Origin: Leucoraja erinacea
Taxonomy: Eukaryota
DNA: 64,000 bases
Direction: 5' to 3'
Assembly: GCF_028641065.1 (NCBI RefSeq)
Contig: NC_073383.1
Span: 2,108,001 to 2,172,000 of the forward strand
In this document: piece after piece, positions 1-64,000 of the stretch
Numbering within the stretch: the first letter of the stretch is position 1
How the letters are laid out: each line of letters opens with the position of its first letter
Translations under genes and position numbers: made by a program
The notes under the pieces: model-generated
The model's database searches: none
What the model saw: only the letters and a program-made list of their open reading frames with translations
Told to the model about the DNA's origin: nothing

Positions 1-28
1 GTAAAAAATACCATTGTGTTTTTTCTAC

Positions 29-1378
29 AAACATAGAAACATAGAAACATAGAAATTAGGTGCAGGAGTAGGCCATTCGGCCCTTCGAGCCTGCACCGCC
101 ATTTAATATGATCATGGCTGATCATCCAACTCAGTATCCCGTACCTGCCTTTTCTCCATACCCTCTGATCCCCTTGGCCACAAGGGCCACATCTAACTCC
201 CTCTTAAATATAGCCAATGAACTGGCCTCAACTACCCTCTGTGGCAGAGAGTTCCAGAGATTCACCACTCTGTGTGAAAAAAGTTCTCCTCATCTCGGTT
301 TTAAAGGATTTCCCCCTTATCCTTAAGCTGTGACCCCTTGTCCTGGACTTCCCCAACATCGGAAACAATCTTCCTGCATCTAGCCTGTCCAACCCCTTAA
401 GAATTTTGTAAGTTTCTATAAGATCCCCTCTCAATCTCCTAAACTCTAGAGAGTATAAACCAAGTCTATCCAGTCTTTCTTCATAAGACAGTCCTGACAT
501 CCCAGGAATCAGTCTGGTGAACCTTCTCTGCACTCCCTCTATGGCAATAATGTCCTTCCTCAGATTTGGAGACCAAAACTGCACGCAATACTCCAGGTGT
601 GGTCTCACCAAGACCCTATACAACTGCAGTAGAACCTCCCTGCTCCTATACTCAAATCCTCTTGCTATGAAAGCCAACATGCCATTCGCTTTCTTTACTG
701 CCTGCTGCACCTGCATGCCTACCTTCAATGACTGGTGTACCATGACACCCAGGTCTCGCTGCATCACCCCCTTTCCCAATCGGCCACCGTTTAGATAATA
801 ATCTGCTTTCCCGTTTTTGCCACCAAAATGGATAACCTCACTTTTATCCACATTAAACTGCATCTGCCAAACATTTGCCCACTCACCCAGCCTATCCAAG
901 TCACCTTGCAGTCTCCTAGCATCCTCCTCACACCTAACACTGCCCCCCAGCTTAGTGTCATCCGCAAACTTGGAGATATTGCCTTCAATTCCCTCATCCA
1001 GATCATTAATATATATTGTAAATAGCTGGGGTCCCAGTACTGAGCCTTGCGGTACCCCACTAGTCACTGCCTGCCATTGTGAAAAGGACCCGTTTACTCC
1101 TACTCTTTGCTTCCTGTTTGCCAGCCAGTTCTCTATCCACATCAATACTGAACCCCCAATGCCATGTGCTTTAAGTTTGTATACTAATCTCTTATGTGGG
1201 ACCTTGTCGAAAGCCTTCTGGAAGTCCAGATACACCACATCCACTGGTTAAGCCCATCCACGCTACTAGTTACATCCTCGAAAAATTCTATAAGATTCGT
1301 CAGACATGATTTACCTTTCGTAAATCCATGCTGACTTTGTCCAATGATTTCACCACTTTCTTGTGCTGCTACTTTTAA
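29..1378 (-). mobile_element. CR1-clade LINE, 5'-truncated (RT domain, 3' UTR, (TTTCTATG)n tail)
   Basis: ORF 228-1244 has YLDFQKAFDKVPH, GVPQGSVLGP, KFADDTKL and RPHLEYCVQFWSP. The octamer tail is at 30-56. Confidence 0.93.
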
Positions 1379-1379
1379 T

Positions 1380-1823
1380 AACTGACTCATTGGTTGATTA
1401 CGATAACACACTTCCTCCCTCAAAGACTTCGGCAGTGATGTAGTAATAACTGTTACACGGTTTGAAATCACAGAGCTTTGAAATCTTCACGGAATCACTC
1501 ACGTGACTCCGAAGTAAAATAGTAAGATTAAACGAGAACTTACCAGTTTGAAGTTTGATCTGTATTTTATGAGGAGTTACGATGAGGGATTACGTGCCCT
1601 CCGCTCCCACCCTCATTAATATGGGTCAAATTCATAAACTGATGTCTCCTTATCTTTACTATGTTTACTTCAATAACTGTGTCTATCTGTGATTTCACAC
1701 CGCTGCTTTGAAGTATGCCGCGCATGCGTGCTGAGCGGGTTCTTCACGTAATCCCTCATCGTAACTCCTCGTAAAATACAGATCAAACTTCAAACTGGCA
1801 AGTTCTCGTTTAATCTTACTATT
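1380..1823 (+). mobile_element. DIRS retrotransposon 3' fragment (ICR plus right ITR)
   Basis: About 1518-1596 is the reverse complement of 1745-1823, and the block is closely similar to the end of the DIRS at 57680-58034. Confidence 0.85.
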
Positions 1824-2290
1824 TTATACACTTCTCTAAGGTCACCCCTCATCCTCCTGTGCTCCAAGGAATAGAGTCCCAGCCTACTCAACCCTTCCCT
1901 ATATCTCAGACCCTCTAGTTCTGGCAACATCCTCGTGAATCTTCTCTGTATCCTTTCCACCTTGAAATCTTTCCTATACCATGGATCTGAACACTCTGGA
2001 TCTAAATACTCTAAATGCAGCCTCACCAACATCTTATACAACTGTAACATGACCTCCCAAATTCTATACTCAATACACTGACTGATGAAGGCCAATGTGC
2101 CAAAAGCCTTTTTGAGGCAGACCACTAGTCACGGACCTCCAGTCTGAGGGGCAACCTTCCACCATCTCCCTCTGCTACCTTTCATGAAGCCAATTTTCTA
2201 CCCATTCCGCTATCTTTCCTTGTATCCCTTGGGATCTAACCTTCCAGAGCAGCCTACCACGCGGAACATTGTTGAATGCTTCACCTATAT
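1824..2290 (-). mobile_element. Old CR1 LINE fragments
   Basis: Decayed RT C-terminus LQLYKMLVRLHLEY...RRFTRMLPEL...RMRGDL. Confidence 0.75.
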
Positions 2291-3149
2291 TAAATAAACC
2301 AGTATTAATAGTCACAGAGAAGACAGACACAAAATTCTGTAGTATCTCAGCGGGACAGGCAGCATCTCTGGATGGAAGGAATGCGTGCTTCGGGTCGAGA
2401 CCCTTCTTGGGTTTAAACCAGTATCTGCAGTCCTTTCCCACACATAACAGTCACAGCTTTCAGCTCAGCTGTCGGAGAGGCACTCCACAAATGCTCCCAG
2501 CATTTCAGTAATGTCCACATTCTGGAATTTCTCCAAATCTTCATGGTAGCCCATTTAAATTAATTAATTTCTGTGATGTCATTTATTTCCTATGATTAAA
2601 TGCCTCTGTGAAGGTGGTGGTGAGCTGCCATCTTGTATCGCATCAGCCCTTTTGATGAAGATCTATTGGGAGGGGGTTCCAGAAATTCAACCCGTGGTGC
2701 ATTTTGACCATGCATTTACGAGTCAGGGTGTTGTGGGACTTAGAGAGGAACCTGGAGGTCATGAAGTTTGCATGCAGTTGCTTCTTGTTATTTCTGGTCG
2801 CAGAGTTAATGAGGTTATAAGGTGCTGTCGAAGTATTAACTACCGTACAGATAGAACACACTGCAGCTATTGTGCGCAGGTCGTGAAGCTTAGCTGATAG
2901 CTTATGCCACTCAAGGGAATCTATTCATCAAATATAATGCTGAGCCTCTTGTGAGTTACTGGAACACTGCTCCATCACCAACCTGACTTGTGCCTTGTGG
3001 AAGATGGAAAGGCTTTGAGGTGTCAGGAGGTTTAGTTTACTTTAGTTCAAGATCAAGATCAAGAGAGTTTATTGTCATGTTTCCCAGATAGGACAATGAA
3101 ATTCTTGCTTTGCTTCAGCACAACAGGCATGAAGTACAGAACAGAATCA

Positions 3150-4111
3150 AAACCGGCCTCGACTAAAAATAGGTTGCCGTTTTGTCGAAGCCAGTGGAGT
3201 GGGGTTGCTATTTACTTACAGGCAGTCGAAGGCAATCTCCTTCGCTGACTGGCCATTTTGATTGGATAATTGGAGTTTTCAGCAAAGATCCTTTGGGTCT
3301 TTGGGTTTCAGGACCTAGAAGATCCGCCAGAAGGTAAAATGCCCGCTAACTTTATTAAACTTCTTAAAACTGTCTCCACTCCTTCTCCCACCCCCCTTCT
3401 CTCCCTTTCTCTCCCCCTTCTCTCCCCTTTTCCTCCCCTTCTCTCTCCCCTTCTCTCTCCCCTTCTCTCTCCCCTTCTCTCTCTTCTCTCTCCCCTTCTC
3501 TCTCGCCTTCTCTCTCCCCTTCTCTCTCCCCTTCTCTCCCCCTTCTCTGTTCTGTTCTCCTCCTTCTCTCTCCCCTTCTCTTCCCCTTCTCTCTCCCCTC
3601 TCTCCTTCTCTTCCTCTCTCCCCTTCTCTCCCTCCCTCCCGCGCTCTCTAAAGGACTTACCGTGCTCTGTGGCAGCCGTTTACCTTCCTCTTCATCACGC
3701 AGACAGTGCTCCTCCACTGTCCATGGCNNNNNNNNNNNNNNNNNNNNNNNNNNNNNNNNNNNNNNNNNNNNNNNNNNNNNNNNNNNNNNNNNNNNNNNNN
3801 NNNNNNNNNNNNNNNNNNNNNNNNNNNNNNNNNNNNNNNNNNNNNNNNNNNNNNNNNNNNNNNNNNNNNNNNNNNNNNNNNNNNNNNNNNNNNNNNNNNN
3901 NNNNNNNNNNNNNNNNNNNNNNNNNNNNNNNNNNNNNNNNNNNNNNNNNNNNNNNNCCTATAGGACTTTTGGTCAGTAGATGCAGCTCATGCTTCAGTCG
4001 AGGCTTTCCAGGCAAGTGACCAAAACCTCTGGAGACTCATGGAAACTTTGGGTAGGGGGCACAAGGTCACCAGACGTTTCCGTTCAGGTTTCCTAAGTGG
4101 GACAGGGGCAT
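3150..4111. mobile_element. Partial PIF/Harbinger-like MITE with internal CT-rich tract and gap
   Basis: Right end GTGGGACAGGGGCAT (4097-4111) matches the TIRs of the MITEs at 58751 and 59613. No left TIR was found. Confidence 0.5.
3380..3650. repeat. CT-rich low-complexity tract (CCCCTTCTCTCT-like units)
   Basis: Pure polypyrimidine run that produces the spurious SPLL/EREG ORFs. Confidence 0.9.
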
Positions 4112-4344
4112 TAGACACAGGACTAATCAGGACCAGCCACAAATGACCTCAGGCACAGTGGTGACCTGGTGGGCCGATTGCTGGCTAGGGTAGGTGTGAC
4201 CTCAAGAGGGAAACAATGTGGAGAGCTGAGGAACTGGTTTCTACTTCCTTTACTATTGAGTCTACTTCCTCCTGGGGCTGCTTTCACAAACCACCATGTG
4301 CTTCCAAGATTTCCTGTTTCCCTTTGCTTGATGCCCAGGAAGTG

Positions 4345-4470
4345 AAATGAATGTATGATTGAATGAATGCATGGATGAATGAATGAATGCATGAAGGTGG
4401 ATTTAATGAATGAATGAATGAATGAAAAAATTAATTAATTAATTAATTAATTAATGAATTAATGAATGAA
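4345..4470. repeat. (TGAA)n / (TTAA)n microsatellite
   Basis: Visible tetranucleotide tandem repeats. Confidence 0.85.
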
Positions 4471-4720
4471 GGGGAGGTCATTTAATACTGAGGTGAGAAA
4501 AAACATTTTCACCAAGAAAGTGGAGGCCAAATCACTGGATGGATTAAAGAGAGAGTTAGATAGAGCTCTAGGAGCAAGTGGGATCAAGGGATATGGGGAG
4601 AAGGCAGGCACGGGTTATTGATTGGGGATGATCAGCCATGATCAAAATGAATGGCGGTGCTGGTTCGAAGGGCTGAATGGCCTCCTCCTGCACCTATTTT
4701 CTATGTTTCTATGTTTCTAT
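4470..4720 (+). mobile_element. CR1 3' UTR fragment
   Basis: GGGATATGGGGAGAAGGCAGG...GATCAGCCATGATC followed by a (TTTCTATG)n tail. Confidence 0.8.
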
Positions 4721-5646
4721 GAATGAATGAACAAATGACTGAGTTTATTGGCCAAGTATTCACATACAAGGATTTGCCTTTGTGCTCCGCCCACAAGTGA
4801 CAACATGACATACAGTGACAGTTAGGAATGACACATAAGACATTAATAATAAAACATTTCTCAGCTCAAATTGGAAAAAAAGGTTACGCTTGTCACTACT
4901 TAAAGATCAGTTTAGTTTATTGTCATGTGTACAGTGAAAAGCTTTTGTTGCGTGCTAATCAAACAGCAGAAAGACAATACATGATTTCAATCAATCAATT
5001 TAAAGTGTATAGATACATGATTAGTGCAAGGTAAAGCCAGCAAAGTCCAATCAAGGATAGTCCGAGAGTCACCAAAGAAATAGGTAGCAGTTCAGCACTC
5101 TCTCTGGTCATGGTAGGACGATTCAGTTGCCTGATAACAGTTCAGAAGAAACTGTCCCTGAATCTGGAGGTGTGCGTTTTCACACTTCAAAAGCCAAAGA
5201 TGAGGAAAACAAAATATCAAATATGTTGAGACTTTAGCTTTTATTTTCATCAGAGTATCTTAACACTACATATATCTATATTACTAAAAGTAAGACCTTG
5301 ACAACTTCCTGTTTTTCTGTTTCATGACTTTTGAAAAAACGCTGCCACTTACGGCTGTGATTTTTGGCCATCTTACTCAGAGTCCCCCTCCATTGCGCAG
5401 GACAAGAGGATTTATCCCATCGATGAAAAATAATAGAGTTATTAATGTTCTCTCTGCTGCCCCTGCTGGTGGGAGGGGGCAGGGACTATAAAACCCAGAA
5501 GTGTTGTGCCTCACTCGGTCTCTGCAAGATGGAGGAAGCGAGAGGGTCACATCTCTCTGAGCTGTGAATAACACTGACACATGTCTACTCAACTGTGAGT
5601 GCCCTTAATGTGGTTTGAAAATGAAAATGTGGTTGCTTTGCACAGT

Positions 5647-6112
5647 AAATGGTTGTTGGTGGTGGTAACTGCTTTGAAAGGCTGCACTGCAAATGGTTGT
5701 TGGCCATGGTAACTGCTTTGAAAGGCTGCACTGCAAATGGTTGGTGGTGGCGGTGGTAGCTGCTTTGAAAGGCTGCACTGCAAATGGTTGTTGGCGGTGG
5801 TTACTGCTTTGAATGGCTGCATTGCAAATGGTTGTTGGCGGTGGTTACTGCTTTGAAAGGCTGCACTGTAAATGGTTGTTGGCCATGGTAACTGCTTTGA
5901 AAGGCTGCACTGCAAATGGTTGTTGGCGGTGCTAACTGCTTTGAAAGGCTGCACTGCAAATGATTGTTGGCAGTGGTAAGTGCTTTGAAAGGCTGTGCTG
6001 CAAATGGTTGTTGGCGGTGGTAACTGTTTTGAAATGCTGCACTGCAAATGGTTGTTGGTGGTGGTAACTGCTTTGAAATGGAGCACTGCAAATGGTTGTT
6101 GGTGGTGGTAAC
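5647..6112. repeat. Minisatellite, about 44-bp unit, about 10 copies
   Basis: Unit AACTGCTTTGAAAGGCTGCACTGCAAATGGTTGTTGGCGGTGGT. Confidence 0.9.
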
Positions 6113-6499
6113 TTGACAACTTCCTGTTTGCACTCTATATTGGTCTTAGATAAAACGCTACCACTTACGGTCATCTTAGTCCCCCTCCGCTCATCAGGTG
6201 TAGAGGATTCTTCCCATCAATGAAAAATAAAAGTGTTATTAGTGTTTAAAAAAATGTTGAGAATCTCTCCCCTGTCAATCACGCCATGAAGGCCACGCCT
6301 CTTCTAGTGTGAGGGGGGATGGTTTATAAAACCCGGAAGTGTGGGTGTGGCTCAGTCCCTGCAAGATGGCTTAGGGAGAGGTCACAACTCTGAGCTGTGA
6401 ATCAACTGAACACACTGAATGTCTACTGAACTGTGAGTGTGGTGTTTATGTGGGTGGTTTTATGGTGGTTTCACCCTGCTTGTGGTTTTATGGTGGTTT

Positions 6500-6895
6500 C
6501 ACCCTGCTTGAAATGGTAGGAAATTGCATTTGAATTTGGTGGCCTTGCACCCTGCACGAAACGGTATGAAACTGCAATTGAATTTGGTGGACTTGCACCC
6601 TGCTTGAAATGGTATGAATGCACTTCAATTTGGTTGCACCCTGCTTGAAGTGGTATGAAACTGCACTTGAATTTGGTGGCCTTGCACCCTGCTTGAAATG
6701 GCTTTAAACAGCACTAGTGTTTGGTGGACATGCACACTGCTTGAAATGGCATGAAACTGCACTTCAATTTGGTTGGTCTTGCACTCTGCTTGAAGTGGTA
6801 TGAAACTGCAATTGAATTTGGTGGCCTTGCACCCTGCTTGAAATGGTAGGAAACTGCATTTGAATTTGGTGACATTGCACCCTGCTTGAAATTGG
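6500..6895. repeat. Minisatellite, about 48-bp unit, about 8 copies
   Basis: Unit GAAACTGCACTTGAATTTGGTGGCCTTGCACCCTGCTTGAAATGGTAT. About 3 further copies lie at 12520-12660. Confidence 0.9.
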
Positions 6896-8164
6896 AATTT
6901 GAAGGTCAGCTGCTCGCCCACCAGCTGTGAGTGAGCTGCCGGTACATCAGGTTTGAGTGACTGAGCTGTCACCCCAAGAACCATTTGGCCCACAATGTCC
7001 ATACTAGCCCTCTGGAAACCAGTCCCTTCAGCCCTCAATACCCATACTAGTGCTCCAGAAAGCCCCCACCCCCACTGGCCACAAATATTGGAATTGGTGG
7101 AGAGGTGGAATATTGCATTGGAGGACCATCCCTCCCATGTGAACATGGGACCCAACGGNNNNNNNNNNNNNNNNNNNNNNNNNNNNNNNNNNNNNNNNNN
7201 NNNNNNNNNNNNNNNNNNNNNNNNNNNNNNNNNNNNNNNNNNNNNNNNNNNNNNNNNNNNNNNNNNNNNNNNNNNNNNNNNNNNNNNNNGTTTCCAAAAT
7301 CTCTTATTTCAAACAAGAAATCCAACGGTATCTACAGCAAGTACGCAAGTATTGTATAGTCATTTATTAACAGAATACGCATTCATGGGTTGAGTGTATC
7401 TACTTCCTTTGATAAGAACACAAGAAAGTAGAAGCAGGTCGAGGCCATGTTACTTACCATTCAATATGATTGTGGTTGATCTGATCCTGGCCATGTCATA
7501 CTCTGTGCCAAGTCCGTAACGCTCAGAATTTCCCAATCTACCAAACGTTAGACCTCCTCATCTTTAAATAGCTACAACTCTATGGATTTGAGATCTCCAG
7601 GGAGTCACCACCCTTGGCAAGACAAGACATTTCTGACATAACATTACTATGTTTACTAAAGATTAAATCATTCCTGCTATTGATCTTTCTAGTTTCCCGT
7701 CCTCGCCAAAATTCTATAGCACCATATGGTATCACATGGATTTCAATTCAAATCCCACCTTTGACAACTCAGACGCACTCAGGATCACTGGCACTGATTC
7801 AAGCTGGCGTAGGTTTTTTGTTGTATACAAGGGCTCAACTTAAGTGGAATTAGCTATGTTTTGTCAAACGTTATGTGGTTATATTCTTGTGAAGTCACTT
7901 CACGAAATTGTCATAATCACAGAGATCATAAAGTCGAGTCCTCATGATATAAAAATTAGAAATGAATTTCACGAGTGAGGCCACAGAATTACCACAACAA
8001 CACAAGGACAAAGTTTAAGCTTTTACTCATTTAGTATTTTTCAACCTCCCATAAATCATCTCAATGATATCCATTAGCTGGGATCATCTTTGGCAAAACA
8101 ATTGAAATAAGACCCATAGATTATGAATATTGTTCTATTGTGACTTTCTTGGGAACCAAAGCCA

Positions 8165-8935
8165 CCTTTCTATCAAGAGGCCTGTGATACAAAAACAGAG
8201 CTGAGACTCGATAAGGCGTTGGTCCAGCCACATTTGGGATACTGTGAGCAAATTTGGGCCCCATATCTGAGAGAGGATGTGTTGACTCTGGAGGGGGTTC
8301 AGAGGAGGTTTACAAAAAAGATCCCCGGAATGAGTGGGTTAGCATATGATGAGCGTTTGACAGCACTGGACCTGTACTTGCCTGAGCTTAGAAGGTTGAG
8401 GGGGGACCTCATTGAAACTTACAGAATAATGAAAGGCATAGATAGAGTGGACGTGGCAAGGATATTTCCACTGGTGGGAGAATCTACGACCAGAGATCAT
8501 AGCCCCAGAATTAAAGGGAGCTCTTTTAAAAAGTAGGTGAGGAAACATAAAAACATAGAAACATAGAAGATAGATGCAGTAAGCCATTCGGTCCTTCGAG
8601 CAAGCATCGCCATTCAATATGATCCTGGCTGATCATGCAAAATCGATACCCAGTTCCGGCCTTTTCCCCATATCCCTTGATCCCCATAGCCCTAAGAGCT
8701 AAACTACTTCTTTAGTCAGAGGGTAGTTAATCCGTGGAACGCATTGCCACAGTGAGCCGTAGAGGCCAAGTCAGTGAATATTTTTAAGGCAAAGATAAAT
8801 AAATTCTTGATTAGAACGGGTGTCAAGGGTTATGGGAAGGAGGCAGGAAAATTGGATTAGGAGGCAGAGATCAGCCAGGATTGAATGGCAGAGTAGACTC
8901 GATGGGCAGAATGGCCTAATTCTACTCCTACAGCT
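8165..8935 (+). mobile_element. CR1 3' fragment with a nested opposite-strand CR1 3' UTR (about 8544-8705)
   Basis: ORF 8219-8536 reads VQPHLGYCEQIWAP...LRRLRGDLIETYRIMKG. Confidence 0.8.
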
Positions 8936-9047
8936 TGAGAACTTGTGAACTTGTAAATGAATCAAGTAAGCCAATGATGTCATAAAAGGTATTTTATTAC
9001 CTCTAGATATTTCAACAAGATGAAATTATATTTTCAAGAGCAACAAT

Positions 9048-10033
9048 TTAGAAGTCCCTCATGCGCCTGAAAGACCCGATGGAGGAGTTGTATCCGCACC
9101 AGTCATTGTATCTCCTGTACTCCCCGGGTCTCATGAAGTACTGTCGGCCTCTGTAGTTGGGTTGTTCATAGAAGATCCAGTGACCATCCATCACGTGGCA
9201 GGAGTGAATGTCACGGTAACGGAAGCGATCGTAGACGGAGGGACAGTCGTCCATGAATTCCATCGTTTGTCCTCCAAAGTCAGGCCTCTCGTAAATCTTC
9301 ATCCTGTAGTTGCCTCCCTGGTACTGGAATGGAAAGAAGGCAGCTTTAGCCATGATGTTTTAAAGATAGTTTTACCTCTTGTGGAAGGAATGGCTGGAGA
9401 TGGATTATTCACATGTGCAGCAAAGCTGAATCAATTCTTAGATCGGTCATTGACTTCAATGGGAAATAAAATCAGATGCATTTCCATCACTTCACTCGTC
9501 ATCTGACTCAAATAAGTTTCAAATGGCATTGGCGTTGTTTCAAATGACACAAGAGAAAATACGCTCGGTCTTAGGAATCCTGCAATTTACAGCCACCCTG
9601 TGCTGAGCTCCATCTATGGAGCCAAATCATATGCTGAATACAGAAAATTAAATCCCCAGAGAGAAAGAAAACGGAAACTTACATGAGGGTAGCTGCGACA
9701 GGACCTGATGTTGTCGTTGAATCCCATCCAGCGCTGGTAGTCAGGATACTCCCCCCTGTTCAGGACATACTGGTACCCCATGTAGTTTGGTTTCTCGTAC
9801 GCCACCCACCAGTCACTGTCCACACGGATGGAGTTACAGCGGCTGAAGTAAGAGGACAGGTCGGCACAGTCGGTGCTGCACTCATAGTGCCGGCCCTGGA
9901 AGTTCCTGTCCTCGTAGAAGATGATCTGTGGAAAGAAATAGGTTTTTCAGTAAATCATTTCAGAAGCGAGGAATCACACAATGACAAATTCTAATAGTAA
10001 GTAGAAATGCTCAGTTATCTTTACCTTTCCCAT
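9048..10033 (-). CDS. cryg: Gamma-crystallin (gamma-S1-like, elasmobranch type), gene 1; exons 10025-10033, 9683-9925, 9048-9323
   Basis: Spliced product MGK|[53 protein letters not shown]...RSYPH|[29 protein letters not shown]...SFRRMRDF*. Greek-key motifs, GT-AG introns of 99 and 359 nt, 528-nt CDS, AATAAA at 8993-8998 (minus). Confidence 0.95.
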
Positions 10034-10081
10034 TTTCGCCTTGGTAACTGGCCGAATGCTTCACAGCTTTGCATCGCTTGG

Positions 10082-10170
10082 TATTTATGTGCTGGGCAGA
10101 AATCCCTGGCTGAACTTTCCTTTGTTATTGTAATGATACGACTAGAAAATCAGCAAAAGTCAACAAAATG
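10082..10170 (-). promoter_or_regulatory. Gene 1 proximal promoter: CATAAAT TATA variant, SOX-like AACAAAG, half-MARE TTTTGCTGA
   Basis: Minus strand has TTTTGTTGACTTTTGCTGA (10150-10168), CATTACAATAACAAAGG (10119-10135) and CATAAATA about 50 nt above the ATG. The first two motifs recur in gene 4. Confidence 0.6.
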
Positions 10171-10334
10171 CATGTTCTATACATTGTAGAAACCCTACAG
10201 AAGGACACATGATGTGTCATTTGTTCTTTCCCTTTGTGCATTTGTATCATTTTAATTGTGTCTAAATGTTACATCGTCAACTGTGCAGCTTATTCTGCTG
10301 GAACCTCAGAGAAAAGGATTTGGTTTTGCTGATT

Positions 10335-10336
<2 letters not shown>

Positions 10337-10379
<43 letters not shown>

Positions 10380-11040
10380 CTTTATTGTCATTGTCCCAAG
10401 ACAACGAAATTTTGTTGGAGCAGTCCTCCAGCTGCACAGGAATATGAGTATAAAATACGTTTTAAAAAAGAACTTAAAAAACTTAAAAAAGAACTATTAA
10501 AAAAATGAGACTATAAACATATAGGAGTATGGGCGGGTGTGTGAGAGAGAGGGGGGGAATCAGTGTGGGAGGGGGATAGAGTTCAGTAGTGTCACAGCTC
10601 TATGGTAGAAGCTGTTTTTGAGTCTTGTCGTGCGGGTGCTCAGTGTCCTGTATCGTCTTCCTGAGGGCAGGGGGGTGAAGAGGCAGTGTCCAGGGTGTGT
10701 GCTGTCTCTAATGATGCCCTTGACCCTCCAGATGCAGCGGGTCCGGTAGATGTCCTCCAGTCTGGGGAGCTGGGTGCCAGTGATCCTCTCAGCATCTTAA
10801 TGACGCGTTGGAGAGCTTTCCTGTTCTCTGCAGTGCAGCCAGAGTACCATACTGTGATGCAGTATGTGAGAACTGACTCGATAGCTGACCTGTAGAAGCT
10901 CACCAGCAGCTGTTGTGGGAGACGTGCCCTCTTCAAGCACCTCAGGAAGTGAACCCTTTGAAGTCCTTTCTTGGCCGTCGCCGTGATGTTGACGGTCCAG
11001 GTCAGGTCGTGGCTGATGTTGACCCCGAGATTTGAGATGC
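10337..11040 (-). mobile_element. Rex1/Babar-type LINE 3' fragment with (ATT)n tail
   Basis: LGVNISHDLTWTVNI...LQRVHFLRCLKRA...FYRSAIESVLTYCITVWY. The (AAT)n tail is at 10337-10379, just upstream of the gene 1 promoter. Confidence 0.8.
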
Positions 11041-11609
11041 TCTTGAGCAGTCCACGGAATAGCATCTCTGGCACAGAGGATTCCATAGGGCAATGTTGCT
11101 TCCTCTGCAATGGAAGCGCCGGAAGTCCATTACGTTCTGTTTTTTGTTTTTCACCCTTGGAATATCTATACGACAGCTTTTTTACCATCTGACAATTATT
11201 GTCAGGAACGGATCTGAAAAAAATAGAAGCCCTCTTCAAGCACAGACTGCCTTGGACGTGCTTCTTGGCCTCGCACGTGAAAAACATTGACGGTCCAGGT
11301 TAGATGCTCTTGAGCAGTCCACGGAATAGAATCTCTCAGTGGATTCCAAGCATGTTGCTCTGCAATCAGATTCAGATTCAGATTCTATGACAGCTTTTTT
11401 ACCATTGTCATTGTCAGTGTACAGTACAGAGACAACTGTGGATGCTGCATTTAGCAAAAATCTGGAAGAACCCTTGAAGAGCATCTGTGGCAGCACAGGG
11501 TTTAAGTTGACGATTTGGGTCAAGAAGCTACAATCTTCCCTGTTCCCTCCCAGTTCAGATACAAGTTGTTGACTCTGGAAGGAGGAGGAAGGAGATGAGG
11601 GTAAATGTC

Positions 11610-12270
11610 TTTAGTCAGAGGGTGGTGAGTCTGCAAAATGCTTTGCCACAGAAGGCTGAGGAGGCAAAGTTAGTGGATATTTTAAGGCAGAGATAGATAG
11701 GTTCTTGATTAGTACAGGTGTCGGAGGTTATGGGGAGAAGGCAGGAGAATGGGGTTAAGAGGGAGAAATAGATCAGCCATGATTGAATGGCGGAGTAGAC
11801 TTGATGGGCTGAATGGCCTAATTCTACTCCTATCACTTACATAGATACATAAGCAATAGGTGCAGGAGTCAGCCATTAGGCCCTTCAAGTCAGCACCGCC
11901 ATTCAATGTGGTCATGGCTGATCATCCACAATCAGTACCCCGACCTACTTTCTCCCTATATCCCTTGATCCCGTTAGCCATGAGAGCTCTATCTAACTCT
12001 CTTTTGAATGCATCCAGTGAATCGGCCTCCACTGCCTTCTGAGCCAAAGAATTCACAACTCTCTGTGTCAAAAAGTTTTCCATCATCTCAGTTCCAAATG
12101 GCCTACGCCTTATTTTTAAATTGTGACCACTGGTTCTGGACTCACCCAACACCGGGAACATGTTTCCTGCATCTAGGATGTCCAATCCCATAATAATTTT
12201 AATTGTTTCTATAAGATCCCCTCCCCTTCTAAATTCCAGTGAATACAAGCCCAGTCGCTCCACACTTATG
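11610..12270. mobile_element. Two CR1 3' fragments in opposite orientation
   Basis: A plus-strand 3' UTR at 11610-11830 and a minus-strand RT end plus UTR at about 11850-12260 ([19 protein letters not shown]). Confidence 0.75.
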
Positions 12271-12498
12271 ACTTTATGAAATGGCCTCCTAGAGCTTTTG
12301 CCTCCACGGGTGCTGCTTGATCTACTGAGCTCTTTCTGTATTCTGTTTTTAAGGATCAAAATGCTTCGTAGACTTTGTCTGGACAGTCCCTGCATTCCCT
12401 TTCTGTTTCAAAATTAGGATTCACTAAAAGATGCAATAACTAAATCAAAGAGGAAGGGCAGATTCTAGAAAGTAGTAAGAAATTTAAAATGGGATTGG

Positions 12499-12848
12499 TC
12501 TATCTATGCATCAATAACTGAAACTGCGCTTGAATTCGGTGGCCTTGCACCCTGCTTGAAGTGGTCGGAAACTGCACTTGAATTTGGTGGCCTTGCATAC
12601 TGCTTGAAGTGGTAAGAAACTGCACCTGGATTTGGTGGCCTTGCACCCTGCTTGAAATGGAATTACAAGGAATGGCCATGAGTCAACTGCTCGTCCACCA
12701 GCCATGAGTGAGCTTCCAGCACATCAGGCTTTGAGTGACTGAACTGTCACCCCAAGAATCATCAGGCTTGAGTGACTGAACTGCCCACAATGTCCATACT
12801 AGCCCTCTGGAACCCAGCCCCTTCAGCCCACCATACCCATACTAGCGC

Positions 12849-12883
<35 letters not shown>

Positions 12884-12989
12884 CCCAACTGGCCACCAAT
12901 ATTGGAATTGGTGGAGATGTGGAATATTGCGTTGGGGGGACCAGCCCTCCTGTGTGAACATGGGACCCAATGCGTCCCATTTAGTCTAG
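12499..12989 (+). mobile_element. Short non-autonomous Helitron
   Basis: TC start, 48-bp repeats shared with the 5275 element, poly-C, and 3' GGGACCCAATGCGTCCC-N7-CTAG|T. No TIR or TSD. Confidence 0.75.
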
Positions 12990-13455
12990 TTGTTTCATAA
13001 ATGTTGGAATAGTCCCTGCCTCAACTACCTCCTCTGGCAGCTCGTTCCATACACCCACCACCCTTTGTATGAAAAAGTTAACCCTCATATTCCTATTAAA
13101 TCTTTTCCACTTCACCTTCAACCTATGTCCTCTGGTTCTCGATCCCCCTACACTGGGCAAGAGACTCTGTGCGTCTACCCGATCTATTCCTCTCATGGTA
13201 TTGTACCATTGTAAGATCACTCCTCATCTTCTGTGCTCCAAGGAATAAAGTCCCAGCCTACTCAACCTCTCCCTATAGCTCACACCCTCGAGTCCTGGCA
13301 ACATCCTCGTAAATCTTCTCTGTACCCTTTCCAGTTTAACAACATCTTTCCTGTAACATGGTGCCCAGGACTGAATACAACACTCTAAATGCGCTCCATC
13401 AACATCTTATTTGACTGCAACTTCTATACTCAATACTCTGACTGATGAAGGCCAA
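12990..13455 (-). mobile_element. CR1 3' fragment
   Basis: MRGIDRVDAQSLLP...SRTRGHRLKV...FFIQRVVGVWNELPEEVVEAG. Confidence 0.8.
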
Positions 13456-13814
13456 GTCATTTGAGCGAGCCAATTTTCTTCAAATGAAATGCATTAATTG
13501 CATTTATGCCTTCTTTCCTGGAGCACTCCCTTCTGCCATCCCCAGACACAATTGTTCATTTTCCAAATACAATAGACAATAGACAATAGATAATAGGTGC
13601 AGGAGTAGGCCATTCGGCCCTACAAGTCCAGCTCCCTACTGAAAATCACAATTGTAGGTGGTTTACCACCCTAACAGGTAATGAATTTCAAATGCTAGCT
13701 AGTCATTCCAAAGATAAGGATTTAATGGTATGTGATTCTTTTGCCATTAAGAGTAAAAATGTCCATCTCTGCTACCTTCAAATTGGACATAAACTTATCA
13801 GTAATAAATGCCAT

Positions 13815-14345
13815 GTGTAAGAAGGAACTGCAGATGCAGGTTTACACCAAAGATAGACACATAATGCTGGAGTAACTCAGCGGGTCGGGCAGCATCTCTG
13901 GAGAGAAGGAATGGGTGATGTTTTGGGTCGAGACCTTTCTACAGACTGACAGTCAGGGGAGAGGGATACACACAGATATGCATCAATTACAGAAGTGACT
14001 GCACTTCGATTGTCTGTGAAGATGCCAAAGTGGAGTGCCAGATATTGAAGAACCTTCAGAGCCGTAAAAATTCAATACCAACCTGGAGCATAGGATATAG
14101 AACATAGACCAGTAGAGCACAGTGTTAGCTATGGGTTAGGTGAAAATAAATTACAGACAATGAGACTGAACAAGACGTCTTTGAAACTGGTGCAACGACG
14201 TGGGTGGGGGAGGGATGGAGCGAGAGGGGATGCAAGGGTTCATTGAAGTTACAGAAATCAATATTCGTATCACTGGGTTGGAAGCTGCCCAAGCAAAATA
14301 TGAAATGCTGTTCCTCCAATTTGCATTTAGCCTCACACTTTCCAT
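13815..14345 (-). mobile_element. Penelope-like element remnants (GIY-YIG C-terminus and terminal repeat)
   Basis: EAKCKLEEQHFIFCLGSFQPSDTNIDFCNF at about 14245-14340, plus a terminal-repeat fragment at 13815-13975. Confidence 0.7.
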
Positions 14346-14605
14346 GCCTACTGTGTTGGCATAGAACGAGATACAGAAAAAGGCTCTTTGCCCCGCAAAG
14401 TCTGGTGCCAAGATAAAAGTGCCAAAGTCTAAACATGGTGCCAAGATAAACTAAACTCATCTGCCTGCACACGATGCATACCCCTGTATTCCCTGTATAT
14501 CCATATGCCAACATAAAGCACTCTTAAATGCTATTGTTCTACCTGCCTCCTATCAGCATGTTCCAGGCACCCACCACCCTCTGGTTAAAAAACGTTCCCT
14601 GTACA

Positions 14606-14940
14606 TCTATCTATCTATATACCTATAAAAGTCTCAATCTTGTCTGTATGTGTGTCGTCTGTATTGTTTTGTATGCTTTGTATCGTCCTCAAAACGCTAT
14701 GTGCTTGCGCTTAATTTTTTACATATTCTGACTCACATTTTTACCGTCTATGCCGTAGTCAGGTTCACTTAAGATTTCATTCTATATTTCAAATGTTATT
14801 GACGACTCAAGTTTAAAAAAAGGCAAAAAACGGTTCTCACACACAGCCTTTTTCCATGACTTGATGATGTCCCAATCTCATTCATAGTACACCAATCACA
14901 ATGGGCCCTCAAGCTGCCGAGTGCCACATCCCCTGTCATC
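14606..14940 (+). mobile_element. Probable Helitron 5' fragment
   Basis: A|TCTATCTATCTATATACCTATAAAAGTCTC start resembles the other Helitron 5' ends here. No 3' end was found. Confidence 0.45.
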
Positions 14941-16376
14941 CATTTTGATCAAATGAATTTGTTCATTAACAGCTGAGTTAATGTGTTCAGGCTTTGCTTA
15001 TATCCCGTTTATTTGAAAAACCTTGGCTTTTAAAGCACCTCGTGGAGGCCAAGTCAATGGATATTTTTAAGACAGAGATGGATAGATTCTTGATTAGTAC
15101 GTGTGTCAGGGGTTATGAGGAGAACACAGGAAAATGGGGTTAAGAGGGAAAGATGGATCAGAGGTAGATCAGCCATGATTGAATGGTGGAGTAGACTTGA
15201 TGGGTTGAATGGCCTAATTCTGCTCCTGTCACATGACCTTATGACCAGAACCTCAGCCAGTGCTTCCATGAGCATTGTAATGAGCAAATTGTTTGCAATG
15301 CTGTTGTCATAGGGCAGTGACATGGCAGAGAGTGCAGGTGTCCCACAGCTACATCAACCCAAGCTCAGCCCCAATGATGTAAATATGGAGTCTGCATCTT
15401 CAACCAGGTAGGTTTATCGTAGTGCTTAGGTTTACACTCACATTCCACAAGTGTTTCCACAAACTTCATGGGTCAAAAAGGTGGCACTGTGACACAGCAG
15501 TAGAGTTGATGCCTCACAGCGACAGAGAACCGGGTTCAATCCTGACTACAGGTGCTGACTGTAGGAATTTGCACAGTTCTCCCTGTGACTGCGTGGGTTT
15601 TCTCTGGGTGCACAGGCTACAAAGGATCAAAGGTTCAAACGTCTGCTTATCGTCACATGTACCAATTAAGGTACAGTAAAACTCGAATTACCATACAGCC
15701 ATGTTAAAAAAAAGCAACACGCAACTACATGTAACTACACATAAACATCCACCACAGCGGATTCCCCACATTCCTCACTGTGATGGAAGGCAACACAGTC
15801 TAATCTTCTTCCCTTTTCATTCTCCCATGGTCGGGGCAGTCGAACCACCCGCACCAGGCGATCGAAGCCTCTGATTGATGTTCCCGCGATCGGGGTGGTC
15901 AAAGTTCCCGAAGTTGGTCTCTAACCAGAGACCGCGAGCTCCATGATGTTAAGTCCTGCAGGCTCCCGCGGTTGATGTTCCCGAAGTCAGTCTACAGCAG
16001 AGGCCACCAACTCCACGATGTTAGGCAGTGCGGACAGATACGATACGGAAATAAATCGCATCTCCTTCGAGGTAAGAGATTAAAAAAAGTTTCCTCCAAC
16101 ACCCCACCCCCATAAAACAAGCTAAAGAACAATAAAACATGCATTTAACACATATTTAAATAAACAACAAAGAAGGAAGAGGCAGCCATTGCTGGCGCCA
16201 CCTGGTGGTGCAGGTTTCTATCATCATTTACTCATCATCATCATCGCAAACTTTTACTTTACTTTAGTCTTTATCTGTAGAGACGCAGGGCGGCAACAGA
16301 CCCTTCAACCCACTGAGTCCGTGACCTCTGTCATTAACACATTTAGACCCATGGATAAGTTCAGTGTGCTTCATAG

Positions 16377-17006
16377 CAAAGATCTTATAGCGGAGCAAGA
16401 TGGCCTTTTCCTACGCAAAACACATGGTACGGTCATGGGCTGATTCATGGGTGATTATAGGACCCATTTTAGCAACCAGCCTCCGCCATCTTGTTCCGCC
16501 ATCTTGTTCCGCCATCTTGCTTCCAGCCAAAGATCGCATCTTTGCTTCCACCTCTGCTCCCGTATCATCGCTTTGGTCTTTGACTTGGGCGGGGAGAGGG
16601 GGGTGCGCGGCCCGGGGCCTAGGTGTGAGAAGGGGTGCGCAGACTGGGGCAGCAGGGTGGCCTAGGGCCTAGGCGGGGAGAAGGGGTGTGCGCGGCCCAG
16701 GGCAGCGGGGAGGCCAGGGGCGTACACGGGGAGAGGGGGGTGCAGGCCCTGGGGCAGCGGGGAGAGAGGAGAGGAGTAGTGCAAGTGGTGTAGTGGTGGT
16801 GCAGGAGGGTTGGGTAGGGCCAGGGGAGGGAGAGAGCAAAAATATCATAGCGGAGCTCCGCTATATGATCTATGGGAGAGAGAGGTGAGGTAAGGGCCGG
16901 GGTGCAGAGAGCATGGGGAGAGATGTGGGGTTGGGGGCTGGTGGGTTAAGGGGACTACAGCATAGGAGGGGGGGACACATTGCAGTGTGGAGGAGGGGAG
17001 GGAGTG

Positions 17007-17059
<53 letters not shown>

Positions 17060-17488
17060 ATTGAATTGATTGGGGTGGGATAGGGCCTAGTGTGTGTGAA
17101 GTTGCGCGGAGGTTTACAATGTTTATTATTTAATGTCCCTTGTCTAGTCTGAAATAAAGTTCATCATTGGATATAAAAATCAGAAGAAATATAATTGTGT
17201 GTGTAATATGATTATATACATTTATATCACATTCATGTATGTGTGTTTATAAACATTTTATTCTTTAACAAGAATTAATAGAATTATTAACTAACAGAAT
17301 TATGAATCTAACCCTATATCACGCACAAAAACTGTTCCCCCGCAATGTTGATTACCCTGCGAGTCGGGTCGGTTCCGGTTACTAAAATGGGTGGGGAAAA
17401 ATGCCCAGGATCCCCTCCGTAGCGTACTACACGTCAGCCCATTGCATTTCGCAGGAGTGGCCTATCTTGCTCCGCTATAGGATCTTTG
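16377..17488. mobile_element. Non-autonomous DNA transposon (P- or hAT-like) with about 30-bp TIRs and 8-bp TSD
   Basis: TIR CAAAGATCYTATAGCGGAGCAAGAT at both ends, TSD CTTCATAG (16369-16376) / CTTCATAA (17489-17496), G-rich interior with a 50-nt poly-G at 17009-17058. Confidence 0.85.
16837..16874. mobile_element. 38-bp TIR-TIR remnant (footprint) with perfect 8-bp TSD
   Basis: GGAGAGAG|CAAAAATATCATAGCGGAG-CTCCGCTATATGATCTATG|GGAGAGAG. Confidence 0.75.
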
Positions 17489-17742
17489 CTTCATAAGGCT
17501 ACTCAGAAGTTTTGAGAGATCAGTCAGAGGCCGACATTTCATCCTAGAAAGAAAACAGGATTAGCTGAAATACCTTCTTAAATACTCCACGTTAGGTGTC
17601 CATTACTACTCTGGATTATTGCATGGAAATTAAATTCAACAAGGTTCTTAATAATCAAGTGAAAGACATTTTTTTTCAACTCACAAATGATTCTACCCAA
17701 TAACATTCGGATTTGTGAGAAGAATTTTGAAGAACTCCATAT

Positions 17743-18832
17743 GGGACGGCACGGTGATGCAGCAGTAGAGTTGCAGCCTCACATCGCTTACAGTGCCAGA
17801 GACCCAGGTTCGATCCCGACTTGCGGAGTTTGTACCTTCTCCATGTGACCATGTGGGTTATTTCCGGGATCTTCGGTTTCCTCCCACACTCCAAAGACAT
17901 ACAGGTTTGTAGGTTAATTGGCTTGGTATAAATGTAAATTGGCCCTAGTATACATAGAAACATAGAAACATAGAAATTAGGTGCAGGAGTAGGCCATTCG
18001 GCCCTTCGAGCCTGCACCGCCATTCAATATGATCAGGGCTGATCATCCAACTCAGTATCCCGTACCTGCTTTCTCTCCATACCCCCTGATCCCCTTAGCC
18101 ACAAGGGCCACATCTAACTCCCTCTTAAATATAGCCAATGAACTGGCCTCAACTACCCTCTGTGGCAGAGAGTTCCAGAGATTCACCACTCTCTGCGTGA
18201 AAAAAGTTATTCTCATCTCGGTTTTTAAAGGATTTCCCCTTTATCCTTAAGCTGTGACCCCTTGTCCTGGACTTCCCTAACAATTCGGGAACAATCTTCC
18301 TGCATCTAGCCTGTCCAACCCCTTAAGAATTTTGTAAGTTTCTATAAGATCCCCTCTCAATCTCCTAAATTCTAGAGAGTATAAACCAAGTCTATCCAGT
18401 CTTTCTTCATAAGACAGTCCTGACATCCCAGGAATCAGTCTGGTGAACCGTCTCTGCACTCCCTCTATGGCAATAATGTCCTTCCTCAGATTTGGAGACC
18501 AAAACTGTACGCAATACTCCAGGTGTGGTCTCACCAAGACCCTGTACAACTGCAGTAGAACCTCTCTGCTCCTATACTCAAATCCTTTTGCAATGAAAGC
18601 TAACATACCATTCGCTTTCTTTACTGCCTGCTGCACCTGCATGCCTACCTTCAATGACTGGTGTACCATGACACCCAGGTCTCGCTGCATCTCCCCCTTT
18701 CCCAATCGGCCACCATTTAGATAATATAGTATAGTGTAGGATAGTGTTAGTGTGCGAGGATCGCTGGTCGGTGCGGACTCGATGGGCCGAAGGGCCTGTT
18801 TCTGTGCTGTATCTCTAAACTAAACTTAACTA
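17743..18832 (+). mobile_element. tRNA-derived SINE (V-SINE/HE1-like) interrupted by CR1
   Basis: A-box and B-box (GGTTCGATCCC) head with a (TAAAC)n tail. The uninterrupted copy is at 29980-30296. Confidence 0.8.
17953..18726 (-). mobile_element. Young 5'-truncated CR1 insertion with 7-bp TSD TAGTATA
   Basis: TSD at 17946-17952 and 18727-18733. Nearly identical to the CR1 at 29-800, and copy B shows the empty site at about 30185. Confidence 0.92.
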
Positions 18833-18834
18833 AA

Positions 18835-19128
18835 AATGTGGCTGTAAAACCCAGTGGTGGAGTTGCAGCCATCCCAGTCACTGTATCCCCTATATTTTTC
18901 AGGTCTCTGGAAGTGCTGAGAGCTTCTGTCGATGGGCTGCTCATAGAAGATCTAGACATCATCCATCACCATCAGTAGTAGTGTCACAAGAGCGGAAATG
19001 ATCATAAACTGAGAGGGACAGTAGTCCTCGCACTCCACCATTTCCCCTCCAAAGTCAGACAACTTGGTTATCCTTCCCCTGTGATTCTCCCAGGCTTGTA
19101 GACTCCTTAGATAGCTCCTACAAAATTT
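18835..19128 (-). pseudogene. Degenerate gamma-crystallin pseudogene (exon-3-like), copy A
   Basis: Reads NHRGRITKLSDFGGEMVECEDYCPS/VYDHFRSCD../VMDDV*IFYEQPIDRSSQHFQRPEKYRGYSDWDGCNSTTG, colinear with exon 3 of the intact genes. Contains frameshifts and a TAG at the Trp position (18952-18954). Confidence 0.85.
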
Positions 19129-20759
19129 ATGACCTTTAGGCCAAGGGTGTCGAAGACATAGGAACACCATCAACTGCAAGTGGTCCTCCAAGGGTTACCC
19201 CATCTTGACGCAGTCTGAAGAAGGGTCATGGCCAGAAACGTCACCCATTCCTTCGCTCCAGAGATGCTGCCTCAACCCAGCTTTTTGTGTTCTTCTTTGA
19301 CTTGGAAATCTATCCACAATTCTTCCCCATCACTGGGTCAATGTCCTGGAACTATCTCTCCTAACAACGTTGTGGGTGTACACAGACCTGAAGGGCTGTA
19401 GTGGTTCAAGACAGCTGCTCACCACCACCACCTCAAAGGCAATTCACTATGGGCAATCATTGCTGACAGCCTATAAGCCCGCACCTCTAGAATGGAAAAT
19501 TAATTGTAGCTATCAAGGTCCAGATAATGCACTTGTAGGTTCCTAACAAGCTGTGTGTTTTTTTTTTATCATTCCCACTTGTGGGGCCTTGATCACCCCC
19601 ACCAATGTCACTCTTCCTTAATCTTTCTTGGCTTCATCGAAACTCATTTACTTTTTTGATTAAAAGATAAATTACTGGAAGAACTGAGCAGGTCAAGCAG
19701 GATATAAACGCAAAAAGCTGGAGTAAATCAGCGGGCCAGGCAGCATCTCTGGAGACAAGAAATGGAGACCCTTCTTCAGGCTGAGAGTCAGGGGAAAGGC
19801 AAACGAGAGATAGAGACGGTGATATTGAGTGATATAGATCAAGTGAATGAAAGATACAGAATGCGATAAAAGTAATGATGATAAAGGCCATTGTTAGCTG
19901 TGTGCCAGGAAACGTGTACAGACAATGAGACTCAACAAGATGACTTTGAAGCTGGTATGACGATTGGGGGGGGGGGGGAGGGTAGAGAGAGAGGAGAGAT
20001 GCGCAGGTTATTTGAAGTTAGAGAAATTGATATTCAAGCAGGTTGTACAGAGGCAAAGGGATAGTCAATATTTCTGAGACTTTGCAACAGATGAGGAGAT
20101 ATTCAGCCCATCAAGTCTATTTGGCCCATCAAGTCTCTGCTATTCAATCATGGTTGATCTATCTCTCCCTCCTAACCCCATTCTCCTGCCTTCTCCCCAT
20201 AACCCCTGACACTCGCACTAATCAAATGGGTCAAGCGAATTCAAATAGGATTAGCCTATCTCAGGCTAATAACAATGGCCTTATTCTGGAGCTTTAGTCT
20301 TTATTCTAGAAGTTTATCTCAAGCATTGATTAAAGAATGGAACATATGTATTCAGGCAGTGAAGAAAGCTAATGGAATGTTGGCCTTCATAACAAGAGGA
20401 TTTCAGTATAAGTGTAAAGAGGTTCTTCTGCAGTTGTATAGATACATAGATACATAGAACATAGGTGCATGAGTAGACCATTCGGCCCTTCGAGCCTGCA
20501 CCGCCATTCAATATGATGATGGCTGATCATCCAACTCAGTATCCCGTACCTGCCTTCTCTCCATACCCCCTAATCCCTTTAGCCACAAGGGCCTCATCTA
20601 TAGGGCTCTGGTAAGACCACATCTGGAGTATTGTGTGCAGTTTTAGCCTCCAAATTTGAGGAAGGGCATCCTTGTGATTGAGGCAGGGCAGCGTAGGTTC
20701 AGGAGATTGATCCCTGGGATGGCGGGACTGCCATATGAGGAAAGATTGAAAAGAATAAT

Positions 20760-22345
20760 GAATCGCATTTTCAAATGAGGGGCTTTTCGAAATCATAAGG
20801 TAAACCTCTGCCGGAATATGTAAAAAAATCACTGTTACCGCGTCGGGTTTTCGAGGATCAGATGTGAATCACATGTGAAAACACACACACACACACACGC
20901 ACGCACAGACACACACATCCAAGATCAGCGTTTTAATAGTTACTAGACCAAGTGCAGACCCGTTGGGTCTGCTCCCCCAACACAGCCGTTCCCTACCCGT
21001 AGCCTCCACGAGAGGCGTGGTCCTCCGACTTAAGCAGCTCAGGAATCAGCAGTGCGGCTGTTTTTAAATGGCGTCTTTGAGGTGAGATGCGGGCGCCAGC
21101 AGCCATTATGGTCGAGGCAGGAGGCGACAAAATGAGTGAGTGAGGTGGGGGGGGGGGGGGGGGGGGGAGAAGAATTTTATTAAAAATGTGTACATAAACA
21201 CGACAAAATTTAATGAGGAGTGGATACTTGGAATGAAACGTGAAATCTCTACCGAAATGGAAAAAATCAGGGCGTTTGTGGGTCGAGTGTTGGCGTGGCA
21301 ACTAATCAAAGGCTGGCAACCACGTCAGAAACACACACAGCCACATAGCGAGACACACACAGAGTTTTATATATATACCACACCAAGTGCAGACCCGTTG
21401 GGTCTGCTCCCCCAAAGGTGTGATCTCCCAACCCAATATTCCACCATGCACCCGTCTCCTCAAATGGAACTGAAGCCGTTCTGAAAAGTAAGATTCCAGC
21501 ACTGCCCTGACTCCCTCAGCAGTGGATTAAAAAAAAAATCCAATGGCACCTCCCTGCCTGCTGCAGCAGTGAAAAGTTCAGAGTGTTCCTGTCTTGCAAC
21601 TTTGTTTCGAAGTGTGTTGGAAGCTGACATGTAAATGGAGAAGCCAGTTTATTTTTGAAATACTTGGGGGTGCGGGTGGGAGAAGGATTTGATTAAAAAC
21701 GTGTACTTCAACACAACAAAATGTAATGAGGAGCGGATACTTAGAAAGAAAAGCGAAATCTCTACCAAAATGGAAAAGATCTCGGAGATTGAGCGTCTGG
21801 ATTGGGCGTGGCAATGAATCAAAAGAAGAAATGCAGCCGGCAGCCGTACATGCAAATGGATCCATTCCGATTGGACATCTGTGAGCATCGGCCATTCCGA
21901 TTGGACATCTGCGAGTATCGGGCACGAATCAAAAGGCAGAAAGGGATCCGGACGGCAACCGGACGGATAGCCCCAGAGTTTTATAGATATAGTAGACCAA
22001 GTGCAGACCCGTTGGGTCTGCTCCCCCAATGGTGTGATTCCCCCAACCCAATATTCCACCATGCACCCGTCTCCTCCAACGGAACTGAAGCTGATCCCAA
22101 ATGTAAGATTCCAGCACTCCCCTGCCTCCCTCAATTGCACCTCCCCTGCCTGCTGCAGCAGTGAAAAGTCCAGTGTTCCTGTCTTGCAACTTTGTTTCGA
22201 AGTGTGTTGGAAGCTGATAGGAAGGAGCAGTCGTCAACGAATCAAAAGGCAGGAAGGGATCCGTACTGCAGGCGGACGGATGGATTTGAGTTTTATATAT
22301 TAATAGATAGATAGATATAGATAGATAGATATAGATAGATAGATA
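20760..22345 (-). mobile_element. Head-to-tail array of non-autonomous Helitron units, copy A
   Basis: On the minus strand the 3' end GCAGACCC-AAC-GGGTCTGC-ACTTGGT-CTAG occurs at 20943, about 21378 and about 21992 (the last two with a mutated CTAG). Each is joined to a TA-rich ...ATAAAACTC 5' end. Confidence 0.7.
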
Positions 22346-22444
22346 TGGTGAAAATAAATGAATTATTTAGACAATTGTCTTGAAAAGGGTATTTTATTTT
22401 CTGAAGTATTTCATCAGAATAATATTGTGCATATTGAGAGTAAT

Positions 22445-24556
22445 CTAGAAGTCCCTCATGCGCCTGAAAGACCCGATGGTGGAGTTGTATCCGCCCCAGT
22501 CATTGTATCTCCTGTACTCCCCGGGTCTCATGAAGTACTGTCGGCCTCTGTAGTTGGCTTGTTCATAGAAGATCCAGTAACCATCCATCACGTGGCAGGA
22601 GTGAATGTCACGGTAACGGAAACGATCATAGACGGAGGGACAGTCGTCCATGAATTCCATCGTCTGTCCTCCAAAGTCAGGCCTCTCGTAAATCTTCATC
22701 CTGTAGTTTCCACCTCGGTACTGGAATAAAGGATATAAACATGTCAAAGGTGCCTACATTAATAAAGAGATTATACCAAGCAAGTTGTAGCAAGCCTCAG
22801 TAATGATCAATTATAAATTACATTTCCAATCTAGCGTTAATGAAGTCAAAGGAGCAAAGTGTATTTCTAGGAAAGAACTGCAGATGCTGGTTTAAATAGA
22901 CGCAAAATGTTGGAGTAACTCAACGGGACAGGCAGCATCTCTGGAGAGAAGGATGGGTGACGTTTTGGGTTGAGATTGTTAGTGGAAGCATTGAAGACTG
23001 AGAGTCAGGGGAGTGGGCGGGACAGAGATAAAATGTAGCAAGGAATCATCTCCGATGGTAAGTCCCGCGGTGGGGCTCCAAGTCAGTCCCGAGGAAGGGA
23101 TCTGGGATCCATCTCCACGATGTTAGGCCGCAGAGCGACCGGAGATACGATCGAACGATAACATTTGAAATAAATGTTTCCCCTGCCCGCCCATCCCCCA
23201 CATAAAACAAACCATAGAACATTTAAAACAAACTAAAAATAACAAAAAACAGACGAAAAGGCAGACAGACCTTTGGCGAGGCTGCCATCTAAGCTCACCT
23301 GGTGTTTACCTGTACGTCTTTGGAGTGAGGGAAGAAACCAAAGCTCTCAGAGAAAACACATGCAGGTCAGGCGGAGAATGAACAAACTCTGTACAGACAA
23401 GCACTGGTAGTCAGGATCAACCCCAGGTCTCTGGCGCTGTCAGGCAGCAACTCGACCGCTCCACTAAGTTATGCCAATCTTTTAACATTAACCAAATTCT
23501 GCAGATATTCACGAAGGAAGCCATTCATCCTGTTGAGTCCTTCCCAGAACATCCTTCACTGCCCAATTCCATTTCCCTGCTCTCTGTGTTTTAAGTGCTC
23601 ATTTGAATGCAGTGAGAAAGCTTCTGTCGCTATCTCTGTCACAAAGGCAGTCACAAGGGCGCCAAGTTGCAGCGCCAGAGATCCGAGTTCGATCCCAACT
23701 GCAGGTTCACCCCGTGACTAGCGTGTGCTTTCTCCGTGATCTTCAGTTTCCTCCCACGCTCCAAAGACGTGCTTGTTTGTAGGTTAATTGGCTTGGCAAT
23801 TGGAAAAATTGTCCCTAGAGTGTGTTAGTGTGTAGACCCGCGCTGTATCTCAAAGCTAAACTAAAGTCTCAAACCTCCACTGTAGATAGATGACAAGTAT
23901 TTCCTCAGTACTCGTTCAATGCTTCCAATAGCCATCTTTACCCAAACCCCTCACAACCAAAGAAACAGGCCCACTAGAATCACCTGTATCAGATTCACCA
24001 CCTACCTACGCTAATCTCACAGCCTTTAACAGCCAAACATCCACTGACGCTGAAAATGTAAGCAATTAAATCTAGTTAACAATTGTTATCAGCATAACAA
24101 ATTGGACAAAGAGAAACATTTCCCTAAAGATTGCTGGCAAGTCCAGTTCTAGCAAATGCTGGTGAAGTGGGAGCACTGTTTCAAGTGGCCTGCAACAATG
24201 ATCATACACTGGAACTCACATGTGGGTAGCTGCGACAGGACCTGATGTTGTCGTTGAATCCCATCCAGCGCTGGTAGTCAGGATACTCCCCCCTGTTCAG
24301 GACATACTGGTACCCCATGTAGTTGGGTTTCTCGTACGCCACCCACCAGTCACTCTCCACACGGATGGAGTTACAGCGGCTGAAGTAAGGGGACAGGTCG
24401 GCACAGTCGGTGCTGCACTCATAGTGCCGACCCTGGAAGTTCCTGTCCTCGTAGAAGATGATCTGTGGAGAGAAATAAATAGTTTGGGTCAGATTAGGAG
24501 GCGCACAATGTTTAAAGTGTACTTCCCCAAATCAGATTTAATCTTGCCTTTCCCAT
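22445..24556 (-). CDS. cryg: Gamma-crystallin gene 2; exons 24548-24556, 24220-24462, 22445-22720
   Basis: Same 9/243/276 exon layout, open frame ending RRMRDF-TAG. Intron 1 (85 nt) has an AAG|GCAAGA donor and intron 2 is 1499 nt. TATATAAA at 24610-24617 and AATAAA at 22393-22398. Confidence 0.93.
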
Positions 24557-24609
24557 TTTAGTTCACAGTCAACACCAATCTGTGGTCTACCTGTAGCTAC
24601 AACTTGCCC

Positions 24610-24617
24610 TTTATATA
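24610..24617 (-). promoter_or_regulatory. TATA box of gene 2
   Basis: TATATAAA about 55 nt upstream of the ATG at 24556. Confidence 0.75.
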
Positions 24618-26459
24618 TTGGTCCGGAAGGCTTTTCCAGAAATGTGTTTGTAATGTAAATGATTCAGAACACAGAGACAGCAGAAAAAGAACAACATACA
24701 AACCATGAATGCTGAAAAGGCACCTGAGAGTATCTGATGCGTCAATTATCTTTTTAAAAAAAATTGCAGCCACGTCATTTTAAATAAGCTTTTATCTTTT
24801 GAACACTTGAATCATTTTAGATTTTCAATAAAAAAGGCACTGTGCGGAGATGTGTCATATGTTCATAGAAGATCAGCACGGAAAGTGGCCCTTCAGCCCA
24901 TCATGTCCATACTGGCCATCAATCACTCCTTTTCACTAAACCTGCATTTATCTCATGTTATTGTGAAGATAGACAGGAAATGCTGTAGTAACTCAGCGGG
25001 TCAGGCAGTATCGCTGGATAGAAGGAATGGGTGACGTTTCGGGTCGTGACCCTTCTTCTATTCATTGTTCCGAGATACTCATCAACTCCCCCACATTCTA
25101 CAACTCCCTACACATAAAGGACAATATATAGTGGCCAATTAACCGACCAACCCGCATGTCTTTTGGACATGAAAGGAAACTGGAGAACTTGGAGAAAACA
25201 TATGCGGGAAGGAGGGAGAGCGTGCAATCTACTTACATGTCCTTAAAATCTACTTACCAGTATGTAGGTAAAGTGTGAGGTGGTGGGATTTATCGGCGAG
25301 ATCTTCCAAAGAGCTCGCAGAACATGAGGGCCTCCCATGTAGACTGGAGGCATCTTTGATATAATCCAGTTATTCCTGACCATGGAAATTTAGACCTCTC
25401 AACAAATACACATCAGTAAGGCTCAAAATGCTGGAGTAACTTAGGTAGCATTTCCGGAGAGAAGGAATATGTGACATTTCGGGTCGAGACCCTTCTTCAG
25501 ACTGTCCCGCTGAGTTACTCGGCATTTTGTGTCGATCTCCACTGAGCAGAACCCTGGCTGAGCCTTCAATGCAGTGCAGAGGGAGGTTGTACAGTACGAT
25601 ACGTTACGACATGATATGATAGGTTTATTCCAGGAGGGAAATTGATCTACCAACAGTCATAAAAACACAAAAACGCAAGAGACATGATACGTAAAATTAA
25701 AGTGACTAGTGGAAAGGATTGGGGATGTGCAAAGATTGGGGGGGGGGGGGGGGGGAGGTGCCCCGCGACGTGGACTCTTCTGCTATGGGGCCACTGCATC
25801 TCTGGAGAAAAGGAATAGGTGACGTTTTGGGTTGAGGCCCTTCTTCAGATTCCTTTTCTCCAGAGATACTGTGTGACCCGCTGAGTTACTCCAGCTTTCT
25901 GTGTCTATCTTCAGTTTGAACCAGCATCTGCAGTTCCTTCCTAAACATCTGGGACAAAACAGTATCCTCGATTAGCATCCCATGACCAACATTGTGTATA
26001 TAATCATGAGAGGAATAGAGCGGGTAGATGCACAGATTCTCTAGCCCAGAGTAGGTGAATCGAGAACCAGAGGACATAGGTTTAAGGTGAAGGGGAAAAG
26101 ATTTAATAGGAATCTGAGGTGTCATTTGTTTCGCACAAAGGGTGATGGGTGTATGGAACAAGCTGCCAGAGGAGGTAGTTGAGGCTGGGAGAGAAGAAAC
26201 GTTTAAGAAACAGTTAGACAGATACATGGATAGGACAGGTTTGGAAGGAGATGCAGGCAGTCGGAACAAGTGTAGACAATAGACAATAGGTGCAGGAGTA
26301 GGTCATTCAGCCCTTTGTGATCATGGCTGATCATCCCCAATCAGTGCCCCATTCCTGCCTTCTCCCCATATCCCCTGACTCCGCTATCTTTAAGAGCCCT
26401 ATCTAGCTCTCTCTTGAAACCATCCTGAGGGAGAAAATTCCACACTCACAACTTTCTGT

Positions 26460-27496
26460 AGGTATGTTACAAAGCCTACCTGAAGCGTCGCTGAAAATCT
26501 GGCGCTGCGGGTGTGCGCGATTTTGGCGCCGTTTAGAGGGGGCGGGTTTAAAACGTGATTTTCACTAGGCTGTTCCAATCGAAGATGTTCAGCCTAGTAA
26601 ATCATTAGCGAAAAATCGCTGAAAGACCCCGTCGCAAAAGGTATTATTAGTTTTTATAGCCTTGTTTAATAGTTATAATAGTTTAAAAATCACTCTCTAA
26701 ACCCGCGACCTCACGCAACCACAGGGCCGCATGGAGCTGTCTACAGAAGGTATGTAGCTTATTTTTACATTAAATGGGGCTTCTTAAGAACCCTTTATAC
26801 AAAGTTTACTATTGCGAGTAGCTAATTTTGGGTTCTTTATATCCCGCAGTATTTTTCTGGGCATTTGAGGCACAAATCCACTGCAATGTGAACGTTCTGA
26901 ACCAGCGCGTTCACAGGATCCCACTGGAAAGCTGATTTAAAATGGACTTTAATTTACAGCAATTGAACACTAAATTCCTTCCATTTGGCCTATAAATTAA
27001 TGTAAATGAGATTTAAAAATCATGTTTTATTGTGACTTATTTATGAATATTATTTGGATACTTAGGATATTTAAAAACGTTAATCATTTATTAAGAAATG
27101 GATAGATGTTTAGATCTAGTAATTGAAGTTTGAAATTAGTTACACTTGGGTAACTAACTAATTATATGCTTTAATTTCAGGTCATCCAAGTAAAATTATT
27201 TTATATTTGTTTCAGAATGGTTTAACCTATGATAACTGAAAATTTCATTCAGTTCTCTTAATTTTTAAGAAGGTTATGGGCTTTTGACTGCACACGATCA
27301 CAGCTTTTTTGTTATGTCCATAGAAAATCAATAGGGAACAAGATGCTTATTTCCGAGTATGAAAATGGCCATAACTTTTTAAATACCTGAGATATGAAAG
27401 TGAATTATGTGTCAAATTAAACTTCTTTTTATGCTTTATCTGATGGGATAAATTACAGACTTGATTTTTTAAATCTCAAAATTTTGTAACATTGCT
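26460..27496. mobile_element. MITE of 1037 bp with 14-bp imperfect TIRs and flanking ACTTTCTGT direct repeat, copy A
   Basis: AGGTATGTTACAAA ... TTTGTAACATTGCT, with ACTTTCTGT at 26451-26459 and 27497-27505. Inserted in a CR1 3' fragment. Confidence 0.85.
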
Positions 27497-28363
27497 ACTT
27501 TCTGTGTGAAAAAATGGCCATTGGCTTCTTTATAATGCCACTGACCAAAATGTGCAGGCCCCTGGGGAAGCAGCCATCAGCATTTTCTCCACCAAGTCTC
27601 ATATAGTGATGGCTTCAATTTAAATTGTGCATCTTTCACCCTGGCTCAACCAAACTCCTGGGTCCTTACAAGCAACACCCATGTGAACACCTCCCAACAG
27701 CCATGGTAGCGCAGTGGTAGAGCTGCTGCTTTACACCACTTGCAGCGCCAGAGACCTAGGTTCCATCCCGACTACGGGTGCTGTCTGAATGGTGTTTGTT
27801 CGTTAGGTGAAAAAGTGTTTCCTCATCTCCGTTCTAAATGGCTTACCTCTTATTCTTAAACTGTGACCCCTGATTCTCGACTCCCCCAACATCGGGAACA
27901 TGTTTCCTGCCTCTAGCGTGTCCAAAGCCTTAATAATCATATATTTCAATCAGATCCCGTCTCATCCTTCTAAACTCCAGAATATAATTACAAGTGTGTA
28001 ATGTCTGCAATTTCTTCAACATCAAATAACGTTATGTTCATTATTCTTCTCTCCCTTCTTTAGACGGAATATTTATACCCTTGGCGCACCATTGGTTTGT
28101 GAATGATCGACATGCATGGTAGGTTTGACAGAACCTCCCAAACACACAATCTCTGTCACTAGTGGCAGAGGCATCAGATACATGGGGACTCCACCAATTC
28201 CATGCTTCCATCCAAGTCATGTGTTGGAAATTATATCAGTGCTCCCTCTAAGTCAATGGGTCTAAATCCAGGAACTCTCTACTCTACAAGATTGTGGAAG
28301 TATGATCACCACAGCAGCTGCAATGGTTAAAGATGGGGCATACTATAAGCTCAAGGACAAAGA

Positions 28364-28662
28364 CCGACATGGTGGTGCAGCGGTAGAGTTGCTGCCTTAC
28401 AGCGCTTACAGCACCAGAGAACCGGGTTCAATCCCGACTATGGGTGCTGTCTTTACATTGTTTGTACGTTCTCCCCGTGACCAGTGTGGGTTTTCTCTGG
28501 GAGCTTCGGTTTCCTACCACAGTCCAACGACATACAGGGTTTGTAGGTCAATTGGCTTGGCGTAAGTGTAAATTGTTCCTAATGTGTGTGCAGGATAGTG
28601 TTAGTGTGCGGGTGCAGAGTCAGTGGGCCCAAGGGCCTGTATTTCTAAACTAAACTAAACTA
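28364..28662 (+). mobile_element. tRNA-derived SINE
   Basis: TGGTGCAGCGGTAGAG A-box, GGTTCAATCCC B-box and (TAAAC)n tail. Confidence 0.8.
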
Positions 28663-28814
28663 GTGATGGGCAAGAAAAACTGTTCTTGCTGACAAGCATG
28701 GAAGAAAAACATTCAGCTGTGAACAGAGAGGAGGAAATGGATCCAATTTGTCCAGGATCTGTCCAGGATCTGAAGAAGGGTTTCGGCCCGAAACGTTGCC
28801 TATTTCCTTCGCTC

Positions 28815-29685
28815 AATACAATACCATACAATACCATTTATTTGTCATTTGAACCTCACATGAGGTTCAAACAAAATTTGTTTTCTGCAGCCATACAAGA
28901 AAAGAACCAAGACACACACCAACACAATGAAGAACCAAGACACAACACAATTTACATGAACATCTATCACAGTGAATCTCCTCCTCACTGTGATGGAAGG
29001 CAAAGTCTTATCTCTCCCCTGCACTCCTTGTTCTCCTCCCGATGTCAGAGTCAAAGCCCCCGGCGGGCGATGGTAAATAAGTCCCGCGGCAATTATAAAG
29101 CCGCGCCAGGTGATGCAAGGCCGCGCTCCGGGTCTTGGTGTTAGAGCCCCCGGCGTGCGCTAACAAGTCCCGCGGCAATTATAAAGCCTCGCCAGGCGAT
29201 GTAAGGCCCCGTTCCAGGTCATCCTCAACCCCACAACTCGGGTGGGAGAAGTCGCCGTTGCGGAAGCCCCGAAAAGCAGTCTCCCAGCAGGGACCCGCGG
29301 GCTCCCGGTGTTACTGTCCACCAGACCTGCGTTAAGCCTCCGAATCTCCGGGGTTGGGCCGCAGCAGCTTGCCACCACCACTCCACCCGCTCCGAACTGG
29401 GCCAGCTCCACGATGGTGGGTAAGTCCGCAGGCTCCGCGACTGGAGCCCCAGGTGGTTCCGGTTGGAGGCCGCTCCACGGTGCTCGGCCCCAACGACAAT
29501 GGAGACCCGACAGGGAAAAGGTCGGGTTCTCCGTGTAGGGGAAAGATTTTTAAGAGTTCTCCCCCCCCCCCGCCCCCCACACACATACCCAGTTTAAAAA
29601 AAAAAAAAATTACATACAACGAGACGAAAAAAAAACGACAGACGGACTGCAGAGGCCGCTGCGACGTGAGTCGCACCGCCCACCC
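28815..29685 (-). mobile_element. Unclassified GC-rich non-autonomous retroelement (about 870 bp)
   Basis: Related copies at 15630-16210, 39865-40765, 52660-53415 and 53600-54240. Ends TGACAAATAAA plus a short tandem tail. Confidence 0.6.
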
Positions 29686-29979
29686 AGACCCACCCACTCC
29701 ATAGATGCTGCCGCACCCGCTGAGTTTCTCCAGCTTTTTTGTGTACTTGTCCAGGATTAAACCCGTTTGAAACAAGTGCAGTTTAAGAAGCCATTCTTTA
29801 ATGTCAACATTAAGAAGGTTCCCTGTTTGTTGGTTAAGAAGCAATTTTAACTTGTATTGGATTATTGCATGGAAATTAAATTCAACAAGGTTCTTAATAA
29901 TCAAGTGAAAGACATTTTTTTTCAACTCACAAATGATAACATTTAGGATTTGTGAGGAGAATTTTGAAGAACTCCATAT

Positions 29980-30296
29980 GGGACGGCACGGTGATGCAGC
30001 AGTAGAGTTGCAGCCTCACAGCGCTTACAGTGCCAGAGACCCAGGTTCGATCCCGACCTGCGGAGTTTGTACGTTCTCCATGTGACCATGTGGGTTATTT
30101 CCGGGATCTTCGGTTTCCTCCCACACTCCACAAAGACATACAGGTTTGTAGGTTAATTGGCTTGGTATAAATGTAAATTGGCCCTAGTATAGTGTAGGAT
30201 AGTGTTAGTGTGCGAGGATCGCTGGTCGGTGCGGACTCGATGGGCCGAAGGGCCTGTTTCTGTGCTGTATCTCTAAACTAAACTAAACTTAACTAA
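29980..30296 (+). mobile_element. tRNA-derived SINE (empty-site copy)
   Basis: Same SINE as 17743-18832 without the CR1. Confidence 0.8.
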
Positions 30297-30297
30297 A

Positions 30298-30591
30298 AAT
30301 GTGTCTGTAAAACCCAGTGGTGGAGTTGCAGCCATCCCAGTCACTGTATCCCCTATATTTTTCAGGTCTCTGGAAGTGCTGAGAGCTTCTGTCGATGGGC
30401 TGCTCATAGAAGATCTAGACATCATCCATCACCAACAGTAGTAGTGTCACAAGAGCGGAAATGATCATAAACTGAGAGGGACAGTAGTCCTCGCATTCCA
30501 CCATTTTCCCTCCAAAGTCAGACAACTTGGTCATCCTTCCCCTGTGATTCTCCCAGGCTTGTAGACTCCTTAGATATCTCCTTCAAAATTT
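30298..30591 (-). pseudogene. Degenerate gamma-crystallin pseudogene, copy B
   Basis: Near-identical duplicate of 18835-19128 inside the second segmental copy. Confidence 0.85.
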
Positions 30592-32214
30592 ATGACCTTT
30601 AGGCCAAGGGTGTCGAAGACATAGGAACACCATCAACTGCAAGTGGTCCTCCAAGGGTTACCCCATCTTGACGCAGTCTGAAGAAGGGTCATGGCCCGAA
30701 ACGTCACCCATTCCTTCGCTCCAGAGATGCTGCCTCAACCCAGCTTTTTGTGTTCTTCTTTGACTTGGAAATCTATCCACAATTCTTCCCCATCACTGGG
30801 TCAATGTCCTGGAACTATCTCTCCTAACAACGTTGTGGGTGTACACAGACCTAAAGGGCTGTAGTGGTTCAAGACAGCTGCTCACCACCACCATCTCAAA
30901 GGCAATTCAATATGGGCAATCATTGATGACAGCCTATAAGCCCACACCTCTAGAATGGAAAAAATAATTGTAGCTATCAAGGTCCAGGTAATGCACTTGT
31001 AGGTTCCTAACAAGCTGTGTGTTTCTTTATCATTCCCACTTGTGGGGCCTTGATCACCACCACCAATGTCACTCTTCCTTGATCTTTCTTGGCTTCATCG
31101 AAACTCATTTACTTTTTTGATTAAAAGATAAATTACTGGAAGAACTGAGCTGGTCAAGCAGGAGATAAATGCAAAAAGCTGGAGTAAATCAGCGGGCCAG
31201 GCAGCATCTCTGGAGACAAGGAATGGAGACCCTTCTTCAGGCTGAGAGTCAGGGGAAAGGCAAACGAGAGATAGACGGTGATATTGAGTGATATAGATCA
31301 AATGAATGAAAGATACAGAATGCGATAAAAGTAATTATGATAAAGGCCATTGTTAGCTGTGTACCAGGAAACGTGTACAGACAATGAGACTCAACAAGGT
31401 GACTGAAGCTGGTACGACGATTGGGGAGGGGGGGTAGAGAGAGAGGAGAGATGCGCGGGTTATTTGAAGTTAGAGAAATCGATATTCAAGCAGGATGTAC
31501 AGAGGCAAAGGGATAGTCAATATTTCTGAGACTTTGCAACAGATGAGGAGATATTCAGCCCATCAAGTCTATTTGGCACATCAAGTCTCCGCCATTCAAC
31601 CATGGCTGATCCATTTCTCCCTCCTAACCCCATTCTCCTGCCTTCTCCCCATAACCCCTGACACCCGCACTAATCAAATGGGTCAAGCGAAAGCAAATAG
31701 GATTAGCCTATCTCAGGCTAATAACAATGGCCTTATTCTGGGGCTTTAGTCTTTATTCTAGAAATTTATCTCAGGCATTGATTAAAGAATGGAACATATG
31801 TATTCAGGCAGTGAAGAAAGCTAATGGAATGTTGGCCTTCATAACAAGAGGATTTCAGTATAAGTGTAAAGAGGTCCTTCTGCAGTTGTATAGATACATA
31901 GAACATAGGTGCAGGAGTAGACCATTCGGCCCTTCGAGCCTGCACCGCCATTCAATATGATGATGGCTGATCATCCAACTCAGTATCCCGTACCTGCCTT
32001 CTCTCCATACCCCCTAATCCTTTTAGCCACAAGGGCCTCATCTATAGGGCTTTGGTAAGACCACATCTGGAGTATTGTGTGCAGTTTTAGCCTCCTAATT
32101 TGAGGAAGGGCATCCTTGTGATTGAGGCAGGGCAGCGTAGGTTCACGTGATTGATCTCTGGGATGGCGGGACTGCCATATGAGGAAAGATTGAAAAGAAT
32201 AATGAATCATATTT

Positions 32215-33348
32215 TCAAATGAGGGGCTTTTCGAAATCATAAGGTAAACCTCTACCGGAATATGTAAAAAAATCACTGTTACCGCGTCGGGTTTTCGAGG
32301 AGATGTGAATCACATGTGAAAACACACACACACACACACACGCACGCACGCACACACACACACACACATCCAAGATCAGCGTTTTAATAGTTACTAGACC
32401 AAGTGCAGACCCGTTGGGTCTGCTCCCCCAATGCAGCCATTCCCTACCCATAGCCCCCACGGGAGGCATGGTCCTCCAACTCAAGCAGCTCAGGAATCAG
32501 CAGTTCGGCTGTTTTTAAATGGCATCTTTGAGGCGAGAAGCGGGCGCCAGCAGCCATTATGGTCGCTGGCCAGCAGGAGGCGTCAAAATGAGTGAGTGGG
32601 GGGGGGAGAAGAATGTTATTAAAAATGTGTACATAAACACGACAAAATTTAATGAGTGGATACTTGGAATGAAATGTGAAATCTCTACCGAAATGGAAAA
32701 AATCAGGGCGTTTGTGGGTCGAGTGTTGGCGTGGCAACGAATCAAAGGCTGGCAGGCACGTCAGAAACACACACAGCCACGTAGCCAGACACACACACAG
32801 TTTTATATATATACTAGACCAAGTGCAGACCCGTTGGGTCTGCTCCCCCAATGGTGTGATCCCCCAACCCAATATTCCGCCATGCACCCGTCTCCTCCAT
32901 TGGAACTGAGCCCGTTCCCAAATGTAAGATTGCAGCCCTCCCCTGCCTGCTGCAGCAGTGAAAAGTTCAGTGTTCCTCTCTTGCAACTTTGTTTCGAAGT
33001 GTGTTGGAAGCTGACATGTAAATGGAGAAGCCTGTTTATTTTTGAAATACTTGGGGGTGGGTGGGAGAAGGATTTGATTAAAAACATGTACTTCAACATG
33101 ACGAAATGAAATGAGGAGCGGATACTTAGAAAGAAAAGCGAAATCTCTACCGAAATGGAAAATATCTCGGAGATTGAGCATCTGGATTGGGCGTGGCAAT
33201 GAATCAAAGGAAGAAATGCAGCCGGCAGCCGTACATGCAAATGAATCCATTCCGATTGGACATCTGCGAGCATCGGCCATTCCGATTGGACATCTGCGAG
33301 TATCGGGCACGAATCGAAAGGCAGGAAGGGATCCGTACTGCAGGCGGA
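32215..33348 (-). mobile_element. Head-to-tail Helitron array, copy B (runs into gap)
   Basis: Intact hairpin-CTAG|T 3' ends at 32394-32397 and 32814-32817. Confidence 0.7.
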
Positions 33349-33574
33349 NNNNNNNNNNNNNNNNNNNNNNNNNNNNNNNNNNNNNNNNNNNNNNNNNNNN
33401 NNNNNNNNNNNNNNNNNNNNNNNNNNNNNNNNNNNNNNNNNNNNNNNNNNNNNNNNNNNNNNNNNNNNNNNNNNNNNNNNNNNNNNNNNNNNNNATTTAG
33501 ACAATTGTCTTGAAAAGGGTATTTTATTTTCAGAAGTATTTCCTCAGAATAATATTGTGCATATTGAGAATAAT

Positions 33575-35611
33575 CTAGAAGTCCCTCATGCGCCTGAAAG
33601 ACCCGATGGTGGAGTTGTATCCGCCCCAGTCATTGTATCTCCTGTACTCCCCGGGTCTCATGAAGTACTGTCGGCCTCTGTAGTTGGCTTGTTCATAGAA
33701 GATCCAGTAACCATCCATCACGTGGCAGGAGTGAATGTCATGGTAACGGAAACGATCGTAGACGGAGGGACAGTCTTCCATGAATTCCATCGTCTGTCCT
33801 CCAAAGTCAGGCCTCTCGTAAATCTTCATCCTGTAGTTTCCACCTCGGTACTGGAATAAAGGATATAAACATGTCAAAGGTGCCTACATTAATAAAGAGA
33901 TTATACCAAGCAAGTAGTAGCAAGCCTCAGTAATGATCAATTATAAATTACATTTCCAATCTAGCGTTAATGAAGTCAAAGAAGTCAAAGTGTATTTTAG
34001 GAAAGAACTGCAGATGCTGGTTTAAATAGACGCAAAATGTTGGAGTAACTCAACGGGACAGGCAGCATCTCTGGAGAGAAGGATGGGTGACGTTTGGGTT
34101 GAGATTGTTAGTGGAAGCATTGAAGACTGAGAGTCAGGGGAGTGGGCGGGACAGAGATAAAATGTATCAAGGAATCATCTCCGATGGTAAGTCCCGCCGG
34201 AGATACGATCGAACGATAACATTTGAAATAAATGTTTCGCCCGCCCATCCCCCACATAAAACAAACCATAGAACATTTAAAACAAACTAAAAATAACAAA
34301 AAACAGACGAAAAGGCAGACAGACCTTTGGCGAGGCTGCCATCCAAGCACACCTGGTGTTTACCTGTACGTCTTTGGAGTGAGGGTAGAAACCGCAGCTC
34401 TCAGAGAAAACACATGCAGGTCAGGCGGAGAATGAACAAACTCTGTACAGACAAGCACTGGTAGTCAGGATCTACCCCTGGTCTCTGGCGATGTCAGGCA
34501 GCAACTCGACCGCTCCACTAAGTTATGCCAATCTTTTAACATTAACCAAATTCTGCAGATATTCACGAAGGAAGCCATTCATCCTGTTGAGTCCTTGCCA
34601 GTCAACATCCTTCACTGCCCAATTCCATTTCCCTGCTCTCTGTGTTTTCAGTGCTCATTTGAATGCAGTGAAAGCTTCTGTCGCTATCTCTGTCACAAAG
34701 GCAGTCACAAGGGCGGCCACGTTGCAGCGCCGGAGATCCGAGTTCGATCCCGACTGCAGGTTCACCCCGTGACTAGCGTGTGCTTTCTCCGAGATCTTCA
34801 GTTTCCTCCCACACTCCAAAGACGTGCTTGTTTGTAGGTTAATTGGCTTGGTAATTGGAAAAATTGTCCCTAGAGTGTGTTAGTGTGTAGACCCGCGCTG
34901 TATCTCAAAGCTAAACTAAAGTCTCAAACCTCCACTGTAGATAGATGACAAGTATTTCCTCAGTACCCGTTCAATGCTTCCAATAACCATCTTTACCCAA
35001 ACCCCTCACAACCAAAGAAACAGGCCCACTAGAATCACCTGTATCAGATTCACCACCTTCCTACGCTAATCTCACAGCCTTTAACAGCCAAACATCCACT
35101 GATGCTGAAAATGCAAGCAATTAAATCTGGCTAACAATTGTTATCAGCATAACAAATTAGACAAAGAGAAACATTTCCCTAAAGATTGCTGGCAAGTCCA
35201 GTTCTAGCAAATGCTGGTGAAGTGGGAGCACTGTTTCAAGTGACCTGCAACAATAATCATAGACTGGAACTCACGTGTGGGTAGCTACGACAGGACCTGA
35301 TGTTGTCATTGAATCCCATCCAGCGCTGGTAGTCAGGATACTCCCCCCTGTTCAGGACATACTGGTACCCCATGTAGTTTGGTTTCTCGTACGCCACCCA
35401 CCAGTCACTCTCCACACGGATGGAGTTACAGCGGCTGAAGTAAGGGGACAGGTCGGCACAGTCGGTGCTGCACTCATAGTGCCGACCCTGGAAGTTCCTG
35501 TCCTCGTAGAAGATGATCTGTGGAGAGAAATAAATAGTTTGGGTCAGATTAGGAGGCGCACGATGTTTAAAGTGTACTTCCCCAAATCAGATTTAATCTT
35601 GCCTTTCCCAT
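33575..35611 (-). CDS. cryg: Gamma-crystallin gene 3 (duplicate of gene 2); exons 35603-35611, 35275-35517, 33575-33850
   Basis: Near-identical to gene 2 including introns, with an open frame and a GC donor in intron 1. TATA at 35665-35672 and AATAAA at 33523-33528. Confidence 0.93.
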
Positions 35612-35664
35612 TTTAGTTCACAGTCAACACCAATCTGTGGTCTACCTGTAGCTACAATTTGCCC

Positions 35665-35672
35665 TTTATATA
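35665..35672 (-). promoter_or_regulatory. TATA box of gene 3
   Basis: TATATAAA about 55 nt upstream of the ATG at 35611. Confidence 0.75.
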
Positions 35673-37516
35673 TTGGACAGGAAGGCTTTTCCAGAAATGT
35701 GTTTGTAATGTAAATGATTCAGAACACAGAGACAGCAGAAAAAGAACAACATACAAACCATGAATGCTGAAAAGGCACCTGAGAGTATCTGATGCGTCAA
35801 TTATCTTTTTAAAAAAAATTGCAGCCACGTCATTTTAAATAAGCCTTTATCTTTTGACACTTGAATCATTTTAGATTTTCAATAAAAAAGGCACTGTGCG
35901 GAGATGTGTCATATGTTCATAGAAGATCAGCACGGAAACTGGCCCTTCAGCCCATCATGTCCATACTGGCCATCAATCACTCCTTTACACTAAACCTGCA
36001 TTTATCTCATGTTATTGTGAAGATAGACAGGAAATGCTGTAGTAACTCAGCGGGTCAGGCGGTATCGCTGGATAGAAGGAATGGGTGACGTTTCGGTTCG
36101 TGACACTTCTTCTATTCATTGTTCCGAGATACTCATCAACTCTCCCACATTCTACAACTCCCTACACATAAAGGACAATATATAGTGGCCAATTAACCCG
36201 ACCAACCCGCATGTCTTTTGGACATGAAAGGAAACTGGAGAACTTGGAGAAAACATATGCGGGAAGGAGGGAGAGCGTGCAATCTACTTACAAGTCCTTA
36301 CAATCTACTTACCAGTATGTAGGTAAAGTGTGAGGTGGTGGGATTTATCGGCGAGATCTTCCAAAGATCTCGCAGAACATGAGGGCCTCCCATGTAGGCT
36401 GGAGGCATCTTTGATATAATCCAGTTATTCCTGACCATGGAAATTTAGACCTCTCAACAAATGCACATCAGTAAGGCTCAAAATGCTGGAGTAACTCAGG
36501 TAACATCTCTGGAGAGAAGGAATATGTGACATTTCGGGTCGAGACCCTTCTTCAGACTGTCCCGCTGAGTTACTCGGCATTTTGTGTCGATCTCCACTGA
36601 GCAGAACCCTGGCTGAGCCTTCAATGCAGTGCAGAGGGAGGTTGTACAGTACGATACGATACGGTACGATACGATACGATATGATAGGTTTATTCCAGGA
36701 GGGAAATTGATCTGCCAATAATCATAAAAACACAAAAACGCAAGTGACATGATACATGAAATTAAAGTGATGAGTGGAAAGGATTGGGGATGTGCAAAGA
36801 TTTGGGGGGTGGAGGGGCCCCGCGACGTGGACTCTTCTGCTACGGGGCCACTGCATCTCTGGAGAAAAGGAATAGGTGACGTTTTGGGTTGAGGCCCTTC
36901 TTCAGATTCCTTTTCTCCAGAGATACTGTGTGACCCGCTGAGTTACTCCAGCTTTCTGTGTCTATCTTCTGTTTAAACCAGCATCTGCAGTTCCTTCCTA
37001 AACATCTGGGACAAAACAGTATCCTTGATTAGCATCCCATGACCAACATTGTGTATATAATCATGAGAGGAATAGAGCGGGTAGATGCACAGATTCTCTT
37101 GCCCAGAGTAGGTGAATCGAGGACCAGAGGACATAGGTTTAAGGTGAAGGGGAAAAGATTTAATAGGAATCTGAGGTGTCATTTTTTTCACACAAAGGGT
37201 GATGGGTGTATGGAACAAGCTGCCAGAGGAGGTAGTTGAGGCTGGGAGAGAAGAAACGTTTAAGAAACAGTTAGACAGATATATGGATAGGACAGGTTTG
37301 GAGGGAGATGCAGGCAGTCGGAACAAGTGTAGACAATAGACAATAGGTGCAGGAGTAGGCCATTCAGCCCTTTGTGATCATGGCTGATCATCCCCAATCA
37401 GTGCCCCATTCCTGCCTTCTCCCCATATCCCCTGACTCCGCTATGTTTAAGAGCCCTATCTAGCTCTCTCTTGAAACCATCGTGAGGCAAAAAATTCCAC
37501 ACTCACAACTTTCTGT

Positions 37517-38551
37517 AGGTATGTTACAAAGCCTACCTGAAGCGTCGCTGAAAATCTGGCGCTGCGGGTGTGCGCGATTTTGGCGCCGTTTAGAGGGGGC
37601 GGGTTTAAAACGCGATTTTCACTAGGCTGTTCCAATCGAAGATGTTCAGCCTAGTAAATCATTAACGAAAAATCGCTGAAAGACCCCGTCGCAAAAGGTA
37701 TTATTAGTTTTTATGGCCTTGTATAATAGTTATAATAGTTTAAAAATCACTCTCTAAACCCGGGACCACGCAACCACAGGGCCGCATGGAGCTGTATACA
37801 GAAGGTATGTAGCTTATTTTTACATTAAAAAGGGCTTCTCAAGAACCCTTTATACAAAGTTTACTATTGCGAGTAGCTAATTTTGGGTTCTTTATATCCC
37901 ACAATATTTTTCTGGGCATTTGAGGCACAAATCTACTGCAATGTGAACGTTCTAAACCAGCGCGTTCACAGGATCCCACTGGAAAGCTGATTTAAAATGG
38001 ACTTTAATTTACAGCAATTGAACACTAAATTCCTTCCGTTTGGCCTATAAATTAATGTAAATGAGATTTTAAAATCATGTTTTATTGTGAATTATTTATG
38101 AATATTATTTGGACTCTTAGGCTATTTAAAAATGTTAATCATTTATTAAGAAATGGATAGATGTTTAGATCTAGTAATTGAAGTTTGAAATTAGCTACAC
38201 TTGGGTAACTAACTAATTATATGCTTTAATTTCAGGTCATCCAAGTAAAATTATTTTATATTTGTTTCAGAATGGTTCAATCTATGATAACTGAAAATTT
38301 CATTCAGTTCTCTTAATTTTTAAGAAGGTTATGGGCTTTTGACAGCACACGATCACAGCTTTTTTGTTATGTCCATAGAAAATCAATAGGGAACAAGATG
38401 CTAATTTCTGAGTATGAAAATGGCCATAACTTTTTAAATACTTGAGATATGAAAGTGAATTAGGTGTCAAATTAAACTTATTTTTATGCTTTATCTGATG
38501 GGATAAATTACAGACTTGATTTTTTAAATCTCAAAATTTTGTAACATTGCT
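37517..38551. mobile_element. MITE, copy B
   Basis: Same TIRs as 26460-27496, with ACTTTCTGT at 37508-37516 and 38552-38560. Confidence 0.85.
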
Positions 38552-39412
38552 ACTTTCTGTGTGAAAAAATGGCCATTGGCTTCTTTATAATGTCACTGAC
38601 CAAAATGTGCAGGCCCCTGGGGAAGCAGCCATCAGCATTTTCTCCACCAAGTCTCATGTAGTGATGGCTTCAATTTAAATTGTGCATCTTTCACCCTGGC
38701 TCAACCAAACTCCTGGGTCTTTATAAGCAACACCCATGTGAACACCTCCCACAGGCATGGTAGCGCAGTGGTAGAGCTGCTGCCTTACACCGCTTGCAGC
38801 GCCAGAGACCTAGGTTCCATCCCGACTACGGGTGCTGTCTGAATGGTGTTTGTTCATTAGGTGAAAAAGTGTTTCCTCATCTCCGTTCTAAATGGCTTAC
38901 CTCTTATTCTTAAACTGTGACCCCTGATTCTCGACTCCCCCAACATCGGGAACATGTTTCCTGCCTCTAGCGTGTCCAAAGCCTTAATAATCATATATTT
39001 CAATAAGATCCCGTCTCATCCTTCTAAACTCCAGAATGAATTACAAGTGTGTAATGTCTGCAATTTCTTGAACATCACATAACGTTATGTTCATTATTCT
39101 TCTCTCCCTTAGACGGAATATTTATACCCTTGGCGCACCATTGGTTTGTGAATGATCGACATGCATGGTAGGTTTGACAGAACCTCCCAAACGCACAATC
39201 TCTGTCATTAGTGGCAGGGGCATCAGATACATGGGGACTCCACCAATTCCATGCTTCCATCCAAGTCATGTGCTGGAAATTATATCAGTGCTCCCTCTAA
39301 GTCAATGGGTCTAAATCCAGGAACTCTCTACTCTACAAGATTGTGGAAGTATGATCACCACAGCAGCTGCAATGGTTAAAGATGGGGCATACTATAAGCT
39401 CAAGGACAAAGA

Positions 39413-39711
39413 CCGACATGGTGGTGCAGCGGTAGAGTTGCTGCCTTACAGCGCTTACAGCACCAGAGAACCGGGTTCAATCCCGACTATGGGTGCTGTC
39501 TGTACTGTGTTTGTACGTTCTCCCCGTGACCAGCGTGAGTTTTCTCTGGGAGCTTCGGTTTCCTACCACAATCCAACGACATACAGGGTTTGTAGGTCAA
39601 TTGGCTTGGCGTAAGTGTAAATTGTTCCTAATGTGTGTGCAGGATAGTGTTAGTGTGCGGGTGCAGAGTCAGTGGGCCCAAGGGCCTGTATTTCTAAACT
39701 AAACTAAACTA
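39413..39711 (+). mobile_element. tRNA-derived SINE
   Basis: Duplicate of 28364-28662. Confidence 0.8.
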
Positions 39712-39814
39712 GTGATGGGAAAGAAAAACTGTTCTTGCTGACAACCATGGAAGAAAAACATTCAGCTGTGAACAGAGAGGAGGAAATGGATCCAATTTGT
39801 CCAGGATCTGTCCA

Positions 39815-39850
39815 GGGTCTGAAGAAGGGTTTCGGCCCGAAACGTTGCCT
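39815..39850 (+). ncRNA. Minimal type I hammerhead ribozyme motif in a Penelope terminal repeat
   Basis: GGGU-CUGAAGA-A-GGGU UUCG GCCC-GAAA-CGUU-GCCU, with core nucleotides and stems I and II present. Confidence 0.55.
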
Positions 39851-39864
39851 ATTTCCTTCGCTCA

Positions 39865-40765
39865 ATACAATACCATACAATACCATTTATTTGTCATTTG
39901 AACCTCACATGAGGTTCAAACAAAATTTGGTTTCTGCAGCCATACAAGAAAAGAACCAAGACACATATCAACACAATGAAGGACCAAGACACAACACAAT
40001 TTACATGAACATCCATCACAGTGAATCTCCTCCTCACTGTGATGGAAGGCAAAGTCTTATCTCTCCCCTGCACTCCTCGTTCTCCTCCCGATGTCAGAGT
40101 CAAAGCCCCCGGCGGGCGATGGTAAATAAGTCCCGCGGCTTTTATAAAGCCGCGCCGGATGATATAATAAAGCCGCGCCAGGTGATGCAAGGCCGCGCTC
40201 CGGGTCTTGGTGTTAGAGCCCCCGGCGTGCGCTAACAAATCTCACGGCAATTATAAAGCCTCGCCAGGCGATGTAAGGCCCTGCTCCAGGTCATCCTCGA
40301 CCCCGCAACTCGGGCTGGAGAAGTCGCCGTTGCGGAAGCCCCGGAAAGCGGTCTCCCAGCAGGGACCCGCGGGCTCCCGGTGTCACTGTCCACCAGACCT
40401 GCGGTAAGCCTCCGAATCTCCTGGGTCGGGCCGCAGCAGTGCGCCACCACTGCTCCTCCCGCTCCGAACTCGGCCAGCTCCACGATGGTGAGTAGGTCCG
40501 CAGCTCCGCGACTGGAGCCCCAGGTGGTTCCGGTTGGAGGCCGCTCCACGGTGCTCGGCCCCAACGACAACGGAGACCCGACAGGGAAAAGGTCGGGTTC
40601 TCCGTGCAGGGGAAAGATTTTAAAAAGTTTCCCCCCCACCCCCTGCCCCCCACACACATACCCAGTTTAAAAAAAAAAAAAAACTACATACATACAAGAC
40701 AGACAAAAAAAAAACGACAGACGGACTGCAGAGGCCGCTGCGACGTGAGTCGCGCCGCCCACCCA
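39865..40765 (-). mobile_element. Unclassified GC-rich retroelement, copy B
   Basis: Duplicate of 28815-29685. Confidence 0.6.
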
Positions 40766-42095
40766 GACCCGTCCACTCCATAGATGCTGCCGCACCCGCT
40801 GAGTTTCTCCAGCTTTTTGTGTACCTGTCCAGGATTAAACCTGTTTGAAATAAGTGCAGTTTAAGAAGCCATTCTTTAATGTCAACATTAAGAAGGTTCC
40901 CTGTTTGTTGGTTGAGAAGCAATCTTAACTTGTATAGGACTAGAATTAGTTCATTCGGCCCATCAAGTCTACTCCGCCATTCATCAATCATCTCTCCCTC
41001 CTAACCCCATTCTCCTGCCTTCTCCCTATAACCTCTAACACCCGTACTGATCAAGAATCTATCCATCTCTGCCTTAAAAATATCCGTTGGTTGGCCTCCA
41101 CGGCCTTCTGCGGCAATGAATTACACAGATTCACCACCCAAAAATAAACATAAGGGAAGAACCCAATTACATTGTTAAAAGATTGTTGAGCAGATTTAGT
41201 AACACCAGAAGGAGCTGTTAAAGTATCCTCAGCCTTGAGCTTTAGCCCATTCTCCTGCCTTCTCCCCATAACCCCTGACACCTATACGAATCAAGAATCT
41301 ATCTATCTCTGCCTTAAAAATATCCACTGACGTCCTCTACAGCCTTTTCTGTGGCAATGAATTCCACAGATTCACCACCCTCTGACTAAAGAAATTTCTC
41401 CTCATCTCCTTCCTAAAAGAACATCCTTTAATTCTGAGGCTATGACCTCTAGTCCTAGACTCTCCCAGTAGTGGAAACATCCTCTCAACATCCTATTGTG
41501 GATTTTTCCTTTGTTCTAATCCCGCTCTCTGCAACATGTAAATGTTTATTAATATGCACTGTCCCCTAAATAAAATAAAATAACAAATTACAAATTACAA
41601 CATAAACCACATTATTCTTCTCATTTTCGCAGCTCCATGCAAGGCTCTTGAACCAAAACATTGACTTTGTTTCCACCTCCAGCTGCTGCATGATCGGCTG
41701 AGTGGTTCCAGCTTTTCAGTTTTTTTGTTTCGGATTTCCATCATATGCAGTTTTTGTCCAAATTGTAGAGTACTACTGCCAGCTGAATAAAGGACCAGGG
41801 CCAAAGTGAAACCTTGGATCCTGATATTACAAATGGGAATCTTTTCCAATTGGAAATCCACTTTTGTCAAACATCTGGGTAGACTGTGATACCACTATAA
41901 AAAAAAAGTTTCAAATTCCTTATTGTCTCCCTTTCCTGAGGATCACTTCCATAGCCATTCCAACCTCAAGCAGCACAAATACTAATTTAAAACAGGAATA
42001 GCTGTTCTTTGTTCACCTTTCAGCACCTCAGCATGTCCCAAAACAGTCAATGAAGTACTTTATCAGGTGTAAAACAGCAAAGAAGGCATCCAATT

Positions 42096-42610
42096 GGCAT
42101 GGTGGCGCAGCGGTAGAGTTGCTGCCATACAGTGACAGAGACCCAGGTTCGATCCCTACTACGGGTACTATCTGTACGGAGATTGGACATTCTCCCCGTG
42201 ATCTGCGTGAGTTTTCTCCGGGATCTCCGGTTTCCTTTCACTCCAAAGACGTACAGATTATAATTGTTTGTATAAGTGTTTATAATTTGTTTGGTTGTTT
42301 TGTTGTATAAGTGTTTAAGTTGTATAAGTGTTTATAATTTGTTTAGTTGTTTTGTTGTTTGGCTTTTGCACAAAAGTCCGCGAGCATTGCCACTTTCATT
42401 TCACTGCACATCTCGTATGTGTATGTGACAAATAAACTTGACTTGACTTGACTTGACTTGAGATTTGTAGGTTAATTGGCTTGGTATAAATGTACATTGT
42501 TTCCCGTGAGTGTGGGATAGTGTTAATGTGCGGGGATCGCTGATCGATGCAGACTCAATTGGTCAAAGGGCCTGTTTCCCTGCTGTATCTCTGAACTAAA
42601 CTAAACTAAA
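42096..42610 (+). mobile_element. tRNA-derived SINE with nested LINE 3' end ((ACTTG)n tail, about 42258-42460)
   Basis: GGCATGGTGGCGCAGCGGTAGAG...GGTTCGATCCC. The SINE body resumes after the (ACTTG)n tail. Confidence 0.75.
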
Positions 42611-43079
42611 TTTAGATACAGGAAACTCCCACAAACAGCAGCATTTTAATGAAGTTGCTGAATAGATAAGTCTTGACCAGGGAACTGTGGATAACCCTGC
42701 CACACTTTCTTGAATAAGGACTTCTGTGGCTATCTTAGAGAGAAGTTGAGTGCCTCATCTGAAAAGTAGCAACTACAACTGAGTTTAGCTCCTCAGTTAC
42801 AGGCAGCTATCACATACTGATCTGCGGCCATTGGATAACATAATCATTTGATAGCTAAGAAGAGAAAAATAAATCAATATTAGATACAAAGAAGATTTAA
42901 AAAATAGTAGTAGCAAAGCTATGAATAGGCTGACCAATGGATGCACCTTCAGCGCTTGTTCATGAACATTTGGCCCAGAACAATTAAACAGCATCAAAGC
43001 AGAATGAAAAAGAATCAGAGGTCATCTATAAACCTGAATCAGGCGGCTTTGTCTGCCGTGCTGGAAGGTTTTATTCTAA

Positions 43080-43166
43080 CTTTGTCTTTTTGCTGATATA
43101 TACTACTGAAACCATTAGAATAACAAAGGTATTTCCTACGGTGGCATTTTGGTTCAGCGTATAAAT
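43080..43166 (+). promoter_or_regulatory. Gene 4 proximal promoter: half-MARE, SOX-like site, TATA box
   Basis: CTTTGTCTTTTTGCTGA (43080-43096), CATTAGAATAACAAAGG (43113-43129) and TATAAAT (43160-43166). Confidence 0.65.
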
Positions 43167-43222
43167 ACCCTGCTGAATGAGGCAGTGTTGTATACAGGTG
43201 GGATTCCATACTGAAGCTCAAA

Positions 43223-46200
43223 ATGGGAAAGGCAAGGCAGCCCTCGTGTTTTCAGAATCTGCTATTAATGTTTCAGCCGGATGAAAAATAATAACTCACC
43301 TGTTTAATTCCCCACAGATCATCTTCTACGAGGACAGGAACTTCCAGGGTCGGCACTATGAGTGCAGCACCGACTGTGCCGACCTGTCCCCTTACTTCAG
43401 CCGCTGTAACTCCATCCGTGTGGACAGTGACTGGTGGGTGGCGTACGAGAGACCCAACTACATGGGGTACCAGTATGTCCTGAACAGGGGGGAGTATCCT
43501 GACTACCAGCGCTGGATGGGATTCAACGACTGTGTCAAGTCATGCCGCAGTTACCCTCAGGTGCGTGGAAGACACTTGCTAACCTTTGTGAAATTCTGGA
43601 GCATTTCTCATTTTGTCGGGTTCTGTAAACATGTAATGTCACTTTATATAATTCAGTCCGCCAAAACCTACCTGATCACCTGGTTGCTAAACACTTTAAC
43701 TCCCCCTCCCATTCCCACACCGACCTTTCTGTCCTGGGCCTCCTCCATTATCAGAGTGAGGCCCAGCACAAATTGGAGAAATACCACCTCATATTTCGCT
43801 TGGGAAGCTTACACACTAGCAGTATGAACATTGACTTCTCAGACTTCAAGTAACCTTTCCTTGCCCTCTCTCCCCATCACTCCTCCTTCCTAGTTCTCCG
43901 ACCAGTATGTCTTTCCCTCTGATTTAATTTCATCTCCATATGCTTCATTGTCACTTTCTCCTAGTTAACAATGATCTACTATACATTTTCCTTGAGCTGC
44001 ATTCCTTTTTGATGTCTCATTTTCACACCTTGCACTTCCTTATCTCTGTCTCCCTCTCCCCTGGCTCTCAGTCTGAATAAGGGTCTCGACCCGAAACGCC
44101 ACGGAGTGTGCTGTCTGTCCCACTGAGATTGCATTTCGTTGTCTCTGTACTGTACACTGACAATGACAATTAAAGTTGAATCTGAATCTAAATCTGACTG
44201 AGTTACTCCAGCTTTTTGTGTCTATCTTGCATTCAGCCTCAGGCAATTGATGTATTGCTGAAAAGCTTCTTATATTGATTTGAAGATTTTTCTTGATCTT
44301 TGTTTTCCTCTTGTGGTGATAAATCCACCTTAATCATTCTGCTTTGTGAAATTTCAAATTTGGATTGTAAGACTGACATAAAGCAGGAATTGCCACTGGT
44401 ATAAATTTTTTTTTTAAATTCTATAGTGTATTGGAATTTCCCACAGCAGTTATTAATTTTCAAGATGTACAGGTCTCTGGATTTCAGATCTCGACCCAAA
44501 ACGTCACCTATTCCTTCTCTCCAGAGATGCTGCCTGACGCGTTGTGTTACTCCAGCTTTTTGTGTCTATCTTTGATTTAAACCAGCATCTGCAATTCCTT
44601 CCTACACAAAGGAATTGGGATCATTTATGGAATCTCCTGAGGAGTATAAAGGATGAGGCAGTGAAATTACGAAGGAAATTAGGAAAGTTAAAAAGGGGCC
44701 CTGGGATATTCTTGGCAGATATGGTGAAAAGGCATTTTAAGAGAAAAATAATATCCTGGAAGAAAAGAGATCCCTTGAATGTCAACACAGTCGACTATGA
44801 ATATTTCTCATCTGTATTATCTGTGGTGAAGCTGCTGAAACTATCCAGGGGAGGAGACAGTGAAATCCCGGAATATATTAACACTGCGATGGAGCTGATG
44901 TTGGGGGTCATCAAAAGCACAAGGATGGATGCATCTCTAGATCCCCATTAGCTGCCTCCTTGGATGTTATGGAAAGGGCGACACGTGGCGCAGCAATAGA
45001 GTTGCTGCCTTACAGCGCTTTCTGCGCCAGAGACCCGGGTTTGATCCCGACCACGGGTGCTGTCTGTACGGAGTTTGTACCTTCTCCCCATGACCGCGTG
45101 GGTTTTCTCCAAGATCTTCAGTTTCCTCACATACTCCAAAGACCTACTGGTTTGTAGGTTAATTGCCTTGTTAAAATTGTAAAACCGTGCCTAGAGTGTG
45201 TAGGATAGTGTTAATGTGCGGGGATCACTGGTCGATGCAGACTTGGTGAGCCGAAGGGCCTATTTCCGAGCTGTATCTAAACTAAATTAAAAAATGAAAA
45301 ATACACATTCCTGTATTTTTGTCAGCCACAGATGTTCTGCCAGAAAACTGGAGGATAGCTAATATTGTGCCTATATTTAAGGAAGGCACTATGAAGAAGC
45401 TAGGGAAGTACAGGCCAGTGAGCTATTCATCATTTTCGGGAAGTGTATTGGAAGGAATTCTGAGGGAAAGGAATGTACTTGCATTTGGAAAGTTGAGGTC
45501 TGATTAGGATTTGTCAGCTGGACTTTGTTCGGAGATCATGTCTCTCTAATTTGATTGAGTGTTTTGAAGAGTATTGATAGACTATATGAGATGTCCACAT
45601 GGACTTTAACAAGGCCTTTGACAAGGTTTTTACATTGTTTGTAAATATGGGGATATGGAGAGAAGGCAGGAACGGGGTACTGATTGGGGATGATCAGCCA
45701 TGATCACATTGAATCGTGGTGCTGGCCCAAAGGACCGAATGGCCTACTCCTGTACCTATTGTCTATGGTCTATTGTAAGCTTATAACACATGGAATCCAG
45801 AGTGAGCAATTGGATACGAAATTGGCTTGTTTGTAGGAGGCAAAGTGTGCTAATGGAAAGTTGGTTCAGGACAGTGTCAGTAACGAGTGGTGTAGTGTAG
45901 GACCCACTGTTACTTGTCAATTAATGATTTGGTTGAGAATGTGTAGGAAGGAACTGCAGATGCTGGTTTACACTGAAGATAGACACAATATGCTGGAGTA
46001 ACTCGGCGGGACAGGTAGCATCTCTGGAGAGAAGAATGGGTGTAGTTCTTCAGACTACTGAATGGTGGTGGCATGATTAGTGAGTGTGCAAATGAATCCC
46101 AAAGTTGCTGGACAGTGAAGAATATTGTCCAGTGTTACAACAGGATTTTGATTAACTAGGAAAGTGGGCAAAGGAAAGGCAGATGGAATCCAACTCAGAC

Positions 46201-49200
46201 AAGGGCAATGTGATACATTTTGGGAAGTTAAATCAGCCCAGCGTTCACACTAAATGACAGGGCCTTACAGATTGTGGTGGAACAGTGAACCCTTGGGGTA
46301 CAAAAATACACAGTTCCCTAAAGTTGGCAATGGAGGTAAACAGAGGTGAAGAATGCATACGGCAAGCTTGCCTTCATCGGCTGAGGCACGGAGGAAAGAG
46401 TTGAAATGTCATGTTATAGTTGTACAACGTGTTTCTATGCTGTACTTGGAATATTATGTGCAGTTTACTTTACTTTAGTTTAGTTTAGTTTAGTTTAGTT
46501 TAGTTTGGATACAGACCCTTTGGCCCTCTGAGTCCAGGCCAATAAATCAATTCTACATGCTGTACATTGGGCCAAATTCTGGAGTATGGTTTTTTTAGAA
46601 TTATCCTGTTGACCTGTTGTTTAAGCAACTAAGTTACAGAAAGTGGGTTAAACATGATTATGTGCAGTTTACAGAGGAGATTTTAGTTTAGTTTACAGAG
46701 AAAGTTTTAGCTTTTAGTTTAGTTTAGTTTAGTTTGGATACAGACCCTTTGGCCCTCTGAGTCCAGGCCAATAAATCAATCACCTCTACACTTGTTCTAC
46801 CCAACATACTAGGGACAATTTTCAGAAGTCAATTAACCTGCAAACCTGCACGTCTTTGGAATCTGGGAGTAAACCGGAGCACCCCGGAGAAAACCCATGT
46901 AGTTCCAGGCAAAATGTTAGTATTTTACCTTAGGCTTTAGTACAAACACCGTACAGGCAACACCAGTAGTCGGAATCTAACCCAGATCTCTGCCGCTGTA
47001 AAGCAGCAATTCAGTCGCTGTGCCACCAGTTGTGGTCACTATGCTATAGAAAAGATGATATTAAGCTAGAAGGAGTGCAGGTCAAGATTCACAAAGATGG
47101 AGTCTACATTAGGAGAGAGTGGATAGACTGGTCTGTTTCCCCTGGACCAACGGAGGCTGAGTAGTGATATAACAGAGGTTTATAAAATCATAAGAGGCAT
47201 GAATAGGCTTGATACCAAAGTCCCTTTCCAATGGACTTACTTAGACTTAGTTCCTCCCACACTGTTGAGTGCATTGGGCAGCAAGCTTTGGCCATTCTGT
47301 TCGGTCATGTGCGACGTCTTCCACCCTCGATAGGTTTGCGTCCCGGGCTTCCAAATCCTCCTGGAATGTTCGCCTCCATGTGAGAATTGGTCGGCGTCTC
47401 TTCCTTCTTCCGTCAGCTTGCCATGTCGTTGCTATCTTAGCTGCATGTTCTGGTGACATTCTGAATACATGTCCTGCAGATTTCATCCTACGTCCCTCTA
47501 TGTCCTGGCTGAGAGGCTTTGTTGCAGTTTCACGGTAGATCGCCTCGTTTGTGATGTGGGCTCTGTAGCTAGTCTTCAGGATCTTCCTCAAGCAGTGTTG
47601 TTGGAATGCATCCAATTTATTTTTCATCTTCAAATTGATTTTCCATGTCTCACTGGCATAGAGGGCTGTAGGGAGGACTACGGAATGGAGGAGCTTGACT
47701 TTTAGCATCTTGGATATCCCGCCACAAGACCATATTGGCTGCATTCTTCTGAAGACTGATGCAGCTTTGCCAATTCGGGAGTTGATGACTTTGATGACAA
47801 TTCGGGAGTTGATGAAAACAGGTTTAAGCTGAGAGAGAAGTGGTTTAGGTCATAAGGTCATGAGTGAATGGAGTAGAATTAGGCCATTCGGCTTATCAAG
47901 TCTATCCACCATTCAATCATGGCTGATCTATCTCTCCCTCCTAACCCCATTCTCCTGCCTTCTCCCTATAACCCCTGACACCTGTACTGATCAAGAATCT
48001 ATCTATCTATCTCTGCTTTAAAAATATCCATTGACTTGGCTTCCACAGCCATCAATAGCAAAAAATCCACAGATTCACCACCCTCTGACTGATGAAATTC
48101 CTCCTCATCTCCTTCCTAAAGGAACGTCCTTTAATTCTGAGTATGACCACTAGTCCTCGACTCTCCCACTATTGGAAACATCCTCTTGGATCAAGACTCT
48201 ATCCAGGCCTTTCACTGTTCGGTATGTTTCAATGAGGTGTCCCCTCATCCTTCTAAACTCCAGCGAGTACAGGTCCAGTGTCGACAAACGCTCATCACAG
48301 GTTAAAGGAGATCTGAGGGGTAAATTTTTCACACAGACTTGCTGGTATCAGGAATAGGCAGCCAGAGGAAGTAGTGGAGCCAGGAGCAGTAACAACATTT
48401 AAGAGGCTTCTGGCCGTACTTGAATGGACAGGCTGTAAAGGAATACAGTCGGCTAGTAGGATTAGTGCAGATAGGAATGAAGGGCAGTATAGATGTGGTA
48501 GGCCAAGGGCCTGGTTCTACGCGGTACAATCCATGCGTGTATTACACTAGATTTAACCGATTTCCCTGACAGTCTCTCTGACTCCACTACTTATTTTTCA
48601 AAGAGGACTTTAATTTCAAAAATATAAAAATTACACAGTTAAAACCAAGTTGCCTGCGTGACTTAAATGGAAATATTTAAAAGCAGGAAATATTTCATCC
48701 TGCTTTTTCAGTTCAAGTCATCTTTCTTCATTTGGAGATGTACACTGAATTAGTTGACCTGTTTCTCTCCTGTTCTCAGATAACATTCTCAGCATTTGAA
48801 TGCATCCAGTGACTAGGCAACTATTCATTTCCTTTCCTCATTCTGTTTTTTTTTTATACTTCAAAGGTTGCTGATAGATTTATGTTGATGTATTTCAAAT
48901 TTCTTTTTGGGCAACCATGGAATTGTAATAACTGCAACTCACACACACAGTTGTTCCAACACCTGATGACTGTATGCTTTCCATTCCAGTACCGAGGAGG
49001 CAACTACAGGATGAAAATTTACGAGAGGCCTGACTTTGGAGGACAGATGATGGAATTCATGGACGACTGTCCCTCCGTCTACGATCGTTTCCGTAACCGT
49101 GACATTCACTCCTGCCACGTGATGGATGGTTACTGGATCTTCTATGAACAAGCCAACTACAGAGGCCGACAGTACTTCATGAGACCCGGGGAGTACAGGA

Positions 49201-49265
49201 AATACAATGACTGGGGCGGATACAACTCCACCATCGGGTCTTTCAGGCGCATGAGGGACTTCTAA
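43223..49265 (+). CDS. cryg: Gamma-crystallin gene 4; exons 43223-43231, 43318-43560, 48990-49265
   Basis: ATG GGA AAG|GCAAGG...CACAG|ATC ATC TTC TAC GAG...TAC CCT CAG|GTGCGT...TTCCAG|TAC CGA GGA GGC...GAC TTC TAA. Intron 2 is 5429 nt and filled with TEs. TATAAAT at 43160-43166 and AATAAA at 49314-49319. Confidence 0.93.
43671..44228 (+). mobile_element. Penelope-like element 3' fragment in gene 4 intron 2
   Basis: [60 protein letters not shown] (43671-43853), then a CT-rich region and a mutated hammerhead at 44073-44100. Confidence 0.8.
44640..47230 (+). mobile_element. Old fragmented CR1 LINE with nested SINEs and Penelope pieces
   Basis: [16 protein letters not shown]...YRPVS and DFNKAFDK remnants. 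SINEs at 44976-45290 (+) and about 46716-47025 (-). Confidence 0.7.
47235..47790 (-). mobile_element. RTE-clade LINE 3' fragment
   Basis: [20 protein letters not shown]...[13 protein letters not shown]...[12 protein letters not shown], with a (TAAG)-like tail. Confidence 0.8.
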
Positions 49266-49313
49266 TTCCTCTTTGCAAAATAGATTTTGTCACAATGACA
49301 GATTTCAGAATAT

Positions 49314-49319
49314 AATAAA
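49314..49319 (+). terminator. Polyadenylation signal of gene 4
   Basis: AATAAA about 50 nt after the stop. Equivalent signals lie about 50 nt after the stops of genes 1-3. Confidence 0.7.
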
Positions 49320-50649
49320 ACATGCTAACTGTTATATTTTGACGTGCTTTTGTGTCACTTCCACTACTCCTCTGAAGATGCACATTACGGAATGGGTAAA
49401 AGATGTTTAGATTATCTTGGAGAACGAGAGAATGCACCAAACAAACGATTTCACACCAAAATCCTTATGTAACTCAGTCAGCTGTTCATTTGGATGCTTC
49501 CCAGCCCTTTTAATGTAAAGTAGCTGGTAGATCACAAATTAAGCAATTGTATGAGTAAATATGAAGAACATAGTTTGATCACATAGGCCCTTGCCCTTAA
49601 CATTAGGGAAGTTATGTTGCAGCTGTATAAAGCATTGGGTAAGCCAAATTTGGAGTTTTACGTGCAGTTCCAGTCATAAGGTCATAAGGGATGGGAATGT
49701 CCTTCCTAAAGGAACGTCCTTCAAATCTGAGGTTATAACCTTTAGTCCTAGACTCTCCCACTAGTGGAAACATCCTCTCCACATCCAGTCATCGCATTAC
49801 AGGAAGGATGTGGGAGCTTTGGACATGATGCAAAAGGGGAAGCAGGATATTAACTAGATTATTATCTATTATCTATAAGGAAAAGTTGGACAGACTTGGA
49901 TTGTTTTCTCTGGAGTTTGAGGGGATGACCTGATAGATGGATTTACAATTCATAAGTGATAGGAGCAGAATCAGGCCATTCGGCTCATCAAGTCTACTCT
50001 GCCATTCAACCACGTCTGATCTCTCTTTCCCTCTCAACCCCATTCTCCTGCCTTCTCCCCATAACCCCTGACACACATAATAATTAAGAATCTATCTATC
50101 TCTACCTTAAAAATATCAATTGAGTTGGTTTGCACAGCCTTCTGAGGCAAAGAATTCCACAGATTCACCACCATCTGACTAAGGAAATTCTTCCTCATCT
50201 CCTTTCTAAAGGAATGTCGTTTTATTCTGAGGTTATGGCCTCTGGCCCGAGACCACTAATCCCCTGTATCCATTCCCCTTTGTAAACAAGCTTAAACGGG
50301 CCATCTTGGTTGGCATGGACAAGTTGGGCCGAAGGGCCTGTTTCCGTGCTGTACGACTCGATGACCCGAAGACTCTGTGTCCATAAGCGATGGTGATGTA
50401 GATCTGGGTTTCGGAGCGTTTCTCGGTCTTGTCACGTCTTGTCACGCCCAGACTTTAGCCATTTGCCTTGCAGGATGCCGCAGAAAGGCAGAGGGTGCAG
50501 AGACAAGTATTCCAGCCTGAAATGAGGTGCAGTTCTGTCAAATCCTTGGCTGAAGTAGGAATCCACAGACCCAGATTCACATCCCAGCATGGCAGCTGTG
50601 GAATGTAAGAGCAGAACAGAGAACATAGAACAGAGAACACCAGTCACGA

Positions 50650-51110
50650 GTTCACAAGTTATAGGAGTAGAATTAGGCCATTCAGCCTGTTGAGTCTACT
50701 CCGCCTTTTAATCATGGCTGATCTCTGCCTCCTAATCTTCCTAATTTTACTGCCTTCTCACTATATCCCTTGACACCCATTCTAATCAAGAATTTGTCTT
50801 CATCTGCCTTAGAAAGTATCCACTGACTTGGCCTCCACAGCCCGCTGTGGCAATGAATTCCACTGATTAACCACCGACTAAAGAAGTTCCTCCTCACCTC
50901 CTTTCTAAAAGAGCGTCCTTTAATTCTGAGGCTACGACCTCTGGTCCTTGACTCTCCCACCAGTGGAAACATCCACTCCACATTCACTCTATCCAAGCCT
51001 TCCACTATTCAATAAGTTTCAATGAGGTTCCCCCTCATTCTTCCAAACTCCAGCGAGCAGAGGCCCAGTGCTGTCAAATGTTCATCATGTGCTAACTCAC
51101 TCATTCCTGG
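50650..51110 (-). mobile_element. CR1 3' fragment
   Basis: [41 protein letters not shown] plus 3' UTR. Confidence 0.75.
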
Positions 51111-52285
51111 AGTCAACACATTACTCGATACTGAATACTAAAGACCAACACATCTGAACTAGCTACAACTATTGCCTAAATATTCCAGTATATTCACAAA
51201 AATGGCATTAAAACAAATATATGGAAACTTTGCCAGGTATACCCCGTACAGATAAAGCAGCACAAGATCGATCTGGTTAACCAGTCCAAACCCAATCATC
51301 AATAACAAATAAGGTATTATTGACAAAGCTATCATACAGCAATAACCTACTTCCTAATGGCCAGTCTGGCTTTTGCCAGGACCACTCAGCTCTATGCCTC
51401 ACTATAGCCTTCATCCAAATGTGGGGTAAAGAGTGAACTTTAGCGGTGGTGAGAATGATTGCCCTTGACATACAGGCAATGCTTGAGAGAGTGGAGCACC
51501 AAGGACCCTGCTAACAATGAAGTCAAAGAGAAAACACTCGCAGGGCTGAAGACATACCTTGCAGATGCATTACATTGGTCAATCATTCCAGAACATCACT
51601 ACGGGAGCTCTTCAGACATCATCAGTGAGCCTTCCTTCTATCATAGGCCAAAATAGACCCGTGTCATAGTATAATCAGAGCACGTCATACTGGAAAGTTC
51701 TGATTAGTTTAGTCTAATTAGATAAGATCAGTCTAAGATCTTAATTAATGGTGGAGCAGTTTTGGAAATCTGAAGATAGACACAAAATGCTGGAGTAAGT
51801 CAGCGGGACAGGCAGCATCTCTGGAGAGAAGGAATCGGTGATGTTTCGGGTTGAGACCCTTCTTCAGATTTCCAAGTCACCTCCAACATTCATTAGGACC
51901 TTGGACCGATATGATACTTCAGCACTATTTTCCTACTGCTTAACTCCCTTAATATTCTATCGAAATGTGGCTTGAATGAACACCTGGTATAAGCTTGCAT
52001 TAGCCTCTAGGGTAGAGAATGCCAAGGGTCCACCACTCTCTGGGTGAAGAGATCTCTCATTTGAGTCCTAAATTTGGTATGCGTTGATGAGGATGCCTGT
52101 CGATCCCTAAACTCTTGAAATTAATTGACTATTTTCTCATATCGCAATTCTGCTCTCCCTAAAACCTACACTCCCCCGATGGCAAGTACATTCTTTCTTA
52201 GGTTACGAAACCAAAATTGTACACAATATTTCAGAAACTCTGCAGACCAGGCAGTGTCTGTGAAGGGAAATGAACGGATGATGCT

Positions 52286-52490
52286 TCAGCGGGACAGGCA
52301 GCATCTCTGGAGGGAAAGAATGGGTGACGTTTTGGGTCAAGACCCATCTTCAGAAGTCTGAAGAAGGGTCTCGACCCAAAAGCCACCCATTCCTTCGCTC
52401 CAGAGAAGCTGCCTGTCCCGCTAAGTTACTCCAGCATTTTGTGTCTCTCTTCGGTTTAAACCAGCATCTGCCATTCCCTTCCTACAGATG
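52286..52490. repeat. Inverted pair of Penelope terminal repeats (palindrome)
   Basis: 52286-52354 is the approximate reverse complement of 52358-52425, centred on CTTCAGA-AG-TCTGAAG. Confidence 0.75.
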
Positions 52491-54241
52491 ATGTTTCAGG
52501 TTGCGACCCTTCATGAGTCATCTGTCCATCCCACAGACCCTGTCTAACTTGCCGAGTTTGTCCAGCAGTTTGTTTTTGTCTCCCGATTCCAGCATCTGCA
52601 ATGTTTTATATCTCCACAATATTTCAAGTCTGACCAAGACCCTATAAAGTATCAGAGTCAGAGTCAGAGTCAGAGTTCATTTAATTGTCATTGCGACCCC
52701 TTCCAAACGAGTCGTTCTGCAGTCCATACACACAATAGACCCTGACACAACTAACATTTTAAACCCATCACATTGTGTCCAGCAGTTTGTTTTTCTCTCA
52801 CGATTCCAGCATCTGCAATGTTTTATATCTCCACAAATTTCAAGTGTGATGGCGATTGTCCCGCGGCCATGAAGCCAGATGGTGCGAGGTCGGATCTTGG
52901 TGTTGCCCCCGGTGTGTGCTCGCAAAGTCCCTTCGTTCCAGCCGCGCGGGGCAAGGTTAGGCCCCGCTCCAGGACCTCTTCAACCCCGCAAACGGGCGGG
53001 AGAATTCGCCGTTGCAGGACCGAAAAGCAGTCTCCCTTTGGAGCCGCGCTGTCCGAGCATACCCAGACCCCTTTAGAAGCCTCCGACTCAGCATTCTCTC
53101 AGCTATCGGCAGTAACAGCTCCTCCACCGATCCACCCGCTCCTCTCGGCCAGCTCCGCGACGGCAACGGTGAGTCGGCACCAGAGTCCCCGGCTTTTCCT
53201 GTTGGGAGGCCGGTGTCGTTGCGGCCTAACACCTCGACGGAAAAGGTCGGGTCTCCAGTGCAGGGAGAGATTCAAAAGTTTCCCCCAACCTCCCAGGGCC
53301 CCACCCCCCACACACACACCCCCCTAACAAAAACTACACAAAAAACACAGACAAAAAATAATAAAACGCGGACAGGCTGCAGAGGCCGCTGCTGGCCAGA
53401 GCCGCGCCGCCTACCGGAGATTATCATTTAGATTTCCTTGCTCCTGTACTCAAACCTTCTAATAATCAAGGTAACATACCATTTATCTTTTTAATTGCTC
53501 ACTGCACCTGCACAGTAACCTTTGTTGACTCCTGTACAAGCATACCCAGATCCTTTTGAACACCCCTCTCCATTCTCTCACTATGTAACAGATCCACTGA
53601 TCCATCCTCTTCCCTGTACAGGGACCCGACTCTTTCCCTGTTGGGTCTCCGGTGTCGTTGGGCCTAACATCGTGGAGCTGGCGGCTGCCTCCAACCGGAA
53701 CCAACCTGAGGGCTCCAGTCGCGGAGCCTGCGGACTTCGAAGTGGGGACAGCTGTGGTGGCGCACGGCTGCGACCATACTTCGGAGCTTCGGAGGCTCCG
53801 GCCACAGACTCGGTGGACAGGAACATCGGGAGCTCACAGGTACCTGGTGGGAGACCGTTTTTCGGAGCTCCCGCAACGGCAAATTCTCCTGCCGGAATTG
53901 CGGGGTTTAAAGGACTCGGAGCGGGGCCTAATATCGCCCGGCATGGCTTAAACGGCCACAGGACTTACCATCAACCACTAGGGGCTTTAACATCGTGAGC
54001 CCCAGGCGCCTCAACGCTACAGTTGGACTGCTGGACCGCGGGAGAAGAACAAAGGGAAGAGATAAGACTTTTGCCTTCCATCACAGTGAGGAGGTGTTGG
54101 AGATTCACTGTGATGAATGTTTATGTAAATTGTGTTAAGTGTGTGCCTTGGTTTTTTTTTTGTAATGTCATGACTGTAGGAATGAAATTTTGTTCAAACC
54201 TTGTCTGTGTGAATGACAATAAAAGGCATTCTATTCTATTA

Positions 54242-57200
54242 TATTTTACTTCGGAGTCACGTGAGTGACTACGTGAAAGAAGCCCGCTACGACGCATGCG
54301 TGTCATATCGCATACACGCATTGAACGAGTCAGACGTGGGAGACGACGTCTCCCTAGAGGGAAATGCAAAGAAGCAGGTAAGAGACTGCAAAATTTTTCC
54401 CACTTACCTTGCAGGTAGGAAATACAAGAAGCTGCGGGAGCTGGAGGGGAGAACTGCAGAAACAGCGCAGCCAGCAGCCAGCAGCAGCCGATAGCACGCG
54501 AATCCTCCGGAGAGGATTCCTAAAAGCTATTTTTAGCAGCAGAACAGCTGTGCCCGACGTCGCTCCCCGCACCGGCAAGATTGACTGCTGCCGGGCGGGA
54601 AGCGAAGCAACACATCCCGAAGCGGCTGCATCCACCCGGAAGAGAGAGAGCCGACATCGGAGACCCCGTTATTTGGGGGGGGAGACCTGTCTAAACAGGT
54701 AAAAGAATTGGCGAGGAGGCTTGACTTTGGGGCTGATTAAAGCATCCAAAGGATATCTGGGGAAGACATTAACCTTATGTGCATCCTAAGAGAGGTAGTG
54801 TTTTTGTAATTATACTACAAAGAATTGGGCAGAGGTACCCAGCAGCAGCGTCCTGTTTAGGGTTTGGCCCGGGACGACCACTGTGGAAGATGCAAAAGTA
54901 ACATTAACCTTTAGGCTCTCCACAACCGCGTATGAAACCAAGAAAAATAACTTGGTTACCACCAATAACCATGGAGGTAGGTGAATTTGGGGCTCCAGCA
55001 TTAATAGGGAGCACGGAAGTTGGAGGGACATTGCAACTTCATGTTGAAGCTTGGTGTAATATATCTATGGACAGATACATCCTTAGCAGTTTTAAGGGAT
55101 ATCTGATAGAGTTTCTACTCAAACAAAACCCTCCAGTACAACATAAACCGGACAGATATACATGCTGGTAATGGAATAAACCAAACCTGAACAACAGGAT
55201 TTGTCTCAAACATCTTTATTAAAAATAAGAAAGATGGGGGTTGCCGTATTATTATGGATTATCAATGCTTCACAATGTTGTGCAATATATTCATTTTAAA
55301 GATGGATACTTTTAGCAGTGCTAAAGACTTAGTTTTCAGCAGGCTACTGTATGGCAAGTATTAATCTTTAAGATCCTTGCTATTCAATATCCAACAGGGG
55401 GAAGAATTTTAAACCAGCGTTGGGACTGCTGCAACACCAAAAATCATAGAGTAATGGTATAGTTGGATGATATCCTTATTGGGGGAAAACTTATGAATCG
55501 GCATGTTAGGCAGTGGTTGCCACTAAACAATTGTTTGAACAGCTGGGATTCATTGTCCATCCACTTAAGTCAAAATTGACACCATTAACACATTTAATAT
55601 GTTAATGACTTTACTAATATGGAAAGCCATAGAGTTCAAAGGGCTCATAATTATAGAGGTCATTTATTTTGGCCAATGGAGCTAATGATAGAAGCTATAA
55701 AAGAATTACAATGTTGGGAATACAATGTTAAGTATTGCTCCAAACCCAATAGTTATTCACAACCCGTCTGTGCTATTACAAACAGATGCCAGTGCATTTG
55801 GTTACGGTACAACTGATACCATCTCGAGCTATGGGGGAGATGGAATATATAAGAAGCTAACCTACATAACACTAAGGGTTAGAAATGTTAAGTGCATTTC
55901 ATGGGCTAAAATCTTATTGCTCAGGAATGAAACTGCAGCATGTTAGATGGTAGATAGATAATACCTCGGTGATGGCATATATAAGTCATATGGGTGGAAA
56001 GATATCAAAATCTTGTGATGAATTGGCAAATTCAATTTGGCAATGGTGTGTCCAAAGGAATATTTGGTTATCGGCTACGTATCTACCAGGGATACTAATT
56101 CAGTGGCAGACACCAGGTCACGAAAATTTATTGAAAGTACTGATGGATGTTGGATAGAACGGTATTTGCTAAAATCAGTAAAGTATGTAAGGCCAGATAT
56201 TAGAATTGCATCCAGGGTTAAATCACCAGTTACCGAGGTATGTATCATTGGTACCAGATCCTGAGGCAGAAGCTACAGATGCTGTTTCACTGCACTAGGG
56301 GGAGGGGGTTTCATTTATGTATTACCTCCTTTTTCTACTTTATAAATTTGGGGTACTAAGGGAAATTCAACAGGAATCTGCATCAGGGATGTCTTAGTAC
56401 CTGATTGGCTTACCCAACTATGGTTTTTCCGGGGTACAGGACATGGTGCTGGAACCATGTATAACGGTAAGACATAGTCCTAAGTTGCTGGTGCATCCAG
56501 TAACTGAGGATAGCTATCCATGTCATAGAATATATTGATTTAGTAGGTTGTAGACTCTAATACACCGCTACGGGACATGGGGCTATCAAAAAGAACTGTG
56601 GACATGATCACAGCAGCACAAAGAAGGTCTACACAATAACAATATTTAGGTCATATTAAAAATGGACTAATTACTGCCATAATAACTTTCTGGACCACAG
56701 AAATAAGGATGTTCCGGCGGTGCTAGAGTTTCTCACCAGCCTGCACTATGGAGGACTGAGTTACAGCACTGTGAATAGTGCCAGAAGTGCATTGTCAACT
56801 TATTGGTGGCAAGGAACAGTAAGACAGTCTGTGGGATCACATCCTCTGGTAGTTAAAATTTTAAGAGGCAATGTTAACACCAAGCCACCAAAAATAAGAT
56901 ACAACTATATCTGGGATGTAAGTGTGGTCTTGACCTTGCTAAGGAATTGGTCGCCGGCTACAGCATTAAATCTGGATAAACTAACTAGAAATGGTAATGC
57001 TGATGGCGCTAGTCACAGCGCATAAGCTCCAGTTATTGCAAAAAGTAAGACTGGATGGCTTCACTATGGCGGCAGGAAGTTTGGGGTTTGTGATCCAGGA
57101 CCGTATTATTAAACAATATAGGCCAGGATCAGCGGGGCAGGTCATAGAATTGATGGCCTACCCGGAGGACAAACGCCTCTGTATAGTGAAGCACGTTTTG

Positions 57201-58034
57201 TTATACAGTGAAAGTACAAAGGCTATCAGAGGCAAGGAATTGGCGTTTTAATCAGCTATAAGAAACTGTACCATAGAGTGTAACTCAGACCATTTCGCGG
57301 TGGCTGAAATATGGGTTAAGATAGGCGGGAGTGGACAATAACATATTTAATTATCACTCCACCAGGGCTGCAGCTACATCCGCAGCAAAACGCCTTGATG
57401 TATCCATGGACCAAATCCTCAGGATTGCAGGATGGTTGTCGGAGAAAACGTTTTCAGAAATGTTATAACAAACCAGTTAGCAGTATGGGAACGTTTTCGG
57501 GGAACATTTTAAGTTCTGTATGATAATTTATCCCTGAAGAATACAGTGTTATGATTTGAATTAATTCGATATTATTTGTCATTTCCATTAAATAATTGGT
57601 ATGAATGTTTTGAATATAATTAACAATTTCTCCCTAACTACCAAGGCAGTTGTGAAGCATGGACTCGTTTCCACGGCATGAGGTCACAGAGCTTTGAAAT
57701 CTTTCACGTAGTCACTCACGTGACTCCGAAGTAAAATAGTAAGATTAAACGAGAACTTACCAGTTTGAAGTTTGATCTTTATTTTATGAGGAGGAACGTT
57801 GAGGGAATACGTGCCCTCCGCTCCCACCCTCGAATGGTCATATCTTAAACTGGTATCTCTTTAATAATCTTACTATTTTAGGTCATTATAGTGTATCTGT
57901 GACCTCACACCGCTGTTTTGAAGGATGACATGCATGCGTCGTAGCGGGCTTCTTTCACGTATTCCCTCAACGTTCCTCCTCATAAAATAAAGATCAAACT
58001 TCAAACTGGTAAGTTCTCGTTTAATCTTACTATT
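54242..58034 (+). mobile_element. DIRS1-type tyrosine-recombinase retrotransposon, near complete but coding-degenerate
   Basis: Left ITR 54242-54306, ICR 57701-57813, right ITR 57925-58034. Remnants of RT (KKDGGCRII, LDDILI), RNase H (QTDAS, VADTRSR), a PDPEAEATDA methyltransferase-like region and YR (LSYSTVNSARSALS, HSTRAAATS at 57355-57381). Confidence 0.92.
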
Positions 58035-58119
58035 CTATTCTGTTATGTGTATTAAAGTCTATAACTTCACATATTACACATAATGTTCCTTCTGTCACAT
58101 TCTCACCTACTGATGTCAC

Positions 58120-59560
58120 TTACCTGGCCCTGCACTCATCCCTGGAACATCTGGGTAGGATGGACACCTACATCAGATTCATATTCATAGACTACAGCTC
58201 TGCTGTTAATACCATCATCCCAATCAAACTCATCTCTAAACTTGTGGAATTTAGAGTCGGCACTCCGATCTGCAACTGGATCCTTGACTTCCTGACCAAC
58301 AGACCACGATCAGTGAGGATAGAGGACAAATCATCCTCGACGATACTCCTCAACATGGGTGCTCCACAAGGATGCCTTCTCAGCCCCCGACTACATTCCC
58401 TGTACATTCATAACTGTGCAGTCAAATACCAATCCAACTCAATTTACAAGTTCACAGACAACATCAACATAGTGGGCCGGATATCAAATAATGACGAGAT
58501 GGAGTACAGGAATGAGATTGAGAACCTCGCAACCTGGTGCCAAAACAACAACCTCTCCCTCAATGTCAGCAAGACATAACATGGAGATTATGACTGATTC
58601 AGGAAGCAAAGCAGTACACACACTCCAGTGTACATTGATGGTGCCGAAGTAGAAATGATCGAAAGCTTCAGGTTCTTCGGAATCACCAGCAATTTGTTCT
58701 GGGCCAGCCACATTGAAGCACACCAATGCCTCAACTTCCTCAGAAAGTTAATGCCCCTGTCCCACTGTATGAGTTAATTCAAGAGCTCTCCCGAGTTTAA
58801 AAAATAAATCAAACTCATGGTAAGCACGTGGAATGAATGTAGCGGGTATGTCGGAGCTCGAGGGCGTCTCTTAGCGGCTCATAACGCTAACGGCAGGTAC
58901 TCGGGAAGACTCGCTAACGGCAGGTAAGCATGGGAAGACTCGTGAAGATTTTTCAACATGTTCACGATAGCCCCGAGTACTGACGAGCGACCATTACCAT
59001 AAATCTCCAAGTTCGAATCAGGGCAAACTCGGGAGAGCTCTTGAATTAACTCGTACCGTGGGACAGGGCTTTTAGGAAGTATTGCATGTCCTCCAACGAC
59101 CAACTTCTACCATTACGCTGTTGAAATCTGTACAGATTCTAGTTTTAGAATCCTCGGCCCAGGGCTTAAACCTGTGTTTATTTGTTTGTTTGTTTGTTGT
59201 TCGTTCCGGTATAGGCACTAAGTACATGGCAGCCAGACAACAGTTGCTTGTCCTGTACTTTTGTTTTCAAGTTTTTGTGTACGTTGTGTGTTGTGACGGT
59301 CAGCAGACCAATTTCCCTCCGGGGATGAATAACATTTTATCGTATCATATCGTATCGTATCGAAAGTATTCTGTCAGGATGCATCATAGCAGTGCTTGGG
59401 AACATCTCCGTCAAAGACCGCAAGAAATAGCAGAAAGTTGTGGACTGAGCCCAGACGCAAATCAACCTCATTTCCATTGACTCCAGCATACAGTAACTTA
59501 GCAGCATTCCTAAGGACCAGTCTCAACCCGGTCACTCCCTCATTACCCCTCTCACATCAG
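58120..59560 (+). mobile_element. Rex1/Babar-type LINE RT fragment with nested MITE
   Basis: FIDYSSAVNTIIP...ICNWILDFLTNRP...GAPQGCLLSP...LSLNVSKT. Confidence 0.82.
58751..59071. mobile_element. PIF/Harbinger-like MITE (TTA TSD, about 45-bp TIRs)
   Basis: CCCTGTCCCACTGTATGAGTTAATTCAAGAGCTCTCCCGAGTTT and its inverted copy, with TTA at 58748-58750 and 59072-59074. Confidence 0.82.
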
Positions 59561-59612
59561 GCAAGAAGTTTGAAAACACATACCTCCGGGGACATCCTCC
59601 CATCTGTTATAA

Positions 59613-60110
59613 AGGGCCTATCCCACTTGGGCGACCTAATCCGCGGGTTCTGGTGAGTTTGCCCTCGACTTATACTCGCAGCTTGGTCGACACGAGGTTG
59701 TAGGAGGTCTTTGTAACTCTCCTTCATGCTCGAGAGTGGTCTCCGCATACTCAAGGCCTCAGTTAGGTCGTGGTGTTTTTTTCAAATGCCCGCGAGTAAA
59801 AATAGGTCGCCATGGAAAAAAAATCTATACTTTTTTTACTCGTATGTTTAGTCGCAGTAGGTTGTAGTACGTCGGCATGTTAGTTGTAGGTAAGCAAGGG
59901 TAGTCAAAGGTAGTCAAAGGTGGTTGTAGATAGTCTTCATCAAGGGAGGTCGAAGGAGATCGAAGGAGGTAGTCATCACTCTCCAATATTCGGTGTCCAA
60001 TTTTTCCGAAGTTAGTCGTAGCTAGTCGTAGCTAGTCGAAGCTAGGCTTCAACGTAGTCAAAGGAGGTCTTCTACATTGCCAATTAGGTCGCCCAAGTGG
60101 GACAGCCCCT
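59613..60110. mobile_element. PIF/Harbinger-like MITE (TAA TSD)
   Basis: AGGGCCTATCCCACTTGGGCGACCTAAT ... ATTAGGTCGCCCAAGTGGGACAGCCCCT, with TAA at 59610-59612 and 60111-60113. Confidence 0.85.
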
Positions 60111-60149
60111 TAAGGCCACTGAATGGTCCTCTCATCAGCTAGAGTGCAG

Positions 60150-61572
60150 TCCTTACTGCCTGTGCCACGCGACAGTGAGAGTAGGAATGGAGCGAGGTGG
60201 AGGATAAATGTGTGGCTGAAGGACTGGTGCAGTGGGCAGGGATTCAAGTTTCTGGATCATTGGAACCTCTTTTGGGGAAGGTGCGACCTGTACAAAAAGG
60301 ACGGGTTGCACTTGAAACCGAGGGGGACCAATATCCTGGCGGGGAGATTTGCAAAGGCTACTGGGGAGACTTTAAACTAGAATGGTTTGGGGGGAGGGAC
60401 TCAAATAGAGAAAGCTAGTAGACAGTGTGTGAGGCAGGAGGCAGAGAAGGGAAGCACTCAGACCCAACATGTAGGGGGGAAAGATGTGTGAGCAGAGAGA
60501 CAGAGGGGTGTAAAATGAGGGAAGAAGCAATAAGTAGCAAGGTGAAAAGTAAAAGTGGTAGGCAGACAAATCCAGGGCAAAAATCAAAAAGGGCCACTTT
60601 TCAACACAATTGTATAAGGGGTAAGAGTGTTGTAAAACAAGCCTGAAGGCTTTGTGTCTCAATGCAAGGAGCATTCGTAATAAGGATGTTGAATGTGTAG
60701 ATAGCTATTAATGACTATGATATAGTTGGGATCACGGAGACATGGCTCCAGGGTAACCAAGGCTGGGAGCTGAACATCCAGGGATATTCAATATTCAGGA
60801 GGGATAGACAGAAAGGAAAAGGGGGTGGGGTAGCGTTGCTGGTTAGAGAGGAGATTAATTAGATTCAGATTCAGATCAGATTCAACTTTAAATGTCATTG
60901 TCAGTGTACAGTACAGAGACAACGAAATGCAGTATGCAATATTAACGCAATAGAATGTAAGGACATTAGCTTGGAGGATGTGGAATTGATATGGGTAGAG
61001 CTGCGAAACATTAAGGGGCAGAAAACATTAGTGGGAGTTGTGTACAGGCAACCTAACAGTAGTAGTGGATTTGGGGATGGCATCAAACAGGAAATTAGAA
61101 ATGTGTGCAACAAAGGTAAAACAGGTATAATGGGTGACTTCAATCTACATATAGATTGGGTGAATCAAATTGGCAGGGGTGCTGAGAAAGAGGATTTCTT
61201 GGAATGTATGCGGGATAGTTTTCTAAACCAACATGTAGAGGAACCAACGAGAGAGCAGGCTATTCTAGACTGGGTATTGAGTAATGAGGAAGGGTTAGTT
61301 AGCAGTCTTGTTGTGCGTGGCCCCTTGGGCAAGGGTGACCATAATATGGTTGAGTTCTTCATTAGGATTGAGAGTTACATAATTAACTCAGATACAATGG
61401 TTCTGAACTTAAAAAAAGGTAACTTTGAGGGTATGAGACATGAATTGGCCAAGATAGACTGGCAATTGATTCTTAAAGAATTGACGGTGGATATGCAATG
61501 GAAGGCATTTAAAGGCTGCATGGATGAACTACAACAATTGTTCATCCCAGTTTGGAAAAATAATAAATCAGG
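60150..61572 (+). mobile_element. CR1 LINE internal fragment: ORF1 SGNH-esterase C-terminus and ORF2 APE endonuclease
   Basis: LLPVPR...WLKDWC...DGLHL..RGTNIL, followed by CLNARSIRNK, GITETWL, GKGGGVALLV, MGDFNL and GDHNMVEF. Confidence 0.88.
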
Positions 61573-61831
61573 TTCGATCTATAAGTGACTCAACCACCAG
61601 ACTGCGCCACAATACCTTCCATATCAATGTCTCTGATGTCTTCCTTTTCCTTTAACTGTGGGGGTCACCCCTCCACCATATCAATAAGGCTCATAACTAC
61701 ATCCGTTTGTGAATAAGGGCAGGATTCCCTTAGTCCGCAAGCCTTCATATTCTTTCTTCTTCTTCTTCTTTCATGTGGCCTGCACAGCCTAAAGTTGTTG
61801 GACAACTTGTTCTATTTGATCTTCCATTTGT

Positions 61832-62637
61832 TTTGTTTTTTTGTTTTTTTTGTTTTTTTTGTTTATTTTATTAGAAGTTAATACAGTACAAAACAGTACA
61901 GTGGAAACTAATTTTAGGTGCCAACTATGTCATACCGTAATCCATTCTATGTACAACCTCTAGTTTTATGTTATGAGAAGGAAGTAAGCAAGACAAGAAA
62001 AAGAAAACAATAGAAAGAGGAAAAAGTAGAAAAATAGATGGTAGAGAGTAGAAAAGCATGAAGTGTGTATATAAAAAATAAAAAAGAAAGAGAGAAAGTG
62101 GAAAGTAGAAATAGAAGAGGCCACTTAAAAGAGAATTTTTCAAATCTTTATTCGGAGATGTAGATCTATCCGCGTCATGAACTGAAATCAGCAATCTTTA
62201 CGGTACCGCTGCATCACATGATTCCAAAAAGTCGATGAAAGGAGACCAACTCCTTAAGAATTGGTCATATTTATCTATTAGTCGGAGTCTCATTTCTTCA
62301 AGGCGTGCTATGTCCATCATATTCCTAATCCACATTTTAACAGTTGGTATGGTTGTATTTTTCCAAAACGTAAGTATCAATTTCTTTCCAATTATTAACC
62401 CATAATTTAAAAAAACATTTTGATCTTTATTTAAATTGGTATCTTCTCCTATTATTCCAAATATAATATATTCCATTTTGGGCTCTATTCTTGACTTGAA
62501 AAGCTTTGTAAATATATCAAATATATCACTCCAAACTTTATTCAACTTTGTACATCCTACAAATGAATGTGTTATATTAGCGTTTTGAAACAAACATTTA
62601 TCGCATCTGGGAGAGACGTTTGGATAAAATTTATTCA
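61832..62637 (-). mobile_element. L1-clade LINE 3' end with poly(A) tail and 13-bp TSD
   Basis: CDKC...H.F..C zinc knuckle and ILTFWK..IPTV..W...WSPFIDFL. A-rich tail after AATAAA, TSD ATCTTCCATTTGT at 61819-61831 and 62638-62650. Confidence 0.88.
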
Positions 62638-62719
62638 ATCTTCCATTTGTGCACGTCGAGTTGATTGCATTAGTCGAAACAGGGCGGACCACGTGAAGGT
62701 TGCAATCTTCCACCCCAGC

Positions 62720-63520
62720 TCATTCTTCACAGTTTCTGGAGCTTTCAATGTGATGCCACCAGCAGGCACATCTTCCCCTTACTTCCCCTTTCAGAATCCT
62801 ATGCCACTCCATGGTTCTCTCCTTCACTCCAGCAACACCTACTCCCCTTCTTACTGCACCTTTTCATGCAACTGCAAGAGATGCAGTGCCTATCCACCGA
62901 CCTATTCTCTTCCCAATACCCTGGGACCCAAACACTCTTTCCATGTGAGACAGTAAATCGCCTTCACTCCTTCCAACCTAGTGTGTTATACTTGCTGCTC
63001 ACAATGTGGTTTTTCAGTTTAGTTTGGAGATACAGCGCGGGAACAGGTCCTTTGGCCCACCGAGTCCACAAGAAAACAGCGATCCCCGCACATTAAAACA
63101 AGGCTATACACACTAGGGACAATTTACACTTATACCAAGCCGATTATCATATAAGCATGTATGTCCTAGGGGTGTGTGAGGAAACTGACGATTTCAGAGA
63201 AAATCCACGCAGGTCATGGGGAGAACGTAAAACTCCGTACAGACAGCACCCGTAGTTGGGATCGAACTCGGGTCTCCAGCGCTGTAGGTGCTGTAAGGCA
63301 GCAACTCTACTGCCACACTTCCCTGCATGCTCTTCCCAGCATTTTTAAAGCAGGCTTCCAGTTGCCTCTCTTTTTAATTCTCGATTCCATTCTCAGTCTG
63401 ACTTCTGTGTTTGGCCTCCTACACAGCTCCAACAAAGCACAGTGCAGGCTAAAGGATCCAAAACGCATCTTCCGAGTTGGGATATTAACACAAAAAAACA
63501 TACTCAGCGGTTTCAGATAA
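62720..63520 (+). mobile_element. Degenerate Penelope-like remnant interrupted by a SINE (63017-63316, minus)
   Basis: CNCKRC...GPKHSFHVRQ linker and SVFGLLH...AQCRL...IFRVG GIY-YIG tail. Confidence 0.6.
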
Positions 63521-63856
63521 CCAGCCTGTCCAGTTTATATCATGTCTGGCCATTGCCCCTGATCTGCTGAGAATTTCAAGATTTTCTACCTTGAATTCAG
63601 ATTTTCAACATTTGCAGTTTTATTTGTTTTCTGATCATGTGTATTTTCATTTAATTTTTGAATAAATTCTTAACTCACAATGTGGACCCTTGACAACAGT
63701 GTCCAAATGTAACAAAGTGACCACCATGTAAAACACCTCCATTCTGTCTGCAAAACAAGACTGCACGGGTGGAGCCTGTTGCTATAATTCTCTGAAGATA
63801 GACACACAAATCTGGAGGAACAGCAGGACAGGCAGCATCTCTGGCGAAAAGGAATG

Positions 63857-63890
63857 GGTGACGTTTCGGGTCGAGACCCTTCTTCAGACC
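63857..63890 (-). ncRNA. Minimal type I hammerhead ribozyme motif in a Penelope terminal repeat
   Basis: Minus strand reads GGU-CUGAAGA-A-GGGU CUCG ACCC-GAAA-CGUC-ACC. Confidence 0.55.
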
Positions 63891-64000
63891 ATTCTCCATG
63901 AAGCTCACCAGGTCTACGTCCTCAGCCAATTTTCACTGTGCCAGTTAGGTTGACAATGAGGTCAAGGAATAGCATGTCATCAAAGACACTACAGCCTTCT

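Follow-up and report, generated by a model that had tools for sequence, protein, structure and literature searches.

The window analyzed here, a 64-kb stretch (64,000 nucleotides) of the Leucoraja erinacea genome, contains a gamma-crystallin cluster with members at 9051-9946, 22448-24531, and 33578-35586 on the minus strand and at 43285-49262 on the plus strand, one member being inverted. One crystallin exon in the window is most identical to sequences from Amblyraja radiata (96%) and Rhinoraja longicauda (94%), which points to a skate-like genome and supports the chondrichthyan origin proposed by an earlier, sequence-only reading of this DNA. A tandem duplication of about 11-12 kb (17612-29864 and 29858-40942, 93-98% identity), with gamma-crystallin exons in each unit, begins just right of the transposable element described below. 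Because the duplication starts at 17612, it offers no empty site for that element. The window also holds a 775-bp stretch present at both 31-800 and 17952-18726 (96% identical), which overlaps a reverse-transcriptase frame (LINE fragment), and assembly gaps (N runs) at 3728-3956, 7159-7289, and 33349-33494, one of them within the tandem duplication.

The element of interest, referred to as the host, has the TIRs, the TSD, the many interspersed copies, and the lack of coding capacity by which a MITE is recognized. The host TIR pair extends for about 44 nt with 82% identity. No Pfam domains were found in its two frames of at least 95 aa, and an Rfam search gave 0 matches. An uninterrupted run of 50 Gs is located at 17009-17058 within the host. 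The features of the host and of a second, nested element are collected in Table 1.

Table 1. Coordinates of the host MITE and the nested remnant within the window.
Feature	Position	Strand	Remarks
Host element, left TSD	16369..16376	+	7/8 identical to 17489-17496; lengths 2-12 tried, 8 alone fits
Host non-autonomous TIR element, MITE-like	16377..17488	.	1112 bp; high-copy family
Host left TIR	16377..16418	+	near-perfect for 25 nt, imperfect beyond
GCGGAGC mini-hairpin motif, TIR nt 14-20	16390..16396	+	predicted to fold when single-stranded
Left subterminal inverted repeat	16462..16477	+	from nt 86 of left end; 15/16 complementary to 17377-17392
13-bp tandem motif	16482..16529	+	3.5 copies
G-rich 53-bp degenerate tandem repeat	16615..16764	+	subfamily interior
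Nested remnant, left TSD	16829..16836	+	8-mer identical to 16875-16882
Left stub, TIR nt 1-20	16837..16856	+	17/20 vs host left TIR
Shared GC dinucleotide, TIR nt 19-20	16855..16856	.	2-nt microhomology
Right stub, TIR nt 1-20 inverted	16855..16874	-	18/20 vs either host TIR
Nested remnant, right TSD	16875..16882	+	8-mer identical to 16829-16836
Right subterminal inverted repeat	17377..17392	-	from nt 97 of right end; pairs with 16462-16477
Host right TIR	17447..17488	-	inverted pair with left TIR
Host element, right TSD	17489..17496	+	7/8 vs 16369-16376

Inside the host, a 38-bp core of fused TIR ends (16837-16874) is bracketed by two identical 8-bp repeats. An exact duplication around the core exists at a length of 8 only (lengths 4-15 tried). 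Compared with the host left TIR, the two core arms agree at 17/20 and 18/20 positions, and compared with the right one at 16/20 and 18/20; at every other site in the 64 kb, the host TIRs excepted, the TIR 20-mer has at least 6 mismatches. The sequence and coordinates of the TIR-to-TIR remnant with a perfect 8-bp TSD are as first reported. Its origin by insertion into a MITE of the same family is supported, as is a true 8-bp TSD. The core junction reads 18+(GC)+18. Splits of 18+20, 19+19, and 20+18 fit equally because GC (TIR nt 19-20) is common to both arms, and so of the two 19-nt halves joined at GAGCTC that were originally described, the fused TIR ends stand and the 19+19 division is arbitrary, being one of three equal splits. 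The GAGCTC palindrome results from the fusion of inverted arms, and the true microhomology is 2 nt.

Could low-complexity 8-mers next to an accidental palindrome have produced this arrangement? The TSD 8-mer is GA-rich and occurs three times in the host interior, the third time at 16761; among non-overlapping 8-mer pairs of the G-rich interior, 66 of 64,620 match. Against this, adjacent identical 8-mer pairs are found at 0 of 358 positions in the G-rich interior, a second-order Markov null gives 4.9e-4 for the 8-mer duplication, and the arms fit the TIR as described above and fit it better still in other copies. Low-complexity chance, raised as a concern for the TSD in the earlier reading, is thus unlikely. 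We regard a chance origin of the whole arrangement as extremely improbable, and for the arms it is already refuted. A scan of the window for an 8-bp repeat with inverted arms returned 14 matches, namely the remnant, 11 simple-repeat sites, and 2 weak others; the same scan on 15 Markov-shuffled windows returned 1. No further remnant copies were found within the 64-kb window, and exact 9-mer matches at 26379 and 37436 were dismissed as copies, having no TIR context. Folding of the 54-mer (TSD-core-TSD) was weak (z -1.85) and was not counted as evidence. The right stub begins CATAG (window position 16872), unlike the CAAAG of the host, and no variant at this position is among the 40 variant rows listed of 127. 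Given this start, the nested element may derive from a related subfamily, a sister of the host's.

To place the remnant in its family, contigs from 4 of 24 public sequencing runs (X1, X19, X20, and X2; one each from organisms A, C, D, and B) were compared with window positions 16300-17005. Summed contig depth, which is not copy number and is usable for order of magnitude alone, climbs about 1000-fold at the bin that includes 16377, reaching about 9,000-57,000 after values in the tens, and loose ends before 16377 (agreement 0.46-0.53) are present in 3 of the 4 runs (X1, X20, and X2). Together, the depth jump and the loose ends indicate that 16377 is the true edge of a high-copy family. Depth in the host interior is one to two orders below that of the end bin.

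In 4/4 runs, 10-17 contigs per site hold the host-left-TIR letter, unlike the window, at four core sites. With the runs in the order given above (X19 second, X2 fourth), the TIR letter makes up 687/687, 1606/1650, 2926/2945, and 610/610 of the depth at 16841 (11, 17, 15, and 15 contigs); 668/687, 1628/2201, 2945/2945, and 587/610 at 16844; 687/687, 1641/2201, 2945/2945, and 598/610 at 16846; and 850/910, 1141/1772, 3111/3271, and 500/663 at 16866. The share is lower in X19 at the last three sites, and also in X2 at 16866. At the three left-stub mismatches and at 16866 of the right stub, the TIR letter is thus in the majority of contig depth, and the core mismatches of the window itself look like later decay. 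Three of the contigs listed join the core to host flank at 87-90% identity: X19 record 15 (16759-16870, gap-free) and X20 record 32 (16690-16871) cross the left boundary with at least 31 letters on each side, and X19 record 16 (16847-16990) extends over the right boundary by 28 letters. As we read the contig-end distances, the entire 54 bp are probably covered by a single contig in X20 and another in X1.

Because the core recurs in other contigs, within the same flanks and with TIR letters, it has been inherited along with a MITE subfamily, and the scarred subfamily likely comprises tens of copies. Since the stub is inherited with a multi-copy subfamily whose flanks are common to the copies, the skate copies represent one event. 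The remnant is not a locus-specific scar but likely one old nested insertion that collapsed once and was then copied with the MITE subfamily. Joints that skip the core, as expected of empty sites, are absent among the 15 joints listed of 22.

The contig data also bear on whether the 38-bp palindrome could be a very small transposable element in its own right, one that inserted as such and made the TSD. Such an element would resemble Made1, a miniaturized derivative of Hsmar1 (PMC3814204, in part), and the core does have both termini and an 8-bp TSD. In X1, its depth (572-910) exceeds that of the adjacent flank bins (256 and 224). In X2, however, core depth (899-1018) is under that of both flanks (2334 and 1952), and there are no loose ends at the core boundaries among the 24 listed of 368. 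The core also lacks subterminal repeats, whereas Drosophila P needs 138 and 216 bp of its ends and Anopheles P-MITEs keep about 100 bp (passages of PMC1562414). Made1/Hsmar1 and similar MITEs miniaturized at microhomologies share with the remnant the loss of the interior, with little but ends left, but they belong to the Tc1/mariner family, have microhomologies of 6-8 bp, and are mobile as a family, whereas the core has a 2-nt overlap and is seen only as a passenger (PMC3814204, in part). On balance, we consider a mobile mini-element very improbable. TIR-to-TIR miniaturization is thus known outside P, in the case of Made1 (same source).

A search for the 20-nt TIR motif in a metagenome collection yielded one exact match, in contig L001. 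At 2962-2994 of this contig, a 33-bp fusion joins TIR nt 1-20, without a difference from the host right TIR, to inverted nt 15-1, which carry one mismatch. As in the skate, the arms share GC and the fusion extends to nt 20. The skate copies (one event) and L001 (one further) are the independent fusion events seen. The L001 fusion has no direct TSD, and an 8-mer located 3 nt further on matches at 7/8 positions, which occurs by chance at 11 of 2961 positions (empirical, post hoc). The 3 nt that follow the fusion reverse-complement the 3 nt that precede it, consistent with snap-back synthesis starting at a 3' end located at nt 20. Because the contig carries other small hairpin elements, the fusion may instead be a hairpin MITE. 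These are a 111-bp near-perfect palindrome with 55-nt arms (774-884) and a 42-bp hairpin with 19-nt arms (1581-1622), and are possibly other MITEs or remnants. L001 is a single locus, and short remnants would be expected to assemble more readily than full copies.

The contig is AT-rich and has a frame with a weak Ig-domain match (E 3e-4, below the Pfam cut-off), and it looks like animal, apparently invertebrate, DNA. The first 20 nt of the skate TIR, the GCGGAGC motif included, are unaltered in it, suggesting a widespread family or horizontal transfer. The 20-nt motif had 0 matches in viral contigs. Shorter motifs gave 51 matches in GTDB, where a second arm within 2 mismatches was present in 0/51, and 24 and 120 matches in viral sequences (the 120 from 7/64 parts), where the best 20-mer match had 3 mismatches in each set; all were taken as chance. 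All three TSDs (16369-16376 and 16829-16836 in the window, 2954-2961 in L001) terminate in AG, and in X1 and X20, 9-10 contigs have loose ends at 16370 instead of 16377. The shared AG and the displaced loose ends hint at a target-sequence preference.

The closest parallel to the remnant is provided by P element donor sites. The 3' tails that P excision produces in Rad51-mutant Drosophila are 17 nt long, and among 68 junctions, 14 read 14+(AT)+14 and 5 read 15+(TA)+15, both being symmetric, short-microhomology joins between 8-bp TSDs (Chan, Yu, McVey 2010, PMC2895639); asymmetric variants occur too. The order TSD, TIR stub, 2-nt self-complementary microhomology, inverted stub, TSD is common to these junctions and the remnant, and the true 8-bp TSD together with this anatomy agrees with Tables 1-3 of that paper. 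The differences concern length and setting. The Drosophila tails of 17 nt give scars of 30 and 32 bp, whereas the skate remnant is 38 bp and requires nt 20; in addition, the skate scar occurs in nature, lies nested inside a MITE, and has been amplified. Tables 1-3 of PMC2895639 contain no P stub longer than 17 nt. On the skate TIR, 17-nt tails would permit symmetric joins at 2-nt microhomologies of only 12-30 bp. The arms of the remnant extend to nt 18-20 and its 38 bp exceed 34 (17+17), placing its stubs beyond 17 nt. Because this limit is exceeded despite the matching anatomy, the remnant is not classed as a Drosophila-type P footprint. A model of 17 nt, 4 inserted nt, and 17 nt was rejected since the supposed insert is an exact continuation of both TIRs (1 in 256). 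Fold-back of one end was also rejected for the window core: in a direct-repeat setting, its arms are not alike at nt 3, and the product expected from hairpin snap-back is 33 bp rather than 38. The proposal that the scar records a Drosophila-like 17-nt cut is thus not supported as stated, the join needing tails to TIR nt 20. Of the broader proposal of a fossil of P chemistry, the anatomy is supported; the chemistry is not supported as stated, given the nt-20 tails, the single event, the lack of an empty site among the 15 of 22 joints listed, the lack of a transposase, and the miniaturization known outside P.

Our preferred reading, held with about even confidence, is that the remnant is a P-like long-tail excision footprint with predicted 3' tails of about 20 nt. 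A family member would have landed within the G-rich interior of an ancestral copy of the MITE, and P-like excision would then have left TIR top-strand tails on both donor flanks. Annealing of these tails at GC would give 20+20-2=38, the Drosophila analogue being 17+17-2=32. The scarred MITE, which would have kept its outer ends, could then have been amplified to a subfamily of likely tens of copies, with the scar likely an inert passenger. Tails of about 20 nt are favored because 3 of the 4 stubs in the two events can end at nt 20. In hAT excision the hairpins are on the flanking DNA, and in mariner excision the tails measure 2-3 nt (PMC3878927, passages cited), so that neither leaves TIR stubs directly. 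The original contention that hAT excision leaves no long TIR stubs accordingly holds for direct excision, but stubs are conceivable via gap repair. Excision by zfTHAP9 in S2 cells produced larger flanking deletions (PMC10983969, in part), and vertebrate P footprints are therefore not established in the literature examined.

GCGNAGC with N=G forms a mini-hairpin that has a Tm of 73 °C and resists 3' exonuclease, and GCGGAGC is the motif of the phage N4 promoter hairpin (portions of PMC13037366). ViennaRNA leaves GCGGAGC (TIR nt 14-20) unfolded; standard parameters cannot account for GCGNAGC mini-hairpins, according to the same source. Because the nuclease-resistant motif ends exactly at nt 20, the hairpin could fix stub length under any cleavage chemistry. 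A narrower version of the preferred reading, in which a P-like TIR family has a stagger of about 20 nt and the donor tail is capped by the GCGGAGC mini-hairpin at its broken end, is a tentative and rather unlikely proposal.

The same hairpin is central to the main alternative, namely aborted gap repair after any cut-and-paste transposase (hAT, or P with a 17-nt stagger), in which the ends copy TIR from the sister chromatid, are trimmed to the hairpin at nt 20, and are joined at GC. In wild-type flies, aborted synthesis and end joining account for most donor repair (PMC2895639, in part), and stub length therefore need not equal stagger. Abortive repair with microhomology has also been invoked for Ac, P, Tc1, Mutator, and the birth of MITEs (PMC3814204, in part). 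The exonuclease-resistant hairpin ends precisely where the stubs do, and the reverse-complementary 3-nt flanks of L001 fit snap-back synthesis from it. This alternative nevertheless requires synthesis and trimming to the identical base on both sides, and the GC would lie sequestered in the hairpin stem. Aborted gap repair, moreover, typically keeps long, unequal tracts on the kilobase scale. We view it as possible but somewhat unlikely; under it, stub length would record the hairpin and not the cut.

A deletion independent of transposase, in which the nested TIRs pair as a stem during replication and the loop is lost by slippage at GC, was considered as well. Nearly-precise excision of Tn10 is an analogue. 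The TIRs are complementary over about 44 nt, and palindromic dinucleotides behave as direct repeats across an inverted pair. The homology is only 2 nt, though, and the spacer was probably long; there are nine palindromic dinucleotides in the first 30 nt, yet both remnants extend to nt 20. Slippage thus appears improbable, and P-like excision with long tails remains the reading we prefer.

Which superfamily the host and nested element belong to was approached through their ends. The termini begin CAAAG (host) and CATAG (right stub), the host having CA..TG ends, and CANRG is the terminal motif of the P superfamily. The TSDs are 8 bp long, with identity of 7/8 in the host and 8/8 in the remnant, a length that is not diagnostic of P because it is common to hAT. 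No transposase domains were found in the window among 113 frames (27 of at least 150 aa and 86 of 95-149 aa), and no transposase linked to the TIR was found outside it, L001, the sole family locus found elsewhere, being a remnant. The 16-bp subterminal inverted repeats lie at nt 86 and nt 97 from their respective ends, so that their offsets differ by 11 nt; the binding-site spacing of Drosophila P is 9 vs 21 (PMC7776569, excerpt).

hAT insertions follow the target rule NTNNNNAN (PMC3878927, in part). Both the host TSD and the one inferred for L001 conform to NTNNNNAN, and the remnant TSD fits at position 7 only. The family is like hAT MITEs in the 8-bp TSD, in 2/3 TSDs fitting the rule, and in the CA..TG ends, and unlike them in that direct hAT excision, with its hairpins on the flanking DNA, leaves TIR stubs behind in neither flank (same source). 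Anopheles AgaP-MITEs (PMC1562414), Drosophila BuT5 (PMC3698922), and zebrafish Pdre (PMC10983969) are, like the host, described in the passages cited as non-coding TIR elements with an 8-bp TSD. BuT5, at about 1 kb, is near the host in size, and Pdre2, BuT5, and P have subterminal inverted repeats as the host does. The P-MITEs and Pdre, unlike the skate family, are tied to THAP transposases, and the cited portions of PMC1562414, PMC3698922, and PMC10983969 do not mention an internal TIR-TIR scar. The host therefore resembles P-MITEs and Pdre in TSD, termini, and subterminal repeats, features that overlap with those of hAT. In a literature search, none of the 10 papers listed of 11 with the TIR motifs was on transposons, and there was nothing on a skate or chondrichthyan P superfamily; Repbase and Dfam lay outside this search, and the family may already be catalogued there.

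Taken together, the feature is a real nested TIR-fusion scar in a MITE, an excision or gap-repair remnant amplified from one event. Today, it serves as a subfamily marker and a lead, not as proof of P chemistry. In the portions of the literature examined, a 17-nt stagger is described for Drosophila P transposase only, and the zebrafish enzyme is without mapped cut sites. Provided that tail length is recorded in natural scars, counting TSD-flanked TIR fusions across whole genomes would yield the stagger of P-like families in vertebrates and invertebrates alike, and orphan MITEs could be sorted as P or hAT without a transposase. Should a stagger of about 20 nt prove true, genomic scars would reveal the cleavage stagger of P families that have never been purified.
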